A stretch of DNA of 64,000 nucleotides from Acidobacteriota bacterium (lineage in GTDB: Bacteria > Acidobacteriota > Thermoanaerobaculia > Multivoradales > JAGPDF01). The stretch covers positions 1,382-65,381 of the forward strand of contig JBDTNL010000014.1 of the NCBI GenBank assembly GCA_039933785.1, given 5' to 3'. Below the pieces are notes generated by a model, which did not search any database, was not told where the DNA came from, and was given only the letters and a program-made list of their open reading frames with translations. Below, piece after piece: positions 1 to 64,000 of this stretch (the stretch's first letter is position 1; the number at the start of each line of letters is the position of its first letter). The translations under genes and the position numbers were made by a program.

Positions 1-668
1 AGGTCATCGAGGGTCTTGAAGTCCGCCGAGTGGCAGGAATAGCAACCGAGGTTCGAAGTGAGATAGCGACCGTACGCGACCTTGTCCTCGACCGGCGGCG
101 TCGCGATGACCTTCTGAGGGTAGGGCAGGGGCTTGAAGGCCGTGTGGGTGAGCAGCTTGGTCAGGAATGAGGGCTGCGTCGTGCCTGCCGGATCGCTGGG
201 GACCGCCGCGACCATCGGATCGTCGGAGCGCAGAAACGCGACGATCGACTGCAAGTCTTCGTCCGACATCAGGGGCAGCTTCACCATCCAAGGCGGCAGG
301 TACTGGCCCTTGCGATCGATGCCGGTGCGCAACAGATAGATCAGCTCGCCGTCCGTCCAGGTGCCGAGGCCCTTCTGCGCGTCCTGCGTGATGTTCTTGG
401 AAAACGCGACACCGAACTGGGCCGGAAGATCACCGAGCTGCTTGCCGGTGAGCTGCCGGGTGGTCGGGTTCATGTGGCAGTCGGCGCAGAGCATCTTGGC
501 GAACTTCCTGCCGCGCGCGACACGCTCCGGTGTCGGCTCGACCTTGATCTGGACGTTGCCGGTGGGGTAGCGCGGGATGCCGGTGGCAGCGACGTACGAA
601 GCGAACGCGCCCGCCGCGACCAGCACGAGGAGCAAGGCGTAGCCGAGGACCTTCAGAACCTTCTTCAT
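1..668 (-). CDS. c-type cytochrome (partial, runs off window start); N-terminal signal/anchor, two CXXCH haem motifs
   Basis: Minus-strand reading from ATG at 668 gives MKKVLKVLGYALLLVLVAAGAFA... with CADCH and CYSCH haem-binding motifs; continuous ORF to position 1; not in ORF track because truncated. Confidence 0.7.
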   Translation of the reverse strand, partial: MKKVLKVLGYALLLVLVAAGAFASYVAATGIPRYPTGNVQIKVEPTPERVARGRKFAKMLCADCHMNPTTRQLTGKQLGDLPAQFGVAFSKNITQDAQKGLGTWTDGELIYLLRTGIDRKGQYLPPWMVKLPLMSDEDLQSIVAFLRSDDPMVAAVPSDPAGTTQPSFLTKLLTHTAFKPLPYPQKVIATPPVEDKVAYGRYLTSNLGCYSCHSADFKTLDD

Positions 669-700
669 GCTTGAGGTTCCCTAGTGAAATGACCGCATCG

Positions 701-740
701 AGAAAAAGGCCCTGCCTCGAGAATGCTTCGAGGCAGAGCC
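701..740 (-). terminator. Rho-independent terminator downstream of the M36 protease gene
   Basis: Minus-strand hairpin GGCTCTGCCTCGA/TCGAGGCAGGGCC (9+3 bp, 7-nt loop) followed immediately by TTTTTCT; 25 nt after the stop at 765. Confidence 0.5.
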
Positions 741-764
741 GAGTTGACGACTACTGGCGGGTCT

Positions 765-3700
765 CTACTGACGCTGCTCGCGGCGCAGACGCGTGACCGC
801 CACCAGCAGGAGACCGAGGATGAGGATCATGAATCCAGTCGGCGAGAGGGTGGGCACCGCCGCGACGGCGAGGCCGGGCACGTCGAACGAGGTCGGGTCG
901 TTGGCGCCGCCGACGCTCGGATCGTCGGTCGTGCCCGACGACTCATTGGTGCCATTCAGATCGGCGTCGAACGAGATCGTTCCCTGGTTGCTGATCGTGG
1001 TGCCCTCGGTTCCGGAGTTGATGGTGGCCGTGATGGTGATGGTGACGCTACCGCTGGCCGGCACGCTGCCATTCCAAGTCGCCGTGTTGGCCGCAGTCGC
1101 CGCGGTGCCGCTGGTGGCGCTTGCGCTCACCAGCGTGAGGCTCGCTGGCAGGGTGTCGGTGAACTCGTTGCCGGGGTTGTCGAGCGTCGCGGAGCCGCCG
1201 CTGTTCGAGAGCACGACGGTGTAGGTTACGGTGCCGCCGACGCTGAAGGTGCCGCTCACCGTCTTGGTGGCCGTCAACGCCGCGCTCGCGACGCCGAAGA
1301 CGGTCGGGTCCGAAGCGCCGCCGACGCCGGGATCATCCGTCGTGCCGGAGGTCTCATTGGAGCCGCTCACGTCGGCGTCGAAGGAGGTGGCTCCCTGGTT
1401 GCTGATGTTGGTGCCCTGAGCGCCCGCGTTGACGGTCGCCGTGATGGTGATCGTCACGCTGCCGCCGAGAGGGGCGAGTGCGCCGTCCCAATTTGCCGTG
1501 TTACCGGCGGTGGCGGCGGTTCCACTGGTGGCGTTTGCCGAGACCAGCGTGAGGCTGGCGGGCAGGGTATCGGTGAACTCAGGTCCGGCGTTGTCGGCCT
1601 GGGTGCCGGTGCCGTTGTTGGTCAGGGTGACGGTGTAGGTGATGGTGCCTCCGACGCTGAACGTACCGCTCACAGTCTTGGTCGCCGTGACCGCGACGGC
1701 GGAGGTGAAGCCGCTGCAGACGAAGTGCACTGGCGTGACGATGATCGACCAGGAGTTGAAGCTGGCGTTGCCCGCCGGGCAGCCGCCGGTCGCGGCAGAG
1801 AAATTGTCGGCGACGAGCGCCGACCATGTGCCCTTGGTGCTGCTGCCGTCGAAGCGCGAAAGGTCGCCGATCGGCTCGGCGGGCCGAGTGGGATCGACGA
1901 GGGCTGCCCATGGAGAGTTGTACACCGGCAGGAAGGACTGGGTGTAGGGGGCGTCGGCGCTCGTCGCCTGGACCATGTCGTTGGCGCTGACCGCTGGGAG
2001 GTCGTCATCGATCACCATGTTCGCGATGCCTGGTCCGCCGCAATCGTTCAGGCCGTCGAGCAAGCTCATGAGATCGGTGCCGAGGCCCGAGGGCGAGTGC
2101 AGCATGGCGCTCAGGTCGCCCACGGCCGGGCCGGTGACATCGTCGACGCGGAAGTCGATATCGGCGATCTGGAAATCGTCCGTCACGTTGATCTGATGCA
2201 GAGCGCCGCGCGGCCTGTTGTCGGTGACCACCAGGTCCGGATTGGGATCACCAGTGTAGGTGACCGCGGGGTCGGTGCCGCTCGGTGCGCCGATCCGCAC
2301 GCGGAACGTCGTCGAGGTCGTTCCGAGGCTCGAAGTCGTCGTCAAGGTGAAATCGATCGCGCTACCACAAAGCACTGTGGGCGCGACGGCAAAGAGGAAG
2401 CTGTCGCCGGTTGCCGAGCCTTGGGGCGCGATGGCGCCGTAGGTCGACGCATTGTCGAGGATCGAGATTCCGGGCGTCGAGGTGCTCAAGGTCGCGGTCG
2501 CGGAGGCAACGGCCTTGCCCGCGGCGCGCCATGGGTTCGTCAGCTTGACGGTGAGCAGGATCGGCTCGCCGGGGTCGATTGCGCCGTTGTTGTTGGCGGC
2601 GCTGTCGTCGATGGTGACATCGGTGCTGGGAGCCGCGACATCCAGGAACGGCGAACTGAATGATTCGTGGATACCCTCGTGGCTGCGGACGTATCTGCCG
2701 CTGACACGGTACGGAGCCGAGGCGCCGTAGCCGAGGCCGCGATCGGCGAAGCCATCCCAGATCGACGCCTCGTTGGCGCAGGCGTTGGTGACGCAATCGG
2801 CCTGGATGATGGCGTCTCGGGCATCGGTGAACGTCGGGTTGACCGGCGTCATCTTGAGGCCGTTAATCACGTCCTGCAGCATGGTCTGGTTGCCGGTCGG
2901 TACGTCGCCGTTGGCGCCGGCGGGATCGGCGATGACTCGAGCGCGCACACCCCAGAGGGTCAGCGCCCAGATCTCGCCGGAGTTGTGAACCTCGGCGCCG
3001 CCATTCAGGTTGAAGCCCAGCGGATCCGGAGCGATGCCCCCAGACAGGTCGTTGGTGACATCGTCGACGTCCGCCCAGGTCATCGGGTTGACGGTGTGGT
3101 CAGTGGTGTACGGGAAGCGGCGGATGCCGTACAGGTAGTTGTCGAGGAGGCCGCCCAGCTTGTAGGTGGCGTAGGCGCCGCTGCCGTAATGCCCGCTTGG
3201 ACCATCGGCGTTGGTGTTGTTGAGCAACGACATGGCCACGAAGTCGCTCCAACCTTCACCCATGCCACGAGCGGGATCCCAGTTGAGGCCCACGGCGTTT
3301 CCGACCAAGCGATTGCTCGTCCCGTGGGTGAGCTCGTGCATCAGGATTTCGGCATCCAGGTCACCGTCACGGTCGATCGTCGGTCCCGTGAAGCGAAACA
3401 TTTGAGCGCGCCCCGACGTGCCGTCCGGAGGAGTGGCGAAGTTTGCGTTATTGACTCCGGAGCCATCTTCGGCATCGGCATTGACTCGATCGTTGCCGAG
3501 GCCCATACCGCTGAAATTGGTCTGCTGGAAGTTCGCCGAGGCCTCGTCGAATCCTAGGGCGAAGAGCTTGTCGTGATACCAATTCGTCACATAGAACAGT
3601 TGGGTCACAGCGCCGCGGCGGTACTGGTCGATCGCCAGCGTACCGTTGTTGCCATTGCCCGTTGAGGTCTGGCCGGCTTCGGGGTTGCCTCCCTGTGGCG

Positions 3701-5048
3701 GAGGCAGGAAACCGGTCTGAAAATCGCGCGGAGCGGTGCCGAGGAAATCACGGTTGCGCGCGTTGGCGTCGGGATTTCCCGTGGGCCGTCCGTTTCCATC
3801 GAGCACGCTAGCGGCGCTCGTATCGCAAACGTTGTTGCCCGTGCCGTCGCGGTCGAGGCAGGCGAGAACGTTGTTGCCGAGCGTCTGGGTTTCGTTCGCC
3901 GTGCAAACGCCGCCCGGGCAGTCGTCGATCCAGCCATTCTGGCTGGCCGCTGCGTCGTACGCGGTGTGCATGCTGACGATGGTCGCCGCGATTTCGGGGA
4001 ACTGGGTTCCCGATCCGACCGCTACCGTGTTTGGCGACTGGGGAGCCGGACTGTCGGCCGGGGTCGTGCCGTCTGCCTGAACGTAGACCCGGAACCGCGC
4101 GTCGTGCGCCGAGGCGTAGTCGCGGATGTTCTTGCGCCACAGCAAGTCGCCGGTCTGCGCGTCGACGAGGGCATACCAGTCCTGATCGCCAGAGGTGAAC
4201 ACCACCAGGGACCAGGCCGGCACGAGGACGCCGGGAGACAACGGAAACAGCATTTGCCGGGCTGTGATCGTGCCGGCGACGAAGTCGTCGGTCTCGTCGA
4301 GCTCGATCCGTCCGGCCTTCTCGGACGCCACTGTGAAGTCCGCCTTGGCGGCGCTCCTGCCGCTTGCGGTCAACAAACGTACGACGGCGTCGGCGGGCGA
4401 TAGAGTCTCGTTCGCCGCTGAGACGACCGTTCCCCGCGCATTCGGCACCATGTCGCCGAGAGTTTGGATCAACCTCCCGCTACGATCGAGGATGAACCGC
4501 GTTTCGCTCTGAAAGACTGGACGACCGTCGATCTGCTGCTCCAGGCGCAACATGCGAAGACCACTCTCGCCGCCGGAGCTGTCGCCCAGGACGACCAGAT
4601 CCGCCAGGTCTCCTGAGGTCAATCCGTAGATCGCCCGATTGGCGCTCAGGAATTGCCGGACGATCTGTTCGCTGCCGGCGCCCGACGGGCCGGTGAGTGC
4701 CCCCTGTTTGTTGCTCACCGTGCTCGGCGCACCCGTGAGGTTCGACAGGCGCACGTCGAGACCTGGCATCGAGAGCTGGCGGGACGCGATGGCTGCCACG
4801 ACGCTCGCGGCAGTGGTCTTGGCGCGCGCGATTCCGGCGGCCTTGCTCGCTGGCCGAGCGGCCATGGCGCTCGCGTAGGAGGCTTTGAGGTTGACGCGGG
4901 CATCCAACATGTTGCCGTCCCGGCCCGACTGGTCGGTCGGAGCGACGATCGCCGACGCCAGCGTCGACTGGCCGAACGTGGCGAACGTGACGAGCATTGC
5001 GATGGCGAGCGAGATGCGGCTGGAGCCGCGGCCCATGCATAGAGACAT
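765..5048 (-). CDS. Secreted M36 (fungalysin-type) zinc metalloprotease, 1427 aa, with FTP propeptide-like region, two DUF11-type repeat domains and IPTL-CTERM-like sorting tail
   Basis: Signal peptide; HELTHG zinc motif plus GEGWSDF (M36 signature); repeated TVSGTFSVGGT.TYTV.L.N.G (DUF11-like); C-terminus VPTLSPTGFMILILGLLLVAVTRLRREQRQ (IPTL-CTERM pattern); RBS GGAGGG 7 nt before ATG 5048. Confidence 0.85.
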   Translation of the reverse strand: MSLCMGRGSSRISLAIAMLVTFATFGQSTLASAIVAPTDQSGRDGNMLDARVNLKASYASAMAARPASKAAGIARAKTTAASVVAAIASRQLSMPGLDVRLSNLTGAPSTVSNKQGALTGPSGAGSEQIVRQFLSANRAIYGLTSGDLADLVVLGDSSGGESGLRMLRLEQQIDGRPVFQSETRFILDRSGRLIQTLGDMVPNARGTVVSAANETLSPADAVVRLLTASGRSAAKADFTVASEKAGRIELDETDDFVAGTITARQMLFPLSPGVLVPAWSLVVFTSGDQDWYALVDAQTGDLLWRKNIRDYASAHDARFRVYVQADGTTPADSPAPQSPNTVAVGSGTQFPEIAATIVSMHTAYDAAASQNGWIDDCPGGVCTANETQTLGNNVLACLDRDGTGNNVCDTSAASVLDGNGRPTGNPDANARNRDFLGTAPRDFQTGFLPPPQGGNPEAGQTSTGNGNNGTLAIDQYRRGAVTQLFYVTNWYHDKLFALGFDEASANFQQTNFSGMGLGNDRVNADAEDGSGVNNANFATPPDGTSGRAQMFRFTGPTIDRDGDLDAEILMHELTHGTSNRLVGNAVGLNWDPARGMGEGWSDFVAMSLLNNTNADGPSGHYGSGAYATYKLGGLLDNYLYGIRRFPYTTDHTVNPMTWADVDDVTNDLSGGIAPDPLGFNLNGGAEVHNSGEIWALTLWGVRARVIADPAGANGDVPTGNQTMLQDVINGLKMTPVNPTFTDARDAIIQADCVTNACANEASIWDGFADRGLGYGASAPYRVSGRYVRSHEGIHESFSSPFLDVAAPSTDVTIDDSAANNNGAIDPGEPILLTVKLTNPWRAAGKAVASATATLSTSTPGISILDNASTYGAIAPQGSATGDSFLFAVAPTVLCGSAIDFTLTTTSSLGTTSTTFRVRIGAPSGTDPAVTYTGDPNPDLVVTDNRPRGALHQINVTDDFQIADIDFRVDDVTGPAVGDLSAMLHSPSGLGTDLMSLLDGLNDCGGPGIANMVIDDDLPAVSANDMVQATSADAPYTQSFLPVYNSPWAALVDPTRPAEPIGDLSRFDGSSTKGTWSALVADNFSAATGGCPAGNASFNSWSIIVTPVHFVCSGFTSAVAVTATKTVSGTFSVGGTITYTVTLTNNGTGTQADNAGPEFTDTLPASLTLVSANATSGTAATAGNTANWDGALAPLGGSVTITITATVNAGAQGTNISNQGATSFDADVSGSNETSGTTDDPGVGGASDPTVFGVASAALTATKTVSGTFSVGGTVTYTVVLSNSGGSATLDNPGNEFTDTLPASLTLVSASATSGTAATAANTATWNGSVPASGSVTITITATINSGTEGTTISNQGTISFDADLNGTNESSGTTDDPSVGGANDPTSFDVPGLAVAAVPTLSPTGFMILILGLLLVAVTRLRREQRQ

Positions 5049-5128
5049 CGAAATCCCTCCAAGAATGAATTCGGTGCACTGCGGTTTCGGTAGGAGATTT
5101 TTACCACAGAAACGGCGGTCGCAGGCCG

Positions 5129-6877
5129 CTATTCGCCCCCAAGAAACGCCGTGGTGAGGAGTGGCACATAGGTGATGAGCAGCACCCCTCCGAGGAGGAC
5201 GAGCAGCATCGGCAGGACCGATCGATAGACCTCGAGTATCGGCCGCTCGAATCGATACGACGCGAGATACAAGTTGAGCCCCACCGGCGGCATCAGATAA
5301 CCGAGCTCCAGGTTGGCGATGAAGATTACGCCCAGATGCACGGGGTGAATGCCGAACGCGAGCCCGAGCGGCACGATCAGCGGCACCACCACGGCGATGG
5401 CCGAGAAGATGTCCATCAGGCAGCCGACCAGCAGCAGGAACACGTTGAGCCCGAGTAGGAAGACGTATTTGGAGTGCACGTGCTCACGCGTCCATTCGAG
5501 CATGTGGGTCGGGACCTGCGCGTCGACCAGGTAGCTGGTAAGGCCCACCGCGACGCCGAGGATGACCAGCACGCCGCCGACCAGGAGGGCCGAGCGCCAG
5601 AGCACGCGGTAGAGATCGCGGCCCAATCCGATATCGCGATAGATCACGCACTGGATGATCAGCGCGGATAGCGCGGTGAGTGCCGAGGCCTCGACGAGGG
5701 TGGTCTTGCCCGAGAAGATGCCGAAGAGCACGATGACCGGGAGGAGCAGCTCCCACTTCGCCGCCCACAGCGCGCGGAGCGCCTCGCCGCGATCGAACTT
5801 TCTCCGGACGGTCTGGCCGCGCGTGCCTTCGCGCACGCCGAGCGCGGCGGCGATGGTGAGCAGGAGGAGCCCCGGGAGCTGGCCACCCTTGAAGAGATCG
5901 GAGATCGGGGTCTTCGAGACGATGCCGTAGAGGATCATCGGCAGGGCCGGCGGAAACAGCAGGCCGAGCGAACCCGACGCGGTGAGCAGGCCGATCGAGA
6001 AGCGCTCGCCGTAACCATCCGCGCGAAGTGCTTTGTAGAGGAAGGGACCGAGGGCGAGAATGGTGACGCCCGAGCCACCGGTGAAGGTGGTGAAGAACGC
6101 CGAGAGCACCACGCACATCACCGCCGTGCCGCCGGGAACCCAACCGAAGAGGCCGCGGAAGAGTCGCAGGAGCCGTTCCGGCGCCTTGCCTTCCGCGAGC
6201 ACGAATCCGGTCAGCGTGAAGAGCGGAATGGCAGGCAGCGCCGCGTTCACCGCCAGGCGGTAGGTTTCGATCGGCACCGCCGCGATGGGCTCACCCGCGG
6301 CCATGAAGAGCAGAATGGCGGCGCCGCCGAGCGCCGAGAAGAGCGGCGCGCCGAGGAGTGTGGCGACCGCAACGATGAGTAGTCCCGGCCACGCCGCATG
6401 ACCGGCCAACCATTGCGGTTCGAAGCTGAGCAGCAAGCCTGCCGCCGCGCCGACGGCGGCGACCGTGCGCTCGCGCCAGGTCGGCCCGGTGCGCCGCACC
6501 AAGCGCCAGGCGATGAGGGTGAAGGCGAGCGGCAGGACGCTCTGGATGACCCAGATCGGTGCGATCGCGATCCGCTCACCGGTTTCGTACTCGAGCTTGA
6601 CCAGGTCGAACCCGGCGCGCGCGAGGAGCATGGCGACTCCCGCGCCGACCGCCGTCGCGGCCGCCGCGGACCAGCGTCGAATGGCGCCCTGGGGAAGGAA
6701 CTCACCGGTCGCGAGCGCCAGCAAGCGGCCCTCGCGCGCCGCCAACGCGGCGCCGAGGAACCCCACCCAGAGCACCAGGTTCTGAACGATCGGCTGTGAA
6801 CCCGAGATGCCGGTGTGGAAGATCTCTCGCGCCACCATTTCAGCGAGCGGTAGCACCACCATCACCGCCAGGGCCAA
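5129..6877 (-). CDS. TRAP transporter fused small/large permease (DctQ-DctM fusion), 582 aa
   Basis: ~18 predicted TM segments; N-terminal DctQ-like region then DctM-like 12-TM region; TTG start; immediately downstream of dctP. Confidence 0.85.
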   Translation of the reverse strand: MALAVMVVLPLAEMVAREIFHTGISGSQPIVQNLVLWVGFLGAALAAREGRLLALATGEFLPQGAIRRWSAAAATAVGAGVAMLLARAGFDLVKLEYETGERIAIAPIWVIQSVLPLAFTLIAWRLVRRTGPTWRERTVAAVGAAAGLLLSFEPQWLAGHAAWPGLLIVAVATLLGAPLFSALGGAAILLFMAAGEPIAAVPIETYRLAVNAALPAIPLFTLTGFVLAEGKAPERLLRLFRGLFGWVPGGTAVMCVVLSAFFTTFTGGSGVTILALGPFLYKALRADGYGERFSIGLLTASGSLGLLFPPALPMILYGIVSKTPISDLFKGGQLPGLLLLTIAAALGVREGTRGQTVRRKFDRGEALRALWAAKWELLLPVIVLFGIFSGKTTLVEASALTALSALIIQCVIYRDIGLGRDLYRVLWRSALLVGGVLVILGVAVGLTSYLVDAQVPTHMLEWTREHVHSKYVFLLGLNVFLLLVGCLMDIFSAIAVVVPLIVPLGLAFGIHPVHLGVIFIANLELGYLMPPVGLNLYLASYRFERPILEVYRSVLPMLLVLLGGVLLITYVPLLTTAFLGGE

Positions 6878-6915
6878 GGCGGCGAGGCCCTGCTCGGAGC
6901 GCCGCAGGAAGACGT

Positions 6916-7971
6916 TCAGCGCGAGGCTCCCGGCTTGGCTGCGGGCTTGGTCGTCGGCTTGGGGCCGGACTTTCGATATTCATCCCGCAGTTTGAGCGCG
7001 GTGTCATAAGCGTCTGCCGGCACCACCACGCCGCGCATGGTGGTGAGGAGCTGCTCGGCCTCCTTGCGCCAGACGCCTTCTTGCGCCGCATCGATCGACA
7101 CCACCTTGAGTCCACGCTTGACCATCTCGGCGGTCGCCACCTTGTCCTGCTTGCCAGCCTCCTCCTGGAGGCGTTTCTCGGCGTGGCCGGCGGCCTCGAG
7201 CATCTTCTTTTGATCCTCCGGTGAGATTGCGTCCCAGGTCTTCTTGGTCAGAATCGTTCCGCCGAGCAGTGGGCCCATGCCGAGCTCAAGCATGTTGGGG
7301 AGCTGGCGGTACCACTGCAGGGTCAGCGCGGCGAGTGGAGTCGTCGGCATCGTCTGCAGCATTCCAGTCTGCAGGGCCGTCGGGATGTCGGTGGTCGAGA
7401 TCGCGACCGGCTGGAAGCCTTGCTGCTTCCACCAGCTGGTCATCTGGTCATCGCCGGCAAAGGAGAACATCTTTGAGCTCTTCAAGTCCGCCACGGTGGC
7501 CACCGGCTTGGCGCTGAACAGGTAGACCCAACCGACCTCACTCCAATTCAACAGCACGAAGCCCTTGGCCGCGAGTCGCTGCTCGAGCACGGGAGTCATC
7601 GCGGCCAGCACGGCGCGCATTTCTTCGTAGGAGGCGAAGAACAACGGCAAGCGGAACACCTTGAACGCCTCGTCGATTTCCGCCAGCCCATTCATCGAAA
7701 TCACACCGGCTTGGAGCTGGCCGACGCGCATCTTGCGCAGCATGTCGGGATCGTCGCCGGCGATGCCGCCGGCGTACAGGCGCATGGTGACGCGATTCGA
7801 GGTCGCGGTGCCCCACTCCGTGCCCATGTCTTTCACCGCCTGATACCAGACCGTGCCCTCCGGCAGTACGGTGGCGGTCTTGATCACTGTTGGGATGGCG
7901 GGACCTGCGTGAGCGGCATTGGTTGCGAGTATGGAAAGGGCCGCGATCGCGGCCGAGGTCGAGAGCTTCAT
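6916..7971 (-). CDS. dctP: TRAP transporter substrate-binding protein (DctP/TatP-type)
   Basis: Start moved to in-frame ATG at 7971 (MKLSTSAAIAALSILATNAAHA signal peptide, RBS GGAGAA); upstream ORF extension overlaps tatT in another frame. Confidence 0.85.
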   Translation of the reverse strand: MKLSTSAAIAALSILATNAAHAGPAIPTVIKTATVLPEGTVWYQAVKDMGTEWGTATSNRVTMRLYAGGIAGDDPDMLRKMRVGQLQAGVISMNGLAEIDEAFKVFRLPLFFASYEEMRAVLAAMTPVLEQRLAAKGFVLLNWSEVGWVYLFSAKPVATVADLKSSKMFSFAGDDQMTSWWKQQGFQPVAISTTDIPTALQTGMLQTMPTTPLAALTLQWYRQLPNMLELGMGPLLGGTILTKKTWDAISPEDQKKMLEAAGHAEKRLQEEAGKQDKVATAEMVKRGLKVVSIDAAQEGVWRKEAEQLLTTMRGVVVPADAYDTALKLRDEYRKSGPKPTTKPAAKPGASR

Positions 7972-7993
7972 GGTCGTTCTCCAGGTTGATCGA

Positions 7994-8923
7994 TCAGAGG
8001 AACAAGTCGTCGGCCCGCCCCTGGAGCAGGCGGGCGCGGTACTGCGCCACCAGGTTGGCGAGCCGGTTGGCCGGGAACGCATCCGGATCGATCGCCAGCG
8101 CGCGGGCGAGCGCGGCGTCGAAACCGGCGCGATCCTGGGTGGCGACGGCGACGCTCGCGGCCCAAGTCACGAACAGCGAGGCATCGTGCCCGCCGCTGAG
8201 CGCCAGCGCTCGTTGGTAGTGCTGCTGGGCACGCTCCGGATTGCCTCCCATCATCGGCGAGAGGGCGTCGAGAGAGATCAACGCGGCGTGGAGCGCGCCG
8301 GCCTGGAAGTCTTCCTGCAGCGCCAAACCGCGCTCGAGCAGGGCCCGCACGGCCGGCAGATCGGCGAGCAGCTCGGGGTGGTCCTTGCCGGAGGCGATCG
8401 CAGCGCCCCATGAGGCGCCCGTCCAATAGAGGAGGGGCACGTCGGCGAGGGTGCAGGCGGCGACGGCAGCCATGGGATCCTTGCGCAGCGCCTCGCCGAT
8501 GCCCGGATGAGCAAGCTCTAGACCGCGCAACGCGTAGTCGCGCGCCCGCACGTACATGCGCCGAGCGCGCTCGCGCGCCGCGGCGGCGGCGGCGGGGTCA
8601 TGAGCCTCCGCCTGCAGCACGTCGGTCTCGAGGAAGGCGTAGGCGTATTGCGTGAAACCGCCCGCCGCCGCGAGCAACAGGTCCGGGTTGCGCGGATCGG
8701 ACGCCAGGAGCGACTCGACGGTTTTGAGGGTTGTAGGCAAGGCCTCGCGGACCAGCTCGAGGTCGTCGTCCGAGGCCCAGACCGAACCGCCGGTGGCGAG
8801 CGACTTGGCCACGGAGCGCACCGCGACGCGGCGCACGCCGGCGCAGCCGCCGAGCAGCACGACCAAGAGGACAATTCCTGAGAGAACGCGGCTCGGGTGC
8901 CCGCGGGGAGGGACGCGCTTCAT
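7994..8923 (-). CDS. TRAP-associated TPR lipoprotein (TatT family)
   Basis: Start at ATG 8923 (MKRVPP...LLGGCAG lipobox) overlapping upstream stop (ATGA); helical/TPR-like composition; position directly 5' of dctP as in TPR-protein-associated TRAP transporters. Confidence 0.6.
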   Translation of the reverse strand: MKRVPPRGHPSRVLSGIVLLVVLLGGCAGVRRVAVRSVAKSLATGGSVWASDDDLELVREALPTTLKTVESLLASDPRNPDLLLAAAGGFTQYAYAFLETDVLQAEAHDPAAAAAARERARRMYVRARDYALRGLELAHPGIGEALRKDPMAAVAACTLADVPLLYWTGASWGAAIASGKDHPELLADLPAVRALLERGLALQEDFQAGALHAALISLDALSPMMGGNPERAQQHYQRALALSGGHDASLFVTWAASVAVATQDRAGFDAALARALAIDPDAFPANRLANLVAQYRARLLQGRADDLFL

Positions 8924-9444
8924 TTCGATTCGCCTTCGGTTTGCAATGTACCGGCGCCAAGCACCGGGGTCAAGCCGGCCACCCCGGGCGGCTCGGCCTC
9001 GCTCCGCCCGACCCGTGGCGAACGGCGTTGACGGATTGCCGCCAGCCGGCCGCTCCCGAGCCCGAGGATCAGCGTGACGACGGCCATGAGCGCGGTAAGC
9101 CACGCGAAGTGACCGGTGCTGTGCCAGCGCTCGAGGACCGCGACTGCGAGCACCGCCGCAGCCAGGATCGAGATTCGGTTGGCGCCGCCGAGCTCTGCGG
9201 CGAGCTCCGCGCGGACCTGGAGCAAGGAACGCAGCAACAGTGCGCCGAACGCGACTTCGAGCAAGGCCAGCGACAGGGCCAAACCATGTGCCTGCCCGAG
9301 CAGACTCTGGGCGCCAGTGAAGAGTAAGGCTACCGCCGGAACGATGGTTTGAACCGCGCGTATGGAATCGACCCGCTCGCGGCGCCGCGAGCGCTGCGGA
9401 ATCGACCGGATCTCGGGGCCTGGGGCGTCGGAATCGTCCGTCAC
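8920..9444 (-). CDS. Hypothetical small integral membrane protein (174 aa), first gene of TRAP operon
   Basis: 3-4 hydrophobic segments; stop overlaps tatT ATG (AAATGA) indicating translational coupling. Confidence 0.5.
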   Translation of the reverse strand: MTDDSDAPGPEIRSIPQRSRRRERVDSIRAVQTIVPAVALLFTGAQSLLGQAHGLALSLALLEVAFGALLLRSLLQVRAELAAELGGANRISILAAAVLAVAVLERWHSTGHFAWLTALMAVVTLILGLGSGRLAAIRQRRSPRVGRSEAEPPGVAGLTPVLGAGTLQTEGESK

Positions 9445-9507
9445 TGGCGAGTGAGCCTACTGTGGGGGGCGTCCGGCTCCAAACCGGCGATTCCTGGCCG
9501 CGCGCAA

Positions 9508-11868
9508 ATGCGCCAGAATAGCTCCACTGCTATGAGCGCCCCCGCCGACGGGCTCGTCGACCTGCTGCGCGATCTCGCGATCGCGTGGAAGAACCTCGCC
9601 GCGTATCCCCCGGCGCATCCCCTGCGCATCCAGGGCCTCGAGCAGGCTCAGAAGCAACTCCAGCGGGTGGTGCCTTCCGGCGACACCCTGAGCCTGGGCG
9701 TCTTGCGTGACGGCTTGCTGCGCGGCGAGGAGAAGCACTCGGGGACCGCGGCGCAGCGCCTGGCCGAAGCCCTGCACCGCCGGCATGTCGCGGTGCTGTC
9801 GCTCGAGGGAGACACCACCGCCGGCGAGCTCGAAGCCTTCTTGCGGCTGCTGGTCGCCGATCCTCGCCGGGCTCCGGCCCCGCTCTGGGACGAGCTCGAA
9901 GCCGCCGGAGTGCTACATATCGGACTGCAGCCGGTCGACTACGAGGGCGTGACGATCGACGACGCGCCGGAAAGCGAGCGTACCGGCAAGCCGGCGCCCA
10001 AGTCGCTGAACGAAGCGATGGTGCGCGAATTGCTCCTGGGACGCGAGTTCATGGCCTTCGGAATCGACCCGTCTCAGGCGACTCTCGAAGAAGTGCTCGC
10101 GCTGGTCGGGGCGCTGCACGCCGAATCCGAGCGCGAGGGCGGCGGTGGCGGCGCTGGCCAAGGACAAACCGGCGGCCCGGGATCTGGCAAAGACTCGGGT
10201 CCGGGCCAAGGTCCTAGCCCAGGAGGCGGCGCCGCCGGACAGGCGACCGATGCGGCGGCAACTGCGCTCGCCGCCCTGAGACTGTCGAGTCGTCTAGCGA
10301 AAACGATCGAGGACTACTTCTCCCGCGTGAACGGCGCGGCGCGAGCGACCGCGGCGGTCGACTTGGGCAATCTGGTACCGAAGCTGCCGGGGGGCCCGCG
10401 CGCCGCGGTCGCCGAAGCGGCGTTGCGGGCGCTCGGCACGATGCGCTCGGGCACTTCGCCCGCCGATGCCGCCGCCGACCGGGACGATGCGCTGGCGCTC
10501 GATGTCTTCGTGCGCCGGCTGCCGCCCGGAGAAGTGCTGGCTGCGCTGCGGCGGATGATCACCAGCGGAACACGACTCTCGCCCCGCGCCGTACGCCTGG
10601 CGCAAATGCTCGAGGAGGCTTCGCCCGCTGGTTCGAGCGGCCCGCGAGCGACGGCCGAGGTGGTGGCCACGATCGAAGCACTCTTCCGCGACGAGGACAT
10701 CGACCGGGTCGCGGTCGCGCTGCCGGGCGAGGTTGCGCTTCAAGCCTTGGCACTACCTCGGCCTCAGGAAATTCCGCCGGCCGAGTTGCCGGATCTCGGG
10801 CCGCGCCTCGATTCCCTGGCGTCCAGCGCCGTGCTCACGCAGACGGTCTCGACCCTGCTCGAGATGGTCACCGACAAGTCGCCGCGACAAGTGCCGCCGG
10901 CGGTGCTCTCGAAGCTCGAAGAGCTCTACCGCGAGCTCCTGCAAGCCGGCCGTTTCACCTCGGCGCTGCAAGTCGTCGAAACGCTCAAGCGGATGCGCGG
11001 CGCCGAGGCCCTCGAGGACACCGCCGACGACCTGCGGCGCATCCTCGAGCGGCTGGGCAATCGCGAGTCGGTGCGCTCGATGCTGAGCGCGTTGCGCGAC
11101 CTTCCCGACCAGGCGCAGGTGGAAGTGGCGCGCCTGATCGAGCGCCTGGGCTCGCCGGCTCTGCGCCACCTGCTCGGTCAGCTGTCGGAGGAGCAGGACC
11201 GCTCGCTCCGGCACCGCATTCTCGGCGTGCTGAGCGCGCTCGGCGATGCGGTCGTTCCGGAAGCGACGCTGCTGCTCCAGGATTCGCGTTGGTTCGTGGT
11301 GCGCAACATGATCGTCCTGCTGCGCACGGTCGGCGACCAGAGCGCGCTGCCCGCGCTGCGCCGCCTCGCCGAGCACGGCGACTTGCGAGTGCGCATGGAG
11401 GCGATCAAGAGCCTGCTGGCCTCGGACCCCCAAGTGCCCGGAGAGTTGCTGGCGCGAGCGATGCAGGATCCCGACCCGACGCTTGCCGAGTCGGCCATCG
11501 GTCTGGTGGCGACGTACGGCATCGTGCAAGCGGTGCAGCCGCTGCTCGGTCTGCTCGCCAAGCCCGACCGTCTTGGGCGGCGGCGATCGGTGCGCCTGCG
11601 AGCGCTGCGCACGCTCGGCGTGCTGGCCGATCCGGCGGCGCTTCCGGAGCTCGACCGGCTGTACCTGCGCGAGCGCTGGTTTGGCCGCCCGCCGGCCGAG
11701 GAACGCTTGGCCGCTTTCCGGGCCTTGGCTGGATTCGCCGCGGAGCACACCCGGCCCTATGTGGAAGGCGGTGGGAAGTCGCGCGATGCCGCGGTGCGCG
11801 CGGTTTGCCGAGCCCTCGCCGAGGGCAAGATCCGCGCTCCCGAACGCGAGGCCGAGGAGCGCGAATGA
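9508..11868 (+). CDS. HEAT/PBS-lyase repeat protein (786 aa) with DUF3391-like N-terminal domain and Gly-rich linker
   Basis: Start set at ATG 9508 (ORF-track start 9349 overlaps divergent gene); C-terminal repeats DPDP..VR..A..AL (HEAT-like); N-terminal ~100 aa homologous to N-terminus of downstream HD-GYP protein. Confidence 0.7.
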   Translation: MRQNSSTAMSAPADGLVDLLRDLAIAWKNLAAYPPAHPLRIQGLEQAQKQLQRVVPSGDTLSLGVLRDGLLRGEEKHSGTAAQRLAEALHRRHVAVLSLEGDTTAGELEAFLRLLVADPRRAPAPLWDELEAAGVLHIGLQPVDYEGVTIDDAPESERTGKPAPKSLNEAMVRELLLGREFMAFGIDPSQATLEEVLALVGALHAESEREGGGGGAGQGQTGGPGSGKDSGPGQGPSPGGGAAGQATDAAATALAALRLSSRLAKTIEDYFSRVNGAARATAAVDLGNLVPKLPGGPRAAVAEAALRALGTMRSGTSPADAAADRDDALALDVFVRRLPPGEVLAALRRMITSGTRLSPRAVRLAQMLEEASPAGSSGPRATAEVVATIEALFRDEDIDRVAVALPGEVALQALALPRPQEIPPAELPDLGPRLDSLASSAVLTQTVSTLLEMVTDKSPRQVPPAVLSKLEELYRELLQAGRFTSALQVVETLKRMRGAEALEDTADDLRRILERLGNRESVRSMLSALRDLPDQAQVEVARLIERLGSPALRHLLGQLSEEQDRSLRHRILGVLSALGDAVVPEATLLLQDSRWFVVRNMIVLLRTVGDQSALPALRRLAEHGDLRVRMEAIKSLLASDPQVPGELLARAMQDPDPTLAESAIGLVATYGIVQAVQPLLGLLAKPDRLGRRRSVRLRALRTLGVLADPAALPELDRLYLRERWFGRPPAEERLAAFRALAGFAAEHTRPYVEGGGKSRDAAVRAVCRALAEGKIRAPEREAEERE

Positions 11869-13085
11869 GCGTCGCCGAACGCGCAGCGATCGAGCGCCTG
11901 GTCCTCCACGTGGTGACCGCGGTCAACAGTCGCGCGTTGTATCCCGGCAACCATCCCCGCACCCGCGAGGCGATCGACGCCTGGGTGGCCGATCTCGAGC
12001 GCGTCCTCGAAGCGCGGGGGCAGACCTCCATTGCTCTGCTCGCCGTCGACGACGACCTGGTGGTCGACCAGAAACCCATCGCGCAAGGCGGGCTTACCGT
12101 TCGGGGCTTCGTCCATGCCCTGCGCCGGCTGGGTGTGGAGGGACTGACGCTCTCCCGCGGCCTGACCGTGGACGAGGCCCAGCGCTTCCTCGAGGCCTTG
12201 GCCGAGCGGAGCGTCGCGGCTTCGACCCTGCACATTCAGGTGGGGCAGCTGCGGGTCGGTCTCGACGACGAGCGCGGCGGCGAGGGCGGTGGCGCCGGGC
12301 TGGCGGGTGGCGTGGGGAGCGATGGCGAGGGTCCGAGCGAAGGAACCGGCGCTGGGCGCCAAGCCCAGTTGCGGAGCAGCGCCGCTTCCGCCGCCGACGC
12401 GGGTGCCCGCTTGCTGGTCGCGGCAGAGCAGGCGAAGAGCGCGTTCGTGCGTCAGCGCGAACAGCGCGGCGGCGCGGCCCAGCTCGAGCGCCTGGTGTGG
12501 ACTGCGATGGATGCGCTGGCGCACTCGGCGCAAGTCATGCTGCCGATGCGCGATCTGCGCACCCACGATGAGCTCACGTTCGCGCACTCGCTGAACGTCT
12601 CGTTGCTCGTGCTCGCACACGGCCGGGCCTTAGGCCTGCGCGGCGAGGTCTTGAAAGACGCCGGATTCGCCGCGCTCATGCACGACATCGGCAAGCTGAT
12701 GCTGCCGATCGATCTGTTGCACGACCCTGGCCGGCTTTCGAACGAACAGTGGGCGCTCATGCGGCAGCACCCCGAGCTCGGCGCCGCGATTCTCTGCGAG
12801 CAGCGCGATCTGCCTTCGGTAGTGGTGCTGGCGGCGTACGAGCACCATCTGCGCTTCGACGGTGCACCGAGCTACCCGGTCCTGCGCAGCCAGCGTCGCC
12901 CAACGCTCGCCAGCGCGCTCACCGCGGTCGCCGACACCTTCGACGCCTTCTGCGGTCGCGACCCCAGCCCGGCGCGCCGCGACGCGGCCTTCTCCATGCT
13001 CCGCAAGCGCGCCGGCACCTGGCTCGACCCGATCCTGGTCGATAGCTTCTGCCGCCTGTTCATGCCTCCGCCCGTGGCGCCGTGA
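11865..13085 (+). CDS. HD-GYP domain phosphodiesterase (406 aa)
   Basis: ATG 11865 overlaps HEAT-gene stop (ATGA); HD motifs HSLNVS...LMHDIGK...EHHLRFDGAPSYP...AVADTFDAF (HD-GYP with SYP variant). Confidence 0.8.
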   Translation: MSVAERAAIERLVLHVVTAVNSRALYPGNHPRTREAIDAWVADLERVLEARGQTSIALLAVDDDLVVDQKPIAQGGLTVRGFVHALRRLGVEGLTLSRGLTVDEAQRFLEALAERSVAASTLHIQVGQLRVGLDDERGGEGGGAGLAGGVGSDGEGPSEGTGAGRQAQLRSSAASAADAGARLLVAAEQAKSAFVRQREQRGGAAQLERLVWTAMDALAHSAQVMLPMRDLRTHDELTFAHSLNVSLLVLAHGRALGLRGEVLKDAGFAALMHDIGKLMLPIDLLHDPGRLSNEQWALMRQHPELGAAILCEQRDLPSVVVLAAYEHHLRFDGAPSYPVLRSQRRPTLASALTAVADTFDAFCGRDPSPARRDAAFSMLRKRAGTWLDPILVDSFCRLFMPPPVAP

Positions 13086-14590
13086 GCGAGCCCTCGCCGC
13101 TCGCGCCGCCCGCTCCTTCGCCGAGCACGGCACTCGCAGACCAGGCGTTCTCTCGCGCCGCCGGCGCCGCGCTTTCTCATGGCAACAGCGTTCGGCTCTT
13201 GAAAGACGGACGCGAGAACTACCCCGCCATGTTGGAGGCCATTCGATCGGCCAAGCATGCGGTTCACTTCGAGTGCTACTTCATCTGTGATGACGCGGCG
13301 GGTCAGGACTTCGCCCGCGCGCTCGGCGAGCGGGCGCGAGCCGGCGTGCCGGTGCGCCTGGTGTACGACTGGCTGGGCGGGCATAGCACCGCCGGCCGAA
13401 AGTTCTGGAACGCGCTCCGCGAACAGGGCGTCGAGGTGCGGGTCTACAACCCGCCGCGTTTCGACCAGCCCTTTGGCTGGCTCAGCCGCAATCACCGCAA
13501 GAGCCTGGTGGTCGACGACCGCATCGCGTATGTCACCGGTCTTTGCATCGGACAGGCATGGCTCGGCGAGCCGGCGAAAGACATCGAAGCTTGGCGCGAC
13601 ACTGGGATCGAAGTACGGGGCCCGGCAGTGGCCGAAGTCGCCGCGGCTTTCGCCGACACCTGGGCCGCGATCGGTGATCCGCTGCCGCCGGCCGAGTCGA
13701 CAGCGCCTTCGGCACTCTCGGATCACGCCGGCGAGAGCGCCACCGGCGTCGCGGTGCGTGTCGTGGCCGAGTCCGCAGGGAAAGCCGGCATGTTGCGCCT
13801 CGACACCTTGGTCGCTGGTCTTGCTCGCCGGACTCTATGGTTGACGGATGCGTACTACGCCGGGACCGCCGTGTACGTCGAGGCCTTGCGCGCCGCGGCC
13901 GGCGACGGAGTGGACGTGCGGCTGCTGGTGCCGGGCCGCGGCAGCGACCTCTCTCTGGTGCAGGCGGTCTCGCGCGCCGGATATCGATCGTTGCTCGAAG
14001 GCGGGGTAAGGGTCTTCGAGTGGAACGGCCCGATGATTCACGCCAAGACCGCCGTCGCCGATGCCAAGTGGGCGCGCATCGGATCGACCAACCTCAACCT
14101 CGCGAGCTGGTTGGGTAACCGCGAGATCGATCTGGTGGTCGAGGACGGCGCCTTCGCCTGCGCCATGGAGGCGATGTACCTCGAGGATCTGGAGAACTCG
14201 ACCGAGATCGTTCTGCGGCCGGGGTTCCGAGTGCGGCGCGTCGACGGCGGCCGAGTTCGGCGCCGACGTGGCGCCGGAGGCAGCGCCAGCCGCGCCGCAG
14301 CGGGCGCCCTGCGTGTGGGCAACGTCGTCGGAGCCGCGATCACGCGCCGCGTGCTCGGCCCGGCGGAATCGCGACTGATGGCCCAGGCGGGTTTTCTGGT
14401 GCTGGTCCTACTGCCGTTGGGGATCTGGTTCCCGCGTCTCCTCGCCTGGCCCTTGGCCATCCTCTGCGGCTGGGTTGGCTTCGCGCTCTTGCTGGGAGCG
14501 TGGAAGAGCCGCCGAGGTGCGGCCCGTCCTCTGCGCTCGCGTTCCGCCGAACGTGTTGTCGAGGTGGAGAGCAAGGCGCCCGTGCCTTGA
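13082..14590 (+). CDS. Phospholipase D / cardiolipin synthase (ClsB-like) family protein with C-terminal TM extension
   Basis: GTG 13082 overlaps upstream stop (GTGA); two HKD motifs HRKSLVVDD and HAKTAVAD...GSTNLN; C-terminal hydrophobic segments. Confidence 0.8.
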
Positions 14591-14940
14591 AAAAGCGCGG
14601 CGCAGGGCTCGTGTACACGACCGAGAGCGGCCGAACTTGCGGCGTCTGCGGCTGGCCGAAGGATCGTTGCTCCTGCAGCGCGCCGACTGAGCCGCCCGGC
14701 GACGGCAACGTGCGCGTGGGCCGCGAGACCAAGGGCCGCGCCGGAAAGGGCGTGACCGTCATCACCGGCTTACCGCTCAGAGGCGCCGAGCTCGAGACGC
14801 TCGCGAGCGAGCTCAAGCGCCGCTGCGGCTCGGGTGGCACGGTGAAGGACGGCGTGGTCGAGATCCAGGGCGATCACCGCGACGCCCTGCTCGTCGAGCT
14901 CACGGGGCGAGGCTTCTCGGTCAAACGCTCGGGAGGGTGA
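14587..14940 (+). CDS. yciH: SUI1/YciH family translation initiation factor-like protein
   Basis: TTG 14587 overlapping cls stop (TTGA); [16 protein letters not shown]...[25 protein letters not shown]...[13 protein letters not shown] matches SUI1 fold signature. Confidence 0.75.
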
Positions 14941-15170
14941 CCGGCCGCCGTTGGGCCTCCCCGCGGTCGCAATTGAGCCCCATCAAGCCCCAAGGCACGC
15001 CAAGGCCACCAGTATCTCCTCGACCCGGATCGCTCCGCTGTGGACAAGTCCGCCGGAGCAGAATCCATCGGCAGGATGGCGCTAGAGGCCCCGAGTCGGC
15101 CAGTATTGGCTGACGATCAATTTACCGCCGCGCCCTTAGAGCCTCGGCAAGCGACTCGCGGAGAATACCC

Positions 15171-16487
15171 ATGGTGAGATGCAAGACTCTGTTCGCGCTC
15201 CTCGTTTCAATTGCTTGGGCGACGGCGGCGCTCGCCGCGGATAGCGCTCCCCACCGCGTCGCAGTCCGCGCCGGGCGTCTGCTCGACCCCGCGACCGGGG
15301 CGATGACTCGGGACGCCATCATCTTGATCGAAGGCGACCGAGTGACCGCGGCTGGCCCGGGCTTGGCGATCCCCGCCGGCAGCGAGATCGTGGACCTGTC
15401 GCATTCCACGGTCCTTCCCGGCCTGATCGATTGCCATACTCACGTGACCAGTCAGTCCGGTAACTACTACGACGACCTCTTCCGCCGCAGCCCCATCGAC
15501 CAGGCGGTCGTCGCGCACGTCTACGCCAGGCGCACGCTCGAAGCCGGCTTCACCACCATCCGCGACGTCGGATCCTCCGAGTTCATCGACGTCGCCTTGC
15601 GCAATGCGATCGAACGCGGCGATGTCGTCGGCCCACGCATGCTCGTCGCAACGCTCGCCGTAGGGTCGACCGGTGGGCACAACGACCTCTCAGGTTTTTC
15701 GCCGTATCTCAAGTTCCAGGGCTTCTCCGGCATCGCCGACGGCGTCGACGAAATTCGCAAGCTCATCCGCTTCGAGGTCAAGAACGGCGCCGACTGGATC
15801 AAGGTCATGGCGACTGCCGGTGTGCTCTCCGAGGAGGGCTCGGTCGGCGCCCCGCAATACTCGCAAGCCGAGCTCGACGCGGTCGTCGACGAAGCCGCCA
15901 TGTGGGGCAAGAAAGTCGCCGCCCATGCCCACGGCGCCGAAGGCATCCGGCGCGCCGCGAAGGCCGGCGTGCGCTCCATCGAGCACGGCGGCATGATCGA
16001 CGACGAGGGCATCAAGCTCCTGCTCCAGCACGATGCCTTCCTGGTCCCCGACATCTACACTGACGAGTACATCCTGGCCGAGGCCGGCCCCTTGGGCTTG
16101 CCGCAGAAGATCATCGACAAGGAAAAGGAGCTCCGCGTCCATCAGCTCGCGAATTGGCGCCGCGCCATCGACGCCGGGGTCAAGCTCGCCTTCGGCACCG
16201 ACGCCGGCGTCTATCCTCACGGCCAGAATGCCAAGCAGTTTCACTCCCTGCTCGTGCTCGGGCTGACGCCGCAGCAAGTCATCCGCATGGCGACCACCAA
16301 CGCGGCCGAGCTCCTCGGTTGGAGCGACCGCGTGGGAGCGATCGCTCCCGGACACTTCGCCGACTTGATCGCCGTCGACGGCGACCCGCTTACCGATGTC
16401 ACCGAGCTCGAGCGCGTCCGCTTCGTCATGAAGGGCGGGGTGGTGGTCAAGAGCACCCCAGCAACTGGGGCCGCGCATGCCCACTGA
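15171..16487 (+). CDS. Secreted amidohydrolase family protein (metal-dependent hydrolase)
   Basis: Signal peptide; HxH metal site (GLIDCHTHV), amidohydrolase fold length 438 aa; RBS GGAGAA. Confidence 0.8.
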   Translation: MVRCKTLFALLVSIAWATAALAADSAPHRVAVRAGRLLDPATGAMTRDAIILIEGDRVTAAGPGLAIPAGSEIVDLSHSTVLPGLIDCHTHVTSQSGNYYDDLFRRSPIDQAVVAHVYARRTLEAGFTTIRDVGSSEFIDVALRNAIERGDVVGPRMLVATLAVGSTGGHNDLSGFSPYLKFQGFSGIADGVDEIRKLIRFEVKNGADWIKVMATAGVLSEEGSVGAPQYSQAELDAVVDEAAMWGKKVAAHAHGAEGIRRAAKAGVRSIEHGGMIDDEGIKLLLQHDAFLVPDIYTDEYILAEAGPLGLPQKIIDKEKELRVHQLANWRRAIDAGVKLAFGTDAGVYPHGQNAKQFHSLLVLGLTPQQVIRMATTNAAELLGWSDRVGAIAPGHFADLIAVDGDPLTDVTELERVRFVMKGGVVVKSTPATGAAHAH

Positions 16488-16965
16488 TTCCAGCGCGGAG
16501 CGCCGCCTGCTGCGGCACACCCTCGCGACTCTGGCCTATCGCGCCAGCAAGGTCCTCCGCCAGACCCCGCCGGACTTCGGCGCCTTTCGCGCCGCCCCGG
16601 GGAGTCGCGCGGCCGGCGAGATCCTGGCCCACCTGGGCGATCTTTTCGACTGGGCCTTGACCATGACGCGCGGAGAACCGGTGTATCGAGAGCAGGCAGC
16701 GACCACCTGGGCGGAGGATTCGGCGCGCTTCTTCGCGTGCCTGCAAGAGCTCGATGCCCTCCTCACGGAGGATCAGGCGCTCACCTGCTCGGCGGAAGGA
16801 CTCTTTCAGGGTCCGATCGCCGACGCGCTCACCCACGTTGGCCAGCTCGCGTTCATGCGCCGCCTGGCCGGTGAGCCGGTGCGCGGCGAGAGCTACTTCC
16901 GGGCCGATATCGCGACCGGCCGCGTCGGCGCCGAGCAGGCGGCGCCGAGATTCGAATTCGACTGA
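16477..16965 (+). CDS. Hypothetical protein, DinB/YfiT-like helical bundle (tentative)
   Basis: 162-aa ORF overlapping previous gene by 11 nt; coding-like composition; function not recognised. Confidence 0.45.
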   Translation: MPTDSSAERRLLRHTLATLAYRASKVLRQTPPDFGAFRAAPGSRAAGEILAHLGDLFDWALTMTRGEPVYREQAATTWAEDSARFFACLQELDALLTEDQALTCSAEGLFQGPIADALTHVGQLAFMRRLAGEPVRGESYFRADIATGRVGAEQAAPRFEFD

Positions 16966-16967
16966 AG

Positions 16968-17798
16968 ATGAGGTTCTTCACCCTCCTGCTGCGCGGCGCG
17001 CAGTCCTTCCCGCTGGCGGTTCGCAACGGCTTCAAGCATGGCTTCACCGGCGAAGCGGCGCGGCTCGCCTACTTCTTCTTTCTTTCGCTCTTCCCGCTGC
17101 TGCTCGTGCTCTTCGCGCTTTCCGGTTACTTCGGCGGCGCGGCGTCTTTTCACGCCTTGATTCGCGCGGTCGAGGACCTGGTGCCACAGGAGAGCGCGCC
17201 GATGCTCGACCGCTTCGCCAGCAAGCTCGCGAGCGAACGGCGTCCTGACGTCCTCTCGGTGGGCCTTGCTCTCGCCGCGTGGTCGGCATCGGGTGTTTTC
17301 GCGGCGCTCTCCGAAGCGCTCAACCGCATCCACGGCGCGACGCACGAGAGCGGCTGGCTGCGCCGGCGTCTGCGCGCCATCCTGCTGCTCGCCGTGGTCT
17401 GTGCGCTGCTCGCGGTCGCCGCGACCGGCCTGCTCCTGCTGCCGAGTCTGCTCGGCGTCGTCGGCGCGGCCGGCCTCGGCAACACGGCGGCTGGGCCAGT
17501 GGTCTTCCTATTGCTCGCGGCGACGCTGTTCCTGGTGTTCTATCTCCTGCCCGATCGCGATCTCGCACGGCAACGCATGGAGACCGCGGTCGGCGCGCTC
17601 TTCGGCACCGCGCTCCTCTTTCTTGCCGCCTGGGGCTTCCGCCGCTATGTTCACCGCATCGCGAACTTTAGCGCCGTGTACGGGGTCGTCGCGGGCGCCA
17701 TCCTGCTGCTGATCTGGATGTACGTCGCAGCCTTGATGATCCTGCTCGCCGCCGAACTCGGCGCCGCGATCTCGGGCGGCAGAAAGAAGGCCAAATAG
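16968..17798 (+). CDS. YihY/BrkB family inner-membrane protein
   Basis: 6 TM segments, conserved YihY-like N-terminus (FFLSLFPLLLVL...). Confidence 0.8.
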   Translation: MRFFTLLLRGAQSFPLAVRNGFKHGFTGEAARLAYFFFLSLFPLLLVLFALSGYFGGAASFHALIRAVEDLVPQESAPMLDRFASKLASERRPDVLSVGLALAAWSASGVFAALSEALNRIHGATHESGWLRRRLRAILLLAVVCALLAVAATGLLLLPSLLGVVGAAGLGNTAAGPVVFLLLAATLFLVFYLLPDRDLARQRMETAVGALFGTALLFLAAWGFRRYVHRIANFSAVYGVVAGAILLLIWMYVAALMILLAAELGAAISGGRKKAK

Positions 17799-17886
17799 CG
17801 CTCTAAATAGTGCTCAGGCGATTCGCCAGTCCTCGCCGGTCAGGCCGACCGGAACCAGCGAGCTTCGGAGTCGGTCGGCGACCGGC

Positions 17887-18552
17887 TCATGACGTGGGTT
17901 CGACCAAGACCTTGGACGCGGCGCGAAAGCCCAGGCTGATTCGCTCGCCGCCTTCGCGCCGGAGTTGGACCGCGTCCGCGGTTTCGTCGCGCTCCGACAC
18001 TGTCACGATGCGCCCCGGCATCAGCCCGCGCGCCTCGGCCAGACGCAGGAACTCAGGGCTCTGATCGGTGATCCGTGCCACGCGCACGCGGCGCTTCACC
18101 GGACAGAGGAGCAGGCTCGGCAGATCAGGTTCCTCGACCACGCCGCGGGGCCCCGGAATCGGATCGCCATGCGGATCGACGGTAGGGAAGCCGAGCAGCT
18201 CATCCATGCGCTCGACCACGCGCTCGGAAATCACGTGCTCCAACCGCTCGGCCTCGTCGTGCACTTCGCTCCAATCGAGCCCCAGCACCTTGACCAGGAA
18301 GAGCTCGACCAGGCGGTGCCGGCGCAGCACGTGCCCGGCGAGCTGCAGTCCTGCCGGCGTGAGTCGCACGCCGCTGTAGGGCTCGTAGGTGACGAGGTTG
18401 CTGTCGGCGAGGGTCTTCACCATCGAGGTCACTGTCCCGTTGGTGACTCGCAGAGCGGTCGCGATCTGGCCCATGCTCACCAGCCCGCCGCCGCCGCGCG
18501 GTTGCTCGAGCAGGATGCACTTGAGGTAGTCCTCGACAGTGCTGGTCACCAT
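17887..18552 (-). CDS. DtxR/IdeR/MntR-family metal-dependent transcriptional regulator with C-terminal SH3-like (FeoA) domain
   Basis: MVTSTVEDYLK...HTH, metal-binding His/Glu/Cys residues, C-terminal SH3-like region; 221 aa. Confidence 0.85.
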   Translation of the reverse strand: MVTSTVEDYLKCILLEQPRGGGGLVSMGQIATALRVTNGTVTSMVKTLADSNLVTYEPYSGVRLTPAGLQLAGHVLRRHRLVELFLVKVLGLDWSEVHDEAERLEHVISERVVERMDELLGFPTVDPHGDPIPGPRGVVEEPDLPSLLLCPVKRRVRVARITDQSPEFLRLAEARGLMPGRIVTVSERDETADAVQLRREGGERISLGFRAASKVLVEPTS

Positions 18553-18681
18553 GGCGTGTGTAGGCTACTCTTTTTGAGTGGTCAAAATCACCTCGAGAGT
18601 CGGATGTCTCCTCCTCACTCGTGGTGCAGACACAACCCCGCTTCGGATCGCGGCTTCGGCGACGCCGGCGACCTTTCCGCC

Positions 18682-18963
18682 ATGGTGGTCCTCGATATCC
18701 CGCGCAAGCAGGCGAACGACGGCTACGCGCCGGACCTCGTGCGCTCGGTGTCCTCGCACGACCTCTCGCATGGATTCAGCGGCTTCCTCGAGCTCGCTGG
18801 ATTCCGGAGCCCGAGCGGCGATCGGGACTATCGAGGGTACTTCGACACCGGAGTGACCATGGCTCTCGGGCCTAGCGGTCAAATCGACACCGGGCTGCGC
18901 GTCGGACTCACGCGCACTGCGGACGATCTCGCACTCTTCTTCGGTGTCGCCTGGCGAATCTAG
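18682..18963 (+). CDS. Hypothetical small protein (93 aa; possible alternative start 18604); may be a remnant
   Basis: High GC3 in this frame; divergent from dtxR; upstream part of ORF-track ORF 17965..18963 is antisense to dtxR and rejected. Confidence 0.3.
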   Translation: MVVLDIPRKQANDGYAPDLVRSVSSHDLSHGFSGFLELAGFRSPSGDRDYRGYFDTGVTMALGPSGQIDTGLRVGLTRTADDLALFFGVAWRI

Positions 18964-19497
18964 TTCGGGCGCCAGGCGCGCTTCATCAAATCGGCGTACA
19001 CCGCCTTGGAACGTTCCGCGCTGTAGTGCTCGACCTGCTCGCGGCTACTGACCAGCAGTTCCAGGCTCGGCGCCTCGGCCGCCTGGCTGACGAAGTAGGC
19101 GAACTGGTGGCCGGTGCCGATCATCCGCATTCCATGAGCTTTGCCGACGGGTCAACGACCAATGGCCGCGGTCATGGATCGTCTCGGGTTCGATGTCCGC
19201 CCACTCGACGTAGAGATAGGTCAGGTCGGAGAACAGGTAGAGATCATCGCCGCCGAGAAATCCGCCGCTTTGGTCCTCGAGGTCGGTGGCCTGGGCCGTG
19301 TAGTGGCCGGCCACGGCGTCGGTGTCCAGGTCGGGCGACGCCGCCTGGACCGCGGCAACGCGTTTCTGGAGGCCCTTCAGGACTTCGGCCGCGCTGGGCG
19401 CGCCCCGCGGACTCGATGCTTGTGGAACCAAGATCCCGAACAGCAGGACGGCGGTGGTGCGTTGTCCTCGCTTCGTCATCCGGAGGGTCATCGCCAA
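18960..19497 (-). pseudogene. Secreted hypothetical protein, apparently frameshifted (two adjacent coding-like frames)
   Basis: ORF 19045..19497 has signal peptide (MTKRGQRTTAVLLFGILVPQASSP) but ends in Arg/Pro-rich tail; a +1 frame continues cleanly from ~19151 to stop at 18960 (…GHQFAYFVSQAAEAPSLELLVSSREQVEHYSAERSKAVYADLMKRAWRPN). Confidence 0.35.
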
Positions 19498-20102
19498 TCC
19501 TCGCCCCGCGAGAGCGCGGCGTAGTCCTCTGGAGTGTCGACATCCCGCACGCAGCCGGGATCGTCGACCTCTAGGATGACCAGATGCTGCGCGTGACGCT
19601 CACGGAGTTGCCGCAGACCCACCTCGAGATCGAGGGTCAAGATCTCAGGGACCAGCGCCGGAGCGATCGCCAACGGATGCCCGCTCTGCCCGCCGTAGCG
19701 CGGCTGGGCGAGCCAGGCTCCGGCCGGTTGCGACAGCGCGGCGATCACGCGCTTCACGGTATCGCCGCGCAGCAGCGGCAGATCGGCGGGGCAGATCACC
19801 AGCGGCGTCGCCATAGTCTGCGCGGCCGGCCCGCCGCCGAATGCCGCGATGCCCGCCCAGAGCGTGGAGAGCATCCCGCGTTCAAATTGCGGATTCAGCG
19901 CGAGCTCCAGGCCTTGGCCCGCTGCGAACGCCTCGAGATCGGAATTCCCCGGGGCCGTGACCACGACGATCCGCTCGACGCCGCCGTCCCGAAGCGCCGA
20001 CACCGTGGCGCCGATCACGGTCGATCCGCGAAACGGCAACAGCAGCTTGGGTGCCCCCATGCGCCGCGAGCTCCCGGCCGCCGGCAAGATCGCAATGCTC
20101 AT
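19488..20102 (-). CDS. MobA-like NTP-transferase, probably molybdenum cofactor cytidylyltransferase (MocA family)
   Basis: MSIAILPAAGSSRRMG.PKLLLPF.G N-terminal nucleotidyltransferase signature; 204 aa. Confidence 0.75.
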   Translation of the reverse strand: MSIAILPAAGSSRRMGAPKLLLPFRGSTVIGATVSALRDGGVERIVVVTAPGNSDLEAFAAGQGLELALNPQFERGMLSTLWAGIAAFGGGPAAQTMATPLVICPADLPLLRGDTVKRVIAALSQPAGAWLAQPRYGGQSGHPLAIAPALVPEILTLDLEVGLRQLRERHAQHLVILEVDDPGCVRDVDTPEDYAALSRGEDWR

Positions 20103-20176
20103 CGGGGCAATTCTACGCGCCCGCCGAGCGCGGCCGCAGGCGCGCGGAGGCCCTTGATGCAGATAGCATCCGGAAG

Positions 20177-20902
20177 GTGACGAACTCGCAGGAAAGCCAC
20201 GCGCTCTACTTCCGCCAACTCCTCGCCGGCAAGCAGGTCGCGCGCTCGCACCCCGTCGCCGGCCAGATGGCGAATTTCATGTATCTACTCGGCGATCCCG
20301 CGACGCGCAAGGCCTACGTGGTCGATCCAGCCTGGGACGTCGCCTCGCTGCTCGACGTAGCAGCGGGCGACGGCTACGAAGTCGCCGGCGCGCTGATCAC
20401 CCACTACCACCCCGACCACGTGGGCGGCGATCTCTTCGGCATTCAGGTCCAGGGACTCGCGGCGTTGCTCGAAACGCATGACGTTCCGGTCTACGCCAAC
20501 AAGCACGAAGCGCACGGCATCCACGTGATGACCGGCGTTTCCGAGGACGACATCCGCAAGGTCGAAGACAGCGACACGCTCGCGATCGGCGATCACGAGC
20601 TCCGCTTCCTGCATACGCCCGGACACACGCCGGGCAGCCAGTGCTTTCTGATCGACGGCAAACTGGTTGCCGGCGACACGCTGTTCGTGCAGGGCTGCGG
20701 CCGGGTCGATCTGCCCGGCGGCGATACGGAAACCATGTACCACACGCTGACCTCCAAGCTCGCCAAGCTGCCCACGGACACGGTGCTCTATCCGGGCCAT
20801 AACTACGGCCCCACCCTGACCTCGACCATCGGCGCCGAGCTGACAGAGAACGCTTACCTGCGCGTGCGCTCGCTCGCCGATTGGCGGCGCTTGATGGGGT
20901 GA
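20177..20902 (+). CDS. MBL-fold metallo-hydrolase (glyoxalase II-like)
   Basis: Start moved to GTG 20177 (ORF-track start lies inside mocA); THYHPDHVGG, HTPGHTPG motifs. Confidence 0.8.
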   Translation: MTNSQESHALYFRQLLAGKQVARSHPVAGQMANFMYLLGDPATRKAYVVDPAWDVASLLDVAAGDGYEVAGALITHYHPDHVGGDLFGIQVQGLAALLETHDVPVYANKHEAHGIHVMTGVSEDDIRKVEDSDTLAIGDHELRFLHTPGHTPGSQCFLIDGKLVAGDTLFVQGCGRVDLPGGDTETMYHTLTSKLAKLPTDTVLYPGHNYGPTLTSTIGAELTENAYLRVRSLADWRRLMG

Positions 20903-20937
20903 GCTACACTGGCTGCGTTGGAGAAAGGCGGTTCCCC

Positions 20938-21864
20938 ATGCGGGATCGTGCTGGCTGGCGCTGGTTCCTTTCGTTGGTCGTCCTCTTCGCCGTCACCCTG
21001 CCGAGACCCTCGCGAGCCGAGGACGTCTTCCTCAAGAATGGGCGAATCCTTCGCGGCGTTATGGCGAGCCGTGCCGGCGGCATGGTTCGCATCCAGATGC
21101 CGGGGGGAGACCTCAGCCTGGCCGATCGCGCGGTTCTGCGCATCGAGAGCTCCGATTCCGCGTACCGCGCATACCTCACCCGCCGCGAGGCCGTGAAGAA
21201 GGCTGGCGCCAAAGCAGCTGATTGGCTGGAGCTCGCGCGCTGGGCGCGCGGCGCCGGGCAGGAGCAAGCCGCACTCGAGGCGGCGCTGCTCGCTGCCGGC
21301 CTCGACGCGGAGACTCCGGGTCTGGGCGCACTCCTCGGCCAGCTGGGCTATGTTTTCGATGCTGGGAGCAAGAGCTACCTGAGCTTCGACGAGGCGATGG
21401 CCCGCTCCGGCCGGGTGCTCTACGAGGGCGCCTGGATCTCGAGCAGCGAGCGCGACGCTCGCGCGGCGACATACCGCCGGGAAGTCGCCGAGCGCGACGC
21501 GGTCGCACAGGCCGCCGCCGAGCGCCGTGAACAGCTGGAGCAAAGGAGACGAGCCGCGGCCCAGGCGCCAGCCGACGAGTACGCGAGCACGAACGGTATT
21601 CCACTCCAGTATGCCTACGGCTACGGCGGCGGCTACAACGGCTACAACGCCTACAACGGCTATGGCGGCGCCGTGCTGCCCGGCATGGTTCCTAGGTTCC
21701 CTCAGCGGCCGTGTACTTTCTGCATGCCGCCGCAGAAGCCGCAGCCGACGCCGTTCGTCCAAACGCCCGTGCCGCAACCGCGGCCGGTGACCGCGGCACC
21801 GGCGCCGAGCTCGGCGACCCGGACCTACGCGGCACCGCGTCCGTCGGCGTCGCCTCATCCGTAG
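20938..21864 (+). CDS. Secreted hypothetical protein with Gly/Tyr/Asn-rich and Pro-rich C-terminal region
   Basis: ATG 20938 with RBS GGAGAAAGG; signal peptide; YAYGYGGGYNGYNAYNGYGG low-complexity stretch then PQKPQPTPFVQTPVPQPRP. Confidence 0.6.
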   Translation: MRDRAGWRWFLSLVVLFAVTLPRPSRAEDVFLKNGRILRGVMASRAGGMVRIQMPGGDLSLADRAVLRIESSDSAYRAYLTRREAVKKAGAKAADWLELARWARGAGQEQAALEAALLAAGLDAETPGLGALLGQLGYVFDAGSKSYLSFDEAMARSGRVLYEGAWISSSERDARAATYRREVAERDAVAQAAAERREQLEQRRRAAAQAPADEYASTNGIPLQYAYGYGGGYNGYNAYNGYGGAVLPGMVPRFPQRPCTFCMPPQKPQPTPFVQTPVPQPRPVTAAPAPSSATRTYAAPRPSASPHP

Positions 21865-21889
21865 TTTTCGATCGGTCTCGATCGAGCGA

Positions 21890-22348
21890 ATGAAGACGCT
21901 GGCGCGGGTCGTGGCGTTCGCCTGCCTAGCCAACTTCGCCGCGCTGCAGGGCGCCCAATCTTTCCCACCGGATTTCTTCGCCGGCGACTACGCGCTGGTC
22001 GGCCGGGAGCCGGGCTCGGGACCTGCGTACGCCGGGCGCGCCCGCATCGAGGGTCGCGGTGCCACCCTGAAGCTTTTCCGACGGATTGAAGGCGCTGCTA
22101 CCGAGACCTACACCGGCGCGGTCGAGAAGTTGCCGGGAGGTGAAACCGAGGTGCTGCGCTTCCGCGGTCCCGCGAAGCAGCCGCGGACGCTAACCTGCCT
22201 GATCGGCGGCGATCTCGACAACTACGCGCGGCTCAGCTGCTACTGGACGTACGATGCCGACCCGCAGGTGAAGGAACCCGGCCTCGAGACGTTCTTCGCC
22301 ACCGGTGCCTGGCCCGACGACGCGCCGCATCGGCACTTCGACCGCTAG
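21890..22348 (+). CDS. Secreted hypothetical protein (152 aa)
   Basis: Signal peptide MKTLARVVAFACLANFAALQGAQS; coding-like composition. Confidence 0.55.
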   Translation: MKTLARVVAFACLANFAALQGAQSFPPDFFAGDYALVGREPGSGPAYAGRARIEGRGATLKLFRRIEGAATETYTGAVEKLPGGETEVLRFRGPAKQPRTLTCLIGGDLDNYARLSCYWTYDADPQVKEPGLETFFATGAWPDDAPHRHFDR

Positions 22349-23103
22349 GCGGCCAGGTCGCGCCTGAGCAGCGTGATCGCCAGGTCGAGATGCGTCTCGG
22401 GTGAGAGCGCGGGCCCGAGCAAGGCGGCCTGAAACGTCCGGCTAGTGAGCAAGTCGTTGCGGATCGCGTGGGGACAGCGCTCGCGGAGCGCGTCCCAGAG
22501 CCGGACGAAGTTCTCCGCCGCGTTGGGCGCCAAGCGGCCGCCGAGTCCGCGGTAGTCGAGGGTTAACTGGGCGAAATACAAAGGCCGGTGTCCGGCGGAG
22601 TAGACGTAGAGCAGACTCTCGGGCTCGCCGCGCGTCAGCTGCCGTTTGCGCTTTTCGGTGCGCGTCATGACCAGGCCCCCGGTCAGGATCGCCCGGCCCA
22701 GACTGAGCTTGCGCTCGCGCACGATCTCGGTGGTGGTCTCGGAAATCAGCCGTGAGGCTCGCAACAGCAAGCGGACTGAGGCATAGGGGATGACGTCGCC
22801 CGTGGAAGTGCCGCGCGCCGAGAGTCCTTCCGGTTCAAAGGCGAAGGTTGCCACCGCAAGACGCGCGGCCTCGCTCTCGATGTCGCCACGGGCGACTACG
22901 AAGTTCGGCAAGCCATCGTCCGCGAGGCGCCGCGAGCAGGCTTCCGCGGCGGTGCGATCGGCGAAGCGGGCGATCACCGCGGGGCTGCTCGCGCTCGCCT
23001 GGATGCGCGCCTTGGCTTCGAGCCGCGACAGCCGCAGTGCTCCGGCGAGCACCTCCACGGTGGACTCACCTCCCGGCGGATAGGGCAGCGCGACGACGTA
23101 CAT
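22345..23103 (-). CDS. Hypothetical protein (252 aa), downstream of RNase II-like gene
   Basis: Start set to ATG 23103 (N-terminal 214 aa of ORF-track ORF overlaps RNase gene out of frame). Confidence 0.5.
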   Translation of the reverse strand: MYVVALPYPPGGESTVEVLAGALRLSRLEAKARIQASASSPAVIARFADRTAAEACSRRLADDGLPNFVVARGDIESEAARLAVATFAFEPEGLSARGTSTGDVIPYASVRLLLRASRLISETTTEIVRERKLSLGRAILTGGLVMTRTEKRKRQLTRGEPESLLYVYSAGHRPLYFAQLTLDYRGLGGRLAPNAAENFVRLWDALRERCPHAIRNDLLTSRTFQAALLGPALSPETHLDLAITLLRRDLAA

Positions 23104-23120
23104 TGCCCGCTGGCGCGACC

Positions 23121-24596
23121 TCAGTGCCCGACGCGCGCGAAGTCGACGAAGCCACGCTCGACGTCGGTGCTGATCAGCTTCACCGAAACGCGATCGCCGA
23201 CATCGAGCCCCTGCCAACCCTGTTCGAGGCGCCCTTCGACCGGCGGCCGCACCAGCCGAACCCAAGTGCCCTTCTCGGAAGCGCCGGTGACGAAGCCGTC
23301 GAAACGTTGCCCGACGCGATCCTCGAGCAGCAGCGCGGCCGCGGACTTGCGTACCTGACGCTCGATCTTGGCGGCGTCGTCCTCCTGCTCGGTGCAGTGC
23401 GCTGCCAAGGACTGCAGATCGCCCACGCTGTACGGCGATGGTGCCTTCATGAGCACCGACTTCAGCAACCGCTGCGTGATCACATCGGGATACCGGCGGT
23501 TGGGCGCCGTCGAGTGGGTGTAGTCCTTGACCGCCAGGCCGAAGTGCCCGGTGGGCGAGCCGCCGGGCAGGTCGACGGCGTACTCGCCGGAGCCCATCAG
23601 CTTCACGATGGTGAGCGACAGATCGGGGAAGCGCTGCGGATCGACTTGCTTGCGGCGGAGCAGGAATGCCTCGAGCGCGCCGGCATCGGGTTCGGCGGGC
23701 AGCGCCTCGCTTAGGGTATGGGCGACTTCGACGATGCGTGCCCACCGTTCGGGCGAGCGGAGAACGCGGCGCAGCGATGGCAAGCCGTGCTGGTCGAGGA
23801 AGCGTGCGCTGACGCCGTTCGCCGCGATCATCAAGTCTTCGATCAGCTGGCGGCCGCGATTCTTCTCCTGCAACTGGAGGTCCTCGATCCGATCGCCGGT
23901 GAACACCGCGTGCGCCTCGATGGTTTCGAGGTCGAGCGCGCCTTGACGATGCCGCACGCCGCGGAGTTTCTGCGCCGCCTCATCCTGCCAGCGCAGATTT
24001 TCTTCCAGGCCCGGCACCGCGGCGAGCGGCGCCGGCGCCGGACCCTTGCCGTCGAGCCACACGGAGACGCTGTCGTACGCGAGCTTGGCCTGGTTGCGCA
24101 CCGTGGCGCGATAGACGTCGGAGCCATTGAGCTCCCCGTCGGAAGTGACCACGGCTTGGATGACCACCGCCAGGCGATCGGCGTCCTGGATCAGCGAGGT
24201 GAGATCGGTCGACAGGCGTTCCGGCAGCATGGGATAGATGCGTGCCGCGGTGTAGACCGAGGTGGTGTTCACCGCCGCGTGGCGATCGATCGCCGAGCCC
24301 TTGGAGACCAGGGCGTCGACGTCGGCGATCGCGATCAGCAGCCTGGTGTCTCCATTCGGCAGGCGCTCGGCCACTGACAGCTGGTCGAGGTCGCGCGAGT
24401 CGTCGTTGTCGATCGAGCACCAGAGCATCCCGCGCAGGTCCTTCACCTCGGCTCCCTCAGCGTGGGCTGCTCTGGTGATGGACTGCAGCTGGGCGGTGAC
24501 GTCGGCGGGAAACTCGGGCTCGAGACCCTTGTCGCGCATGACGCGGTCGGAGATTCGGATCAGGTCGGCACGATCATGGCGCTGGCGAGGTGACAT
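23121..24596 (-). CDS. RNase II/RNase R family 3'-5' exoribonuclease (RNB domain + C-terminal S1)
   Basis: RNB-domain length and motifs, C-terminal S1-like KGTWVRLV...GDRVSVKLISTD; start placed at ATG 24596 (TTG 24680 alternative). Confidence 0.8.
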   Translation of the reverse strand: MSPRQRHDRADLIRISDRVMRDKGLEPEFPADVTAQLQSITRAAHAEGAEVKDLRGMLWCSIDNDDSRDLDQLSVAERLPNGDTRLLIAIADVDALVSKGSAIDRHAAVNTTSVYTAARIYPMLPERLSTDLTSLIQDADRLAVVIQAVVTSDGELNGSDVYRATVRNQAKLAYDSVSVWLDGKGPAPAPLAAVPGLEENLRWQDEAAQKLRGVRHRQGALDLETIEAHAVFTGDRIEDLQLQEKNRGRQLIEDLMIAANGVSARFLDQHGLPSLRRVLRSPERWARIVEVAHTLSEALPAEPDAGALEAFLLRRKQVDPQRFPDLSLTIVKLMGSGEYAVDLPGGSPTGHFGLAVKDYTHSTAPNRRYPDVITQRLLKSVLMKAPSPYSVGDLQSLAAHCTEQEDDAAKIERQVRKSAAALLLEDRVGQRFDGFVTGASEKGTWVRLVRPPVEGRLEQGWQGLDVGDRVSVKLISTDVERGFVDFARVGH

Positions 24597-24676
24597 GGAG
24601 CGGAATGATACAGCCAGCTGGGATCGTGCAGGGAAGGGCGACACCGATCGAACAGGCGGCGCCCCTCCCTTATGGT

Positions 24677-25117
24677 TCAACGCGCGAACGCGTACTTCAG
24701 GTCCCGCATGCGGTCGTGACTGGCACGAACGCGCGGCAGATAGCGGGCGACCGAGGCACGAAGCTCGGCGGAATCGTCGTGGACAGCCTCTTCGCAGGCG
24801 CGAAGAAGCTGGTCTTCGGCTTCCTCCAGCTGAGATATCAACATCGGGTCGAGGTCCAAGGTAAATTTCGCCCGGACCTCGGTATAGGCCTTGCGCAGAC
24901 CCCCCTTGAGCGTGCTGTCGAGCGCGGGAGGGTCGACCAGCGTGGCGACATGAACCGAGAGATCGTTGATCAGCTCGGCCTTGGCGCTGGTTAGCGCGCG
25001 AAACACATCGCGCAACCCCGGGGCGGTGTGTTGCAGAGCCGCCCAGCTGTAGAAGTCGCGCCCATCACGAGCGAGAGGCAGGAGCTCGTTCAGGGCTTCG
25101 CTGGTCTTGTCGCGCAT
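24677..25117 (-). CDS. PA2169/DUF2383 family four-helix-bundle protein
   Basis: 146 aa, helical, DFYSWAA motif typical of PA2169 family; third gene of small-protein operon. Confidence 0.6.
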   Translation of the reverse strand: MRDKTSEALNELLPLARDGRDFYSWAALQHTAPGLRDVFRALTSAKAELINDLSVHVATLVDPPALDSTLKGGLRKAYTEVRAKFTLDLDPMLISQLEEAEDQLLRACEEAVHDDSAELRASVARYLPRVRASHDRMRDLKYAFAR

Positions 25118-25129
25118 TGCGGGCCTCCG

Positions 25130-25279
25130 CTAAAGGACTCGCCGCCCCTGGATCAGCTGGACCAAGACCATGATCACGGCGACGATGAGAAGAATGTGAA
25201 TGAAGCCGCCCATGGTGTACGACGACACCATGCCGAGCAGCCAGAGAACGATGAGGATGACAGCAATAGTCCATAGCAT
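25130..25279 (-). CDS. lmo0937-family small membrane protein (49 aa), below ORF-track threshold
   Basis: Minus-strand ATG 25279 with RBS AGGAGA 9 nt upstream; MLWTIAVILIVLWLLGMVSSYTMGGFIHILLIVAVIMVLVQLIQGRRVL matches lmo0937 family closely. Confidence 0.7.
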   Translation of the reverse strand: MLWTIAVILIVLWLLGMVSSYTMGGFIHILLIVAVIMVLVQLIQGRRVL

Positions 25280-25291
25280 TGTCGTTATCTC

Positions 25292-25732
25292 CTAGGCGCC
25301 GACCTGAGCGTGAACTTCGATAACCTTGTTGCCACTGTCGTCCGTGTTTTGGATCAACTTGACCTTGGAACCGATCGCCACTCCGGCATCGATGGTGGCT
25401 CGCACCTTGGCGTCGTCGAGGTCGAAGCTGTGCTTGTCATTGTCGCCGGTCATCACTTCGATCTTCTTGCCGGCGGTGTATTCGGTGACCGTTCCGAGCA
25501 CCGTCTGCGACTTGCTGTCGACGCTGCCATCGGGAGTCTTGATGGTGGTTGACGTCGTCGAGTTCACCGTGTCGCCGACCTTCTCGGTCGCGGACTGGGT
25601 GACCTTGGTGCCTTCCGGCGTTTCGGTCTTGGTCTTGGTTTCGCTCTTGATGGTGTCAGGGGCGGTGTTGTTACACGCGGCTCCGGTCCCCAACATGGCA
25701 ACCAACAGAATCGAACAACTTATGGATCGCAT
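25292..25732 (-). CDS. Hypothetical lipoprotein (146 aa), Thr/Ser/Lys-rich, lower GC
   Basis: Lipobox LLVAMLGTGAAC; RBS GGGAGG; first gene downstream of a sigma-54 promoter. Confidence 0.6.
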   Translation of the reverse strand: MRSISCSILLVAMLGTGAACNNTAPDTIKSETKTKTETPEGTKVTQSATEKVGDTVNSTTSTTIKTPDGSVDSKSQTVLGTVTEYTAGKKIEVMTGDNDKHSFDLDDAKVRATIDAGVAIGSKVKLIQNTDDSGNKVIEVHAQVGA

Positions 25733-25783
25733 CGCGGCCTCCCGGGACTCGGGTAGTTTGTGTGTGTCCCTGGGGAGTCATAG

Positions 25784-25799
25784 AGCAGCATTCGTGCCA
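25784..25799 (-). promoter_or_regulatory. Candidate sigma-54 (-24/-12) promoter for lipoprotein/lmo0937/PA2169 operon
   Basis: Minus-strand TGGCACgaatgCTGCT (GG-N10-GC), ~50 nt upstream of ATG 25732. Confidence 0.5.
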
Positions 25800-25893
25800 G
25801 AGGGCGGGTGGCCAAACCACGCTTTGAGGAGGCCTGGAGGGGGGCGGGCGGCCCCGCGCCGGATCGTTCGTTGCTCTTTTGTAGAAAGGACGC

Positions 25894-28617
25894 TCAGCGC
25901 CGTTCGCGGAAGCGCACGGCTTCCTCTTCGGTCACCGGGAGGCCCTGCCGGTTGATGATCCGCATATAGATCGCGTACGCGTGCTTGCGGTCGAGCGTTG
26001 TCCAGGGGAGCTCGATGTCGTAGCGGTACTTGGCGACCATGAAGGGCGAATCCTTCACCGCCACTGGAGCGGGCAAGTCGAGCATGCGGGTCTGCATGAA
26101 TACGTCGGAGCGCAGGAGCGAACGCCGCAGTTCGGCGCGCAGCATCAGATTCTCGTCGAAGCGGTAGTCGCTATAGAGCTCGAGCCGCACGCGGCCGCTC
26201 GCTGCCTCGCGATACATGCGCCCGGCGCGCAGGCGCGCGTCGGAGGAATCGATCCAATCGGCGTCGGGCACCTTCCCCATCGAATCGCTCTTGCCGACGC
26301 CCGTATCGGAGACGCCTCTGGAACCGGTCGCCAGAGGCGTGTGTTGAAAGGGTCCCGAACTGGTGCCCGGCGGTGCCGCGAGGGCCATGCCCGGCGTGGT
26401 CGTTGCCACCGTTGCGCCCACCGCGGACCCCGTGTTCGTCAGCCGCAGCGGCCGGAACATCGAATCGGTGAAGATCTCGGCCGCGTAGCCGACGTGGCTT
26501 GCGCCCCCCGCCACGCGCACCAGGAGGAGCTCCAGGAAAGCCACGTCGTCGGGGTCGGAATAGAGTTCCGACCAGCACTCGATGCAGCCCCGCCCGGTCT
26601 TGCCCGTGCTTCGCAGGTGATCCCAGTGGCGGACGAAGCCCTCGGCTTTGCGGAAGAGGTCCGCCGCCGAGGTGCGGCCATCGAACCCGATGCCGCGAGC
26701 TGCCGCCGGGTGGTTGCCGAACCAGGCGTCCAGTCGGCGTGCGATCGGCGGGTCCGTCGGCGGGCGATTGCGGCCGTTCGGGCGCCGCGCCGTCCACCCT
26801 GATCGCGACGCCGCGTTGGCCCAGGTGTCCTGGAGTGCGGGACCGAGGTAGAACTCGGCCAGCGCCCGCCAAAGGTAGCGGTCGTCCAGATCCTGCGCCT
26901 TCTCGATTTGTGCTCTGCCGGCGTCGATGTCGAGCGACAGGCTGACACCTTCACGATGACTCGCATCCTGGGGTCGCAGATCGGCGACCTCTGGGGTGTG
27001 GACCTCGGAGCCCAGGATGCCGCGCAGCAGGGCGGCCAGGCGCCCGATCTTCGCCGAGTCGGCCTCATGGTCGTGGATCTCGAGTCGGACCGAGAGCGTC
27101 TCCGGCGGCGCCTGCTTGTCGACGGGAGCGTCCAACGGCTGCGGATCGGAGCGCAGGGTGAGGATCGACCGCCGGCTTCGTTGCCGGTGATGCCACCAGT
27201 TCTGGTGCAGGTTCTGATAGCCGGCGCTGGTGGTCTCTACGTAGCGCTCGCTCGGCGTCTGGATCTCCTGCAGGACGCTCACCTTGTTGCGATCGGCCCG
27301 GAACCAGGACGGGAAGCGGGCCAAGAACGAATGCTCCCGCCGCTTGCCGTCGCGATAGCTCGAATTCAGGATCTCGACTCCGGCGCGTTGTTCGGCGGCC
27401 TGGAGGAGCGGCTTGAACTGCACGCGATGGCCGGTGCCGAGGAGCTGGGTGAACGCGGCCGCGGCGACCGGGTTCTTGAGATCGATGCGATAGACGATCT
27501 CCGAGGCTCGAAAGCCAGAGTTGTCGAACCGGTCGTTGAGCAGCGTGTAGCCGTAGTTCAAAAACAGGAGCTTCACTTCTGGGCGGATCTTGAGCGGCGT
27601 GGTCTCGAGCCCGCGCGCCGCGACGTTCTTCACTCGCACCAGAACGATGTCGTCGGCGCGCTTGACGATGGTGGTTTCGCGCAGGAAGCGCAGGAAGCCC
27701 TTGAAGTTCACTCTCGCGCCCCAGCGATCCATGCCCAGCGACACCGGCGCCACCTCGACGAAAGCCAGGTAGCTCACCGCGTCGCCACTCTGGAGCTCGG
27801 TGTTCGAGGCGTTGAACAAATCGGCGCGGATCGGAACTCCGAGATCCGCCCACACGGTGATCGGCTCGGCGAACCCCTCGAAGAAGACCGCCCCCTGCTC
27901 GGTGTCCTCGAAGTGGCGGCCGATCTGGCCCGCCAGCAGGCCGATGAAATCCGCCAGCCCGCGCCCGGCGTCATGCAGGATCTGACGGTTGAAATGCACG
28001 CCGTGTGTGGTCCAGTACTGCTGCATCTCCTCGGACGCTGTTCCGACGTGCAACCTCCGCGAGCTGCCCTCGGCGAGCGCATGCAAAGGCTCGGTGCTCG
28101 CCACGGTGATGACGAACCCGGCCTCGGTGGCGAGGCCGATGCGGAAGGGGTCCAAGCGGTCGCCCAGGTAGTCCACCTTCAGCCGGCCCTTGCCGAGCGC
28201 GGAGTTGATGCTCTGGAAGTACGAAAAGTCGTTCGTGCCGACCACGCCCCCGGGCTCGATCTCCTTGTGCCGCTCGACGACCCGGCGCTTGAAATTTGCC
28301 AGCAGCGTGAGATCCACTTTGTCGAAGGCGTGCCCGAGCTCGAACTGCAGATCGCCGAGATCCTGAAAGAGCTCGCCGTTGCGGGATTCCTTGAAGATTT
28401 CGTCGGAGAGCAGGTCCGTCGCCTCCGGCGAACGCGAGCCGTCGAAGCTGCCGAGCGCTTTCCATTCCGGGTTGCCGGCGAGGTCCGGCATCTCGCGAAT
28501 CTCGGACGCGGACTCCTGAGCGACCGCCGAGCTGGCCCAGGAGAGGCCGGCGAGCAAGGCGGCAGCACACGACAGGCGCCGACACCCGGCCAGCCGAGAT
28601 TCCGGAAAAAGCATCAT
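25894..28617 (-). CDS. Large secreted hypothetical protein (907 aa)
   Basis: Signal peptide; RBS GGGAGGG 10 nt upstream of ATG 28617; no recognisable catalytic motif. Confidence 0.75.
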   Translation of the reverse strand: MMLFPESRLAGCRRLSCAAALLAGLSWASSAVAQESASEIREMPDLAGNPEWKALGSFDGSRSPEATDLLSDEIFKESRNGELFQDLGDLQFELGHAFDKVDLTLLANFKRRVVERHKEIEPGGVVGTNDFSYFQSINSALGKGRLKVDYLGDRLDPFRIGLATEAGFVITVASTEPLHALAEGSSRRLHVGTASEEMQQYWTTHGVHFNRQILHDAGRGLADFIGLLAGQIGRHFEDTEQGAVFFEGFAEPITVWADLGVPIRADLFNASNTELQSGDAVSYLAFVEVAPVSLGMDRWGARVNFKGFLRFLRETTIVKRADDIVLVRVKNVAARGLETTPLKIRPEVKLLFLNYGYTLLNDRFDNSGFRASEIVYRIDLKNPVAAAAFTQLLGTGHRVQFKPLLQAAEQRAGVEILNSSYRDGKRREHSFLARFPSWFRADRNKVSVLQEIQTPSERYVETTSAGYQNLHQNWWHHRQRSRRSILTLRSDPQPLDAPVDKQAPPETLSVRLEIHDHEADSAKIGRLAALLRGILGSEVHTPEVADLRPQDASHREGVSLSLDIDAGRAQIEKAQDLDDRYLWRALAEFYLGPALQDTWANAASRSGWTARRPNGRNRPPTDPPIARRLDAWFGNHPAAARGIGFDGRTSAADLFRKAEGFVRHWDHLRSTGKTGRGCIECWSELYSDPDDVAFLELLLVRVAGGASHVGYAAEIFTDSMFRPLRLTNTGSAVGATVATTTPGMALAAPPGTSSGPFQHTPLATGSRGVSDTGVGKSDSMGKVPDADWIDSSDARLRAGRMYREAASGRVRLELYSDYRFDENLMLRAELRRSLLRSDVFMQTRMLDLPAPVAVKDSPFMVAKYRYDIELPWTTLDRKHAYAIYMRIINRQGLPVTEEEAVRFRERR

Positions 28618-28674
28618 GGACAGACTACCCTCCCATCAGCAGGCGCTGCGAGCCACAAGTGCCGGTGCTAAGAA

Positions 28675-28690
28675 AGCAGGATTGGTGCCA
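28675..28690 (-). promoter_or_regulatory. Candidate sigma-54 promoter for the 907-aa secreted protein gene
   Basis: Minus-strand TGGCACcaatcCTGCT (GG-N10-GC) ~58 nt upstream of ATG 28617. Confidence 0.5.
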
Positions 28691-28753
28691 GCGGCTGGAA
28701 AAGGGATCCCGGCGGCACTGCTCTTGCAGAGCCCCGCACAGACCGGGGGTGAT

Positions 28754-29839
28754 TTGGAGACGCCATTGATCGATGTCGAGCCTCAGAGCATCGCAGCTTC
28801 GCCCCGCGGCGCGGAGACCGCCCTGCGCGGTTTGTTCATTCTCGCCTGCTTCTATACCGCCTACTTCGCGCGCGATTTCCTGCTGCCGCTCGGCGTCGCA
28901 GTGCTATTGAAGTTCTTGCTCGACCCCCTCGTCCGGCGACTCAAGAGGTGGCGCGTGCCGGAAGCTGCGGGCGCCGCCATCGTGGTGCTGGCGATGCTCG
29001 GTGTGCTCGGCTACGGCGTGGTCTCATTGGCGCATCCGGCCGGCGAGTGGTTGGCCAGTCTGCCGGCGAGCGCACGCAAGCTCGAGAGCCAGCTGCGGCC
29101 TTGGCGCAAGCCGGTCGAGCAGGTTGCCTCCGCCGGCCAGCAAGTGGAGAAGATGGCCAACTTGGGTGCCGAGCCGGCGTCGGCGAGTGCGGTCCCGGCG
29201 ACGGCGCCTTCCGCTGCCTCGGCGATCGGCCGCACCGTTTCTATGCTCGGTACATTCCTTGTCACCTTGCTTCTTTTGTATTTTCTGCTCGCCTCCGGCA
29301 ATCTCATTCTGCGCAAACTGATCAAGGTGCTGCCTCGTCTCCAGGACAAGAAGCGCGCGGTTCGCATGGCAGAGCAGATCGAGAGCGAGGTCTCGGCGTA
29401 CCTGCTGACGATCACGGCGATCAACTTGGGGTTCGGCGCCGCCGTCGGTGTCGCGATGTGGGCCCTGAAAATGCCGAACCCGGTCCTCTGGGGCGTGCTC
29501 GCGATGGCGGCCAACTATCTGCCCTACCTGGGGCCCACGGTATGCGTGGCGGTGCTCACCGCGGTGGCGCTGCTGACCTTTGGCACGACTGGAACGGCGT
29601 TGCTGGTTCCCGCCGCCTTCCTAGCCCTGCATGCAGTCGAAAGCTACTTCGTCACGCCGTTCCTCGTCGGACGCCGGCTGACGCTCAATCCGTTGGCAAT
29701 TTTCCTCGGAGTCTCTTTTTGGGGCTGGGTTTGGGGCGTGCCGGGTGCGTTGCTGGCGGTCCCCTTCATGGCCATCTTCAAGATCTTCTGCGACCACATC
29801 GAGGGTCTCGGGGGGGTCGGCGAGTTCCTCGGAAGCTGA
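28754..29839 (+). CDS. AI-2E family transporter (PerM/UPF0118)
   Basis: 8 TM segments and conserved C-terminal region; start uncertain (ORF-track ATG 28616 would overlap divergent gene start and its promoter; TTG 28754 or 28766 more plausible). Confidence 0.8.
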   Translation: METPLIDVEPQSIAASPRGAETALRGLFILACFYTAYFARDFLLPLGVAVLLKFLLDPLVRRLKRWRVPEAAGAAIVVLAMLGVLGYGVVSLAHPAGEWLASLPASARKLESQLRPWRKPVEQVASAGQQVEKMANLGAEPASASAVPATAPSAASAIGRTVSMLGTFLVTLLLLYFLLASGNLILRKLIKVLPRLQDKKRAVRMAEQIESEVSAYLLTITAINLGFGAAVGVAMWALKMPNPVLWGVLAMAANYLPYLGPTVCVAVLTAVALLTFGTTGTALLVPAAFLALHAVESYFVTPFLVGRRLTLNPLAIFLGVSFWGWVWGVPGALLAVPFMAIFKIFCDHIEGLGGVGEFLGS

Positions 29840-29940
29840 GGGAGGGGAGCGCCAGTCGGGACGCCGAAGGTTCCCGCGTGACTCGGTGCGGCGGTGCTCA
29901 AGGGAGCGATGACGGCGCCCGAAAGCTCGCAAAGTGGAGC

Positions 29941-29956
29941 TGGCATACGCGATGCA
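29941..29956 (+). promoter_or_regulatory. Candidate sigma-54 promoter upstream of two small-protein genes
   Basis: TGGCATacgcgATGCA (GG-N10-GC), ~65 nt upstream of ATG 30022. Confidence 0.55.
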
Positions 29957-30021
29957 AACAACGATGGCAGAGATCACAGACAATCGAAGACTCTCAATGC
30001 CCGCGCGCCTGGAGAACGAAC

Positions 30022-30324
30022 ATGAAGCTCGCCGACCCTCTTAGCCCCAGTGAAGGTGTCCAGACGCTCGCCGATCCGGAGTTGCACTGGTTCGAGACCG
30101 CGGACCACGTGCCGTCCATGCTCAACGACATTGGCAAGCCCCTGGTCTGCTTTCGTCGCGACCGTGGCATCTACTTCGCGTGCTACCTGCCGGAGAAAGC
30201 CTGGTACTGGACCGGAGAGCAGGTCCCAGTTCCCGAGCGCTGGGCGCCTTCCGAGGGCGGCAACAGGAGTTGGCGTCACCGCGCTCGGGGTCGCTCCCCG
30301 GTCAGCCGTCAGGAGATGCTGTGA
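30022..30324 (+). CDS. Hypothetical small protein (100 aa)
   Basis: RBS GGAGAA 6 nt upstream; high GC3; stop overlaps next start (GTGA). Confidence 0.55.
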   Translation: MKLADPLSPSEGVQTLADPELHWFETADHVPSMLNDIGKPLVCFRRDRGIYFACYLPEKAWYWTGEQVPVPERWAPSEGGNRSWRHRARGRSPVSRQEML

Positions 30325-30830
30325 ACACGCCGGAGCGCGGTTTCCAGATCGTTCCTCGGGCCGAAGTGCCCGAGAACAAGGACCGCGACACATCGAGTAT
30401 CGATCCTGCCAAGCACGGCTTGGGCACCGGCTTCGGCGTTCTCGGGGGCGCGGCGGCGGGCGCGGCCGTCGGCGCTGCCGGCGGTCCCGCGGGCATGGCA
30501 GTCGGTGGGCTGGTCGGTGCCGTCGTTGGTGGCCTCGCGGGAAGGACTCTCGGCGAGGTGGTCAACCCGACGGTTGAGGAGGCCTACTGGCGCGCGGAGC
30601 ACACGCGCCGGCCGTATGGCGAGGCGACCTCCTTTGACGCCTATCGCGCTGCCTACCGGTACGGTTGGGAAGAGCGTCTGCGCCAACCGCTGGATCGAAG
30701 CTTTCGCGATTCGGAGCCCGAACTCGAGCGCGGCTGGGAGCACGGCCGGGGGCGATCGGGGCTGCCCTGGATCCAGGCGCGGCCGGCGGCCCAGGATGCC
30801 TGGGAGCGCGTGGAACGGGCTCGGGTCTAG
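30321..30830 (+). CDS. Glycine-zipper membrane-associated hypothetical protein (169 aa)
   Basis: GTG 30321 with GGAG 7 nt upstream; GLGTGFGVLGGAAAGAAVGAAGGPAGMAVGGLVGAVVGGLAG Gly-zipper; Trp/Arg/Glu-rich C-terminal tail. Confidence 0.55.
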   Translation: MNTPERGFQIVPRAEVPENKDRDTSSIDPAKHGLGTGFGVLGGAAAGAAVGAAGGPAGMAVGGLVGAVVGGLAGRTLGEVVNPTVEEAYWRAEHTRRPYGEATSFDAYRAAYRYGWEERLRQPLDRSFRDSEPELERGWEHGRGRSGLPWIQARPAAQDAWERVERARV

Positions 30831-30862
30831 GACTCTTTCCCTTTGTACATTTTGGGTACGGC

Positions 30863-32260
30863 TCAGCCTTCGCCGATGCCCGCGGCACTGTACTCGCGCA
30901 AGCGAGTGTAGAGCGTCTTCAGACTGATCCCGAGCGTGTTGGCAGCGGCCGGCTTGTCGCCTGCGCATTGTTCGAGCGTCGCCAGGACCACTCGCCGTTC
31001 GATGTCCGCAAGAGAGCTCGGAATGGACACCACCACGGTGTTCTTCGCGCCCGCCGCGGGAGACTCGGGACCGCCGTTCGTCTTCGCCGGCGCGACCAGA
31101 CCCTTGCCCTTCAATTGCACCGGCAGGTGCTCGAGGTGAATCTGTTCTTCGGCCAAGATGTAGGCCTGCTGCATCGCATTGCGCAGCTCACGCACATTGC
31201 CGGGCCACGCGTAGGCGCGCACTCCGGCAAGCGCCGAGGGCGAAAGATTCTTTTTGTCGCCGCTGGCGCTCGCGAAGTCGTCCAGAAAATAGTCGGTGAG
31301 GGCGAGGATGTCGTCGCCGCGCTCGCGCAGCGGCGGCAGGTCGACCGGGACGACACGCAATCGATAGAGCAGGTCGGCGCGGAATTTTCCCTGGGCTACC
31401 GACTCGTCAAGGTTGCAGTTCGAGGCCGCGATCACTCGCACGTCGACGGTGATTTGGCGTTCGGCGCCGACTCGCATGAAGGTTCCGGTCTCGAGGACCC
31501 GCAGGAGCTTCACCTGCAAGTCGAGCGGCATCTCGCTGATCTCGTCGAGGAAGAGAGTGCCCAGGTGGGCGCGTTCGAAGACGCCCTTGCGTTGGCGGTC
31601 GGCGCCGGTGAAGCTGCCGCGCTCATGGCCGAAGAGCTCGCTCTCGATGAGGGTCGCGGAGATCGCGCCGCAGTTGATGGCGATGAACGGCCGGTGCGCG
31701 CGGCGGCTGAGGCGGTGAATGGTTTCGGCGACCAGTTCCTTGCCGGTGCCGCTCTCGCCGCTGATCATCACGCTGGCGTCGGTGGGCGCCACGCGCGCGA
31801 TGCGGTCGTACACCTGCTGCATCGGAGTCGACGAACCGATCATCGACCCGAAACGGCCGAGCTCGCGGAGCGTCGAACGCAGCGCGGCGATCTCTTGCCG
31901 TTCGGCGCCGGTGCGGCAAATGCGTTCGAGCAGGGTCTTTAGTCGCGCCGCTTCCACCGGCTTTTGGAGAAAATCGGTAGCGCCGGCGCGCAGAGTTTCC
32001 ACCGCGACGTCCACGGTAGCGCGGCCCGTCACCATGACCAGTTCGGCGCCGGCGGCCACGCACTCCGGCGCCAACTCGAGGCCGGTGCCATCGGGCAAGT
32101 GGTAGTCGGCGAGCACGGCGATGGGCGCCACCGTCGCCAGGGCTTGGCGGGCGGACTGGAGATCGCGCGCGGTGACGGTCTCCAGCCCCTCGGCGCGCAC
32201 CAACGCCTCCAGGGCGCTCAGGGATACGGGTTCGTCATCGACGATTAGGATCGTTTGCAT
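30863..32260 (-). CDS. Sigma-54-dependent response regulator (NtrC family: REC + AAA+ + Fis HTH)
   Basis: N-terminal REC (DDEP...D), Walker A GESGTGKE, GAFTGA-type motif ERGSFTGA, C-terminal HTH. Confidence 0.9.
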   Translation of the reverse strand: MQTILIVDDEPVSLSALEALVRAEGLETVTARDLQSARQALATVAPIAVLADYHLPDGTGLELAPECVAAGAELVMVTGRATVDVAVETLRAGATDFLQKPVEAARLKTLLERICRTGAERQEIAALRSTLRELGRFGSMIGSSTPMQQVYDRIARVAPTDASVMISGESGTGKELVAETIHRLSRRAHRPFIAINCGAISATLIESELFGHERGSFTGADRQRKGVFERAHLGTLFLDEISEMPLDLQVKLLRVLETGTFMRVGAERQITVDVRVIAASNCNLDESVAQGKFRADLLYRLRVVPVDLPPLRERGDDILALTDYFLDDFASASGDKKNLSPSALAGVRAYAWPGNVRELRNAMQQAYILAEEQIHLEHLPVQLKGKGLVAPAKTNGGPESPAAGAKNTVVVSIPSSLADIERRVVLATLEQCAGDKPAAANTLGISLKTLYTRLREYSAAGIGEG

Positions 32261-32283
32261 GGCGTTCTCTTTAGACTAGCAGT

Positions 32284-32299
32284 TGGCTTCCGTCTTGCT
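32284..32299 (+). promoter_or_regulatory. Weak candidate sigma-54 promoter upstream of hybrid histidine kinase
   Basis: TTGGCTtccgtcTTGCT with GG-N10-GC spacing; only ~13 nt 5'UTR before RBS AGGGGGA. Confidence 0.3.
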
Positions 32300-32322
32300 A
32301 CCATCGTGTCAAGGGGGACCTC

Positions 32323-34725
32323 TTGCCATCATCCGAGCCCGATCTCTCATCCAGTCCCACCGCCCGCAAGCTCGGCTTGACCAGTACGAGATTCTTCGTC
32401 CCCGAGGTCAGATCTCCGGCGCTGCGGGTGTTGGTTGCTGTTGGGTTGGCGGCGATGATTCCCTTGGCCTACTCGCGGAGCGCTGAGTGGGCGGGGACGG
32501 GCTCCTATTTCGTGCTCGCGTTTCTGGCGGTGATCGCCTCGGCTTGGCTCGGTCGGCTGGCGTCGGGTTTGATCACGCTGGTCGCCTGTGCCCTGCTGAG
32601 CATCTATTTCTTCCCGGCGCCGAACCCCGAATGGACGGTGGACGCTCACAGGGCCCGCCTCACTCTGCTCTTCCTGATTGGCGGGGGACTGATCTGCCTG
32701 GTTATTGAAGCCCTGCATTTCGGTCACTCGGTCACCTCGCGCCTGCGCGCCGAGAGCGAGGCCCTGGCTCGGCAGCTGGCGGCGGAGCGCGAGCGCCTGC
32801 ATGCGTTTCTCGCCAACCTGCCCGGCGTCGTTTGGGAGGCCGCGCTGGCGCCGGGCCACGCGCGCCCCTTGATGTCGTTCATGTCGCCGAACGTCGAGAG
32901 CCGGCTGGGCTGGAAGCCCGAGGCGCTGAACCTGGCCGACTCGGCCTGGCGGGCGGTCCTGCATCCTGAAGACGAGCAGACGCTGTGGAGCGCCCTCCAG
33001 GCGGCCCAGCCGGGATCGGTGGGGCGCGTCCGCGGGCGGTGGGTGGATCCCCAGGGTGGTGTGCGCTGGTTCGATACCTATTTCTCGAGCGGCTCCGGTC
33101 CCGAGGGAGCGAACCATCGCCTGCGCTGCCTTTCGGTCGACGTCACCGACGCCGAACGCGCCGAGCGCGCGGTGGAGAACAGCGAGTTACGTTTCCGCGC
33201 CACCGCCGAACGGGCGCCGATGATGATGTGGCGCGCCGACCCGGAGGGCAACACCACTTGGGCCAACCGCGCCTGGCTCGAGTTTCGCGGCCGGGCGATG
33301 GACTTCGAGTCCGGTCTCGGCTGGCTGCGCGACGTTCACGCCGACGACCTCGACTCGGTGGCGCGAGCGCTCACCCGCTCGGCGGGCTCCAAGGACGAAG
33401 TCCGGTTGGAGTACCGGGTGCGTAAACACGATGGGACCTTCCCTTGGGTGTTCTCGCTGCGCCTGCCGCAGGCCGACAGCGAGGGCGCGCTCGATGGCTA
33501 CCTGGGTTTCGCGATCGACATCAGCGAGCGCAAGGAGCTCGAGCTGCAGCGCGAGCGCATGCTGAAGGAGACCCAGCGGGCTCGGCTCGAAGCCGAGATC
33601 GCGACCCGTAGCAAGGACGACTTCCTGGCCAAGGTGTCGCATGAGTTGCGCAACCCGCTGAACGGGATCCTGGGCTGGGCGCAACTGCTGCGCCGCGACG
33701 ACATCGAACCCGAGGAGATGACCCGCGGCTTGGCGATGCTCGAATCGGGCGCGCGCGCTCTCTCGCAACTGGTGGACGACCTGCTCGACGTCTCCCGCAT
33801 CATCGCGGGCAAGATGGACCTGGCGCTCGAGCAAACCGATCTGCGCTCCGTGCTCGAGGCCGCCATGGCCACGGTAACGCCGGCGGCCGAGGCCAAAGGC
33901 GTCGAGCTCGAGGCCGCGGCGCCGGAGGATCTGCCGGTGGTGATGGGCGATCCCCGGCGATTGCGCCAAGTGGCCTGGAATCTACTCGCGAATGGCGTGA
34001 AGTTCACCCCGCGAGGTGGGCGCGTCCGCTGGGCGATCGAGCGGGAGGGTTCGCTGTTGGCCCTCCGAGTGACCGACACCGGCATCGGGATCGCACCCGA
34101 GTTCCTGCCCGAGGTGTTCTCGCCGTTCCGCCAGGGTGAGTCGACGACGACCAGGCGCTACCAGGGGCTCGGCCTCGGCCTGGCTATCGTGCGTCAACTG
34201 GTGGAGCTCCACGGCGGGACCGTGGACGCGCAGAGCGCGGGCCTGGAGCAGGGCTCCACCTTCACTGTCCGCCTCCCCGTGGCGAGCATGACTGCCGCCT
34301 CCGCCCCAGTAGTGGAAGCGCCCGAGGAAGACGACGCGGCCGCGTTGTCGGGCGTCGCGGTGCTGGTGGTCGACGACGACCCGACCGCTCGCGAGCTCCT
34401 GCACGTCTTGCTGTCGCGGGTGGGCGCGCAGTGTCGCGAAGCCGCTTCGCCAAGCGAGGCCCGCGCGCTGCTCGAAGATCGGCTCCCGAACGTCATCGTG
34501 AGCGACATCGAGATGCCCAACGAGGACGGCTATTCCTTCCTCCGCAGCCTGCGCGCTCTCGAGCCTCGGCGTGGAGGGAGCATTCCGGCGATCGCCTTGA
34601 CCGCATTCGCGCAGGCCGAGGACCGCAAGCGAACGGCGCTGGCGGGCTTTCAAGCTCATCTGGCGAAACCGGTCGACGTCGAGTTGCTGGTCAGCACGAT
34701 CGCGCAGATGGCACGCACCCCGTAG
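32323..34725 (+). CDS. Hybrid sensor histidine kinase (TM N-terminus, PAS domains, HisKA, HATPase_c, C-terminal REC)
   Basis: H-box VSHELRNPLN, G-boxes, C-terminal receiver VLVVDDDP...D; TTG start with RBS. Confidence 0.85.
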   Translation: MPSSEPDLSSSPTARKLGLTSTRFFVPEVRSPALRVLVAVGLAAMIPLAYSRSAEWAGTGSYFVLAFLAVIASAWLGRLASGLITLVACALLSIYFFPAPNPEWTVDAHRARLTLLFLIGGGLICLVIEALHFGHSVTSRLRAESEALARQLAAERERLHAFLANLPGVVWEAALAPGHARPLMSFMSPNVESRLGWKPEALNLADSAWRAVLHPEDEQTLWSALQAAQPGSVGRVRGRWVDPQGGVRWFDTYFSSGSGPEGANHRLRCLSVDVTDAERAERAVENSELRFRATAERAPMMMWRADPEGNTTWANRAWLEFRGRAMDFESGLGWLRDVHADDLDSVARALTRSAGSKDEVRLEYRVRKHDGTFPWVFSLRLPQADSEGALDGYLGFAIDISERKELELQRERMLKETQRARLEAEIATRSKDDFLAKVSHELRNPLNGILGWAQLLRRDDIEPEEMTRGLAMLESGARALSQLVDDLLDVSRIIAGKMDLALEQTDLRSVLEAAMATVTPAAEAKGVELEAAAPEDLPVVMGDPRRLRQVAWNLLANGVKFTPRGGRVRWAIEREGSLLALRVTDTGIGIAPEFLPEVFSPFRQGESTTTRRYQGLGLGLAIVRQLVELHGGTVDAQSAGLEQGSTFTVRLPVASMTAASAPVVEAPEEDDAAALSGVAVLVVDDDPTARELLHVLLSRVGAQCREAASPSEARALLEDRLPNVIVSDIEMPNEDGYSFLRSLRALEPRRGGSIPAIALTAFAQAEDRKRTALAGFQAHLAKPVDVELLVSTIAQMARTP

Positions 34726-34754
34726 AGTCGGAATGGGGCGAAGACCCCCGTCGG

Positions 34755-34770
34755 TGGCACGAAAACTGCT
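34755..34770 (+). promoter_or_regulatory. Candidate sigma-54 promoter 30 nt after the kinase stop
   Basis: TGGCACgaaaaCTGCT (GG-N10-GC). Confidence 0.45.
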
Positions 34771-34857
34771 AAATCAAGGACTGTAGCCGCGCGCAGTGCC
34801 TCGCGGCCTCTTCCCCAACGAGGCCGGCCGCTGTTTGGCTGGCTGCTCGCCCCCGCG

Positions 34858-34902
34858 GAGCCGGAGAGAGCCGACTCTCTCCGGCTCCGTCCCTCCATTT
34901 TT
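34858..34902 (+). terminator. Perfect 13-bp stem-loop followed (after 10 nt) by T5; possible terminator or protein-binding element
   Basis: GAGCCGGAGAGAG-ccga-CTCTCTCCGGCTC then cgtccctccaTTTTTgg. Confidence 0.4.
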
Positions 34903-34912
34903 GGTGTCGCAG

Positions 34913-34941
34913 TTGACAGACTCAAACAGTCGTTTGATACT
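34913..34941 (+). promoter_or_regulatory. Sigma-70-like promoter of tetR/efflux operon with embedded 16-bp palindrome (candidate TetR operator)
   Basis: TTGACA(34913-18)-17 nt-GATACT; palindrome TCAAACagtcGTTTGA at 34922-34937 within the spacer. Confidence 0.45.
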
Positions 34942-35021
34942 CCCGTTTCCAACTGCGGCGAGCCCGGTCGCCTCGCTCGCCGTTGAATGGGCTTAGCAGA
35001 TCCCGGGGAGGACACGCGGAA

Positions 35022-35699
35022 ATGCAGATGCAGGTGGAAGTGGACAACGAGACACCGATCGATTCGAGCACTCAGACTCGACAGCGCCTGCTTGACGCCT
35101 CAGAAGCGCTCTTTGCCGAACGGGGCTTCCGCGGCGCTTCGGTGCGCGACATCACCCAGGCCGCGGCCTGCAACCTCGCCTCCGTGAACTACCACTTCGG
35201 CGGCAAGTCGAACCTCTACCGCGAGGTCATCATGCGCCGTCTGACCGAGCTTCGCGCCGGTCGTCTCGGCGCCGTGGATGGTGCCATGCAACGGGCGGAG
35301 ACGGAGCCCACGGTCGAGCTTCTGCTGCGCTCGTTCACCATCGCCTTCCTCGAGCCTCTGGTACAGAGCAGCGCCGGTCGCCGGTGGGTCAACTTGATGT
35401 CGCGCGAGATGCTCGATCCGCAGCTGCCGCGGGACATGTTTCGCACCGAGATGGTGCTGCCGATCCACCAGGCGCTCGGGCACGCGCTGCAACGCCTCTG
35501 TCCCCGGCTCTCGCCCGAGGTCACCGAGCTCTGTGTCGATTCCCTGATCGGGCAGCTGGTGTACATCGAGCGCCTGCATCGCTGCACCGAGCTTTCGACG
35601 ACGCCGGCGGATCTGCTGTTTTCGTTGCCCGCTCGAGTCGACCACACGGTCAGGTTCACCGCCGCCGCCATCGAAGTCCTAGCCTCCGAGAAGGGATGA
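35022..35699 (+). CDS. TetR/AcrR family transcriptional regulator
   Basis: N-terminal HTH LLDASEALFAERGFRGASVRDITQAAACNLASVNYHFG; start at ATG 35022 with RBS GGGAGG. Confidence 0.85.
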   Translation: MQMQVEVDNETPIDSSTQTRQRLLDASEALFAERGFRGASVRDITQAAACNLASVNYHFGGKSNLYREVIMRRLTELRAGRLGAVDGAMQRAETEPTVELLLRSFTIAFLEPLVQSSAGRRWVNLMSREMLDPQLPRDMFRTEMVLPIHQALGHALQRLCPRLSPEVTELCVDSLIGQLVYIERLHRCTELSTTPADLLFSLPARVDHTVRFTAAAIEVLASEKG

Positions 35700-37219
35700 G
35701 CATGCGACCGCGCTGGTTTCGGCGCGCCCTCCTGGGCGCGGTTGTCCTACTCCCGGCCTTGGTTGGCCCGGCGCGACTGGCCGCCGCGACGCCGTCGGTG
35801 GCGCCCGCGGCCGATCGGCCGTGGGTCCCCGCGGCGGGTGAGAAGCCGGCCCCTCTGCTGGTGCCGGAGGCCGGCGCCGCGGCGTCGATTCCCGCCGGGA
35901 CGCAGGTGACGTTGGCGCAAGTGCTCGATCTGGCGCTCCGCAACAGCCCGGTCACCCGCGAGACTTGGCTCGCCGCCAAGGCCGCGGCCGCCGAGGTCGG
36001 CGTGCAGCGCGCCCAGTACTACCCGACGCTCAATGCCGGCGCCAACCTCACGCGCGTGCAACAGGCGCAGGTCGGCGGCACCTTCCATGTTCGCCAGACC
36101 ACGTACGGCCCGACCGCCGAGTTCTCGTTCCTGCTCTTCGATCTCGGCGGCCGCCGCGGCGATCTCGACGAGGCGAAGCAGGCGCTGCTCGCTGCCGACT
36201 GGTCGCACAACGCCGCCATCCAGGACGTGGTGTTGAACGTGCAGCGCGCCTACTACAGCTATCTCGGCTCGGTGGGCCTGCGCGACTCGCTGCTCGGATC
36301 GATCAAGCAGGCCGAGGTGAGCGTGAACTCGGCCGAGGCGCGGCGCGGTGCGGGGTTGGCCACCATCGCCGACGTTCTGCAATCGCGCACGCTGCTCGAA
36401 CAGGAGAGGCTCGCGCTCGCCCAGACCGAGGGCGACATGAAGTCGATCAAGGGGGCCCTGGCGACCGCGGTCGGCCTGCCGCCCAACATCGAAGTCGAGG
36501 TGAGCACACTCGGTGCGCTGCCCAAAGACTTGCCAGAGCTTCCCGGTCTCATGGGGTCGACGGCCGACATGGGGAAGCTTCTGCAGACCGCGCTCGCCGA
36601 CCGCCCGGACCTGCTCGCCGAGCGCGCGCGAGTGAACGCCGCCGCGGCGCGCATCGCACAGGAACGCAGCGCCGGTCTGCCCAGCCTGTCCTTCGACACG
36701 ACTGCGAACCGCACGTTTTACGATCACGTGCCGGGCTCGCGTCCGAGCACCAACTACAGCGCTCAGCTGGCCCTGCGGGTGCCGCTCTTCACCGGCTTCG
36801 AGACCAAGTTCAAGGTCGCCAAGGCCAAGGCCGAGGCCGATCTCGAGCAGGCTCGCCTCGACCAGGCGGTGCAGCAAACGATGCTCGACGTGTGGACGAG
36901 CTACTACAAGCTGCAGACCGCCGCGCAGTCGGTCGCGAGCAGCCGGGCGCTGCTCGACAGCGCCGGGCAGAGCGCTGATGTATCGGGCGGGCGCTACAAG
37001 GAAGGGGTCGGCGACATCCTCGAGCTGCTGACCTCGCAGAGCGCGCTCGCCGACGCGCGGGCGCGCGAGATCGTTTCGCGAGCCCAGTGGTTCATCGCCC
37101 TCGCCGAGCTGCAACGGGCGACCGGCGCGCTGCAGCTGGCGCTTCCCGGTACCGACGACCCCGACAATTCCGCCAATCCTCCAATACCGACCGCGACGGA
37201 GCCGCAGGCCCATCCATGA
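35696..37219 (+). CDS. Outer-membrane efflux protein (TolC/OprM family)
   Basis: ATG overlaps tetR stop (ATGA); signal peptide; two OEP repeats. Confidence 0.85.
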   Translation: MSMRPRWFRRALLGAVVLLPALVGPARLAAATPSVAPAADRPWVPAAGEKPAPLLVPEAGAAASIPAGTQVTLAQVLDLALRNSPVTRETWLAAKAAAAEVGVQRAQYYPTLNAGANLTRVQQAQVGGTFHVRQTTYGPTAEFSFLLFDLGGRRGDLDEAKQALLAADWSHNAAIQDVVLNVQRAYYSYLGSVGLRDSLLGSIKQAEVSVNSAEARRGAGLATIADVLQSRTLLEQERLALAQTEGDMKSIKGALATAVGLPPNIEVEVSTLGALPKDLPELPGLMGSTADMGKLLQTALADRPDLLAERARVNAAAARIAQERSAGLPSLSFDTTANRTFYDHVPGSRPSTNYSAQLALRVPLFTGFETKFKVAKAKAEADLEQARLDQAVQQTMLDVWTSYYKLQTAAQSVASSRALLDSAGQSADVSGGRYKEGVGDILELLTSQSALADARAREIVSRAQWFIALAELQRATGALQLALPGTDDPDNSANPPIPTATEPQAHP

Positions 37220-38343
37220 CGACCCTCTCTCCTTCTTATCGCGCCGCGACGCTGGCGGTGTCCGTGCTGCCGTTCCTTCTTCTCGCCTGCGGCAAAGGCA
37301 ACCCGAAGTCCGCGGCGCCCCCCAGCATGCCGGTCGTGGTGGGCGCGGTAACGCGCGAAGACGTGCCGGTCGAATGGCGCGGCGTCGGCGCCATCGAGGC
37401 GATCAGCGCGGTCGCGGTGAAATCGCAGGTGGGCGGCGAGCTGGTTGGCGTCCATTTCCAGGAGGGGCAGGACGTCAAGCAGGGCGACCTCCTGTTCACC
37501 ATCGACGAGCGACCTTTCACCGCCGCCCTGCGTACGGCGCAGGCACAGCTCGAGCGCGATCGCGCGCTGGCGCAGAGCGCGCAATCCGAAGCCAAGCGCT
37601 ACGAGGAGCTGGTGAGCAAGGAGTTCGTGACCCGCTCGCAGACCGACGAGAAGAGCGCGCAGGCGGTCTCTTCGCAGGCCACCGTGCGCGCCGACGAAGC
37701 GCAACTGGAACGCGCCAAGCTCGATCTCCAGTACTGCCGCATCCTGGCGCCGCTCAGCGGACGCACCGGGAGCGTGGCGCTGAAGCAGGGCAACGTGGTC
37801 AAGGCCAACGACGACAAGCCGCTGGTGGTGATCCAGCAGATGGCGCCCATCCGGGCGGCGTTCTCGCTGCCGCAGCAGTTCCTCGGTCAAGTCCTGGCGC
37901 GCTCCAAGGCGTCGACGCTGATGGCGTCGGTGAAGGCACCCGAGGATCCCGGCCCGCCGCACACCGGCGCGCTGGTCTTCATCGACAACGCCGTCGACGC
38001 ATCGAGCGGCACGATCGCGGTCAAGGCGGAGTTCGCGAACCAGGATCGCCAGCTCTGGCCGGGTCAGTTCGTGAACGTGAACCTGGTGCTCGACACCGAC
38101 CAGGGCGTGGTGGTGGCTCCGAGCCAGGCGATCCAGGGCGGGCAGAACGGCGACTACGTGTTCGTGGTCAAGGAAGACCAGACGGTGGAGATGCGACCGG
38201 TCACGGTGCGCCGCGCCGCCGGCGACAAGACGGTGATCGACAAGGGTCTCGAGCCCGGGGAGCGCGTGGTGGTCGAGGGCCAGCTCCGCCTTCAACCCGG
38301 CGCGCACGTCGAGGTCCAGACGCCCAAGGCCCCGGCCGGCTAG
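37216..38343 (+). CDS. RND efflux periplasmic adaptor (membrane fusion protein, HlyD/AcrA family)
   Basis: ATGA overlap with tolC-like stop; lipoprotein signal LLLACG; coiled-coil and beta-barrel regions. Confidence 0.85.
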   Translation: MTTLSPSYRAATLAVSVLPFLLLACGKGNPKSAAPPSMPVVVGAVTREDVPVEWRGVGAIEAISAVAVKSQVGGELVGVHFQEGQDVKQGDLLFTIDERPFTAALRTAQAQLERDRALAQSAQSEAKRYEELVSKEFVTRSQTDEKSAQAVSSQATVRADEAQLERAKLDLQYCRILAPLSGRTGSVALKQGNVVKANDDKPLVVIQQMAPIRAAFSLPQQFLGQVLARSKASTLMASVKAPEDPGPPHTGALVFIDNAVDASSGTIAVKAEFANQDRQLWPGQFVNVNLVLDTDQGVVVAPSQAIQGGQNGDYVFVVKEDQTVEMRPVTVRRAAGDKTVIDKGLEPGERVVVEGQLRLQPGAHVEVQTPKAPAG

Positions 38344-38373
38344 GCGAGCGGCGAGAGCGCGGGAGACCTGCCG

Positions 38374-41300
38374 ATGAACATTGCCGAACTCTTCATTCGC
38401 CGCCCGGTCGCGACCACGCTGGTGATGCTGGCGATCTTGCTCGCCGGCATCATGGGTTACCAGCGCCTGGCGGTCAACGATCTGCCCAACGTCGATTATC
38501 CGACCATCAACGTCTCGGCGGTCCTGCCGGGCGCCAGCCCGGAGACCATGGCGGCGTCCGTCGCCACGCCGCTCGAACGACAGTTCTCGACTATCGCCGG
38601 CCTCGATGCGATGTCCTCGACCAGCGTTCTCGGCGGCACGTCGGTGACGCTGCAGTTCAACCTCTCGCGTGACCTCGACTCCGCGGCGCAGGATGTCCAG
38701 TCGGCGATCGCCGCGGCGGCCCGCCAACTGCCGCCCAACATGCCGAGCCCGCCGACGTACAACAAGAGCAATCCGGCGGCCTCGCCGATCCTGTATTTCG
38801 CCCTCACCTCGAAAACCATGCCCCTGCAGCGCCTCGACGAATACGGCGAGGTGATGATGGCGCAACGCATCTCGACGGTGTCGGGTGTAGCGCAGGTGAG
38901 CGTCTTCGGCGCCCAGAAGTTCGCCGTCCGCGTGCAGCTCGATCCCAAGGAGCTGGCGGCGCGCGGCATCGGTGTGAACGAGGTGCAGAGCGCCATCACC
39001 AGCAATAACGTCAACCTGCCGACCGGAGTTCTCTTCGGCAAGCAGCGCGCCTTCACCGTGCAGGCGAGCGGTCAGCTGCTCGACGCGGCGGCGTACCGGC
39101 CGCTGGTGGTCGGCTATCGCAACGGTTCGCCGGTCAGGCTGCAGGATGTCGCCCACGTCATCGACGGCGTCGAGGCCGACAAGGTGGCGAGCTGGTACAT
39201 CGACAAGAACGAAGCCCAGCGCTCGATCGTGCTCGCCGTGCAGCGTCAGCCGGGAACCAACACCGTCCAGGTGGCGAAGGACGTGCGCAAGCTCCTGCCC
39301 CTGTTCGAGCAGCAGCTGCCGGCGTCGGTGAAGCTCAACATGTTGTACGACCGCTCGGTGTCGATCCAGGCCTCGGTGAGCGATGTGAAATTCAGCCTGT
39401 TCCTGGCGCTCTGCCTGGTGGTGCTGGTGATCTTCTTGTTCCTGCGCAACCTCTCGGCGACGCTGATCCCGACTCTGGCGCTGCCGATGTCGATCATCGG
39501 CACGTTCGCCGTCATGTACGTGCTCGACTACAGCGTCGACAATCTCTCGCTGATGGCCTTGACCCTGTCGGTGGGCTTCGTCGTCGACGACGCGATCGTG
39601 ATGCTCGAGAACATCGTGCGCCACATGGAGATGGGGAAGACGCCGCTCCGCGCGGCGCTCGACGGCTCGCGCGAGATCGGGTTCACCATCGTTTCGATGA
39701 CCCTGTCGCTCACCGCCGTGTTCATTCCGGTGCTCCTCATGGGCGGCATCCTGGGGCGCTTGTTCCGGGAATTCGCGGTCACCATCACGGCCGCGGTCTT
39801 GATCTCGGGCTTCGTCTCGCTGACCCTGACGCCGATGATGTGCGCCATGTTCCTGCGCCACACCAAGAAGCGGGACGACGGAACGCCGGCGCACGGTCGC
39901 CTGTATGAGGCCATGGAACGCTTTTTCGACGCGCTCCTCGGAGGCTATCGCCGATCGCTCGACTGGGTGCTCGACCACCGCCGGTGGGCCGTGGCGGTGT
40001 TGGTGGCCTTGGTGGCGCTGCAAGTCTGGTTGTTCACCCTCGTCCCCAAGGGTTTTCTGCCGCTCGAAGACACCGGCTCGATCATCTGTTCGACCCTGGG
40101 ACCGGAAGGCATGTCGTTCGAGGCCATGGTCAAGGAGCAGACGAAGGCGGTCGAGATCATCCAGCAGCACCCGGCGGTCGACCAGTTCATGTCGTCGGTA
40201 GGTCGCGGCCGTGGCGGCGCCGCTTCGGCTACCAACGGCGGCATCATCTTCGTCCGCCTCAAGCCGCTCAACCAGCGTACCGAATCGGTCGACGACGTGA
40301 TCCGCGATCTGCGCGGCAAGCTCTCACGGCTACCGAACATCCAGGTCTTCTTGCAGAATCCGCCGCCCATCCAGCTGCCCGGCGCGGCGAGCCGGAGCCT
40401 TTACCAGCTCGCGCTCCAGGGTTCGGACACCAAGGAGCTCTACGCTTCGGCGGCGGCGCTCGAGACCACGATGCGCGGCATGACCGATCTCTTGGTGGAC
40501 GTGAACTCGGACCTGCAGATCAAGAACCCGACGGTGGCGATCGACATCAATCGCGACCGCGCGGCGGCGCTCGGCGTGTCCGCCCTGCAGATCGAGGACG
40601 CGCTCTATTCGGCGTACGGCTCGCGTCAGGTCTCGACCATCTTCACCTCCACGAACCAGTACCAGGTCATCCTCGAGAGCCGGCCGGAGGATCAACGCGA
40701 CCCGGCGGCGCTCAACATGCTCAAGGTGCGTTCGCAGAGCGGCGACCTGGTTCCCCTGTCGACTCTGGCAACGATTCGCAACACGGTGGGCCCGCTGAGC
40801 GTGGCGCACGTCGGGCAGCTGCCCGCGGTGACGATCTCGTTCGACCTGAAAAAGGGCGTGCCGCTCGGCGATGCGGTGGCGGCGGTGACCAAGGTGGCGG
40901 CGAAGAGCCTTCCGGCGACCGTGACCTATGGCTTCCAAGGCACCGCGCAGGCCTTCCAGGCGTCGGTTCAGGGCCTCAACCTGTTGCTGCTCCTGGCCAT
41001 CGCGGTGATTTATCTCGTACTCGGTATCTTGTACGAGAGCTTCATTCACCCCATCACCATCCTCTCGGCCCTGCCGCTCGCGGGGGTGGGAGCCCTCCTG
41101 ACCCTGCTGATCTTTCGCCAAGATCTCTCGCTTTACGCCTTCGTGGGTCTGATCATGCTGGTCGGCATCGTGAAGAAGAACGGCATCATGATGGTCGACT
41201 TCGCGATCGAGGCGCGCAAGCACGGCGCGACCGCGGTCGATGCCATTCGCGAGGCCTGCACGGTGCGCTTCCGACCCATCACCATGACCACCATGGCGGC

Positions 41301-41607
41301 GTTCATGGGCACCCTGCCGATCGCCCTCGGCCTCGGCGCGGGCGCTGAGTCGCGGCGGCCGCTCGGTCTCGCGGTAGTCGGCGGGTTGGTGTTCTCGCAA
41401 CTGCTGACGCTCTACATCACCCCGGTCGTGTACCTCTACATGGAGGCCTTCTCCGGCTGGCTCGGACGCAAGGCTCCGGGTCTGAGTGGTGGTGGAGAAG
41501 GCGCCGGCGAGAGCGACGGCGAGGCCGGAAAAGAGCTCGAGAAGACCCAACCCGGCGGGCGCGTGCCGCAAGCTGCCGCGTTCGCTCCCGCTGGCGGTCA
41601 CGACTAG
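38374..41607 (+). CDS. RND multidrug efflux permease (AcrB/MexB, HAE1 family), 1077 aa
   Basis: 12 TM + two large periplasmic loops; N-terminus MNIAELFIRRPVATTL typical of AcrB. Confidence 0.9.
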   Translation: MNIAELFIRRPVATTLVMLAILLAGIMGYQRLAVNDLPNVDYPTINVSAVLPGASPETMAASVATPLERQFSTIAGLDAMSSTSVLGGTSVTLQFNLSRDLDSAAQDVQSAIAAAARQLPPNMPSPPTYNKSNPAASPILYFALTSKTMPLQRLDEYGEVMMAQRISTVSGVAQVSVFGAQKFAVRVQLDPKELAARGIGVNEVQSAITSNNVNLPTGVLFGKQRAFTVQASGQLLDAAAYRPLVVGYRNGSPVRLQDVAHVIDGVEADKVASWYIDKNEAQRSIVLAVQRQPGTNTVQVAKDVRKLLPLFEQQLPASVKLNMLYDRSVSIQASVSDVKFSLFLALCLVVLVIFLFLRNLSATLIPTLALPMSIIGTFAVMYVLDYSVDNLSLMALTLSVGFVVDDAIVMLENIVRHMEMGKTPLRAALDGSREIGFTIVSMTLSLTAVFIPVLLMGGILGRLFREFAVTITAAVLISGFVSLTLTPMMCAMFLRHTKKRDDGTPAHGRLYEAMERFFDALLGGYRRSLDWVLDHRRWAVAVLVALVALQVWLFTLVPKGFLPLEDTGSIICSTLGPEGMSFEAMVKEQTKAVEIIQQHPAVDQFMSSVGRGRGGAASATNGGIIFVRLKPLNQRTESVDDVIRDLRGKLSRLPNIQVFLQNPPPIQLPGAASRSLYQLALQGSDTKELYASAAALETTMRGMTDLLVDVNSDLQIKNPTVAIDINRDRAAALGVSALQIEDALYSAYGSRQVSTIFTSTNQYQVILESRPEDQRDPAALNMLKVRSQSGDLVPLSTLATIRNTVGPLSVAHVGQLPAVTISFDLKKGVPLGDAVAAVTKVAAKSLPATVTYGFQGTAQAFQASVQGLNLLLLLAIAVIYLVLGILYESFIHPITILSALPLAGVGALLTLLIFRQDLSLYAFVGLIMLVGIVKKNGIMMVDFAIEARKHGATAVDAIREACTVRFRPITMTTMAAFMGTLPIALGLGAGAESRRPLGLAVVGGLVFSQLLTLYITPVVYLYMEAFSGWLGRKAPGLSGGGEGAGESDGEAGKELEKTQPGGRVPQAAAFAPAGGHD

Positions 41608-41613
41608 GCGGCG

Positions 41614-42270
41614 ATGGAGGCGGTCGCCGCAATCACCGCAGTCGATCACCTCCTGCTGGGCGCTCCGGATCTGGATCGTGGCGTTGCCTGGATCGAGGCG
41701 CGGGCCGGCGTTCGGGCTTCCGCCGGTGGCAGTCATCCCGGCAAGGGCACTCGCAACGCGCTCCTCGCGCTCGGCTCTCGCCGGTACCTCGAGATTCTGG
41801 CGCCGGATCCCGCGCAGCCAGCGATGTCGGGCCGCTTGGCGACCCGGCTCCAGCAAGTGGCCGGGCGCGAGCCGAGGCTCATCCTGTGGGCGGCGGCGAC
41901 AACCGATCTGGACGATTTGGTGCGCCGCGCCGGCGCCGCGAACCTCGAGCTGGAGGGCCCGCTCGCCGGATCGCGGTCGCGCCCCGACGGCGAGGTTGTC
42001 CGCTGGCGCGTCGCCATCGCGGTGGGCGCGACCGCCGACCGATTGGAGGGCGCCCTGCCCTTCTTCATCGAGTGGCAGACGCCGCTTCATCCTTCCCTGG
42101 ATTCTCCCGCCGGGTGCGATCTGCTGACCCTCGACCTTGCGAGCCCCTATCCCGACGAGCTCCGCGACGTCTTGGCCTGCCTCGGCATCGAGGCGGTCGT
42201 GCGGACCGCGAAACAGAACGGGCTCAGCGCCCGCTTGCAAACACCTCTCGGCGTTCTCGACCTCGAATAG
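41614..42270 (+). CDS. VOC (glyoxalase/bleomycin-resistance-like) family protein
   Basis: 218 aa; composition and length consistent with glyoxalase-like domain; starts 7 nt after RND stop. Confidence 0.55.
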   Translation: MEAVAAITAVDHLLLGAPDLDRGVAWIEARAGVRASAGGSHPGKGTRNALLALGSRRYLEILAPDPAQPAMSGRLATRLQQVAGREPRLILWAAATTDLDDLVRRAGAANLELEGPLAGSRSRPDGEVVRWRVAIAVGATADRLEGALPFFIEWQTPLHPSLDSPAGCDLLTLDLASPYPDELRDVLACLGIEAVVRTAKQNGLSARLQTPLGVLDLE

Positions 42271-42319
42271 CCTCCCGCGCGCCGCCGCGGCCCGGGAGCG
42301 CATCGGACCGGTTGCGTTT

Positions 42320-42343
42320 CGTTATATTTATTCTCATATATCG
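42320..42343. promoter_or_regulatory. AT-rich inverted repeat resembling a ModE operator, 32 nt upstream of modA
   Basis: CGTTATAT-ttattctc-ATATATCG (7/8 palindromic) in otherwise GC-rich DNA. Confidence 0.5.
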
Positions 42344-42374
42344 TAGAACCTTCGAAGGGATCGCAGAGCCGAGC

Positions 42375-43151
42375 ATGAAACGCACACCGACCCACTTTGC
42401 CCTCGTCGTTGCGTCGGCTCTCGCCACTCTTTCGAGCCTCGACGCGGCGGCGGCGAAGGCCGCCGATCTCACCGTGTTCGCCGCCGCCAGTCTGACCAAC
42501 GTCCTCCAGGAGCTCGGCACCGCGTACGAGACATCCGGCGGAGACCACGTCGTCTACAACTTCGGCGCGTCGAGCACCCTGGCGCGGCAGATCGACGAGG
42601 GCGCTCCGGCCGACGTCTTCTTCTGCGCCGACGAGGCCAAGATGGACGGCCTCGAGAAGCGGGGCGAGCTCGTCCCCGGCACGCGTTCGAGCCTGCTGTC
42701 GAATGCGCTCGTCATCGTGGTGGCGGCGGACTCCAAGATCAAGATCGCCAGTCCGCGCGACCTCACAACGTCGGCCATTCGTGTACTCGCCCTGGCCGAT
42801 CCGCAGACCGTACCGGCAGGGATCTACGCCAAGGCCTACCTACGCACCGCGGGCGTCTGGCACGACGTGATCGATAAAGTCGTGCCGACAGAGAACGTGC
42901 GCGCCGCCCTTTCCGCCGTCGAGGCTGGCAACGCCGAGGCGGCCATCGTCTACAGGACCGACGCCGCGATCTCGGTCAAGGTGCGCGTGGCCTTCGATGT
43001 TCCGCTGGTCGAGGCACCGAAAATCTCCTACCCCGTGGCGGTCCTCAAACAGAGCGCGAAGGTGGAAAACGCCAAGCGTTTCGTCGATTTCCTGAAATCG
43101 GCCGACGGGAAAGCCGCTTTCCGTCGTTACGGCTTCATCGTTCCCGACTGA
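42375..43151 (+). CDS. modA: Molybdate ABC transporter substrate-binding protein
   Basis: Signal peptide; ModA-type fold motifs (LTVFAAASL, NFGASS..L..QI..GAPADVF); no modB/modC follow. Confidence 0.85.
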   Translation: MKRTPTHFALVVASALATLSSLDAAAAKAADLTVFAAASLTNVLQELGTAYETSGGDHVVYNFGASSTLARQIDEGAPADVFFCADEAKMDGLEKRGELVPGTRSSLLSNALVIVVAADSKIKIASPRDLTTSAIRVLALADPQTVPAGIYAKAYLRTAGVWHDVIDKVVPTENVRAALSAVEAGNAEAAIVYRTDAAISVKVRVAFDVPLVEAPKISYPVAVLKQSAKVENAKRFVDFLKSADGKAAFRRYGFIVPD

Positions 43152-43195
43152 AGTCACCTCGCGTATCCTGTGGGCTGCGAGAGAGGAGCGCAAAA

Positions 43196-43741
43196 ATGAG
43201 CGCAAGCGAACAAATCACCCTGGGTGGCGGGTGTTTCTGGTGCATCGAGGCGGTGTTCGACGAGTTGCGCGGTGTCACGCGAGTGGAGTCCGGCTATGCC
43301 GGCGGCCAGCTCGCGAATCCGACCTACCGTGAGGTCTGCGACGGTGACACGGGCCACACCGAGGTGGTCCGGGTCACCTTCGATCCTGCGGAGATCTCGC
43401 TCGCCGACTTGCTGGGGGTCTTCTTCGTGGCCCACGATCCGACGACGCTCAATCGCCAGGGCGCCGATGCCGGCACGCAATATCGCTCAGCGATCTACTA
43501 TCTGAACGCCGAGCAGAAGCAAACCGCAGAGGCGGTCATGCGCGAAGTGGCGAGCTCCGCCCTGTGGGGCAAGGCGCCGCTCACGACCGAGCTGGCGCCG
43601 CTGGGCGACTTCTATCCCGCCGAGGACTACCATCGGGACTACTACCGCAACAATCCGAACCAGGGCTACTGCCGTGCGGTGATCGAGCCCAAGGTGGCTA
43701 AGGTGCGGAAGGAATTCCGCGATCGTCTCAAAAGAGCTTGA
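43196..43741 (+). CDS. msrA: Peptide methionine sulfoxide reductase A
   Basis: GCFWC active-site motif; RBS GAGAGGAG. Confidence 0.9.
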   Translation: MSASEQITLGGGCFWCIEAVFDELRGVTRVESGYAGGQLANPTYREVCDGDTGHTEVVRVTFDPAEISLADLLGVFFVAHDPTTLNRQGADAGTQYRSAIYYLNAEQKQTAEAVMREVASSALWGKAPLTTELAPLGDFYPAEDYHRDYYRNNPNQGYCRAVIEPKVAKVRKEFRDRLKRA

Positions 43742-43751
43742 GTTTTTGAGC

Positions 43752-43780
43752 TTGACAAGCTCGCGCCCCGCACCCACAAT
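43752..43780 (+). promoter_or_regulatory. Sigma-70-like promoter of the sulfate-assimilation leader transcript
   Basis: TTGACA-17 nt-CACAAT; predicted start ~43787, 3 nt before leader ATG (leaderless). Confidence 0.45.
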
Positions 43781-43789
43781 GCGCGCACG

Positions 43790-43903
43790 ATGCTGAATCG
43801 TGAAGTGCCCCCCTCATCGACCTACTCGCTGGCGCTCGTTTTGAGCTCCATGTGCTGTATGTGTCGCTGTATGACCCGACCCAGGGGTGCGCTCCGCGTG
43901 TAG
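43790..43903 (+). CDS. Candidate leader peptide (37 aa) rich in Cys and Met codons
   Basis: MLNREVPPSSTYSLALVLSSMCCMCRCMTRPRGALRV; 4 Cys + 3 Met in 8 consecutive codons; sits between promoter and terminator upstream of cysH. Confidence 0.5.
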   Translation: MLNREVPPSSTYSLALVLSSMCCMCRCMTRPRGALRV

Positions 43904-43947
43904 CTAGTCCATAAGATCCTGTCGAGCTTCAACCGACTGAATCCAAC

Positions 43948-43986
43948 GGCCCGCGGGTGCACCCCGCGGGCCGTTTTTGTTTTTCT
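43948..43986 (+). terminator. Intrinsic terminator / attenuator hairpin upstream of cysH
   Basis: GGCCCGCGGG-tgcac-CCCGCGGGCC (perfect 10 bp) followed by GTTTTTGTTTTTCT; then RBS AAGGAG and cysH GTG. Confidence 0.7.
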
Positions 43987-44009
43987 GATGCCGCCTCCAA
44001 GGAGATTTC

Positions 44010-44750
44010 GTGCCGGAACCTAGAAGACGAAGTGAGCTGTCGTTGGAATCGCCGGAGAACTCTTCGGCCGAGGCCTTGGTGGACTGGGTGGTGCGCCGTT
44101 TTCCGCGTCAGCGCATCGTCGCCACCACCGGCTTCGGTATGGAGGGCTGCGTGCTCATCGACCTCCTGTCACGCTTGCCGGTGCCGCCGCGGGTGGTCTA
44201 TCTCGACACCCACTTCCTGTTTCCCGAGACCTACTCCCTGCGCGACCGACTGGGGCGGCGCTACCCGCGAGTTCAGCTGGTCAACGCCGGCACGCGGCTG
44301 ACCGCCGAGCAGCAGGAGGCGGGCTTCGGGCCGCGCCTGTGGGAGACCGAGCCCGACCTCTGCTGCCGCTTGCGCAAGGTCGATCCCCTGCGCGGGGCTC
44401 TGCGACGCATGGACGTCTGGATCACCGGCCTGCGGCGCGGCCAGTCGGAGAGCCGGTCGGTCCTGCGCACTGTCGACTGGGACTGGCAGTACCAGGTGGT
44501 GAAGGTGAGCCCGCTCGCCGCGTGGTCGAGGGAGCAGGTCTGGAGCTACGTCCAGGAGCACGATGTGCCCTACAACACGCTCCATGAGCAGGGCTATCCC
44601 TCGATCGGCTGCACGCATTGCACGCGGCCCGTTGCGGGCGCCGCGATCGGCAGCTACTCGCGCGAGGGTCGCTGGACGGGCACCGGCAAGACCGAATGCG
44701 GCCTGCATCGGGCGCCGCCCGGGAGCGCGGCGTCTGAAGGACGGCAATGA
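44010..44750 (+). CDS. cysH: Phosphoadenosine-phosphosulfate/adenylylsulfate reductase (thioredoxin-dependent), Fe-S type
   Basis: PAPS-reductase fold; CC...SIGCTHCT cysteine cluster typical of APS reductases. Confidence 0.85.
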   Translation: MPEPRRRSELSLESPENSSAEALVDWVVRRFPRQRIVATTGFGMEGCVLIDLLSRLPVPPRVVYLDTHFLFPETYSLRDRLGRRYPRVQLVNAGTRLTAEQQEAGFGPRLWETEPDLCCRLRKVDPLRGALRRMDVWITGLRRGQSESRSVLRTVDWDWQYQVVKVSPLAAWSREQVWSYVQEHDVPYNTLHEQGYPSIGCTHCTRPVAGAAIGSYSREGRWTGTGKTECGLHRAPPGSAASEGRQ

Positions 44751-46504
44751 GCGCCCCGGCGATCGAGAAGGAGTCGAGCGCGGAAGGCATCAAGCGCGAG
44801 AGCGCCGGCCTGCGCGGCGACATCGCGGCCGAGCTCGCCGCACCCGGCAATCACTTCGAGGAGCACGACAAGCTGCTGCTCAAGTTTCACGGCATCTACC
44901 AACAGGACGATCGGGACTCGCGGGCCCAGGCTCGGGCGCGGGAAGGTGGAGGCAAGAGCTACTCGTTCATGGTGCGAGTGGCGATTCCGGGCGGTGCGCT
45001 CGATGCCGAGCAGTACCTCGAGCTCGACCGCCTCGCTGGGCAATTCGCGAACGGTTCGCTGCGGCTCACCACGCGGCAAGGCGTGCAGTTTCACGGCGTG
45101 CTCAAGGGCGATCTGAAGCCGGCGATCTCGCGCATCGATCAGGTGCTGCTCACTACGCTCGCGGCGTGCGGCGACGTTAGGCGAAATGTGATGGCTTGCC
45201 CGGCACCGCTTGCGGACCCGGCGCATCGCGCGGTGCAGGAGCTCGCGCGCGCCATCGCCCGCGACCTCGAGCCACGGAGCCGCGCCTACCATCAGATCTG
45301 GCTGGACGGGGAGCGGCTCCAAGCGGAGTCGCCCGGCGAAACCGTCGAGCCCTTCTATGGCACGCAGTACCTGCCGCGCAAGTTCAAGATTGCGGTGGCG
45401 CTCGACCGCGATAACTGCGTCGACGTGTACGCCTCGGACTGCGGGCTCATCGGGGTGAGCGAAGGCGGCCACGGTGGCCTGGTGATGGGCTACAACCTCA
45501 TCGCCGGCGGCGGTCTCGGCCTGACGCACAACAAGCCGGATACGTTCGCGCGACTCGCGACCGTTCTGGGTTCCGTCGCCCCGGTGCAGGCCGTCGAGGC
45601 GGTGCGCGCGGTGGCGGCGATCTTCCGCGACCACGGCAATCGCGCGGATCGACGGCACGCGCGGCTCAAGTACTTGATCGAGGAGTGGGGCGTCGCCAAG
45701 TTTCGGGCGGAGCTGCTCGTCCGCCTCGGTTGGCGCCTGCGCGAGCCGCTGCCGGTGGGCGAGCCCGACCAACACGATCACCTCGGCACGCACGAGCAGG
45801 GCGATGGGAAGGTTTTCCTCGGGGTGCACGTCGAGAGCGGCCGCATCGCCGATCGCGGCGAGAGCTTGCTGCGCACCGGACTCCGTGCGGTGATCGAGCG
45901 CTTTCGACCGGGTGTCCGCGTGACGCCGATGCAGAGCCTGCTGCTCACCGATCTCGAACCATCGGACGTTGCTGGGATTCGAGCTGAGCTCGCGGCGCAC
46001 GGCGTTGCCGACGTCGTCGAGACCCCGGGCTTGAGCGCGGTGCGGCGCTACGCGATGGCCTGCCCGGCGCTGCCGACATGTGGGCTGGCGCTTACCGATG
46101 CCGAACGCGCCTTGCCTGGCGTAGTGACCGACCTCGAGCGTGAGCTCGGGCAGCTGGGCGTCGCCGACCTGCCGCTCACCGTGCGGATGACCGGCTGCCC
46201 GAACGGCTGCGCGCGGCCGTACAACGCCGACATTGGAATCGTCGGCCGCAAACCGGGGGTGTACCACGTGCTGGTCGGCGGTGGGCTGAGTGGCGATCGA
46301 TTGGCGGATCTCTTCGCCGCCGACGTACCGGTCGAACGCATCGGCGAGGTCCTCCGGCCGCTCTTCAAACGGTTCGCCGCCGAACGCCAGCCTGGCGAAG
46401 GGTTGAGCGACTACTACCAGCGAGCGTTGGGCAGGGTGGAGGAGCGCCACCTGCTCACCGGCCGCGAGGCACCTACCGCATCGCGATTCGCGGAGCCCTC
46501 GTGA
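44747..46504 (+). CDS. Sulfite reductase hemoprotein (siroheme/Fe4S4, nitrite/sulfite reductase family)
   Basis: ATGA overlap with cysH; NiR/SiR ferredoxin-like half domains, C-terminal cysteine motif MTGCPNGCARP. Confidence 0.85.
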   Translation: MSAPAIEKESSAEGIKRESAGLRGDIAAELAAPGNHFEEHDKLLLKFHGIYQQDDRDSRAQARAREGGGKSYSFMVRVAIPGGALDAEQYLELDRLAGQFANGSLRLTTRQGVQFHGVLKGDLKPAISRIDQVLLTTLAACGDVRRNVMACPAPLADPAHRAVQELARAIARDLEPRSRAYHQIWLDGERLQAESPGETVEPFYGTQYLPRKFKIAVALDRDNCVDVYASDCGLIGVSEGGHGGLVMGYNLIAGGGLGLTHNKPDTFARLATVLGSVAPVQAVEAVRAVAAIFRDHGNRADRRHARLKYLIEEWGVAKFRAELLVRLGWRLREPLPVGEPDQHDHLGTHEQGDGKVFLGVHVESGRIADRGESLLRTGLRAVIERFRPGVRVTPMQSLLLTDLEPSDVAGIRAELAAHGVADVVETPGLSAVRRYAMACPALPTCGLALTDAERALPGVVTDLERELGQLGVADLPLTVRMTGCPNGCARPYNADIGIVGRKPGVYHVLVGGGLSGDRLADLFAADVPVERIGEVLRPLFKRFAAERQPGEGLSDYYQRALGRVEERHLLTGREAPTASRFAEPS

Positions 46505-47322
46505 TCGCCGGCCAGGTGTCTTCCCGGTGTTCCCGGCCGAGCGCCCTCGTGCTGGCGGCCCACGGCTGCGGCGACGCCTCCGATGCCAATGCACGTGTGC
46601 GCCTCCTGGCACGGCTGCTCGCGAGCCAGGAGCCCGGGCGACAAGTGGTCGTCGCGTTCGAGCTCGGGTCGCCGACGTTCCGCGACGCGCTCGGCGAGCT
46701 CGACCTTGAACGAGCTGGACATCGTGTGCAAGTGGTGCCGATCATGGCGGCGGCCGGCTTCTTCACCCGACAGCGTCTGCCTGAGGCATTCGCCGCCCGC
46801 GCCCAGGCTCTTCATGTGGAGGTGCGCATCACGACTCCCTTGGGGAGCCACGCGGCCGTGATCTTGGGGGCCGTGGCCCGGACGGCGGCGCGCTTGCGGT
46901 CGCTTGGACCGGACGTTGCCGCTGGCCACACCGCGGTACTGGTGGCGGGTCACGGGACCGTCCGCGATTCTCGCAGCGGCGCCTCGACCATGAGCCTGGT
47001 GGGCGAGCTGCGTCGCTCCCAGCCTGGCCTTCGCGTCGTTGGAGCGTTCCTGGATCAAGAGCCGAGGCTGGAAACGGTGGCTGCCGAGCTCTCGGCGAGG
47101 CGGCTGATCGTGGTGCCCTACCTGTTCGGCGGCGGGGCTCATCTGCAGCGGGACCTCGGAGCGCGGCTGGACGGCAGCGGGCCGGAAGTCTTGATCGAGC
47201 CAGCGCTATCGGACGCTCCGGCGCTACCGGCAGCGCTCGCCGCAGTCACCGATCTCGCTGTCTGGAGGGAACCCCGCACCGTCGTCGCACCGATGGCTCG
47301 GTGGCTCAGGAGGGTGTCGTGA
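46501..47322 (+). CDS. cbiX: Sirohydrochlorin ferrochelatase (CbiX/SirB, tandem-domain form)
   Basis: GTGA overlap; two CbiX-like halves LVLAAHG... and VLVAGHG... Confidence 0.75.
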   Translation: MIAGQVSSRCSRPSALVLAAHGCGDASDANARVRLLARLLASQEPGRQVVVAFELGSPTFRDALGELDLERAGHRVQVVPIMAAAGFFTRQRLPEAFAARAQALHVEVRITTPLGSHAAVILGAVARTAARLRSLGPDVAAGHTAVLVAGHGTVRDSRSGASTMSLVGELRRSQPGLRVVGAFLDQEPRLETVAAELSARRLIVVPYLFGGGAHLQRDLGARLDGSGPEVLIEPALSDAPALPAALAAVTDLAVWREPRTVVAPMARWLRRVS

Positions 47323-48860
47323 CCGCCGGCAGTGTCAGCCTGGTCGGCGCCGGCCCGGGCGATCCCGGCCTCATCACCCGCCGAGGGCTCGAGCTCCTGC
47401 GCGCGGCGCAAGTCGTGGTGCACGATCGCCTGGTGGGGCGCGAGCTGCTCCTGGAGGCTCCGCCCGAGGCGCGCCTCGTCGATGCCGGGAAGGCGCCCGG
47501 GCGTGTTCCGTTGGACCAGGTGACGATCAACGATTTGCTGATTGCGGAGGCGCGGTCCGGACATCGCGTGGTGCGCCTGAAGGGCGGCGATCCCTTCGTC
47601 TTTGGCCGCGGGTTCGAAGAGCTCCTAGCCTGCCGCGAAGCCGGCGTGCGGTGCGAAGTCGTGCCGGGAGTGAGCAGCGCGATCGCCGGACCCGCCGCGG
47701 CCGGCATTCCGGTCACCTTGCGTGGCGTGGCGCGCAGCTTCGCGGTCATGACCGCCCAGACGGGCGCCAGCGCCTTGGCCGATGCCCAGGGCGGTCCCAA
47801 CTGGCCCGCTCTGGCTCGCACCGACACACTCGTGATCCTGATGGGCGGCACACAGCTCAAGGGGGTCCGGGGCGCGCTGCTCGACGCGGGCAGGTCGCCC
47901 CAGACGCCGGTCGCGATCGTCGAGTCGGCGACCTTGCCACGGCAACGGGTGACGCGCGCGACGCTCGCAACTCTCGGACGAGTGGAGCCGGGAGCGGGAG
48001 CCCCGGCGGTGCTGGTGGTAGGGGAGGTGGCCCGCTTCGCGAGAACGCACGAAGACGGCGAAAGCCGAGCGCTCACGGGCCGGCGAGTTGTCGTCACTCG
48101 GCCCCTCCGTTCGGCGTCAGCGGTCGCGGGGCAACTCAGGCGCCGAGGCGCGGAGGTGATCGTCTGCCCGCTTATCCGCATCGAATACCGCAAACCACGC
48201 AAGCCGCACCATCTCGAGCGCGAAATTTTCAGCGCCGCGGTCCAGAGCGGCCAGGAACCGTGGATCGTGTTCACTTCGCGACACGGTGTAGTTGGCTTCT
48301 GGGCTGCCCTGCGTGCTGCCGGCGGGGACGCGCGCTCGTGCGCGGGCGCTCGTCTGGCCGTAGTCGGACCGCGGACCGGCGAGGCGCTCGGCGAGATCGG
48401 CCTGACGCCCGACCTCGTCGCCGATCCGGGCCGCGCCGAAGCCCTGATCGAAATCCTCGCGCCGCAAGTCGCCGGAGCGGAGGTCCTCTTTCCCTGTGGC
48501 ACGCTGGCCCGCCGCGAGGTGGCGGCGGGACTGCGGGCGGCCGGCGCCAAGGTGCGCGAGCTGGTGGTCTACAACACCTTGCCCGAGCGCCCGGACGCGG
48601 CGGCTGCGGCCGAGATTCAACGTGGCGTCGACGCGGTCCTGTTCCACAGCCCAAGCGCGGTTCGGGCGTGGGTCGCCGCGCGGCTGGCGCCCGTTCGGGT
48701 CCTGGTTGCCTGCCTCGGAGAAGAAACGGCGGACGTCGCCCGGCGATCGGGTCTGGAGCCCGAAATCGTCGCCGAGGAGCACTCCGATGACGGGCTGATC
48801 GCCGCTCTCGAAGCCCACTTCGCGCCGTCAACGGCGCGGAGCCAGGCGAGCCGCACCTGA
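47319..48860 (+). CDS. Uroporphyrinogen-III C-methyltransferase fused to uroporphyrinogen-III synthase (CobA-HemD)
   Basis: GTG 47319 after RBS GGAGGG; LVGAGPGDPGL...VVRLKGGDPFVFGRG methyltransferase motifs; C-terminal HemD-like half. Confidence 0.85.
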   Translation: MTAGSVSLVGAGPGDPGLITRRGLELLRAAQVVVHDRLVGRELLLEAPPEARLVDAGKAPGRVPLDQVTINDLLIAEARSGHRVVRLKGGDPFVFGRGFEELLACREAGVRCEVVPGVSSAIAGPAAAGIPVTLRGVARSFAVMTAQTGASALADAQGGPNWPALARTDTLVILMGGTQLKGVRGALLDAGRSPQTPVAIVESATLPRQRVTRATLATLGRVEPGAGAPAVLVVGEVARFARTHEDGESRALTGRRVVVTRPLRSASAVAGQLRRRGAEVIVCPLIRIEYRKPRKPHHLEREIFSAAVQSGQEPWIVFTSRHGVVGFWAALRAAGGDARSCAGARLAVVGPRTGEALGEIGLTPDLVADPGRAEALIEILAPQVAGAEVLFPCGTLARREVAAGLRAAGAKVRELVVYNTLPERPDAAAAAEIQRGVDAVLFHSPSAVRAWVAARLAPVRVLVACLGEETADVARRSGLEPEIVAEEHSDDGLIAALEAHFAPSTARSQASRT

Positions 48861-48928
48861 CGCGTTGCCTGATGGATTGACCGCTGGACCATCCGGCGCA
48901 TCCGCCGCGTGGATTTGCACTGGAGATC

Positions 48929-50644
48929 ATGATGTCGATTCTCGAAGCGAGTACCAAGACCGAGCTTCGCTCCCTGCTCGTCGGGGCCGAAGCCGCAACC
49001 GCGCTGCGCAACGAGGCGCTGCATTTGAAATCCTGGGACCTGGATTCTCGACAGACCTGCGATCTCGAGCTTCTGCTCAACGGCGGATTCACTCCGCTCG
49101 GTGGCTTCCTGGGGCGCCAAGACTACGAATCGGTGCTTCAACGATCGCGGCTGGTCGACGGCACGCTGTGGCCGATTCCCGTCACCCTCGACGTCGATAA
49201 GGAGTTCGCCGCCGGTCTTGCGCTCGGCGAGCGCATCGTGCTCCGCCACGCCGAGGGCATGGCGCTCGCGGTGCTCACGGTGAGCGATCGCTGGACACCG
49301 GATCGGGCGGCGGAGGCTCGCGCCGTCCTGGGCAGCGACGATGAAGCGCATCCGGAAGCCTTCCGGTTACTCAGGGTCTCTCGCGCTGTGTATTTGGGGG
49401 GCAGGGTCGAAGGGATCGAAGCATCGCCGCACCATACGTTTCGGCACCTGCGGCAGGGGCCGGGCGAGGTGCGCGCCGAGATCGAGCGCCGCGGCCTCGA
49501 GCGCGTGGTCGCCTTCCAAACCCGCAATCCCCTGCATCGCGCGCACGTCGAGCTCATTCGGCGAGCGGCCGAGGCAGTCGACGCGACCGTGCTGCTGCAC
49601 CCCGTGGTGGGCAGGACGAAACCCGGCGACATCGACTACTTCACTCGCGTGCGCTGCTATCAGGCCGTGCTGCCACATCTTGGAAGCGGCGCCTTGCTTA
49701 GCCTGCTTCCGCTCGCCATGCGCATGGCCGGTCCGCGGGAGGCGGTGTGGCACGCCATCTTGCGGCGGAACTTCGGCGCGACTCACTTCGTGGTTGGGCG
49801 CGATCACGCGGGACCGGGGAGAGACAGCGCCGGCCGGCCGTTCTACCATCCCGACGCGGCCCGGCAGCTCGCCGAGCAGCACGCGCCGGAGGTCGGCATC
49901 GAGATCATCTCGTCGGAGGAGCTGGTCTATTGCGGCGAACTCGGCGACTACCTGCCGGGCTCGCAGGTGAAGCCGGGCAGCGAAGTGCTGTCGCTTTCGG
50001 GCACGGAGTTCCGCAAGCGTCTGCGCGAAGGGGCCGAGATTCCGGAATGGTTCTCCTACGAAGAGGTGGTGCGGGTGCTTCGCCGCCAACATCCACCGCG
50101 GAGCGCCCAGGGCTTCACCGTCTTCTTCACCGGGCTTTCGGGCGCGGGCAAGTCGACGATCGCCAACATCCTGGTCGCCAGGCTTACCGAGGAGGGCAGC
50201 CGGCCGGTGACGCTTCTCGACGGCGATCTGGTGCGCAAGAACCTGTCGAGCGAGCTCGGCTTTTCACGCCAGCACCGCGATCTCAACATCCTCCGCATAG
50301 GTTTCGTCGCCAACGAGATCACCCGGAATGGCGGCGCCGCGGTGTGCGCCCCGATCGCGCCCTACGCCCCGGCCCGGCGACAGGTGCGCCAGTGCATCGA
50401 GGAGCACGGCGGCTTCGTCGAGGTCCACGTTGCCACCTCGATCGAGGTCTGCGAAAGCCGCGACCGCAAGGGGCTCTACGCCAAGGCGCGCGCGGGACTG
50501 GTGAAGGGATTCACGGGTATCGACGATCCGTACGACGTGCCCGAGCACGCCGAGCTGGTCATTGACGCGGGCAGCGTGCCGCCGGAAGAGGCCGCGGAGC
50601 AGATCCTGCGGTTCCTAGTGCACGAGGGCTACTTGCCGCTGTAG
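48929..50644 (+). CDS. Bifunctional sulfate adenylyltransferase (ATP sulfurylase) / adenylylsulfate kinase
   Basis: QTRN and GRDHAG sulfurylase motifs; C-terminal P-loop FTGLSGAGKSTIA of APS kinase. Confidence 0.9.
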   Translation: MMSILEASTKTELRSLLVGAEAATALRNEALHLKSWDLDSRQTCDLELLLNGGFTPLGGFLGRQDYESVLQRSRLVDGTLWPIPVTLDVDKEFAAGLALGERIVLRHAEGMALAVLTVSDRWTPDRAAEARAVLGSDDEAHPEAFRLLRVSRAVYLGGRVEGIEASPHHTFRHLRQGPGEVRAEIERRGLERVVAFQTRNPLHRAHVELIRRAAEAVDATVLLHPVVGRTKPGDIDYFTRVRCYQAVLPHLGSGALLSLLPLAMRMAGPREAVWHAILRRNFGATHFVVGRDHAGPGRDSAGRPFYHPDAARQLAEQHAPEVGIEIISSEELVYCGELGDYLPGSQVKPGSEVLSLSGTEFRKRLREGAEIPEWFSYEEVVRVLRRQHPPRSAQGFTVFFTGLSGAGKSTIANILVARLTEEGSRPVTLLDGDLVRKNLSSELGFSRQHRDLNILRIGFVANEITRNGGAAVCAPIAPYAPARRQVRQCIEEHGGFVEVHVATSIEVCESRDRKGLYAKARAGLVKGFTGIDDPYDVPEHAELVIDAGSVPPEEAAEQILRFLVHEGYLPL

Positions 50645-50650
50645 AACGAG

Positions 50651-50677
50651 GGCGCCGGGCCGCGCGAGCCCGGCGCC
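50651..50677. terminator. GC-rich hairpin between convergent genes (possible bidirectional terminator, weak U-tracts)
   Basis: GGCGCCGGGC-cgcgcga-GCCCGGCGCC. Confidence 0.4.
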
Positions 50678-50684
50678 GCGGATT

Positions 50685-51260
50685 TCAGTCGTGAGTTCCC
50701 GATCTCGGGATGGAGCGCAGGTACTCCCAGATCGCACGCAGGTCGCGGTCGCTGTAATTTTTGAACGCCGGCCAGGGCATGACTTGCAGCAGCGGGCCCA
50801 TCTCGGGATGCTTGTGGTCGAGATCGATCCCGGTCCGGATCACGAGCCTGAATTGAGCGAAGGTCAATCCCGCGGGAAGGCCGTTTTCCTCAGGGGTCAA
50901 GTTACGCGAGGTGAACGGCCCGAAGTGCTGTCCGCCGGCTAAGTAGCCCTCGGGATTCACGACGCCGGGCTGGCCAAGGAAGGGATCGTGGCCGGTGACG
51001 AAGGGTTGCAGCGTATGGCAGTCGTTACAGCCGCCGGCATTCACGAGGTAACTGCCGAGGCCGATGAGATTGTGCACGGCCGGGCCGTGCTGAGTGAGCG
51101 GAACCGGCGCCACGCGATAGCCGAGGTCGATGCGGGCGAGCTCGGGATCCTGGGGCAGCGGTGGCGCCGCGGCGAAGAGATCCTCGATAACTATCGAGGA
51201 GGCGACGAGAGCGAACGACAAAACGAGGAGCGTCGAAAACGAAATGCGCTTCCGAACCAT
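50685..51260 (-). CDS. c-type cytochrome (single CXXCH), membrane-anchored
   Basis: Start at ATG 51260 with RBS AAAGGAG; N-terminal TM; GGCNDCH haem motif. Confidence 0.7.
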   Translation of the reverse strand: MVRKRISFSTLLVLSFALVASSIVIEDLFAAAPPLPQDPELARIDLGYRVAPVPLTQHGPAVHNLIGLGSYLVNAGGCNDCHTLQPFVTGHDPFLGQPGVVNPEGYLAGGQHFGPFTSRNLTPEENGLPAGLTFAQFRLVIRTGIDLDHKHPEMGPLLQVMPWPAFKNYSDRDLRAIWEYLRSIPRSGTHD

Positions 51261-51319
51261 GCCGATCTCCTTTGGAAGTGGAACGCCGTACTCCACGCTA
51301 GCGCCGAAAGTCGGGCCTG

Positions 51320-52063
51320 TCAAAGTCGCGCGGCGGCCTCGGCGTCGAGCAGGAAGATCAGTTCGCCCGTCGTGGGCCGCACGTGAGCCGAAGGCAGCGC
51401 CGGATCCCGCTCGCGCAGGAGACGCCGGGCGATCTCGGCCTTTTCCGTGCCGGTGACGAGGAAGACCACCTGACGGGCGGCATCGAGCACCGGGTAGGTC
51501 AGGGTGATCCGGTGGGTGTGGAACGAGGACACCCAGGTCGCCGCGACCAGGCGCTCGTGCTCATCGAGCGCACTGCTCCCGGGGAATAACGATGCCGTGT
51601 GGCCGTCAGGACCGAGGCCGAGAAGCACGAGGTCGAACGCGGGCAGTGTGCCCGGTGCGAGATAGAAGAAGCTCCGCAGCATGGACTCGTACGCCGCGGC
51701 TCCGCTTTCCGGCGGCACGGTTTCGGCGGCGATGCGATGCACGTTGTCCGATGGAATTGCCGCTCCGGCTAGCGCCGCCATCGCGTTGTGATAGTTGCTG
51801 TCGGCGTGATCGGGAGGCACACAGCGCTCGTCGCCCCAAAAGAGATGCACGCGGGTCCAGTCGAGCGGTGCCCGATCGGGAGTCGTTGTCGTCAGGCTCC
51901 GGTAGAGATCGTTAGGAGTGCGGCCACCCGATAAGGCAACCGTGAAGCGGCCGCGTTCGGCGATCGACTGCGCGGCTGTGGCGCGGAAGAGCTGGTCCGC
52001 GGCCAGGACCACCGCGGCCGGGCTCGGTAGCACCTCGATCGACGGTTCGTCGGCGGAGCGCAC
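51320..52063 (-). CDS. pgl: 6-phosphogluconolactonase
   Basis: GTG start 52063 just after zwf stop; LSGGRTP and GLGPDGHTASLFPG motifs. Confidence 0.8.
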   Translation of the reverse strand: MRSADEPSIEVLPSPAAVVLAADQLFRATAAQSIAERGRFTVALSGGRTPNDLYRSLTTTTPDRAPLDWTRVHLFWGDERCVPPDHADSNYHNAMAALAGAAIPSDNVHRIAAETVPPESGAAAYESMLRSFFYLAPGTLPAFDLVLLGLGPDGHTASLFPGSSALDEHERLVAATWVSSFHTHRITLTYPVLDAARQVVFLVTGTEKAEIARRLLRERDPALPSAHVRPTTGELIFLLDAEAAARL

Positions 52064-52068
52064 GGTCG

Positions 52069-53637
52069 CTACTTCTTGACCGGCTCGACGTTGCGCCAGC
52101 GCCGGCCGTCGCGCGCCATGAGCTCGTCGGCCTCGGCCGGACCCCAAGTGCCGGCGGCGTAGTTCGGAAAGCCGCGGGTCGGCAACGCCGCCCAGACGTC
52201 GAGCACCGGCTGCAGCACGCGCCAGCCCGCCTCGACGGCATCGGCGCGCTGGAACAGCGTCGAGTCGCCCTTCATGCATTCGTAGAGCAAGGTCTCGTAG
52301 CCGGTCGACGGCGTGGTGCCAAAGTAGTCGGCATAGTCGAAGCTCATGTCGACCGCCCCGAGCTCGAGCGTCGGCCCCGGCACCTTGGCGCCGAAGCGCA
52401 GTGAGATGCCTTCGTCCGGTTGCACGTGGATGACCAGGAGGTTGTTGTGCAGCGCCTCGACCTCGGTCCGGCGGAAGAGACTGAGCGGCGCGGCGCGGAA
52501 GCGAATGGCGATCTCCGACACGCGATGCTTCAAGCGCTTGCCGGTGCGGAGGTAGAACGGCACTCCTGCCCAGCGCCAGTTGTCGATCAACACTTTGAGG
52601 GCGGCGAACGTCTCGGTCTTCGAATCGGCCGCGACCTGCGGCTCGGCGCGATAGGCCGGGACGAGTGTAGGCGCTCCGTGCAACTCGAGCGTGCCTTCGC
52701 CGTACTGACCGCGCACTGTCCTTTGCAGAACGTCCTCGGGATCGATCGGTTGCACCGCGTTCAGCAACTTCGCTTTCTCGTCGCGGACGGCCTCGCCGGC
52801 GAAGGAGATCGGCGGTTCCATGGCGACCAGCGCCATGAGCTGGAAGATGTGATTCGCCACCATGTCGCGCAATGCGCCGGCACCTTCGTAGTAGCCGCCG
52901 CGGAGCTCGACGCCGACCGACTCGGCGACCGTGATCTGCACATGGTCGACGTAGCGACGGTTCCAGATCGGCTCGAAGATGCCGTTCGCAAAGCGGAACA
53001 CCAGGATGTTCTGCACCGTTTCTTTGCCGAGATAGTGATCGATGCGGAAAATCTGACGCTCGTCGAGTGTCGCCCGCAGCAGCTTGTCGAGCACCTTCGC
53101 CGAGTCGAGATCGTGGCCGAAGGGCTTCTCGATGACCACACGGCGGAAGGCGTGATCGTCCATCTTCACCATGCCGGCCTCACCCAGACGGCTGACGATG
53201 GTGCCGAAGAGAGTCGGCGGGACGGCGAGATAGAAAATGGCGTTGCCGGCCGTCTTGTGCTTCGTTTCGCAGTCCAGGAGGAGCTGCTTGATGCGGTCGT
53301 ACGTCGCCGGATCGTCGAAGTTGCCGGCTATGTAGTAGATCCGTTCGGCCAGGCGGTGCCAGATGTCGAGGTCGATGGGCTCTTCCAGGAACTCGGGCAG
53401 ATCGCGTTCGAGCTTCAAGCGGAACGCCTCGCCCTGGAGGTCGGTCGATGCGGTGCCAACAACCGCGAACTCCTTGGGTAGAAGCCCAGCCTTCTCGAGG
53501 TAGTAGAGCGCGGGAATGAGCTTGCGCTTGGTGAGGTCGCCCGAGGCCCCGAAGATCACCATCGCGCAGGGCGGCGGTGCCGAGGGCGTCTTGTGCGTGC
53601 CGAGAGTGGCTTCCGAAACGTCCTGGCTCTTGATCAT
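52069..53637 (-). CDS. zwf: Glucose-6-phosphate 1-dehydrogenase
   Basis: NAD(P) site [12 protein letters not shown], active-site RIDHYLGKE. Confidence 0.9.
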
Positions 53638-53665
53638 GCGGGCTCCGGACTGGCGGTGATTGCGA

Positions 53666-55393
53666 TCATGCTCCGAGCACGCGGGCGACGGTGTCGGCGA
53701 CCCGCGCCAGGCCCGTTTTCACGTCGGCGCCGAGGTGCAGACGCAAGGCTCGACGCCCGCGCTCGGCGAGCACGGCGAAGTCGCCGCGGGCCTGCGCCGC
53801 CTTGACCACTCCGAAGGTGTAGCGCGCGCCCGGCACCGCGAGGTCCTGCGCGTCGTCGCAGGTGAGCTGCAGGAATACGCCGCTGTTCGGGCCGCCTTTG
53901 TACGCCTGCCCCGTGGAGTGCAGAAAGCGCGGGCCGAAGCCCAAGCAGGTCGCCACCCGGCGCGCGTCGCGCACCGCCTGCCGCATGAACTGCAGGCGCT
54001 CGCGGTGGAGCTCGTTCATTTCGAGGTAGGCGAGGAGGCCAAAGTAGTCTCCAGGTCCGAGGCGCCCGAGATGGGCCGCGAGCACGCCGGCGAGGGTGCG
54101 CTCCTGGGCGAGGCCGAGAAGCTCCTCGGCGTTGCGCGGATCGGCGAACAGCTTCACGCCGTCGCTCTCGAGGAACGGCGATTCCGCGGGCAGCGAGCCA
54201 TGCGCCTCGACTTCGTCGGTGAGCTTGCGGGTCTCGATCTTCGAGGCCTCGACGTCGGGCTGGTTGAAGGGATTGATTTGTAGAACCGCGCCCGCCACGG
54301 CGGTGGCGATCTCCCAGCGGAAGAACTCGGCGCCGAGATCGTAGGGGTCGGCGATGCGAATGCGTACGACGGGGAGCGCGGCGCGCTCGAGCTCGGCGGT
54401 TGTCTGATCGAGGCGCGCGTCCGAGGCGCCATCGAGGCGCAGCACGACGAAGACGCGATCGTTGCCGTAAACCGCCGGAGCACCCGGGCGCTCGCCGTCG
54501 ACCGGAATCAACGCCTTGCCGAGCTTGCCGGTCGACTCAGCGACCAGCTGCTCGAGCCAGGCGCCGACATCCCAGAGCGGCGGCGAGGTGAGAATCGTCA
54601 GCTTGTCGCGGCCGAGGGTCGCGGCGGCGCCGAGCAGCAGGCCGAGGGCGACTCCGGGATTGTCCGCCGCCGGCCCGCTGGCGGCGCACGCCGCCACACG
54701 GCGCTGGGCATGATCGAGGAGGCGCTCGACGTCGATGCCCTGAATCGCCGCCGGCACGAGGCCGAAATCGGACAGCACCGAATAGCGCCCGCCGATCGAG
54801 GGCACGCCGTGGAAGATGCGCCGGAAGCGATCGGCCTTGGCGGCTGCTTCGAGCTTCGAACCGGGATCGGTGATCGCGACGAAGTGCTGGCCGGCACGCT
54901 CGCCGACCGTTTCGCGCACACGCTGGAAGAAGTACTGCTTGAAGATGTTGGGCTCCAGCGTCGAGCCGGATTTGCTCGAGACCACGAATAGGGTGCGCGC
55001 CAGATCGACTTTCCGCTCGAAGGAAAGCACTTGCGCCGGGTCGGTCGAATCGAGCACATGCATCTGAGGATGCCCGTCGGCGCTGCCGAAGACGGTCTCG
55101 AGCACCTCGGGGCCGAGGCTCGATCCGCCCATGCCGAGGAGCAGCGCATGGGTGAATCCCTCGCGCTTGACCTCTTCGCCGAACGCCCGCAGCTCCCGGG
55201 CGCGCGCGCGTTGGGCCTCGACGATATCGAGCCAACCCATCCATTGCGCCTCGTCGGTGCCGGTCCACAACGTCGCGTCACGATTCCACAGCCGCGCGAT
55301 GTTGCTCTTGCCGTCCCACTCCGAGCACAGGGCCCGGAAGCGATCGGAAATGTCCTTGGGCAGGCTCGAACTAAGATTGCGCTCGTGCGACAT
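53666..55393 (-). CDS. pgi: Glucose-6-phosphate isomerase
   Basis: PGI signature [12 protein letters not shown]; 575 aa. Confidence 0.85.
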
Positions 55394-55422
55394 GCCAGCA
55401 GTTTACGTCAGTCGCCACCGCA

Positions 55423-55447
55423 CGGATCGGACGGATCGCTCGGATCG
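55423..55447. repeat. Three tandem CGGATCG direct repeats (9-bp period) in pgi / membrane-protein divergent promoter region
   Basis: CGGATCGgaCGGATCGctCGGATCG. Confidence 0.35.
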
Positions 55448-55468
55448 CGCGGCGCGTTCGGCACCGGA

Positions 55469-57190
55469 ATGCTGGGGTGGCTCGGCAGAGCCTGTGCGGC
55501 GCTCGTCGTGTTGCTGGCGATGGCCTGGTCGTTTCGCCCTTTGGCGCACGACGACCTCTTCTGGCAGCTCCGCACGGGCGAGTACGTCGCGACGGAGCAC
55601 CGGGTCCCGCTGACCGACCCGTTTTCCTACACCAGGCTGGGCGCTCGATGGATCAGTCACGAGTGGGGTTTCGGCGCGCTCGTGTGGCTGGTCGAGCGCG
55701 CGAGCGGACTGGTCGGGCTGCTCGGTCTGACGGCGCTCCTCACGCTCCTCGTTGGAGTCCTCGTGGCGCGCCGGGCAGTGCCGCGGAGCGAACCGACCGA
55801 GTGGACGCTGTTGGCGCCGCTGCTGGCTCTGGCGCTGCTTTCCTGCGAGCGCATGCTCTTCCTGCGCGCCGCATTGCTGGCCGCGGTTCTTCTCGCGGTG
55901 CTGCTACTCCTCTTGGAACGGTGGCGCGAGAGCGGCAAGCCGAGGTATCTGTTGGCCTCCGTCGCGACCCTCTGGGTTTGGGCGAACGTGCACTCCAACG
56001 TGCTCATCGGCCTGGGGATCGTGGCGCTGTGGGCGATCGAAGCCTTGATCGCCGCGCACTGGCCGCGATTGACGGCCCTGGCAGAAGTCTCCGCCCCGCC
56101 TGCTCGCGCGCCTCGCGCTCTGGCGATCACCTTCGCCGCCGGCGCCGTGCTCAGCCTTTGCAATCCGAACGGATTGAGTGCGCTCGAGTACCCGTTCCTG
56201 TTGCAGCGGCTGCTCTTCGCCAGCGGCATCGAATGGGACCTCGGAGAATTCGCCACCGCATCACCGTGGTCGAACGCGCCGCTCTTGCTCATGGTGGCGC
56301 TACTCTTGTGGGGGGCAGTGACCGGCGCTCTTCGGCGGCTTCGTCCTTGGGAGTGGGTGGCGCTGCCGGCGTTCTTCCTGCTGACGGTGCGCGGCTCGCG
56401 ATTCGCGTTGGAGCTGACGATCGTGACGATTCCGGCGCTCTACCGGGTTCTGCACGATGAGCGAGCCCGGCTTCGAGGCACCAGGGTCCAGGCAGCGGGC
56501 GCCGCGGTGATCGGTCTTCTGCTGCTGGCCAAGCTCGTCGCAGCGATGCCGGAGCGACCCCTGCGCCTCTACGCTCGCTCTCTGCCGACTGGGGCCTCGA
56601 AGTTCCTGCGTGAGAACGCGATTTCGGGCCAGCTCTTTCACAACTCGAACCAGGGCGGCTATTTGAGCTGGTCGCTCCGGCAGCCGATTTTCTGGGACGG
56701 CCGCAACGACGTGTTCGCCTCGTTGACGAAAGAGGTCACCACGATTCCGTTTCCGGAGCTCGCCGAGCACTACGGCGTCGACGTGCTGGTGCTGACCGAG
56801 CGTGAATTCCACGACCTCCAGCCGGAAGCCGAGGGGCCGCGCTGGGGGCTGATGTATTGGGACGACGGCACCGCGGTGTACCTTCGGCGGATCCCGCGCT
56901 TCGCCGATCTGCTGGCGCGCCTGGAGCTCCACGCTTTCCCGGCGTTCAGCGATGGCCGAACGCTGGGGACGATCGCCAAGGATGGAGCAGCCGCGAAGGC
57001 GGCACGCGCGGAGCTTGGACGCCTGTTGACCGTCGAGCCGGAGAATCAGCGGGCACTGTACTTTCTTGGCGTGCTTGAACTGGCGGCGGGGGAGTACACC
57101 AACGCCCGGAGTCACCTCGAGAGCGCGCAACGCCTGGGCGACAACGAGCTTCTGCGGCGGGCCCTGGCGGTGGCCAGGCAGATCCCCTGA
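55469..57190 (+). CDS. Polytopic membrane protein with C-terminal TPR region (glycosyltransferase-like/DUF2723-type, tentative)
   Basis: Start at ATG 55469; ~11 TM segments then TPR-like C-terminus (ENQRALYFLGVLELAAGEY...). Confidence 0.65.
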   Translation: MLGWLGRACAALVVLLAMAWSFRPLAHDDLFWQLRTGEYVATEHRVPLTDPFSYTRLGARWISHEWGFGALVWLVERASGLVGLLGLTALLTLLVGVLVARRAVPRSEPTEWTLLAPLLALALLSCERMLFLRAALLAAVLLAVLLLLLERWRESGKPRYLLASVATLWVWANVHSNVLIGLGIVALWAIEALIAAHWPRLTALAEVSAPPARAPRALAITFAAGAVLSLCNPNGLSALEYPFLLQRLLFASGIEWDLGEFATASPWSNAPLLLMVALLLWGAVTGALRRLRPWEWVALPAFFLLTVRGSRFALELTIVTIPALYRVLHDERARLRGTRVQAAGAAVIGLLLLAKLVAAMPERPLRLYARSLPTGASKFLRENAISGQLFHNSNQGGYLSWSLRQPIFWDGRNDVFASLTKEVTTIPFPELAEHYGVDVLVLTEREFHDLQPEAEGPRWGLMYWDDGTAVYLRRIPRFADLLARLELHAFPAFSDGRTLGTIAKDGAAAKAARAELGRLLTVEPENQRALYFLGVLELAAGEYTNARSHLESAQRLGDNELLRRALAVARQIP

Positions 57191-57251
57191 ACGCGGCCGG
57201 CCACAAGGCCGGACCCCTGTCCGGGCTGGGCGTGGCACAATCGGGAGCGCT

Positions 57252-60200
57252 ATGTCCCGGAACCCTCGCACGGTCGCGGGCTGCTGGCTGGCAGCGGCGG
57301 CTTTGACGGCCTGGGCAGCGGCTGCCCAGCCGGCTGCGATGGTGAAGGACGTGCGGGCCGGCGCGACCACGCCTCTCATGCCGAGCCCGGCTCTGTGGAC
57401 GGCCCAGCTGAACGGCTTCACGTATTTCGAGTTCGACGATGGGCTGCATGGCGCTGAGATTTGGCGCTCGGATGGCACAGCCCTGGGTACAGGGCTCTTT
57501 CTAGACATTTGTCCCGGCATCTGTGGCGGCGCGCGAATTTCGGAACTGGTCTTGTCGGGCGGAAGGATCTTTTTTTCGGCCGACGATGGTGCACACGGAG
57601 AAGAGCTTTGGGCCAGCGATGGGACCGTTGTGGGCACCCATCTCGCGGCCGACATCGCGCCTGGCTTGGCTTCATCGTCGCCATCGTGGCTGACCGATGT
57701 CGCGGGTGTCCTGTTTTTCGCTGCCACAGATGCAGCCGGAACTCGCGGCCTCTGGCGGAGCGATGGCTCGGTAGCGGGAACATACGCGGTCGCAGGAACC
57801 CCAGTAGATCCGAACCAGCTCGTTGCCCTGAGTTCCACTGTGTTCTTCGTGGCTTCGGACGGAATTCACGGCTACGAGCCCTGGATCAGCGATGGTTCTG
57901 TGGCCGGCACTCAGATGCTCTCCGACACCGCTCCCGGATCGCAGAGTGGAGCGTATGCCTCGAATTCGCCCTATCCCCATTCCTTCTACCTTCCTGTGGC
58001 CGCCTCAGGAAGGGTGTACTTTTCAGCGACGGAACCAACTACCGGAACTGAACTCTGGCGAACCGACGGTACGGCGGTGGGGACCGGACCGGTAGCCGAT
58101 CTTCTTACCGGTCCGGACGGTGCCTCTCCTCAGGAGTTGACCTCCTGCGACGGCGGCCTGTACTTCGTCGCCGCACAGCCGATCGCCGGACAGCCGGGGA
58201 ACTATCGCCAGGGCCTCTTTGTGGTGATCAGTCCGGTGGGGGTGCCGGCCGAACTGGCGCTCGTGGACGCTTCAGGGCCGGCGCGCAGTCCGTTTGCGCT
58301 GACCTGCGTGGGCGATCGAGTGTTCTTTTCTGCGGCGACGAGCTCGGAAGGCAATGAGCCCTGGGTCACTGACGGAACGACCCTCGGTACCCACCTGGTC
58401 ACGGAAATCCTGCCCGGTGCGGGGAGCTCGTTCTACACACCGTTCTGGCATTTCTGGGGTCAGGCAGGAGGTCGATATTTTGCATGGGCAAACGATGGAT
58501 TGACGATTCTCCCCTGGGGCACGGACGGCACCGCGCTTGGAACCGAACGGTTGGTGGATCCCACTCCCGGGTCCGGGCTGTCGAGCGGCTTCTATTCATC
58601 TCCGTTCCCGCTGGGTGCGACCTCGGGCTTCACTGCCATGCGCTTCGTCAGCACCGTCGACTACAGCCTGGAGTTGTGGGCGACCGACGGCACTCGCGCG
58701 GGTACTCACTTGGTCGTCGATCTGCCATCGCCCTCGTCCAGCAGCTTCGATGCCTATGGATTTCACGGGGCCTACCTCGCTGGCGGTGGTTCCCTGCTCG
58801 CCTTCACCCCGGCGTTGGATTCCACTCCGCAGTCGATCTGGACAAGCGATGGCACCGGTGCCGGCACGGGCGCCATATCTGTTCCGTCGACGAGCAACTC
58901 CCTCTACTACGGAGACCTCTTGACCTGGCGGGATAGCGTTTTCTTTGCGAATGACGACGGTGTCCACGGCAGAGAGCCCTGGGTCTTGAGCTCGGGCGTC
59001 GCATCGATGCTCGTTGACACCGACCCCGGTACTGGCGACACCCTCGGACCCCTGAACTACGCTTCTGCCGGTTCGGTGGTCTTCTTCAGTGGTTCGAACG
59101 CCGTATGGCGGACCGACGGAACGTCCGGAGGAACCACCCCGATCGATGCCGGAAGCGTTCTTGGATTCGCTCCCTCCGGCCTCGGTGTCGCATATTTGAG
59201 GCTCGAAGGGACCGGGTGCACGATTGTGCATGCGGATGTCGCTGGAGTCTCGTCGCTGGTCATGACGGACGTTGGTCCTTGTGGAGCTCCCTTCGGAGAC
59301 CGGAGCCGGCTCTATTTCTTCGCTCACGATTCGCACCTTTGGACCAGCGACGGCACCGCCCTCGGAAGTCATGCCGTGGTGGATCTCGAGACGGCGGGTC
59401 CTGTCCCGGCGAGCCCGGTTCTTCCTCCCACCCGCGCCGCGGGTACCGTTGCCGCCGGCCGAGCCTATTTCGTTGTCACCGACCCCACGACCGGTCCCGA
59501 GCTCTGGACCAGCGACGGCACCGCCACCGGCACGCACATCGTGAAGGACATTTTCCCAGGCGCCGTCGGTAGCAGCCCGCAGTGGCTGACCGCAGCGGGC
59601 ACCGGCATCTTCTTCGTCGCCGACGACGGCACGCATGGCCGCGAGCTGTGGTGGAGCGATGGCAGCGATGCCGGCACGTTCATGGTGAAGGACATCGTGC
59701 CCGGGCCGGACTCCGGGCTGCCGCAGGAGCTCGCCTTCGTCGACAGCGTCCTGATGTTCTCGGCCCATGACGCGGTCGCGGGTCGCGAGCTCTGGGCGAG
59801 CAATGGCTCGGACTTGGGCACGGTTCGTCTGCAGGACATCGCTCCGGGGACCGACCCCTCTTCGCCGATGAGTTTCACCCTCGCGGGAACCAACGTCTTT
59901 TTCTACGCCAATGACGGCGTCCATGGCTTCGAGCTCTGGGCGCTGCCACGGGCGGCTCTGGCGGACCTGGTGTCGGCCTCGCTCGCGTACTACACCGTTA
60001 CTCCTTGCCGGGTGCTCGATACGCGCGGCGGCGCGCCGCTCTCGTCGGGCGTCGCGAGCGTGCTCGACATCGCTGGACATTGCGGCATTCCGGCGACCGC
60101 CAAGGCCGTGGCGGTGAATCTCACCGCGGTGGGCGCCACTGCCGGCGGAAGCCTGACCGGGGGGCCCGGCAACCAGACAGTCCCGGCAACCACCGTGATC

Positions 60201-60344
60201 GCCTTTGGCGCCAACAAGACCCGCGCCGCGAGCGCGGTCGTGCGCCTCGCGACCGATGGCTCGGGCACGCTCAAGGCAGAGGCGGACCTGGCGCCGGGAG
60301 CCACTGTGAATTTGGTTCTCGACGTGGCGGGGTGGTTCGAGTAG
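57252..60344 (+). CDS. Secreted ELWxxDG-repeat protein (1030 aa)
   Basis: Signal peptide; about 16 copies of G.E(L/P)W.SDGT..GT repeat (EIWRSDGT, ELWASDGT, ELWRTDGT, ELWTSDGT, ELWWSDGS ...); distinct C-terminal ~130-aa domain. Confidence 0.8.
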   Translation: MSRNPRTVAGCWLAAAALTAWAAAAQPAAMVKDVRAGATTPLMPSPALWTAQLNGFTYFEFDDGLHGAEIWRSDGTALGTGLFLDICPGICGGARISELVLSGGRIFFSADDGAHGEELWASDGTVVGTHLAADIAPGLASSSPSWLTDVAGVLFFAATDAAGTRGLWRSDGSVAGTYAVAGTPVDPNQLVALSSTVFFVASDGIHGYEPWISDGSVAGTQMLSDTAPGSQSGAYASNSPYPHSFYLPVAASGRVYFSATEPTTGTELWRTDGTAVGTGPVADLLTGPDGASPQELTSCDGGLYFVAAQPIAGQPGNYRQGLFVVISPVGVPAELALVDASGPARSPFALTCVGDRVFFSAATSSEGNEPWVTDGTTLGTHLVTEILPGAGSSFYTPFWHFWGQAGGRYFAWANDGLTILPWGTDGTALGTERLVDPTPGSGLSSGFYSSPFPLGATSGFTAMRFVSTVDYSLELWATDGTRAGTHLVVDLPSPSSSSFDAYGFHGAYLAGGGSLLAFTPALDSTPQSIWTSDGTGAGTGAISVPSTSNSLYYGDLLTWRDSVFFANDDGVHGREPWVLSSGVASMLVDTDPGTGDTLGPLNYASAGSVVFFSGSNAVWRTDGTSGGTTPIDAGSVLGFAPSGLGVAYLRLEGTGCTIVHADVAGVSSLVMTDVGPCGAPFGDRSRLYFFAHDSHLWTSDGTALGSHAVVDLETAGPVPASPVLPPTRAAGTVAAGRAYFVVTDPTTGPELWTSDGTATGTHIVKDIFPGAVGSSPQWLTAAGTGIFFVADDGTHGRELWWSDGSDAGTFMVKDIVPGPDSGLPQELAFVDSVLMFSAHDAVAGRELWASNGSDLGTVRLQDIAPGTDPSSPMSFTLAGTNVFFYANDGVHGFELWALPRAALADLVSASLAYYTVTPCRVLDTRGGAPLSSGVASVLDIAGHCGIPATAKAVAVNLTAVGATAGGSLTGGPGNQTVPATTVIAFGANKTRAASAVVRLATDGSGTLKAEADLAPGATVNLVLDVAGWFE

Positions 60345-60912
60345 GGCCACTCCTTGCGAAGGAAAGTAGCGCGCAGGCGAAGAACCACGTACTGCAGAAG
60401 TTGAGCCCGCAAGTGAGAAGCACGTCGCGGCCCACGGGCGCCAAGGGCAGAGCGGCGAGAGCGACGACCACAAGTCCAAGTTGACTCGCCGGGGCCATGG
60501 CGCGAGGAAACAGTGTGCCGCCGCGGGAGACCCGCCACACGAAAAGCGCCATGCCGGTGAGGAAGCCGCACAGCGTAGGCAAGGCAAGCGCTGCGTGGTT
60601 CCCGGCCGCCGCGCTGTCGAGGCCGACGCGCAGGGCGAGGAACGCCGCTCCGAGCGCGTAGCTCGAAATCGTGATCCGACCATACAGGCGGCCCCAGAAC
60701 GCTTGGTCGCCGAGGGCGGTCGAAACTCCCCAGAACCCGGCGATCTGCAGCAGAAGGCCCGCGATTCCGGGTCCGTAATCGCGCATCAGGCTAGCCGCTG
60801 CGTCGGCGTTTTGCGGGGACTGCATCGGGAGATCCACGCCGGTCGCCACCGCAGCGCCGGCGAGCCCGAGAGCGAGCTGCCAGCGGACAGCGGTGATGAC
60901 GCCCTGGGTCAC
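60271..60912 (-). CDS. Hypothetical integral membrane protein (213 aa)
   Basis: 5-6 TM segments; GTG start preceded by GAGGCGG; 3' end overlaps the convergent ELW gene by 74 nt, so true stop/extent uncertain. Confidence 0.5.
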   Translation of the reverse strand: MTQGVITAVRWQLALGLAGAAVATGVDLPMQSPQNADAAASLMRDYGPGIAGLLLQIAGFWGVSTALGDQAFWGRLYGRITISSYALGAAFLALRVGLDSAAAGNHAALALPTLCGFLTGMALFVWRVSRGGTLFPRAMAPASQLGLVVVALAALPLAPVGRDVLLTCGLNFCSTWFFACALLSFARSGPTRTTPPRREPNSQWLPAPGPPLP

Positions 60913-60921
60913 GTCGCCGCC

Positions 60922-61809
60922 TCAGTTCGCCGCGGGCGGTAAGCACGCCGCCTTTGCTGGGGCCGCGGCTGCGGCCTCGCCCGTAGCCGCGGGCAAGGCC
61001 TCGATCGAGGGCAGCAGAATGTCCGCGACGTAGTGCCAGTCGGGAGCCGCGGCGAGCGCGCCAAGGGCGTAGGCGCGCGCCAAGTCTCGGCGAGTCGCGA
61101 TGCCGTGCGAGTGCAGATAGGCGAGGCTCATCAGGCACTCCGGAGCGCCCCACCTTGGGATCCAGGGCGCCGGGGTCCCTTGCGAAGCCTCGCGGCGCGC
61201 GGCGGCCAGTCCACGTTCGTAGATTGCGGCGGCCTTGACCATGTCGCCTCCCCAGGGCGGTGGCGCGCCCATCTCATTGCCGCCGAGTATCCAGAGACTG
61301 CGCGGGTTGTCCGTCGCGCTTTCCTTCAGCGCGCGGATGGCGGCGATTCCGGCCTCGTAGATCTTCGTCTTGACCTCGGCTGACTTGGTCGAGGCCAGGA
61401 ACATCTCGCTCATCAGACAGCCCGCGAGGGCACTCTTGGCGTCCTCGAACGAGGGATCGAGACGCAGTGCCGCGCGCAAGTCGGTGCTGGCGAGCTCGAG
61501 GTCCGACATCAGATCGCCCGGCATCGACGTCTCGTTGAAGCCATTGATCGCGCGGCGCCAATACGCGAAGCCTCGCCAGTAGAGCCGATACTTCTCCAAG
61601 TCCGCGGTCGTCGAATCCGGCATGGCCTGGGCGAGGCGACGGAGCTCGTCGCGCTCGCCGCGATAGTCGGCATGGCGAATCGCCTCGACGGTATCGCTGA
61701 GCTGTTGCGCTGCTGCCGTTGATTCTCTCTGGGAAGGTCCTTCTGGGGCTCCGGCGAAGACGAACAAGCTGGCGCAGGCGGCGATCCATGGCAGGGTGCG
61801 AGCGGGCAT
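60922..61809 (-). CDS. Secreted hypothetical helical protein (295 aa)
   Basis: Start at ATG 61809 with strong RBS GAGGAGG; signal peptide MPARTLPWIAACASLFVFAGA. Confidence 0.6.
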   Translation of the reverse strand: MPARTLPWIAACASLFVFAGAPEGPSQRESTAAAQQLSDTVEAIRHADYRGERDELRRLAQAMPDSTTADLEKYRLYWRGFAYWRRAINGFNETSMPGDLMSDLELASTDLRAALRLDPSFEDAKSALAGCLMSEMFLASTKSAEVKTKIYEAGIAAIRALKESATDNPRSLWILGGNEMGAPPPWGGDMVKAAAIYERGLAAARREASQGTPAPWIPRWGAPECLMSLAYLHSHGIATRRDLARAYALGALAAAPDWHYVADILLPSIEALPAATGEAAAAAPAKAACLPPAAN

Positions 61810-61907
61810 CGATGGGTCCTCCTCGAAGGGTTGCCTGCCGCGAGTGTGGCCTCGCCGGCGTCGATCGATATTGGTTTCACCCGTGAAGTGGCGTTGGAGC
61901 CCCATGA

Positions 61908-63098
61908 ATGGCGACCGCCGCGGTGACCCGCGAGCCGAGAACCTGCGAGAATTCGAGGGTGCGGAAAGCTGCTTTGGAAGGCCAGCCTCGAGCGGTCGCC
62001 GGGCTCATCTGGGCCTCGGCGTACCTCACCTACCTCCTCGCCTACAGCGGCGCGATTCGCCTTGGCCTCACCATGGACATCGCGACCTCTCTAGTCGTCG
62101 GATTGATGAACTCCATCCCTGAAGCGCTGGCGGCGCCGATCGTCCTCAGGGTCGCGGGCTCGTCACCCTGGCCGGGCGGGCGCTCCCTGGGTGGCCGTGC
62201 CGCGCTGCTCCTGCTCGGGGTCGGATTCGTGGTCTGGAGCATTCTCGGCGCCGCGAGCCTCTATGCCGTCTACCACCACTTCGCCGAGGGCGGCGCCTGG
62301 GAGTTCACGCTCGACACCCGCACTATGGCCTGGAAGGCGCTCATCTCGTTCCTGGTCTTCGCGCTGCTCGCCGGCGTCGGGAGGGCGAGCGCCTTTGCCC
62401 GCGAAGCGCGCTCCGCCTCGGCGCGGGCGGAGCGCGCCGAGACCCTGCGCGCGGAGGCGCGACTGGCGGTCTTGCGCGCGCAGCTCAACCCGCATTTCAT
62501 TCTCAACGTTCTGCATTCTCTGGTGGGCCTCGCCGAGCGCGACCCGCCGCTCACCGCGACAACGCTCGAGCGACTAGGCACGACACTCCGCTATGCCCTG
62601 CGCGTCCAGAGCCAGGGCCTCGACCAAGTGACGCTCCGCGAAGAGCTCGCGTTCGTGCGCGACTATCTAGCGCTCGAGGGGCTCCGCCTCGGCGACCGGC
62701 TCGAGGTTCGTTTCGCTGTGGATCAGACACTGCTCGATCGCCCGGTGCCTCCCTTCGTGCTGCAGCCATTGGTCGAGAACGCGGTCCGTCACGCGATTGC
62801 GCCGCGGGCACGGGGCGGCATCGTGGCCATCGAAGTTCGCGCCGACGGCGGGAGTCTCGCGCTCTCGGTGGACGACGATGGCGACCCGGTAGTCGGTACC
62901 GCTCAAGGAGTGCAAACAGTGCCCGGCGTCGGCTCCGGCGGCGGCTCCGGCGTCGGGCTGCGGCTGCTGAGCGACCGCATCGAAGCCCTCTACGGACAAG
63001 ACGCGGCGCTCGAAACCGGACGCTCGTCGATGGGCGGCTTCCACGCGCGGGTTCGCCTGCCCGCACAACAGGGCGCCGACACGGAGCCGGGAGCGTGA
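61908..63098 (+). CDS. LytS/YehU-type sensor histidine kinase (His_kinase + HATPase_c)
   Basis: LRAQLNPHFILNVLHSL (pfam06580-type H-box), TM N-terminus, ATPase G-boxes. Confidence 0.8.
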   Translation: MATAAVTREPRTCENSRVRKAALEGQPRAVAGLIWASAYLTYLLAYSGAIRLGLTMDIATSLVVGLMNSIPEALAAPIVLRVAGSSPWPGGRSLGGRAALLLLGVGFVVWSILGAASLYAVYHHFAEGGAWEFTLDTRTMAWKALISFLVFALLAGVGRASAFAREARSASARAERAETLRAEARLAVLRAQLNPHFILNVLHSLVGLAERDPPLTATTLERLGTTLRYALRVQSQGLDQVTLREELAFVRDYLALEGLRLGDRLEVRFAVDQTLLDRPVPPFVLQPLVENAVRHAIAPRARGGIVAIEVRADGGSLALSVDDDGDPVVGTAQGVQTVPGVGSGGGSGVGLRLLSDRIEALYGQDAALETGRSSMGGFHARVRLPAQQGADTEPGA

Positions 63099-63847
63099 AG
63101 CCGGCGCTACGTTGCGTGCTCGCAGAGGACGAAGCCGAGGCGCGCAAGAATCTCATCGGCTATCTCCGTGCCGCCCCGGGAGTCGAGCTGGTCGGTGTCG
63201 CGGCCAACGGTCCAGAGGCGATCGCCCGCGTCGACGAGCTCCGCCCCGATCTGCTTCTACTCGACGTCCAGATGCCCGAGCTCGACGGCATGACCGTCCT
63301 GCGGCGCATCCGCCATCGCCCCGAGGTGATCTTCACCACCGCGCACGAGGCGTACGCCGTCGCGGCGTTCGAGCTCGGCGCGGTCGACTACCTGGTGAAG
63401 CCCTTCGGCCGCGAACGTCTGCTGGCGGCAATTTCGCGCGTGGTCGAGCGCTCCGACGCTGGCGCGGGCGAGGGCCTGAGGAGCGATGCCGTCGATCGCG
63501 CGCTGTCCGCGGCGGCGACTCCACTGACCCGTCTGTTCGCTCGCAAGGGGCAGCGCATCGTGCCCATCGCGGCGAGCGCGATCGTGCGCATCCACGCGCG
63601 CGGGGAATACGCCGAGGTCGTCACCGCGGCGGAGTCCTACCTGGTGCAGATCACCCTTGCGGAGTTCTCGGCGCGACTCGATCCCGAGCAGTTCGTACAG
63701 GTCCATCGCTCGCACATTTTGAACCTCGACGCGATCGAGAGCCTGAAGCCGGCGGACGACCGGCGCCTGCTCGTCACCCTCCGCGATGGCACCGGAATCG
63801 TGGCCAGCCGGGCGGCCTCGGAGAGGCTGCGGCGGCTGGTTCGGTAG
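63095..63847 (+). CDS. LytTR-family response regulator (REC + LytTR DNA-binding domain)
   Basis: GTGA overlap with kinase stop; REC Asp pocket, C-terminal LytTR (FVQVHRSHILNL). Confidence 0.9.
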   Translation: MKPALRCVLAEDEAEARKNLIGYLRAAPGVELVGVAANGPEAIARVDELRPDLLLLDVQMPELDGMTVLRRIRHRPEVIFTTAHEAYAVAAFELGAVDYLVKPFGRERLLAAISRVVERSDAGAGEGLRSDAVDRALSAAATPLTRLFARKGQRIVPIAASAIVRIHARGEYAEVVTAAESYLVQITLAEFSARLDPEQFVQVHRSHILNLDAIESLKPADDRRLLVTLRDGTGIVASRAASERLRRLVR

Positions 63848-63928
63848 GCCGTCCGGGACCACGACGTGGTAGCCTAGCCCTCGTCGGCGCAGCCTCGGCC
63901 GGCTCTCCAGAGTCAGAAAGGATTTCGC

Positions 63929-64000
63929 ATGCTTCGCTCCGGCATTGTCGGCCTGCCGAATGTCGGCAAGTCGACGCTCTTCAATGCATTGACCAAGACC
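63929..64000 (+). CDS. ychF: Ribosome-binding ATPase YchF (5' end only, runs off window)
   Basis: [25 protein letters not shown]-loop N-terminus; RBS AAAGGA. Confidence 0.8.

Follow-up and report, generated by a model that had tools for sequence, protein, structure and literature searches.

Three consecutive minus-strand open reading frames (25732-25292, 25279-25130, and 25117-24677) were examined in the window, the 64-kb stretch of acidobacterial DNA analysed here, together with the DNA flanking them. Gaps of 12 nt separate each frame from the next and the ribosome-binding sites AGGAGA and GGAGG precede the second and third frames, an arrangement that implies co-transcription. A sigma-54-type element lies in front of the run and a GC-rich hairpin behind it.

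The promoter-proximal gene (25292..25732, minus strand) encodes a conserved 146-aa lipoprotein with 23 homologues. Its N-terminus reads MRSISCSILLVAMLGTGAAC, and the signal peptide ends in GTGAAC with Cys20, a residue invariant in 23 of 23 homologues, at its end. The lipobox, with Gly instead of Leu at position -3, is of the relaxed type, and the protein is predicted to be lipidated. An AF2 model (pLDDT 86) was all-beta; a fold search of the PDB gave no match (best E 0.35), and Pfam and NCBIfam profiles likewise found nothing.

Profile searches placed the products of the other two genes above curated cut-offs, in agreement with the families given in the preliminary description. The 49-aa protein (25130..25279, minus strand), which has two hydrophobic segments, scored 68.8 bits against NF033488 lmo0937_fam_TM (cut-off 30) and 61.6 bits against PF18919 DUF5670 (cut-off 23.5), the match spanning the full-length 43-residue model. 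At least 7988 homologues were found, many at 80-90% identity. This gene had been described as unannotated; GenBank already holds it as MEO8503453.1, "lmo0937 family membrane protein". The third gene (24677..25117, minus strand; MEO8503452.1) encodes a 146-aa PA2169-family/DUF2383 four-helix-bundle protein, with 90.6 bits against TIGR02284 (cut-off 44.8) and 61 bits against PF09537; a word-index search returned only two homologues. It aligned end to end with PDB 4ETR (E 0.0016), its E..ED and HDR residues standing opposite the Glu/Asp/His residues of PA2169, which have been proposed as a metal triad (PMC3539698).

On the minus strand, positions 25799-25784 read cTGGCACGAATGCTGCTcta (TGGCACGAATGCTGCT), with GG at 25798-97 and GC at 25786-85 and thus a 10-nt spacing. 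The element differs from TGGCACN5TTGCW by one mismatch, C replacing the first T of TTGC, and both the GG and the GC doublets are present. It is intergenic, co-oriented with the lipoprotein gene, and 51 nt upstream of its ATG, which bears out the earlier placement of a sigma-54 promoter about 50 nt before three small genes. Scanning the 64-kb window with the strict pattern TGGCACN5YTGCW revealed three matches against 0.14 expected, roughly 20-fold over expectation, and three or more matches occurred in 0 of 100 shuffles. A relaxed pattern with two mismatches gave 26 matches against 21 expected, a chance-level count, so the weight rests on the strict sites only. All three strict sites (25799-25784, 28690-28675, and 34755-34770) are intergenic and face a downstream feature, the latter two lying before genes for a secreted 907-aa protein and an AI-2E transporter. 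They lie within 9 kb and share CTGCT, as had been noted for the -12 element of three promoters in the window; this identity was confirmed, but it is weak evidence of common control because the base before TGCT can be any of the four in orthologous promoters.

No sigma-70-like promoter was detected in a scan of 24300-26100, although housekeeping and ECF promoters of acidobacteria are poorly defined and such a scan could miss them. The same interval contained the -24/-12 element only and no -35/-10-type site of the kind read by group-2/3 stress sigma factors; the likeness to a sigmaB/RpoS general stress regulon is thus one of gene content, not of promoter class. From the usual sigma-54 geometry, transcription is predicted to start about 12 nt past the GC doublet (~25773), giving a 5' leader of 25733..25773 with the ribosome-binding site GGGAGG at 25743-25738, and this leader is kept between the window and its 90%-identical relative (L001). 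A search for the RpoN box showed that rpoN is not encoded in the window. However, the window does encode an activator with a sigma-54-interaction domain (30863-32260; PF00158, 238 bits, loop GSFTGA), which suggests that the organism uses sigma-54.

Comparative conservation is the decisive evidence for the sigma-54 element. Among the homologues of the lipoprotein, which range from 100% to ~37% identity and derive from Thermoanaerobaculia/Acidobacteriota MAGs and metagenomes, 21 distinct loci extend far enough upstream, and every one of them has the motif TGGCAY-N5-NTGCT before the gene, at 20-220 nt (mostly 20-60 nt) from the start codon. TGGCA, TGC(T), and the 10-nt GG-GC spacing are invariant, while the spacer and flanks drift. 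The motif occurred 27 times in the 394 kb examined on both strands, and 21 of these occurrences were the lipoprotein-gene sites. The upstream neighbour differs by locus, being the 907-aa gene, a divergent AI-2E gene, a 466-aa gene, a CHAD gene, or another divergent gene (L012, L016). In a locus of 83% nucleotide identity (L040), the promoters of the lipoprotein gene and of the 907-aa gene are both retained, and a further sigma-54 site faces a gene for an outer-membrane beta-barrel protein.

The genes that follow the lipoprotein gene vary: nothing, DUF5670, BON plus DUF5670, DUF3309, or DUF5670 plus DUF2383. An OsmY/DolP-like BON lipoprotein gene belongs to the same sigma-54 operon in three loci (L005, L037, and L039), and only the window and L001 have a DUF2383 gene in the operon, a recent add-on in this lineage. 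The view that the lmo0937 and PA2169 genes are wired to sigma-54 stands insofar as both lie behind the promoter here, but the conserved predicted sigma-54 target is the lipoprotein gene rather than these two, which come and go.

At the operon end, a terminator-like GC-rich hairpin of 11+4 bp (24630..24670, minus strand) begins 7 nt past the stop codon and has no U-tract; its centroid energy is -28.5 kcal/mol, with a z-score of only -1.06 in a 96-nt context. In five relatives (L001, L002, L004, L005, and L036), long hairpins whose stems differ in sequence occupy the equivalent place before the RNase II-like gene, with z-scores of -3.8 to -6.3 in four of them and -0.43 in L001. The operon-end hairpins are covarying and terminator-like. 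An Rfam search returned nothing at the gathering threshold across the window and only noise near the third strict site.

Upstream of the promoter, a TTCTACAAA box (25878..25886, minus strand) lies 87 nt from the T of TGGCAC, at about -110 relative to the predicted start, and is a candidate enhancer (UAS) or architectural-protein site. With at most one mismatch and in either orientation, the corresponding motif TTCTRCAAA, which was defined post hoc and has a putative function only, occurs -81 to -92 nt from TGGCAC in seven of eight non-redundant clade-A loci, against a shuffle mean of 0.08 loci. The box is conserved between the window and L001, where the sequence from box to promoter has diverged. 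It has no dyad symmetry, is missing from more distant clades, and shows no enrichment across the window. We considered whether it is the -12 element of a divergent sigma-54 promoter and rejected this, since inspection by eye found no GG 10 nt before the opposite-strand GC in L002 and the window version reads TTGTA, not TTGCA.

The only activator gene in the window encodes an NtrC/AtoC-type response regulator (32260-30863), and a hybrid PAS histidine kinase gene (32323-34725) adjoins it, ~5 kb from the operon. That this pair controls 25799-25784, 28690-28675, and 34755-34770 as a compact local regulon seems unlikely. The idea draws on the three strict CTGCT sites within 9 kb around the regulator, on the third of them lying 30 nt beyond the kinase stop codon, and on the REC + AAA+ + HTH_8 architecture of the regulator. 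However, synteny in L040 breaks at the AI-2E gene and the activator/kinase pair is missing there, yet the lipoprotein and 907-aa-gene promoters persist, and the ±8 kb around the lipoprotein gene contain no activator in four MAG loci (L024-L027); both observations weaken the case for the local activator as the cognate regulator. Moreover, the activator scores below every equivalog cut-off, and no motif common to the upstream regions of the three strict sites (k-mers of 9-11, one or two mismatches) rose above shuffles. Two of these regions have an exact 13-mer, GCGAACGGCGCTG, in common; it was discarded as a shared enhancer, being coding in both and probably a chance match.

Two further readings concern the promoter itself. 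The sigma-54 site could be real while most expression of the operon comes from read-through that starts at the promoter of the 907-aa gene, or from an ECF or housekeeping promoter that escaped recognition, with sigma-54 serving as a conditional boost or a roadblock. Some read-through transcription is possible, since no convincing terminator follows the 907-aa gene (no significant hairpin between its stop at 25894 and the promoter; z +0.9), and a poorly defined acidobacterial promoter might escape a sigma-70 scan. We nevertheless regard this as improbable, because the spacing between element and lipoprotein start is kept when the upstream gene changes, L001 has a perfect GC palindrome past the upstream gene, and read-through is impossible where the upstream gene is divergent. 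It is more improbable by far that the motif arose by chance or is a different kind of site, such as a repressor operator or an RNA element. The case here is built from sequence, and the two-mismatch pattern occurs at chance frequency in the window, but the bases that define sigma-54 promoters are fixed across the orthologous loci with a freely changing spacer, which is the signature of a -24/-12 element and not of a dyad operator or a helix, and the excess of the strict pattern points the same way.

Weighed against these alternatives, the data argue strongly that the three genes form a real operon under RpoN (sigma-54) control in an uncultured soil acidobacterium of the Thermoanaerobaculia type, for which the following mechanism is proposed. 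Sigma-54 RNA polymerase would bind the -24/-12 element at 25799-25784 and be held there as a closed complex until an AAA+ enhancer-binding protein, probably bound ~110 nt upstream at or near TTCTACAAA, opens it with ATP. Transcription from ~25773 would run to the hairpin at 24670-24630 and give a single mRNA encoding three proteins: the lipoprotein, which would be exported; the 49-aa membrane protein with its two helices; and the PA2169-type four-helix bundle, which would stay in the cytoplasm. The lipoprotein gene would represent the ancient, conserved target of the promoter and the small genes (DUF5670, DUF3309, OsmY/DolP-like BON, DUF2383) an exchangeable cassette, so that different lineages would place different small genes of the envelope or osmotic-stress type under the same promoter. 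The operon likely serves a signal-induced cell-envelope response. A wider proposal, tentative and on balance doubtful, is that in Thermoanaerobaculia sigma-54 and some activator take the role of sigmaB/RpoS/EcfG, switching on a modular small envelope/osmotic-stress cassette anchored by a clade-specific lipoprotein that has no relative of solved fold.

Escherichia coli has the sigma-54 envelope-stress operons pspABCDE, with PspF, and zraP, with ZraSR. In each system an AAA+ activator switches on a -24/-12 promoter, and the short operon behind it encodes small proteins of the membrane or periplasm that are believed to protect the envelope. The present operon resembles them in having a -24/-12 promoter before a short operon of small envelope proteins; however, Pfam and NCBIfam searches found no PspA, PspC, or ZraP homologue in it, no activator gene is adjacent, and its anchor is a clade-specific lipoprotein that has no relative of solved structure, which places it outside both systems. 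The E. coli genes for OsmY and DolP (YraP) are under RpoS or sigmaE control. An OsmY/DolP-like BON lipoprotein is encoded in the related operons of L005, L037, and L039, suggesting that the cassette acts in osmotic or outer-membrane stress, although the window operon has no BON gene. In Pseudomonas, PA2169 is not known to be regulated by a sigma-54 promoter. The third gene product shares with Pseudomonas aeruginosa PA2169 (4ETR) its family, the four-helix bundle, and aligned triad positions, with a pairwise similarity of only ~E 1e-3. The preliminary description had likened these proteins to members of general-stress (sigmaB/RpoS) regulons, and published work bears out stress-linked expression of the namesakes: PA2169 was induced 14-24 fold, along with osmC and osmE, when lipoprotein transport was blocked by LolCDE inhibition, which links it to envelope stress (PMC7685553). 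Likewise, lmo0937 of Listeria monocytogenes, of the same small-protein family as the 49-aa gene, showed 54-fold sigmaB-dependent expression (PMC2813243) and lower expression in a sigB mutant (PMC7690807), and it has also been reported as PrfA-regulated (PMC3225968). Expression is thus stress-linked and under sigmaB in Listeria, whereas the gene here is second in an operon behind a predicted sigma-54 promoter.

In a survey across phyla, sigma-54 was found to control envelope components including lipoproteins, as well as membrane stress; predicted sites were conserved before lipoprotein and envelope genes, and PspF and ZraR were among the listed activator classes (Francke et al. 2011, PMC3162934). 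The other strict sites of the window likewise face envelope genes. A term search of that paper showed that the word Acidobacteria is absent, and the lipoprotein family is not described in it. That sigma-54 controls lipoproteins and membrane-stress operons was already established, so the operon leaves knowledge of sigma-54 unchanged and is a fairly ordinary new example. Few Acidobacteriota have been cultured, so their regulation has hardly been studied, and the promoter shared by the whole lipoprotein family offers a testable sigma-54 target and a clade consensus, TGGCAY-N5-NTGCT. In addition, linking DUF5670/lmo0937, DUF2383/PA2169, and DUF3309, whose functions are unassigned, and the OsmY-like BON protein to one inducible envelope module would provide a functional clue.

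To evaluate DUF5670 genes elsewhere, we examined two unrelated lineages. The strict pattern gave no match at DUF5670 genes in either the 67%-GC lineage (L028-31), where we found no sigma-54 motif, or the 48%-GC lineage (L032-35), which speaks against general sigma-54 wiring of such genes; EcfG-type GGAAC-N16-CGTT promoters were not found in L028. A looser pattern revealed one site at the head of the 48%-GC cluster. In L033-35 this sigma-54-like site, TGGCAACCCATTTGCA, stands at the start of ten small-protein genes in a row on one strand, BON and DUF5670 among them, and in L032 it precedes a variant cluster, hinting that sigma-54 wiring of such genes arose more than once.

The sigma-54 element TGGCACGAATGCTGCT lies on the minus strand at 25799-25784, flanked by ccctc upstream and ctatg downstream; read on that strand, its GG (25798-97) and GC (25786-85) doublets are spaced by 10 nt, and the 16-mer differs by one base from the canonical TGGCAC-N5-TTGCW. 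The lipoprotein ATG (25732) follows 51 nt downstream, behind the RBS GGGAGG (25743-25738), and from the usual distance of 12 nt after GC, transcription of the operon would start at approximately 25773. Three minus-strand ORFs are arranged head to tail with gaps of 12 nt: the lipoprotein ORF (146 aa, 25732-25292), an lmo0937-family ORF (49 aa, 25279-25130, RBS AGGAGA), and a PA2169-family ORF (146 aa, 25117-24677, RBS GGAGG). Re-reading of the sequence confirmed the coordinates and features that the preliminary description had assigned to the promoter and ORFs.

A sigma-54 promoter scan recovered the strict site ahead of the lipoprotein gene and revealed enrichment over chance: across 64 kb, TGGCACN5YTGCW has three matches where 0.14 would be expected, a number never reached in 100 dinucleotide-preserving shuffles of the window. 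All three matches are intergenic, each pointing to a downstream feature. When two mismatches were allowed, the window contained 26 matches against 21 expected, which is no enrichment, so only the strict sites carry meaning. A sigma-70-type scan of 24300-26100 gave no candidate promoter.

Assemblies, JGI metagenomes, and GTDB genomes supplied the loci encoding lipoprotein homologues; those with names belong to Thermoanaerobaculia or Acidobacteriota MAGs. With 23 protein clusters and 4 of 185,579 GTDB species representatives, the family is narrow. TGGCAY-N5-NTGCT was present upstream of the lipoprotein start in all 21 distinct loci with enough upstream DNA (the window and L001, 2, 4, 5, 6, 7, 8, 9, 10, 12, 15, 16, 18, 19, 21, 25, 26, 27, 36, and 37), at a distance of 20-220 nt (mostly 20-60), with lipoprotein identities to the window ranging from 100% to about 37%. 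The motif-less loci were uninformative, as the sequence ends too near the gene (L017, L020) or the lipoprotein lies behind another gene (L014). Upstream neighbours vary among the 21 loci (907-aa gene, divergent AI-2E transporter, 466-aa gene, CHAD gene) and are divergently oriented in L012 and L016. TGGCA and TGCT are invariant, whereas variation is seen at the five spacer positions and on either flank, making a chance match or another type of site very unlikely; such a pattern is expected for sigma-54 recognition. Across 394 kb of collected DNA (both strands), 21 of the 27 matches to the relaxed motif are lipoprotein-promoter sites. Conservation strongly supports the predicted sigma-54 promoter.

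The genes behind the lipoprotein differed between loci. None follows it in L002 and L009, DUF5670 follows in L004, an OsmY/DolP-like BON lipoprotein and then DUF5670 in L005, L037, and L039, DUF3309 (another 50-aa membrane protein) in L006, L016, L017, and L019, and DUF2188 on the contig of P0014; DUF5670 plus DUF2383 was found in the window and in L001, a relative with 90% identity. Because the downstream genes vary by locus, the conserved sigma-54 target is the lipoprotein, and the lmo0937- and PA2169-family genes are passengers within a cassette of small envelope/stress-type proteins that varies in composition. The earlier proposal that these small genes are wired to sigma-54 therefore holds in that the operon lies behind a conserved sigma-54 promoter, but it does not extend to a rewiring of lmo0937/PA2169 genes as such: the target is a clade-specific lipoprotein operon that acquired stress-type small genes.

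DUF5670 genes of a 67%-GC lineage (L028-L031), neighboured by Gly-zipper, CsbD, and cardiolipin-synthase genes, showed no sigma-54 motif. In a 48%-GC lineage, represented by the closely related strains L032-L035, TGGCAACCCATTTGCA stands at the head of a long same-strand cluster (L032 1241-1256; L033-L035 ~425-445) encoding ABM, glutaredoxin, THIVI_2564, OsmY-like BON, DUF5670, DUF4398, OmpA, and DUF3309 proteins, with a very short distance to the first start codon. This arrangement may represent independent sigma-54 control of a DUF5670 cluster, and we treat it as a lead only.

HMM analysis upheld the family assignments of the two small genes. The 49-aa ORF matched NF033488 (lmo0937 family) with 68.8 bits against a cut-off of 30 and PF18919/DUF5670 with 61.6 bits. 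Its family is both very large and highly conserved (at least 7988 matches, many 80-90% identical across phyla) and is among the often-annotated membrane proteins of 50 aa or less (PMC11796252). The third ORF matched TIGR02284 (PA2169 family) with 90.6 bits against a cut-off of 44.8, and also PF09537/DUF2383; its product aligned over the whole length with PA2169 (crystal structure 4ETR), identical residues falling opposite the Glu/Asp and His that have been proposed to form a metal triad (PMC3539698). NCBI annotates both in an Acidobacteriota MAG, as 'lmo0937 family membrane protein' (MEO8503453.1) and 'PA2169 family four-helix-bundle protein' (MEO8503452.1). Since the 49-aa gene is thus already named in GenBank, it is unannotated, as it had been called, only relative to the ORF track first consulted.

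The lipoprotein ORF matched neither Pfam nor NCBIfam and is listed at NCBI as a hypothetical protein only (ABI609_06110). In all 22 homologues the signal peptide terminates at an invariant Cys, and a Thr/Ser-rich segment and a conserved domain at the C-terminus are present. An AlphaFold2 model built on the homologue alignment was confident and all-beta (pLDDT 86; >95 over residues 30-140), with four long strands leading into a small domain of five strands; Foldseek against the PDB returned no significant match (best E 0.35). The family of this gene (25292-25732, minus strand) is limited to a few Thermoanaerobaculia/Acidobacteriota lineages.

A GC-rich hairpin (11+4 bp; 24670-24630, minus strand) begins 7 nt past the DUF2383 stop codon; it has no U-tract and is unexceptional against shuffles (z -1.06). 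Long GC-rich hairpins occupy the equivalent gap before the conserved RNase II-like gene in L001, L002, L004, L005, and L036, and four of the five relatives give z values between -3.8 and -6.3; the stems remain paired despite sequences that differ per locus, and a U-tract is missing from most, UUUUU following one. The operon end was therefore placed at 24670-24630, and the RNase II-like gene (~24596-23121; RNB and S1 domains) was treated as a separate, syntenic unit. From the 907-aa gene stop (25894) to the lipoprotein promoter, the window contains no convincing hairpin, and some read-through from the 907-aa gene is possible, although the latter has a sigma-54 site of its own.

Seven of eight non-redundant closest-clade loci carry a TTCTRCAAA box, a motif defined post hoc, 81-92 nt upstream of TGGCAC (inverted in one locus), against 0.08 loci in shuffles. 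The window copy (25886-25878) lies immediately past the stop codon of the upstream gene and is kept between the window and L001, the box-to-promoter sequence having diverged. The box is not a dyad and is absent from more distant clades; its position (about -110) would suit a candidate enhancer. In the more distant clade (L010/L011, L015, L018), the 60-120 nt preceding the sigma-54 element are made up of short repeats in tandem (CTGTCGA x4 in L015, CTTGCTC-type in L018, TCATCCTCCTYGTCATCCCGAG x3 in L010).

The sole sigma-54 activator gene in the window (32260-30863; REC, AAA+, and HTH_8 domains, loop GSFTGA) is divergent from a hybrid PAS histidine kinase gene (32323-34725), and the pair is an attractive candidate for the regulator of the lipoprotein promoter. 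We nevertheless regard this assignment as unlikely. The linkage is not conserved: synteny with L040 (83% nucleotide identity over 9.7 kb) ends at the AI-2E gene, before the activator-kinase region, although L040 keeps both the lipoprotein and the 907-aa-gene promoters, and four MAG loci have no activator within 8 kb of the operon. Moreover, the activator scored below every NCBIfam equivalog cut-off, and no upstream motif common to the three window promoters beat shuffles. The preliminary description had pointed to a shared -12 element, and all three strict window sites do read CTGCT, but this is a weak sign of common control because the first position of NTGCT is C, G, A, or T among orthologous lipoprotein promoters and the 907-aa-gene promoter in L040 reads CTGCA.

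The suggested stress regulation of the namesake genes is backed by the literature. Listeria lmo0937 showed 54-fold sigmaB dependence by RNA-seq (PMC2813243), its expression fell when sigB was mutated (PMC7690807), and it has been reported as PrfA-regulated (PMC3225968); PA2169 rose 14-24 fold with osmC, osmE, and PA2167/PA2171 under a lipoprotein-transport block (PMC7685553). The BON protein of the relatives' operon also resembles OsmY/DolP, and the cassette thus looks like envelope or osmotic-stress equipment. A small envelope/stress-type cassette under sigma-54 recalls the enterobacterial psp and zraP operons; no Psp or ZraP protein is present here, so the likeness is one of analogy, not membership. 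The operon fits the published picture in which sigma-54 governs the cell exterior, including its lipoproteins (PMC3162934). A more far-reaching and rather unlikely reading is that in Thermoanaerobaculia, and perhaps by convergence in other lineages, a modular cassette of small proteins has sigma-54 as its stress/envelope-response sigma factor.

Back-to-back sigma-54-type sites were observed at 28675-28728, with TGGCACCAATCCTGCT (minus strand) ahead of the 907-aa secreted protein gene and CGGCACTGCTCTTGCA (plus strand) directed at the AI-2E family transporter gene. L040 keeps both at 7023-7080, the former with an altered spacer and the latter identical. The 907-aa protein (25894-28617, minus strand) has an N-terminal signal peptide and no Pfam/NCBIfam match. 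Only the window/L001 lineage has its gene inserted here, with the AI-2E gene on one side and the lipoprotein operon on the other; L007 and L008 have the AI-2E and lipoprotein genes next to each other in divergent orientation. Synteny between the window (~29846 onward) and L040 (1-5900) breaks just past the AI-2E gene, beyond which the window carries activator, kinase, and TetR-efflux genes and L040 an outer-membrane beta-barrel gene with a sigma-54-type site (TGGCACGCTTTCTGCT) ahead, then gas-vesicle genes GvpA/F/G/K/L.

The third strict site, TGGCACGAAAACTGCT, opens the plus-strand stretch 34755-34912, 30 nt past the hybrid kinase stop codon and ~250 nt ahead of a TetR gene, whose own promoter is sigma-70-like (TTGACA-17-GATACT, 34913-34941). 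The intervening sequence folds very strongly (MFE -70.3 kcal/mol, z -4.58), had no match in Rfam, and ends with a hairpin of 16 perfectly paired bp, after which comes CCAUUUUUGG. It could encode a sigma-54-dependent small RNA beside a two-component system, like crcZ, glmY, and qrr.

Follow-up and report, generated by a model that had tools for sequence, protein, structure and literature searches.

A candidate sigma-54-dependent operon of two small proteins beside an NtrC-type activator gene in an Acidobacteriota genome

The stretch of DNA analysed here (the window, 64 kb in length) comes from a member of the Acidobacteriota and contains a predicted sigma-54 (-24/-12) promoter, TGGCATacgcgATGCA / TGGCATACGCGATGCA, at positions 29941-29956 of the plus strand. 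Two small genes on the same strand follow it and encode proteins of 100 aa (gene 1, 30022-30324) and 169 aa (gene 2, 30321-30830). Convergent with this operon is a gene for an NtrC-type enhancer-binding protein (30863-32260, minus strand), which in turn is divergent from a hybrid histidine kinase gene (32323-34725, plus strand) 62 nt away. The original prediction had placed the operon immediately beside the activator gene and the kinase gene divergent to it, and both adjacencies hold; the gap between the operon end and the activator stop is 32 nt, not 33 as had been given. The promoter site itself is intergenic and lies in the 182-nt spacer (29840-30021) 3' of a gene for an AI-2E transporter, pointing to gene 1. 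GC3 is 0.58 in this spacer and 0.79 in both small ORFs. The GG (29942-29943) and the GC (29954-29955) are separated by exactly 10 nt, and the ATG of gene 1 at 30022 follows the end of the motif at exactly 65 nt; both distances are those originally predicted.

The first gene encodes a soluble protein of a rare family and starts with ATG, 7 nt downstream of a GGAG (30011-30014). One homologue shares 71% identity with it, and an exhaustive HMMER search gave only three further clusters. The alignment reveals a conserved core, HW.ET..P..L.E.G.PL.CF...G....AC..PE..WYW....P..P.RWA.P, which is followed by a basic tail. Five members of the family were without a Pfam match even at E <= 10, a PDB sequence search gave no match either, and a scan of the alignment against the JGI metagenomes yielded no further orthologous loci. 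The AlphaFold model, computed from the single sequence, was unusable (pLDDT 38). A likeness to DUF551 turned out to be unsupported. The notion that gene 1 is a mere leader was rejected as well, because five lineages conserve it at the protein level.

The second gene belongs to a far larger family, with more than 1900 homologues. Its GTG start agrees with the ATG start of the orthologue P0004 and is preceded, 5 nt upstream, by an AGGAG that lies within gene 1 (30311-30315). The start of gene 2 overlaps the stop of gene 1 in the sequence GTGA (30321-30324, plus strand), and this 4-nt overlap is retained both in an orthologous locus, L001 (as ATGA), and in the P0002 contig (genes 193-495 and 492-701), in agreement with the translationally coupled two-gene operon that had been proposed. 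No canonical intrinsic terminator was found 3' of gene 2, where there is only a weak 5-bp stem at 30823-30835. The protein consists of a hydrophilic N-terminus, a glycine-zipper hairpin with an invariant GGP at its centre (about residues 35-80, nt 30423-30560), and a C-terminal, Trp/Tyr-rich four-helix bundle (residues 80-169). AlphaFold models the bundle with a pLDDT above 90 (helices 83-96, 105-121, 128-142 and 150-168) and the zipper with low confidence. The designation as a glycine-zipper protein can be kept in part: the resemblance is real, but it is limited to residues 35-80, and the Pfam gathering thresholds are not reached (Gly-zipper_Omp PF13488, 20.9 bits, E = 3.5e-4, cut-off 25; PF13441, 15.2 versus 28.9 bits). 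Some homologues carry precomputed PF13488 matches. The peak hydropathy of the zipper, 1.53, is borderline for a membrane segment. A PDB profile search matched the zipper segment only; the bundle had no PDB sequence match, no Pfam model, and no Foldseek match in the PDB at E <= 0.001.

How far does the promoter motif stand out from its surroundings? The relaxed pattern TGGCAY-N5-WTGCW occurs once in the 64-kb window, where 0.09 matches are expected, and at least one match is found in 7 of 100 shuffles. Against the strict consensus TGGCAC-N5-TTGCW the site has two mismatches, namely T for C in the -24 element and A for T before the -12 TGC, and at this distance the window holds 26 matches against 21 expected. 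A scan with a sigma-54 position weight matrix (PWM), a check already envisaged in the original prediction and carried out here with a matrix that approximates the published consensus, gives the site 13.9 bits and rank 4 among 128,000 positions; a shuffled window is expected to hold about 1.4 matches with 13 bits or more. By itself, the motif is thus not beyond chance, since 64 kb should contain about one match of this kind. This leaves room for the reading that it is a chance match and that the operon is transcribed from an unrecognised promoter of the sigma-70 or ECF type, or that transcripts of the AI-2E transporter gene, which ends 182 nt upstream, read through into it. High-scoring chance sites do exist, such as one of 19.3 bits in a cyanobacterial contig; cyanobacteria are not known to possess sigma-54. 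Further, a 19-nt version of the motif, the DNA pattern TGGCAYACNCGATGCAAAC, matched 37 unrelated metagenome contigs, none of which carries a gene related to those of the locus, and these matches were set aside as chance. Nevertheless, the position of the site, its conservation and the clustering of sites lift it beyond chance, and a motif that is weak alone becomes convincing because of the comparative evidence.

The first part of this evidence comes from L001, the one syntenic orthologous locus for which DNA was compared. Its counterpart of the promoter, TTGGCACACTCGATGCAAAC, occupies the same relative place (7642-7657) and reaches 17.9 bits, amid flanks and a leader that have diverged. The motif is therefore kept where the surrounding non-coding DNA is not, which speaks against a chance match and provides, in one relative, the conservation that the original prediction had named as a point on which it could fail. 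Only about 100 nt of non-coding DNA stand 5' of the promoter in the window, and in L001 only about 38 nt, and the left-hand neighbours differ: the AI-2E transporter gene in the window, gas-vesicle genes in L001. As this flank changes while the operon and the activator gene stay joined, the promoter and operon would seem to travel as a unit with the activator side of the locus. Read-through cannot supply transcription in L001, because the gene upstream of the operon there is divergent, and we reject it as the source of the transcript. Between 25 and 35.5 kb of the window, a sigma-70 scan found no candidate besides one before a TetR gene, which likewise argues against transcription from a promoter of that type.

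The second part comes from homologues in other genomes. Among 78 other species, 23 carry a coding-strand site that scores at least 12 bits and lies no farther than 220 nt from the start of the gene 2 homologue; the control counts were 0 of 78 for the opposite strand and 1 of 396 for shifted windows. These sites lie 45-125 nt 5' of start codons that are equipped with Shine-Dalgarno sequences. For gene 1, all three distant homologues are preceded by a correctly oriented sigma-54 site, even where gene 2 does not follow. Such numbers cannot be due to chance, and the enrichment extends to the orthologues of the activator: in seven other contigs sigma-54 sites flank these orthologues and stand before small genes of the stress type, and site density is 0.29 per kb in the orthologue loci versus 0.075 per kb in unrelated contigs. 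Altogether, motif conservation in L001 amid diverged flanks and the recurrence of sites before homologues of both genes in other lineages support the promoter as originally proposed, and we regard a chance match as highly improbable.

Within the window, the promoter of the two small genes does not stand alone. The five best PWM matches of the 64 kb all fall between 25.8 and 34.8 kb, that is, within 9 kb around the activator gene; of the sites with at least 12 bits, five lie within 25-35 kb and none in the remaining 54 kb. The pattern TGGCAY-N6-TGCW occurs four times in the window (0.30 expected; four matches reached in 0 of 100 shuffles), each time at 25.8-34.8 kb, and a count of this type in L001 likewise gives four matches against 0.06 expected. 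The best PWM match of the window, the putative second promoter TGGCACGAATGCTGCT (25784-25799, minus strand), lies 51 nt 5' of an operon that encodes a lipoprotein (25292-25732), a DUF5670 protein (25130-25279) and a DUF2383 protein (24677-25117). A third, TGGCACCAATCCTGCT (28675-28690, minus strand), is found 57 nt 5' of a 907-aa gene (25894-28617) whose product has a signal peptide and matches no family. The fourth, TGGCACGAAAACTGCT (34755-34770, plus strand), lies directly 3' of the kinase gene and has an orthologous site in L001 at 12816-12831. The idea of a compact sensor, activator and target module is hence borne out insofar as kinase, activator and target adjoin, but a compact module with a single target it is not, as at least four sigma-54 promoters are grouped around the activator gene, together with a candidate small RNA. 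An anti-phage defence system was also considered and rejected: PADLOC models matched neither of the two small proteins, nor the 907-aa protein, nor the lipoprotein.

The candidate small RNA (34779-34905, plus strand) lies downstream of the fourth promoter, contains no ORF and is predicted to form three hairpins (fold z-score -5.0), with an invariant 3' tail, GUCCCUCC. Homologues exist in three other loci (L001, L126 and L127), each 3' of its own sigma-54 site. Covariation is thin, with two compensatory pairs among four sequences, and a covariance model, applied to 42 sources, recovered nothing beyond the four copies it was trained on. Rfam gave nothing at gathering level in the whole window and nothing at E <= 1 for 29800-35000.

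The activator and its partner kinase were confirmed by Pfam as the NtrC-family protein and hybrid histidine kinase that had been predicted. All domains of the activator are intact: a receiver (Response_reg, 1.6e-17), the AAA+ sigma-54 interaction domain (Sigma54_activat, 3.7e-71), AAA_lid_14 and a Fis-type HTH_8 (5e-12). Its Walker A motif reads GESGTGKE in translation, and the loop that reads GAFTGA in the orthologue of L130 reads GSFTGA here, with Ser in place of the first Ala. The protein scores below every NCBIfam equivalog cut-off, that of LuxO included; AtoC is the best (390 versus 714), and the scores for NtrC, ZraR and PspF are 380 (versus 558.6), 314.8 (versus 760) and 289.8 (versus 443.55). 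The kinase carries a DUF4118 membrane domain, two PAS domains, HisKA, HATPase_c and a receiver. It is a conserved partner of the activator in L001, L126, L127, L128, L130 and L131; within the Acidobacteriota, orthologues of the activator share 60-75% identity, and the divergent kinase gene is retained in most contigs. Although the kinase is of the hybrid type, no Hpt protein is in view at the locus. The gene rpoN is absent from the 64-kb window; the activator gene implies the presence of sigma-54.

Whether the neighbouring activator is the one that serves the operon can be approached from the conserved neighbourhood. A genuine sigma-54 promoter could also be served by a different, unlinked enhancer-binding protein, with the neighbouring activator directed at other targets and the proximity reflecting a stress island in which sigma-54 genes have gathered. 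In 80 other genomes no activator gene occurs within 4 kb of the gene 2 homologues, though 23 have sigma-54 sites, and gene 1 homologues with such sites are likewise without a nearby activator. Across the gene 2 family at large, the activator is thus unlinked. The loci L126 and L127 each contain a second activator gene. No common binding motif emerged upstream of the promoters: inverted-repeat dyads and shared k-mers, sought upstream of 9 and then 29 promoters, did not rise above shuffles, and candidate upstream repeats differ between lineages. The sole marginal k-mer, CGCGCAG, was discarded, as it stems partly from orthologous kinase coding sequence. On the other hand, the orthologues in seven other contigs nearly always adjoin sigma-54-driven small genes, even though the identities of these genes vary, and in both the window and L001 the operon remains joined to the activator gene while the other flank changes. 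In the metagenome-assembled genome JBDTQG01, the activator orthologue (L129) and a sigma-54-driven member of the family (L069) are found on separate contigs, which fits one activator with linked and unlinked targets. We therefore consider an unlinked activator rather unlikely, and infer from the conserved neighbourhood that the adjacent protein acts on the operon.

On this evidence, 29941-29956 is probably a functional sigma-54 promoter of the two-gene operon, most likely under the control of the adjacent activator and kinase. The sigma-54 RNA polymerase would bind the site as a closed complex, and transcription would start near 29967 only upon ATP hydrolysis by an AAA+ enhancer-binding protein; the start is predicted near 29966-29968, about 12 nt past the GC, which would give a leader of about 55 nt. 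The likeliest activator is the protein with receiver, AAA+ and HTH domains whose gene lies 32 nt past the operon. Its phosphorylation would come from the divergent DUF4118/PAS hybrid kinase, upon a signal that probably has to do with the envelope or with growth arrest. The resulting transcript would carry the two coupled genes, for the 100-aa soluble protein and for a 169-aa predicted cytoplasmic-membrane protein, which the helical hairpin of the glycine zipper would hold in the membrane with the four-helix bundle toward the cytoplasm, and which may have a protective function. Together with the lipoprotein-DUF5670-DUF2383 operon, the secreted 907-aa protein and the candidate small RNA, this operon could form a local stress regulon of small membrane-associated proteins.

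Similar arrangements exist in other bacteria. The two-component system zraP/zraSR of Escherichia coli and Salmonella responds to envelope stress and adjoins a sigma-54-dependent small-protein target; ZraP is periplasmic and has a signal peptide, and zraP and zraSR diverge from a shared control region. As in that system, a kinase and an NtrC-type activator are encoded here beside the predicted sigma-54 promoter of a small stress protein. The activator is nonetheless not ZraR, because its 314.8 bits with that model fall far under the equivalog cut-off, and in contrast to zraP/zraSR the targets are without signal peptide and convergent with the activator gene, the hybrid kinase is of the DUF4118/PAS type, and there are several promoters. 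Neither small protein is similar in sequence to ZraP. A second parallel is the phage-shock system pspF/pspABCDE (reviewed by Joly et al., 2010, cited in PMC3162934), in which a sigma-54 promoter adjoins the activator gene and the cargo likewise consists of small proteins, which are associated with the inner membrane and thought to protect the stressed membrane. Unlike the activator described here, PspF lacks a receiver domain, and PspA binding takes the place of a kinase in its control. Searches of Pfam and NCBIfam at E <= 0.1 found none of the effector domains of these two systems (PspA/IM30, PspB, PspC, ZraP) in either small protein, and the activator remains under the PspF cut-off. With SlyB, Gly-zipper_Omp and YMGG proteins gene 2 shares a GxxxG-rich zipper (SlyB, 7ojf, E = 2.4e-4, next to the PF13488 match), but unlike these lipoproteins it adds the C-terminal four-helix bundle and stays under the Pfam threshold; it is not an outer-membrane lipoprotein, because it has neither signal peptide nor lipobox.

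General stress regulons offer a further comparison. They are governed by sigma-B in Bacillus (CsbD), by RpoS in E. coli (ElaB, YqjD, OsmY/BON) and by EcfG in Alphaproteobacteria. Like these regulons, the predicted promoters around the activator and its orthologues precede genes for CsbD, DUF1328, DUF883/ElaB-like, BON, DUF2383, DUF5670, Dps and Ku/LigD proteins. At the orthologue loci, the small genes include DUF1328, CsbD, BON, ElaB/DUF883-like, OMP beta-barrel and iron-permease-like genes, a context that supports the earlier view of the targets as proteins of the general-stress type. The regulons named above depend on alternative sigma factors of the sigma-70 family, whereas the promoters found here are of the -24/-12 type, which need an ATP-dependent activator. 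Small RNAs that depend on sigma-54 and lie near their activators are represented by Qrr with LuxO and GlmY with GlrR; the candidate RNA, 3' of its putative sigma-54 promoter beside a kinase/activator pair and in the same arrangement in three other genomes, resembles them, but unlike Qrr and GlmY it is without an Rfam family.

A two-component system with an enhancer-binding protein and a nearby sigma-54 promoter is a familiar arrangement; what is new is its cargo and the breadth of its recurrence. The literature searched contained no paper that ties these protein families to sigma-54. Sigma-54 promoters precede members of the large and uncharacterised gene 2 family in about 30% of the species sampled, in at least three phyla, and the activator orthologue is repeatedly found amid sigma-54-driven genes of kinds that elsewhere stand under general-stress sigma factors. 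The presence of at least four sigma-54 promoters at the locus suggests that Acidobacteriota run a set of small membrane proteins of the general-stress type via sigma-54. We speculate, as a tentative and rather doubtful extension, that in Acidobacteriota of the Thermoanaerobaculia type, and perhaps in Planctomycetota, sigma-54 together with the conserved DUF4118/PAS hybrid kinase and the NtrC-type activator takes the place of RpoS, sigma-B or EcfG and switches on a dispersed general-stress regulon. Such a regulon may comprise the glycine-zipper/four-helix-bundle family, the rare 100-aa family, DUF1328, CsbD, BON, ElaB-like, DUF2383, DUF5670, DUF3309, Dps and Ku/LigD proteins, and the new small RNA with its tail that resembles an anti-Shine-Dalgarno sequence. 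If this is true, the window would hold the central locus of a general stress response that has not been described before. Its confirmation would provide an experimental handle on stress regulation in the Acidobacteriota, an abundant and poorly studied soil phylum, in which a set of promoters, their candidate regulator and a small RNA are already named for testing.

The gene map of this part of the window (G+C 67% over the whole window) is based on third-position G+C, Pfam and gene calls on the same organism's other assemblies. On the reverse strand it holds an RNase II family gene (23121-24680) and genes for a DUF2383 protein (24677-25117), a DUF5670 protein (25130-25279), a 146-aa lipoprotein (25292-25732) and a 907-aa protein that has a signal peptide and was assigned to no family (25894-28617). 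An AI-2E transporter gene (about 28685-29839), gene 1 (30022-30324, 100 aa) and gene 2 (30321-30830, 169 aa, predicted glycine-zipper protein) follow on the forward strand; next come the NtrC-type activator gene (30863-32260, reverse), the divergent hybrid kinase gene (32323-34725, forward) and, from 34983 (forward), a TetR regulator gene with genes for an outer-membrane factor, a membrane-fusion protein and an RND pump. GC3 is 0.79 in both small ORFs, a coding-like value, versus 0.58 in the spacer, and Shine-Dalgarno sequences precede both starts (GGAG, 7 nt before the ATG of gene 1; AGGAG, 5 nt before the GTG of gene 2). The GTG start is supported by P0004, a gene 2 orthologue with an ATG start at the equivalent residue. 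The two small proteins have exact matches in ABI609_06125 and ABI609_06130, hypothetical proteins from an Acidobacteriota metagenome-assembled genome. The original prediction of a sigma-54 promoter and two-gene operon beside the activator gene was confirmed as an observation and supported in its interpretation; its coordinates were all correct, and the gap to the activator gene, given as 33 nt, was measured as 32 nt.

Taken on its own, the promoter motif at 29941-29956 (forward strand, 65 nt 5' of gene 1) is not statistically compelling. It has two mismatches to TGGCAC-N5-TTGCW, a stringency at which the window holds 26 matches versus 21 expected. Under a sigma-54 position weight matrix approximated from the published consensus it scores 13.9 bits and ranks fourth of about 128,000 window positions, and shuffled windows hold about 1.4 matches of at least 13 bits. 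Conservation in an orthologous locus, on which the prediction had staked its validity, was assessed on the only syntenic relative with available DNA, the contig L001: the motif is present there as TTGGCACACTCGATGCAAAC in the equivalent place, the DNA 5' of it being essentially unalignable and the leader carrying a 15-nt deletion. The L001 order is gene 2 orthologue (74% identity), activator, kinase, TetR and efflux genes; its gene 1 is frameshifted, in an assembly of 1.6x coverage. The left-hand neighbours are wholly different, L001 having gas-vesicle genes where the window has the AI-2E transporter gene; therefore the unit travels with the activator side and cannot depend on read-through. The gas-vesicle cluster (L001 1076-7605; Gas_vesicle, GvpK, GvpL/GvpF and GvpG matches), with an embedded PAS/HisKA kinase and receiver protein, is an unusual context for an Acidobacteriota-like contig.

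Sigma-54 sites also recur at homologues of both small genes. The gene 2 family has more than 1900 detectable members, and 80 loci from different species, 78 of them usable, were surveyed for coding-strand sites that score 12 bits or more and lie no further than 220 nt from the estimated start. Such a site was present at 23/78 loci, compared with 0/78 on the opposite strand and 1/396 in shifted windows, and the sites lie 45-125 nt 5' of start codons that have ribosome-binding sites. Site-positive loci belong to Acidobacteriota (mostly Thermoanaerobaculia), Planctomycetota, Sumerlaeales and some Lysobacterales and Burkholderiales; in the same survey Acinetobacter, cyanobacteria and most Burkholderiales lacked a site. 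Gene 1 homologues are rare; searching 1.84 billion representatives exhaustively with HMMER yielded three further clusters only, in whose contigs gene 1 stands alone, each time behind a correctly oriented sigma-54 site (CTGGCACGCGACGTGCT, CTGGCACAGGACGTGCT and TTGGCACGGCGCGTGCA).

Several further features accompany these homologues. A variant -24 element, TTGGCCCC-N4-TTTGCA, precedes gene 2 homologues in Thermoanaerobaculia (L016, L018, L033, L034, L035, L038, L043 and L053). In L018, L033, L034 and L035, 10-25 nt 5' of this element, there is a conserved GGATGCTAGCACA with the palindrome TGCTAGCA; ATTTGCGGC is present as three direct repeats in L016, and L032 (Planctomycetota) has the palindrome GGACAATTTGTCC with further TTTGTCCG copies. 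All of these are candidates for activator sites and vary with the lineage. L032 also carries five sigma-54 sites within 8 kb (600-5600). The genes behind these sites encode DUF3309, an ice-binding-like protein, a GGDEF protein, the gene 2 homologue, with a Dps/ferritin gene next in line, and an 89-aa product. The distant gene 1 homologue contig L122 (298-5508) has more sigma-54-like sites, before a 108-aa gene and a DUF6496-DUF3175 pair, and appears to be another cluster of sigma-54-driven small genes. A 19.3-bit match in the cyanobacterium Alkalinema (L020 2810-2826), a member of a group not known to have sigma-54, is a reminder that a lone high-scoring site can arise by chance.

Within the window, the sites cluster around the activator. 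The pattern TGGCAY-N6-TGCW has 4 matches versus 0.30 expected, a number reached in 0/100 shuffles; all four fall at 25.8-34.8 kb, either 51-65 nt 5' of a start codon or immediately 3' of the kinase gene. The proposed matrix scan gave the same picture, with the five top matches all within 25.8-34.8 kb, and with five sites of at least 12 bits in 25-35 kb and zero in the remaining 54 kb. L001 has 4 pattern matches versus 0.06 expected. The window's top score, 18.4 bits, belongs to 25784-25799 (reverse), 51 nt 5' of an operon (24677-25732, reverse) for the lipoprotein, the 49-aa DUF5670 membrane protein and the DUF2383 protein. Another site (28675-28690, reverse, 16.2 bits) lies 57 nt 5' of the gene for the 907-aa protein, which has zero Pfam, NCBIfam or PADLOC matches; this site shares bases with the start called for the divergent AI-2E transporter gene. 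Through its conservation, the site clustering and the sites at both gene families elsewhere, 29941-29956 becomes a convincing candidate promoter. The sensor, activator and target module originally proposed is supported and extended, in that the gene 1-gene 2 operon appears to form one branch of a sigma-54 stress locus with several promoters.

The activator-kinase intergenic region holds two overlapping sigma-54-like motifs (32283-32312): TTGGCTTCCGTCTTGCT (forward, 13.2 bits) points to the kinase gene and TTGACACGATGGTAGCA (reverse) to the activator gene. The L001 counterpart of the latter is an intact CTGGCACGATGGTAGCA (15.6 bits), GG being changed to GA in the window copy, which may be a lost autoregulatory promoter. 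A sigma-70-like promoter, TTGACA-17-GATACT (34913-34960, forward), directly 5' of the TetR gene and RND efflux operon, contains the palindrome CAAACAGTCGTTTG, near-identical in L001 and probably a TetR operator.

Between kinase and TetR genes, the region 34755-34905 (forward) would encode a candidate sigma-54-dependent small RNA, with a promoter TGGCACGAAAACTGCT (34755-34770) and an RNA of about 125 nt. This stretch contains no ORF, is 89% identical to L001 (blastn), above coding-DNA conservation, and forms three hairpins (fold z = -5.0) before terminating in GUCCCUCC, which is invariant. L001, L126 and L127 have homologues, each behind a sigma-54 site of its own close to the same kinase/activator pair; in L126 and L127 this site is otherwise orphan and just 5' of the RNA. 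Rfam gave no match, and covariation is thin (2 compensatory pairs among 4 sequences).

Which activator acts on the promoter is a separate matter. The adjacent one is a complete NtrC-type protein by Pfam and reaches the cut-off of none of the named orthologue groups in NCBIfam. A cognate activator-promoter pair is spoken against because an activator gene lies within 4 kb of a gene 2 homologue at 0/80 other loci and because a search for a shared motif upstream of the sigma-54 promoters found none. The neighbourhoods of activator orthologues (60-75% identity) point the other way. L126, L127, L128, L130 and L131 have the same DUF4118/PAS hybrid kinase in divergent orientation to the orthologue; in L129 the two genes are not adjacent. 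In nearly every locus sigma-54 sites stand before small genes adjoining the orthologue: genes for an 85-aa membrane protein, a 71-aa protein, DUF1328 and a 119-aa tail-anchored ElaB-like protein in L128; an OMP beta-barrel gene, two small genes, DUF1328-Ku-LigD and a 119-aa gene in L129; a DUF1328-like gene, then CsbD, in L130; DUF1328-CsbD-BON (site of 11.7 bits) in L131, where an RND efflux cluster comes next, as it does in the window; and, in L126 and L127, an iron-permease-like gene with a second activator and a gene for an 83-aa DUF883_C protein. Site density is 0.29 per kb in these loci versus 0.075 per kb in unrelated contigs. L129, which carries an activator orthologue, and L069, which carries a sigma-54-driven gene 2 homologue, are separate contigs of one metagenome-assembled genome, a result that fits a single activator with linked and unlinked targets. 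On the strength of these neighbourhoods, the site density and the shared genome, the adjacent activator is the probable but unproven regulator of the gene 1-gene 2 promoter. The iron-permease-like (PF04120) gene is driven from a sigma-54 site directly 3' of the kinase gene (L126 3776-4433, L127 3718-4393, L001 12353-12846), and the second NtrC-type activator gene follows it in L126 and L127; the window is without this gene and has the small-RNA promoter in that place.

The gene 2 protein begins with a hydrophilic N-terminus without signal peptide, followed by a 45-residue Gly/Ala segment whose invariant central GGP suggests a helix-turn-helix hairpin; likeness to SlyB-type zippers is weak, hydropathy borderline and the model of low confidence. 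Residues 80-169 are predicted to form a four-helix bundle (pLDDT >90) rich in conserved Trp and Tyr, with no Pfam model, PDB sequence relative or Foldseek match in PDB, and present twice in longer family members. We infer a protein monotopic or hairpin-anchored in the cytoplasmic membrane, its bundle in the cytoplasm. The gene 1 protein is soluble, with two conserved Cys, many Trp and a basic tail, and structure prediction, Pfam and PDB searches assigned no fold. Both genes are joined in one coupled operon only in this lineage, which suggests that their products may act together.

Sigma-54 promoters that lie beside their own activator and drive small envelope-stress proteins are also found in zraP/zraSR and pspF/pspA-E. 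The window locus is a member of neither, because its activator falls below the ZraR and PspF cut-offs and its small targets lack ZraP or Psp domains. The target protein classes at these loci are those of general stress regulons under RpoS, sigma-B or EcfG, but here they stand behind -24/-12 promoters. A broad comparative study of sigma-54 regulons mentions neither Acidobacteria nor Planctomycetes, and brings up the general stress response solely for sigma-B, as background (Francke et al., PMC3162934). Our literature searches found no paper linking these protein families to sigma-54. The mechanism is an already known arrangement, here in another locus. We tentatively raise the possibility, which we hold to be rather doubtful at present, that Acidobacteriota, and perhaps Planctomycetota (for which L032 is relevant), may run a general-stress-like regulon through sigma-54.

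Follow-up and report, generated by a model that had tools for sequence, protein, structure and literature searches.

The window, i.e. the whole stretch of 64,000 nt analysed here, carries at 44010-50644 an operon that is the presumed target of the element described below; all features lie on the plus strand. According to Pfam matches, the operon consists of cysH (44010-44750, PAPS reductase), a sulfite reductase gene (sir, 44747-46504), cbiX (46501-47322, CbiX), a cobA/hemD fusion (47301-48860, methylase/HemD) and a sat/cysC fusion (48929-50644, ATP-sulfurylase/APS-kinase). Its start region (43999-44012) contains the Shine-Dalgarno sequence AAGGAG of cysH at 43999-44004 and a GTG start codon at 44010. 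The gene upstream is msrA (43196-43741, Pfam PMSR), which is separated from cysH by a spacer of 270 nt. An earlier note on this DNA had read the spacer as a leader-peptide attenuator built on cysteine and methionine codons. A sequence check located all the elements it had listed, its ribosome-binding site included, and the Pfam matches bear out the order of the genes cysH-sir-cbiX-cobA/hemD-sat/cysC.

A sigma-70-type promoter is located at 43752-43780, with the -35 box TTGACA (43752-43757) and the -10 box CACAAT (43775-43780) separated by 17 nt. In a consensus scan, it is the sole promoter-like site between 43000 and 45000, where shuffled sequences average 0.2, and the earlier assignment of the promoter is thereby upheld. 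The ATG of a short leader ORF follows 9 nt downstream of the -10 box. This ORF (43790-43903) has 37 codons, encodes MLNREVPPSSTYSLALVLSSMCCMCRCMTRPRGALRV, ends with a TAG at 43901-43903 and has no Shine-Dalgarno sequence. Transcription is predicted to start near A43787, which would leave about 3 nt ahead of the ATG. The earlier note had called the ORF leaderless; the closeness of the ATG to the predicted 5' end agrees with this, but the term is approximate, and the ORF is probably leaderless or nearly so. The ATG lies 6-10 nt past the -10 box in 19 loci, which places the translation start at the expected 5' end of the transcript or only a few bases from it.

The regulatory codons form the run M-C-C-M-C-R-C-M at 43850-43873, a putative ribosome stall site. 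It combines four Cys codons (43853, 43856, 43862 and 43868; within ORF positions 22-27) with three Met codons in eight consecutive codons, as both the ORF list and the translation confirm. Six-frame translation of the whole window, comprising 127,996 codons, yields seven eight-codon stretches with at least four Cys, and only the one at 43850-43873 has a strong hairpin and a T-run within 170 nt on its 3' side. By itself, such a Cys run would be mildly improbable in the spacer (p of roughly 0.02), but its recurrence at orthologous loci removes the doubt that it arose by chance. A second copy of the leader was not found in the window, including the regions upstream of msrA and of a solute-binding protein gene.

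Between the leader ORF and cysH lies an intrinsic terminator. The GC hairpin with a T5GT5 tract proposed earlier is present, and its core GGCCCGCGGG/CCCGCGGGCC at 43948-43972 lengthens to a stem of 13 bp (43945-43975), 11 of them G-C, that closes a 5-nt loop and precedes TTTGTTTTT (consensus scan). The energy of the hairpin is -28.4 kcal/mol. Across 19 loci the stem covaries, with 7 of 10 pairs changed on both sides and none of 500 shuffles reaching the same value. In the nomenclature of attenuators, segment 3 (43945-43965) starts with the 5' arm (43945-43957), continues through the loop (43958-43962) and ends 3 nt into the 3' arm, and segment 4 (43963-43984) comprises the 3' arm (43963-43975) and the T5-G-T5 tract (43974-43984). 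A linker hairpin at 43914-43943, with the core GUCG/CGAC (43921-43924 with 43934-43937), is placed between the stop codon and the terminator.

Related loci and their distribution

About 30 distinct loci repeat one layout upstream of cysH or of cysD-cysN-cysH: a sigma-70-type promoter whose -10 box is followed 6-10 nt later by an ATG, a short ORF with a Cys run in frame, and a GC hairpin with a T-run. These loci clearly bear out the prediction that a Cys/Met-rich mini-ORF and a terminator would be conserved ahead of orthologous operons. By name, they belong mostly to Planctomycetota/Phycisphaerae, some to Acidobacteriota and one to Gemmatimonadales. They were collected by reading the 500 nt upstream of each related cysH gene. 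A CysH scan of one genome per species returned relatives of at most 62% identity from Planctomycetota, Phycisphaerae, Isosphaeraceae and two Acidobacteriota, and none of the relatives in the genome and metagenome scans exceeded 64%; relatives with 93% and 70-72% identity were reached through a protein search and the corresponding contigs. The layout is present in 16 of the 17 nearest genome loci (L001-L014, L016 and L017), two of which (L014 and L017) have no clear terminator, in all 12 of the nearest metagenome loci, and in seven further loci reached by closer CysH homologues. It is absent from 62 more distant cysH loci of Bacillaceae, Actinomycetes and others, and from two loci whose CysH is 65% identical (L168 and L171). 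Apparent matches at two Robertmurraya loci (L023 and L024) were rejected, as they represent an out-of-frame reading of the end of another gene, resembling tuf, together with the terminator of that gene. A composite scan of all the DNA collected, the window included, retrieves essentially only these leaders, with one match in the window. The gene upstream varies among the loci and may code for a DUF2339 protein, a PilZ protein, a hydrolase or a glycosyltransferase.

In the relatives, in-frame Cys runs of 3-8 codons are conserved, for example CACCCCCC, CARCCCCCCC, VCMCCC and MCCMCMC. The locus whose CysH cluster is named Gemmatimonadales has MACCCMA and a terminator, and Luteitalea has a leader beginning with MAVVCRCACCCP and a terminator before cysD-cysN-cysH. 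A regular-expression search shows that 19 loci share TTGACN, a spacer of 16-18 nt, TAnnnT and, 6-10 nt further on, an ATG that opens a Cys-containing ORF.

The leader of the window belongs to a subtype of eight loci (the window itself, L161, L162, L163, L164, L166, L167 and L001), all of which carry CTTGACAAG at the -35 box and have a -10 box followed by 'CACG ATG'. Within this subtype, in-frame indels make the N-terminal part of the ORF differ in both sequence and length (31-42 codons), and despite these the Cys run keeps the frame of the promoter-proximal ATG. Cys codons alternating with Met codons come next, and then a nearly invariant stretch that extends through the T-tract. The in-frame indels and the retained frame of the Cys run may be taken as signs of coding and suggest that the ORF is translated. 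The linker hairpin is nearly invariant in sequence within the subtype, though the CysH proteins are just 70% identical. It is kept in both of the alternative folds considered below and could serve as a pause signal or as a spacer.

Alternative pairings in the leader RNA

Computation establishes alternative pairings in addition to the sequence elements and their conservation. Segment 3 can pair either with segment 4, forming the terminator, or with segment 2, forming an antiterminator. Segment 2 extends over 43883-43905 and includes the stop codon of the leader ORF. Its part 43883-43902 pairs with 43948-43965 in an antiterminator helix of about 16 bp, the energy of which is -31.1 kcal/mol (RNAduplex) versus -28.4 kcal/mol for the terminator. 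The z-score of this helix in the window is -3.45, and none of 300 shuffles is as good. The antiterminator had originally been proposed as GGGGTGC (43884-43890) with GCACCCC (43959-43965); these motifs are complementary, but their 7 bp are only the core of the helix.

In the window, segment 2 starts 15 nt past the first base of the last Cys codon, and the equivalent strand begins 13-21 nt past the last Cys codon in 13 of 14 loci. A ribosome stalled at the Cys codons would be expected to have segment 2 directly ahead of its leading edge, and a ribosome that has reached the stop codon would be expected to cover segment 2. In the window and in 13 further folded loci, the geometry bears out the idea that stalling leaves the antiterminator strand free and that arrival at the stop codon masks it.

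Column-wise covariation of the antiterminator is not significant in the larger subtype or in the window's subtype, because both strands are conserved in sequence. For this helix, a locus-against-locus comparison was used in place of column covariation. Segment 2 fits the terminator of its own locus better (mean -21.4 kcal/mol) than those of other loci (-16.6 kcal/mol), with none of 20,000 permutations as low (p < 5e-5). The segment 2 of the window reaches -31.1 kcal/mol with its own terminator versus -14.3 kcal/mol with the others. In the larger subtype, the antiterminator core CCUG-A-CGG with CCGCAGG is 79% paired, compared with 30-49% when the strands are slid against each other; in the window's subtype, the antiterminator is 84% paired.

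The earlier note had suggested folding the leader with constraints for ribosome occupancy. When this is done at equilibrium for the full leader, with ribosome positions masked, the terminator forms in each of the states, and the switch must therefore be kinetic. Full-leader folding, which cannot display such a switch, was replaced by the folding of truncated transcripts, which does. With a stalled ribosome (RNA from 43883), the antiterminator is the minimum-energy structure for transcript ends from 43960 to 43971, reaching up to -34.6 kcal/mol, and the terminator prevails only from end 43973. If the ribosome is instead placed at the stop codon, which leaves the RNA from 43916 onwards, nucleation of the terminator occurs at 43967. 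This contrast is seen in all 14 loci folded: in the stalled state, 7-12 bases of the terminator 5' arm are sequestered at -22 to -37 kcal/mol, whereas only weak structure of -1.5 to -13 kcal/mol forms in the stop-codon state.

Segment 2 also serves as the 3' strand of a further helix. In the RNAalifold consensus of the eight-locus subtype, the Cys/Met run (segment 1, 43854-43877) pairs with 43885-43904. This 1:2 helix is 95.6% paired, with four pairs changed on both sides and 1 of 500 shuffles equalling it, values that refer to a structure derived from the same alignment. Its local hairpin has -20.1 kcal/mol in the window, where, taken alone, it is no more stable than shuffled sequence (z = -0.5). 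With moderate confidence, the 1:2 helix may be considered to complete the four segments of the classical design, the first of which would contain the regulatory codons. In the single-sequence minimum-energy fold, segment 2 pairs instead with codons 1-9 (-26.6 kcal/mol). This pairing was rejected as a functional 1:2 helix, since in the relatives it is neither conserved nor better than shuffles. The region of codons 1-9 would stay uncovered by a ribosome stalled at the Cys run.

Proposed attenuation by cysteine supply

The element is probably a ribosome-mediated transcription attenuator by which the assimilatory sulfate-reduction operon is informed of the supply of Cys-tRNA(Cys); from sequence comparison and modelling, we assign this reading a probability of roughly 80%. 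We infer that the leader ORF is translated, that ribosomes stall within it and that the leader responds to cysteine. Transcription would begin a few bases before the ATG at 43790, and a ribosome would load at the 5' end and trail the polymerase. When cysteine is plentiful, the ribosome would pass the Cys/Met run, proceed to the TAG at 43901 and cover segment 2 (43883-43902), which after ribosome release would re-pair with the Cys/Met run as the 1:2 helix. With segment 2 covered or engaged in this helix, the terminator 5' arm would be free to form the 13-bp hairpin, and transcription would stop before cysH. When cysteine is scarce, the ribosome would stall at the Cys codons (43853-43870), melting segment 1 and exposing segment 2. 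Once the polymerase has transcribed the terminator 5' arm and loop, the exposed strand would immediately pair with them, the terminator would be blocked, and the polymerase would continue into cysH and the genes behind it. The earlier interpretation of the spacer as an attenuator is, as far as sequence and modelling reach, supported, most strongly by the comparison of loci.

Leaderless poly-Cys short ORFs are known to attenuate translation in M. smegmatis (bioRxiv 10.1101/834739), and the ORF described here might in the same way control the cysH ribosome-binding site, the hairpin being incidental or marking the end of msrA. The two loci with Cys ORFs and no clear terminator (L014 and L017) would suit such translational control, as would a small local CCUCC/GGAG pairing that touches the Shine-Dalgarno sequence. 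However, nearly all loci have a strong intrinsic terminator with a T-tract behind the ORF, and this terminator covaries; the partner of the Cys tract is segment 2 rather than the Shine-Dalgarno sequence 130 nt away, and each locus has a segment 2 that matches its own terminator. Pairing of the Cys tract with the Shine-Dalgarno sequence (43999-44004), the hallmark of the mycobacterial class, is absent from a fold of 43845-44035, and control at the level of translation appears improbable. The RNA itself might also be the sensor, as a riboswitch or as the target of an RNA-binding regulator that drives the terminator, with the ORF left untranslated. Conservation of segment 2, the linker and the terminator above that of neighbouring protein-coding sequence, together with the existence of the conserved linker hairpin, would agree with a ligand- or protein-binding leader. 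Yet what all the leaders retain is a series of TGY codons that shares its frame with the promoter-proximal ATG; TGC and TGT interchange within the series, and the indels around it are in frame. As the spacing of this run to segment 2 and to the stop codon fits a ribosome footprint and no Rfam family matches, a sensor of this kind is quite unlikely.

The conserved codons at the end of the ORF (GALRV in the window's subtype), as well as its own promoter and terminator, are what one would expect of a functional Cys-rich small protein, be it metal-binding, redox-active or a peptide precursor, that merely neighbours cysH. These C-terminal codons overlap segment 2, however, and beyond the Cys run no common peptide sequence is found across subtypes, in which the length ranges from 27 to 54 residues. 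The conserved motif CCUGACGG is read in different frames in L004 and L016 versus L003 and L005, and the constraint must therefore act on the RNA. Moreover, the element is tied to sulfate-assimilation genes regardless of the upstream gene, and a small protein as its main function is very improbable. The same independence from the upstream gene bears on the proposal that the hairpin is a plain msrA terminator and the Cys run a coincidence. In the window, no other terminator lies between the msrA stop codon (43741) and the hairpin, so that msrA read-through transcripts probably end there. But a promoter is situated between msrA and the ORF, the genes upstream differ among loci, and the msrA of L161 has an extra terminator of its own, with the whole leader still kept behind it. 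The comparative data already contradict this explanation, which deserves hardly any credence.

Relation to known leaders and the Met codons

The classical leader-peptide attenuators of Proteobacteria control the trp, his, leu, thr, ilv and pheA operons. They share with the element described here a short ORF rich in codons for the product of the pathway, mutually exclusive 1:2, 2:3 and 3:4 helices with the regulatory codons in segment 1, a stop codon placed so that a terminating ribosome masks segment 2, and an intrinsic terminator ahead of the first structural gene. In contrast to these systems, cysteine is here the proposed signal and sulfate assimilation the target, and the ORF starts only about 0-3 nt from the predicted 5' end of the transcript, without a Shine-Dalgarno sequence. 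The hosts also differ, being Planctomycetota, Acidobacteriota and Gemmatimonadota-type lineages, and there is no kinship in sequence or in Rfam. In Firmicutes, sulfur-metabolism genes are preceded by S-box (SAM-I) riboswitches and T-box leaders, which sense through a SAM aptamer and uncharged tRNA, respectively. These, too, decide between a terminator and an antiterminator in the 5' leader of Cys and Met genes, but the sensor proposed here is the translating ribosome, and no Rfam match links the two.

Rfam 15 gives no match at the gathering score for the window and 19 related loci, and a permissive threshold adds only chance matches driven by the terminator. The sole match of His_leader is on the wrong strand and scores 17 bits versus a threshold of 49. 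Within the literature searched, in which subscription journals are incompletely covered, nothing was found on such an element in Planctomycetes or before sulfate assimilation. The earlier note had considered a sulfur-amino-acid leader in this position unusual. A terminator-based family of Cys leaders before sulfate assimilation indeed appears undescribed, but the concept of a Cys-codon leader is not new, with examples from 2005, 2014, 2020 and 2021.

Candidate Cys leader peptides were proposed by comparative genomics for cys and cbs operons of Mycobacterium, Propionibacterium acnes and Bifidobacterium longum (Seliverstov et al. 2005, PMC1262725). As in the leaders described here, runs of Cys codons lie near the stop codon upstream of cysteine genes. 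No conserved terminator hairpin was found there, and Rho-dependent termination was proposed, whereas the present family has an explicit, conserved terminator and antiterminator. Among the leaderless leader peptides of Deinococcus deserti is a 10-residue peptide with two Cys before cysS (de Groot et al. 2014, PMC4007540), and the uORFC-8-2 motif of Rhodobacterales, likewise upstream of cysS, has a pair of tandem Cys codons near positions 14-15, an intrinsic terminator, and two stems that end in a U-run (Brewer et al. 2021, PMC8632094). Both resemble the present element in that an upstream ORF carries Cys codons and an intrinsic terminator comes after it, with stalling predicted, and the Deinococcus ORF resembles it further in being leaderless. 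They differ in having only two Cys codons, against 4-8 here (with Met codons added in the window's subtype), in preceding the gene for Cys-tRNA synthetase, and in phylum and sequence family. Compared with uORFC-8-2, by description only, the leader of the window has cysH downstream and four Cys codons at positions 22-27.

In M. smegmatis, leaderless poly-Cys short ORFs were demonstrated experimentally to attenuate translation through sequestration of the Shine-Dalgarno sequence, and the authors state that ORF-mediated cysteine attenuation had not been described previously (Canestrari et al. 2020, bioRxiv 10.1101/834739, Mol Microbiol 114:93). Consecutive Cys codons precede cysteine-metabolism genes in both cases, the start of the present ORF being deduced from the spacing of the ATG; stalling at Cys codons would be the signal here as it is there, and several independent loci follow one logic. 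In mycobacteria, the Cys tract pairs with the Shine-Dalgarno sequence of the next gene and control is translational, without a terminator, whereas here its partner is the strand of an antiterminator, and downstream there is an intrinsic terminator ending in a T-tract.

These comparisons support regarding the element not as a new mechanism but as a new, widespread candidate leader-peptide attenuator, specific to cysteine and sulfate assimilation and probably leaderless. To our knowledge, there is hardly any information on how Planctomycetota and uncultured Acidobacteriota and Gemmatimonadota lineages regulate their genes, and these groups would gain a concrete, testable cis-regulator of a central pathway. 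Classical attenuation by a terminator would be extended to cysteine and sulfate assimilation; for cysteine, attenuation had been demonstrated only at the level of translation in mycobacteria and predicted for cysS. The element would also be a leaderless version of the four-segment design, in which ribosomes load right at the 5' terminus of the RNA. Compact, diverse in sequence and not in Rfam, the family could become a covariance model for genome annotation. Such a model could mark sulfur-regulated operons in metagenomes and flag unannotated short ORFs as regulatory rather than protein-coding.

Met codons are interleaved with the Cys codons in all eight loci of the window's subtype (2-3 per run), and about a third of the other loci carry one Met codon in the run. 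They may make the attenuator bivalent, sensing Met-tRNA alongside Cys-tRNA, within a widespread, unrecorded sulfur regulon of Planctomycetota, Acidobacteriota and Gemmatimonadota. This extension is tentative and rather doubtful; if true, one leaderless ORF would integrate both end products of sulfate assimilation. The AUG triplets belong to the conserved 1:2 pairing of CUGUAUGUG with CGCGUGUAG, which alone could account for their retention.

The −35 region and the linker hairpin

In the promoter of the Cys leader, the −35 hexamer forms the centre of a perfect 7+1+7 palindrome, GAGCTTG-A-CAAGCTC (43748-43762 of the window). The sequence GAGCTTGA is also a direct repeat, with copies at 43734 and 43748, and the palindrome core, CTTGACAAG, is conserved in every relative of the subtype characterised by alternating Cys and Met codons in the leader run. 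The palindrome could be a transcription-factor binding site that would add another tier of control, or no more than an extended −35/UP region.

A linker hairpin (43914-43943) with the core GUCG/CGAC (43921-43937) separates the stop codon of the leader from the terminator. It is almost unchanged in relatives sharing only 70% CysH identity and is found in the terminated and antiterminated folds alike. This hairpin could serve as a polymerase pause signal or as a scaffold.

Leader variants and operon context in related loci

Two separate Cys runs per ORF, e.g., CCCCAACCC...CECCCSC, are present in the leader ORFs 5' of cysH in four of the related loci (L011, L012, L013 and L092). The predicted antiterminator strand of these two-stage leaders is positioned between both runs, which implies that a ribosome stalled on the second one would mask this strand.

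The loci L014 and L017, from Isosphaeraceae MAGs, have a Cys-run ORF close to the promoter, about 300 nt upstream of cysH, and no hairpin with a T-run is found 3' of this ORF. Their leaders may represent a translational or Rho-dependent form of the same idea.

In a Luteitalea sp. (L018:440-660), a Cys leader (MAVVCRCACCCPRTNGVLALPVCCSHHTSR) with its terminator is located ahead of cysD-cysN, with cysH only the third gene, which argues that the element tracks the operon and not cysH itself.

Upstream and neighbouring features

The closest relative, L161 (CysH 93% identical), has an extra GC hairpin, GGCGCGCCCCTCGGGGCGCGCC, in the stretch that separates msrA from the promoter of the leader (L161:330-420); this separate hairpin is absent from the window, as judged by comparison with 43741-43752. 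Read-through transcripts of msrA in the window probably end at the terminator of the attenuator.

The window also contains an ORF of 421 aa (41886-43151) in which the match to the solute-binding domain SBP_bac_11 begins only at residue 195. This ORF overlaps a glyoxalase-like one (41614-42270), and its translation probably begins internally, near 42400. A Cys-run leader is absent upstream of this solute-binding protein ORF. In L003, the strand opposite to the Cys leader carries a cobalamin riboswitch (L003:1827-2011, minus strand; 116.7 bits) some 700 nt further upstream, which indicates that a divergent gene under B12 control is the upstream neighbour in this locus.
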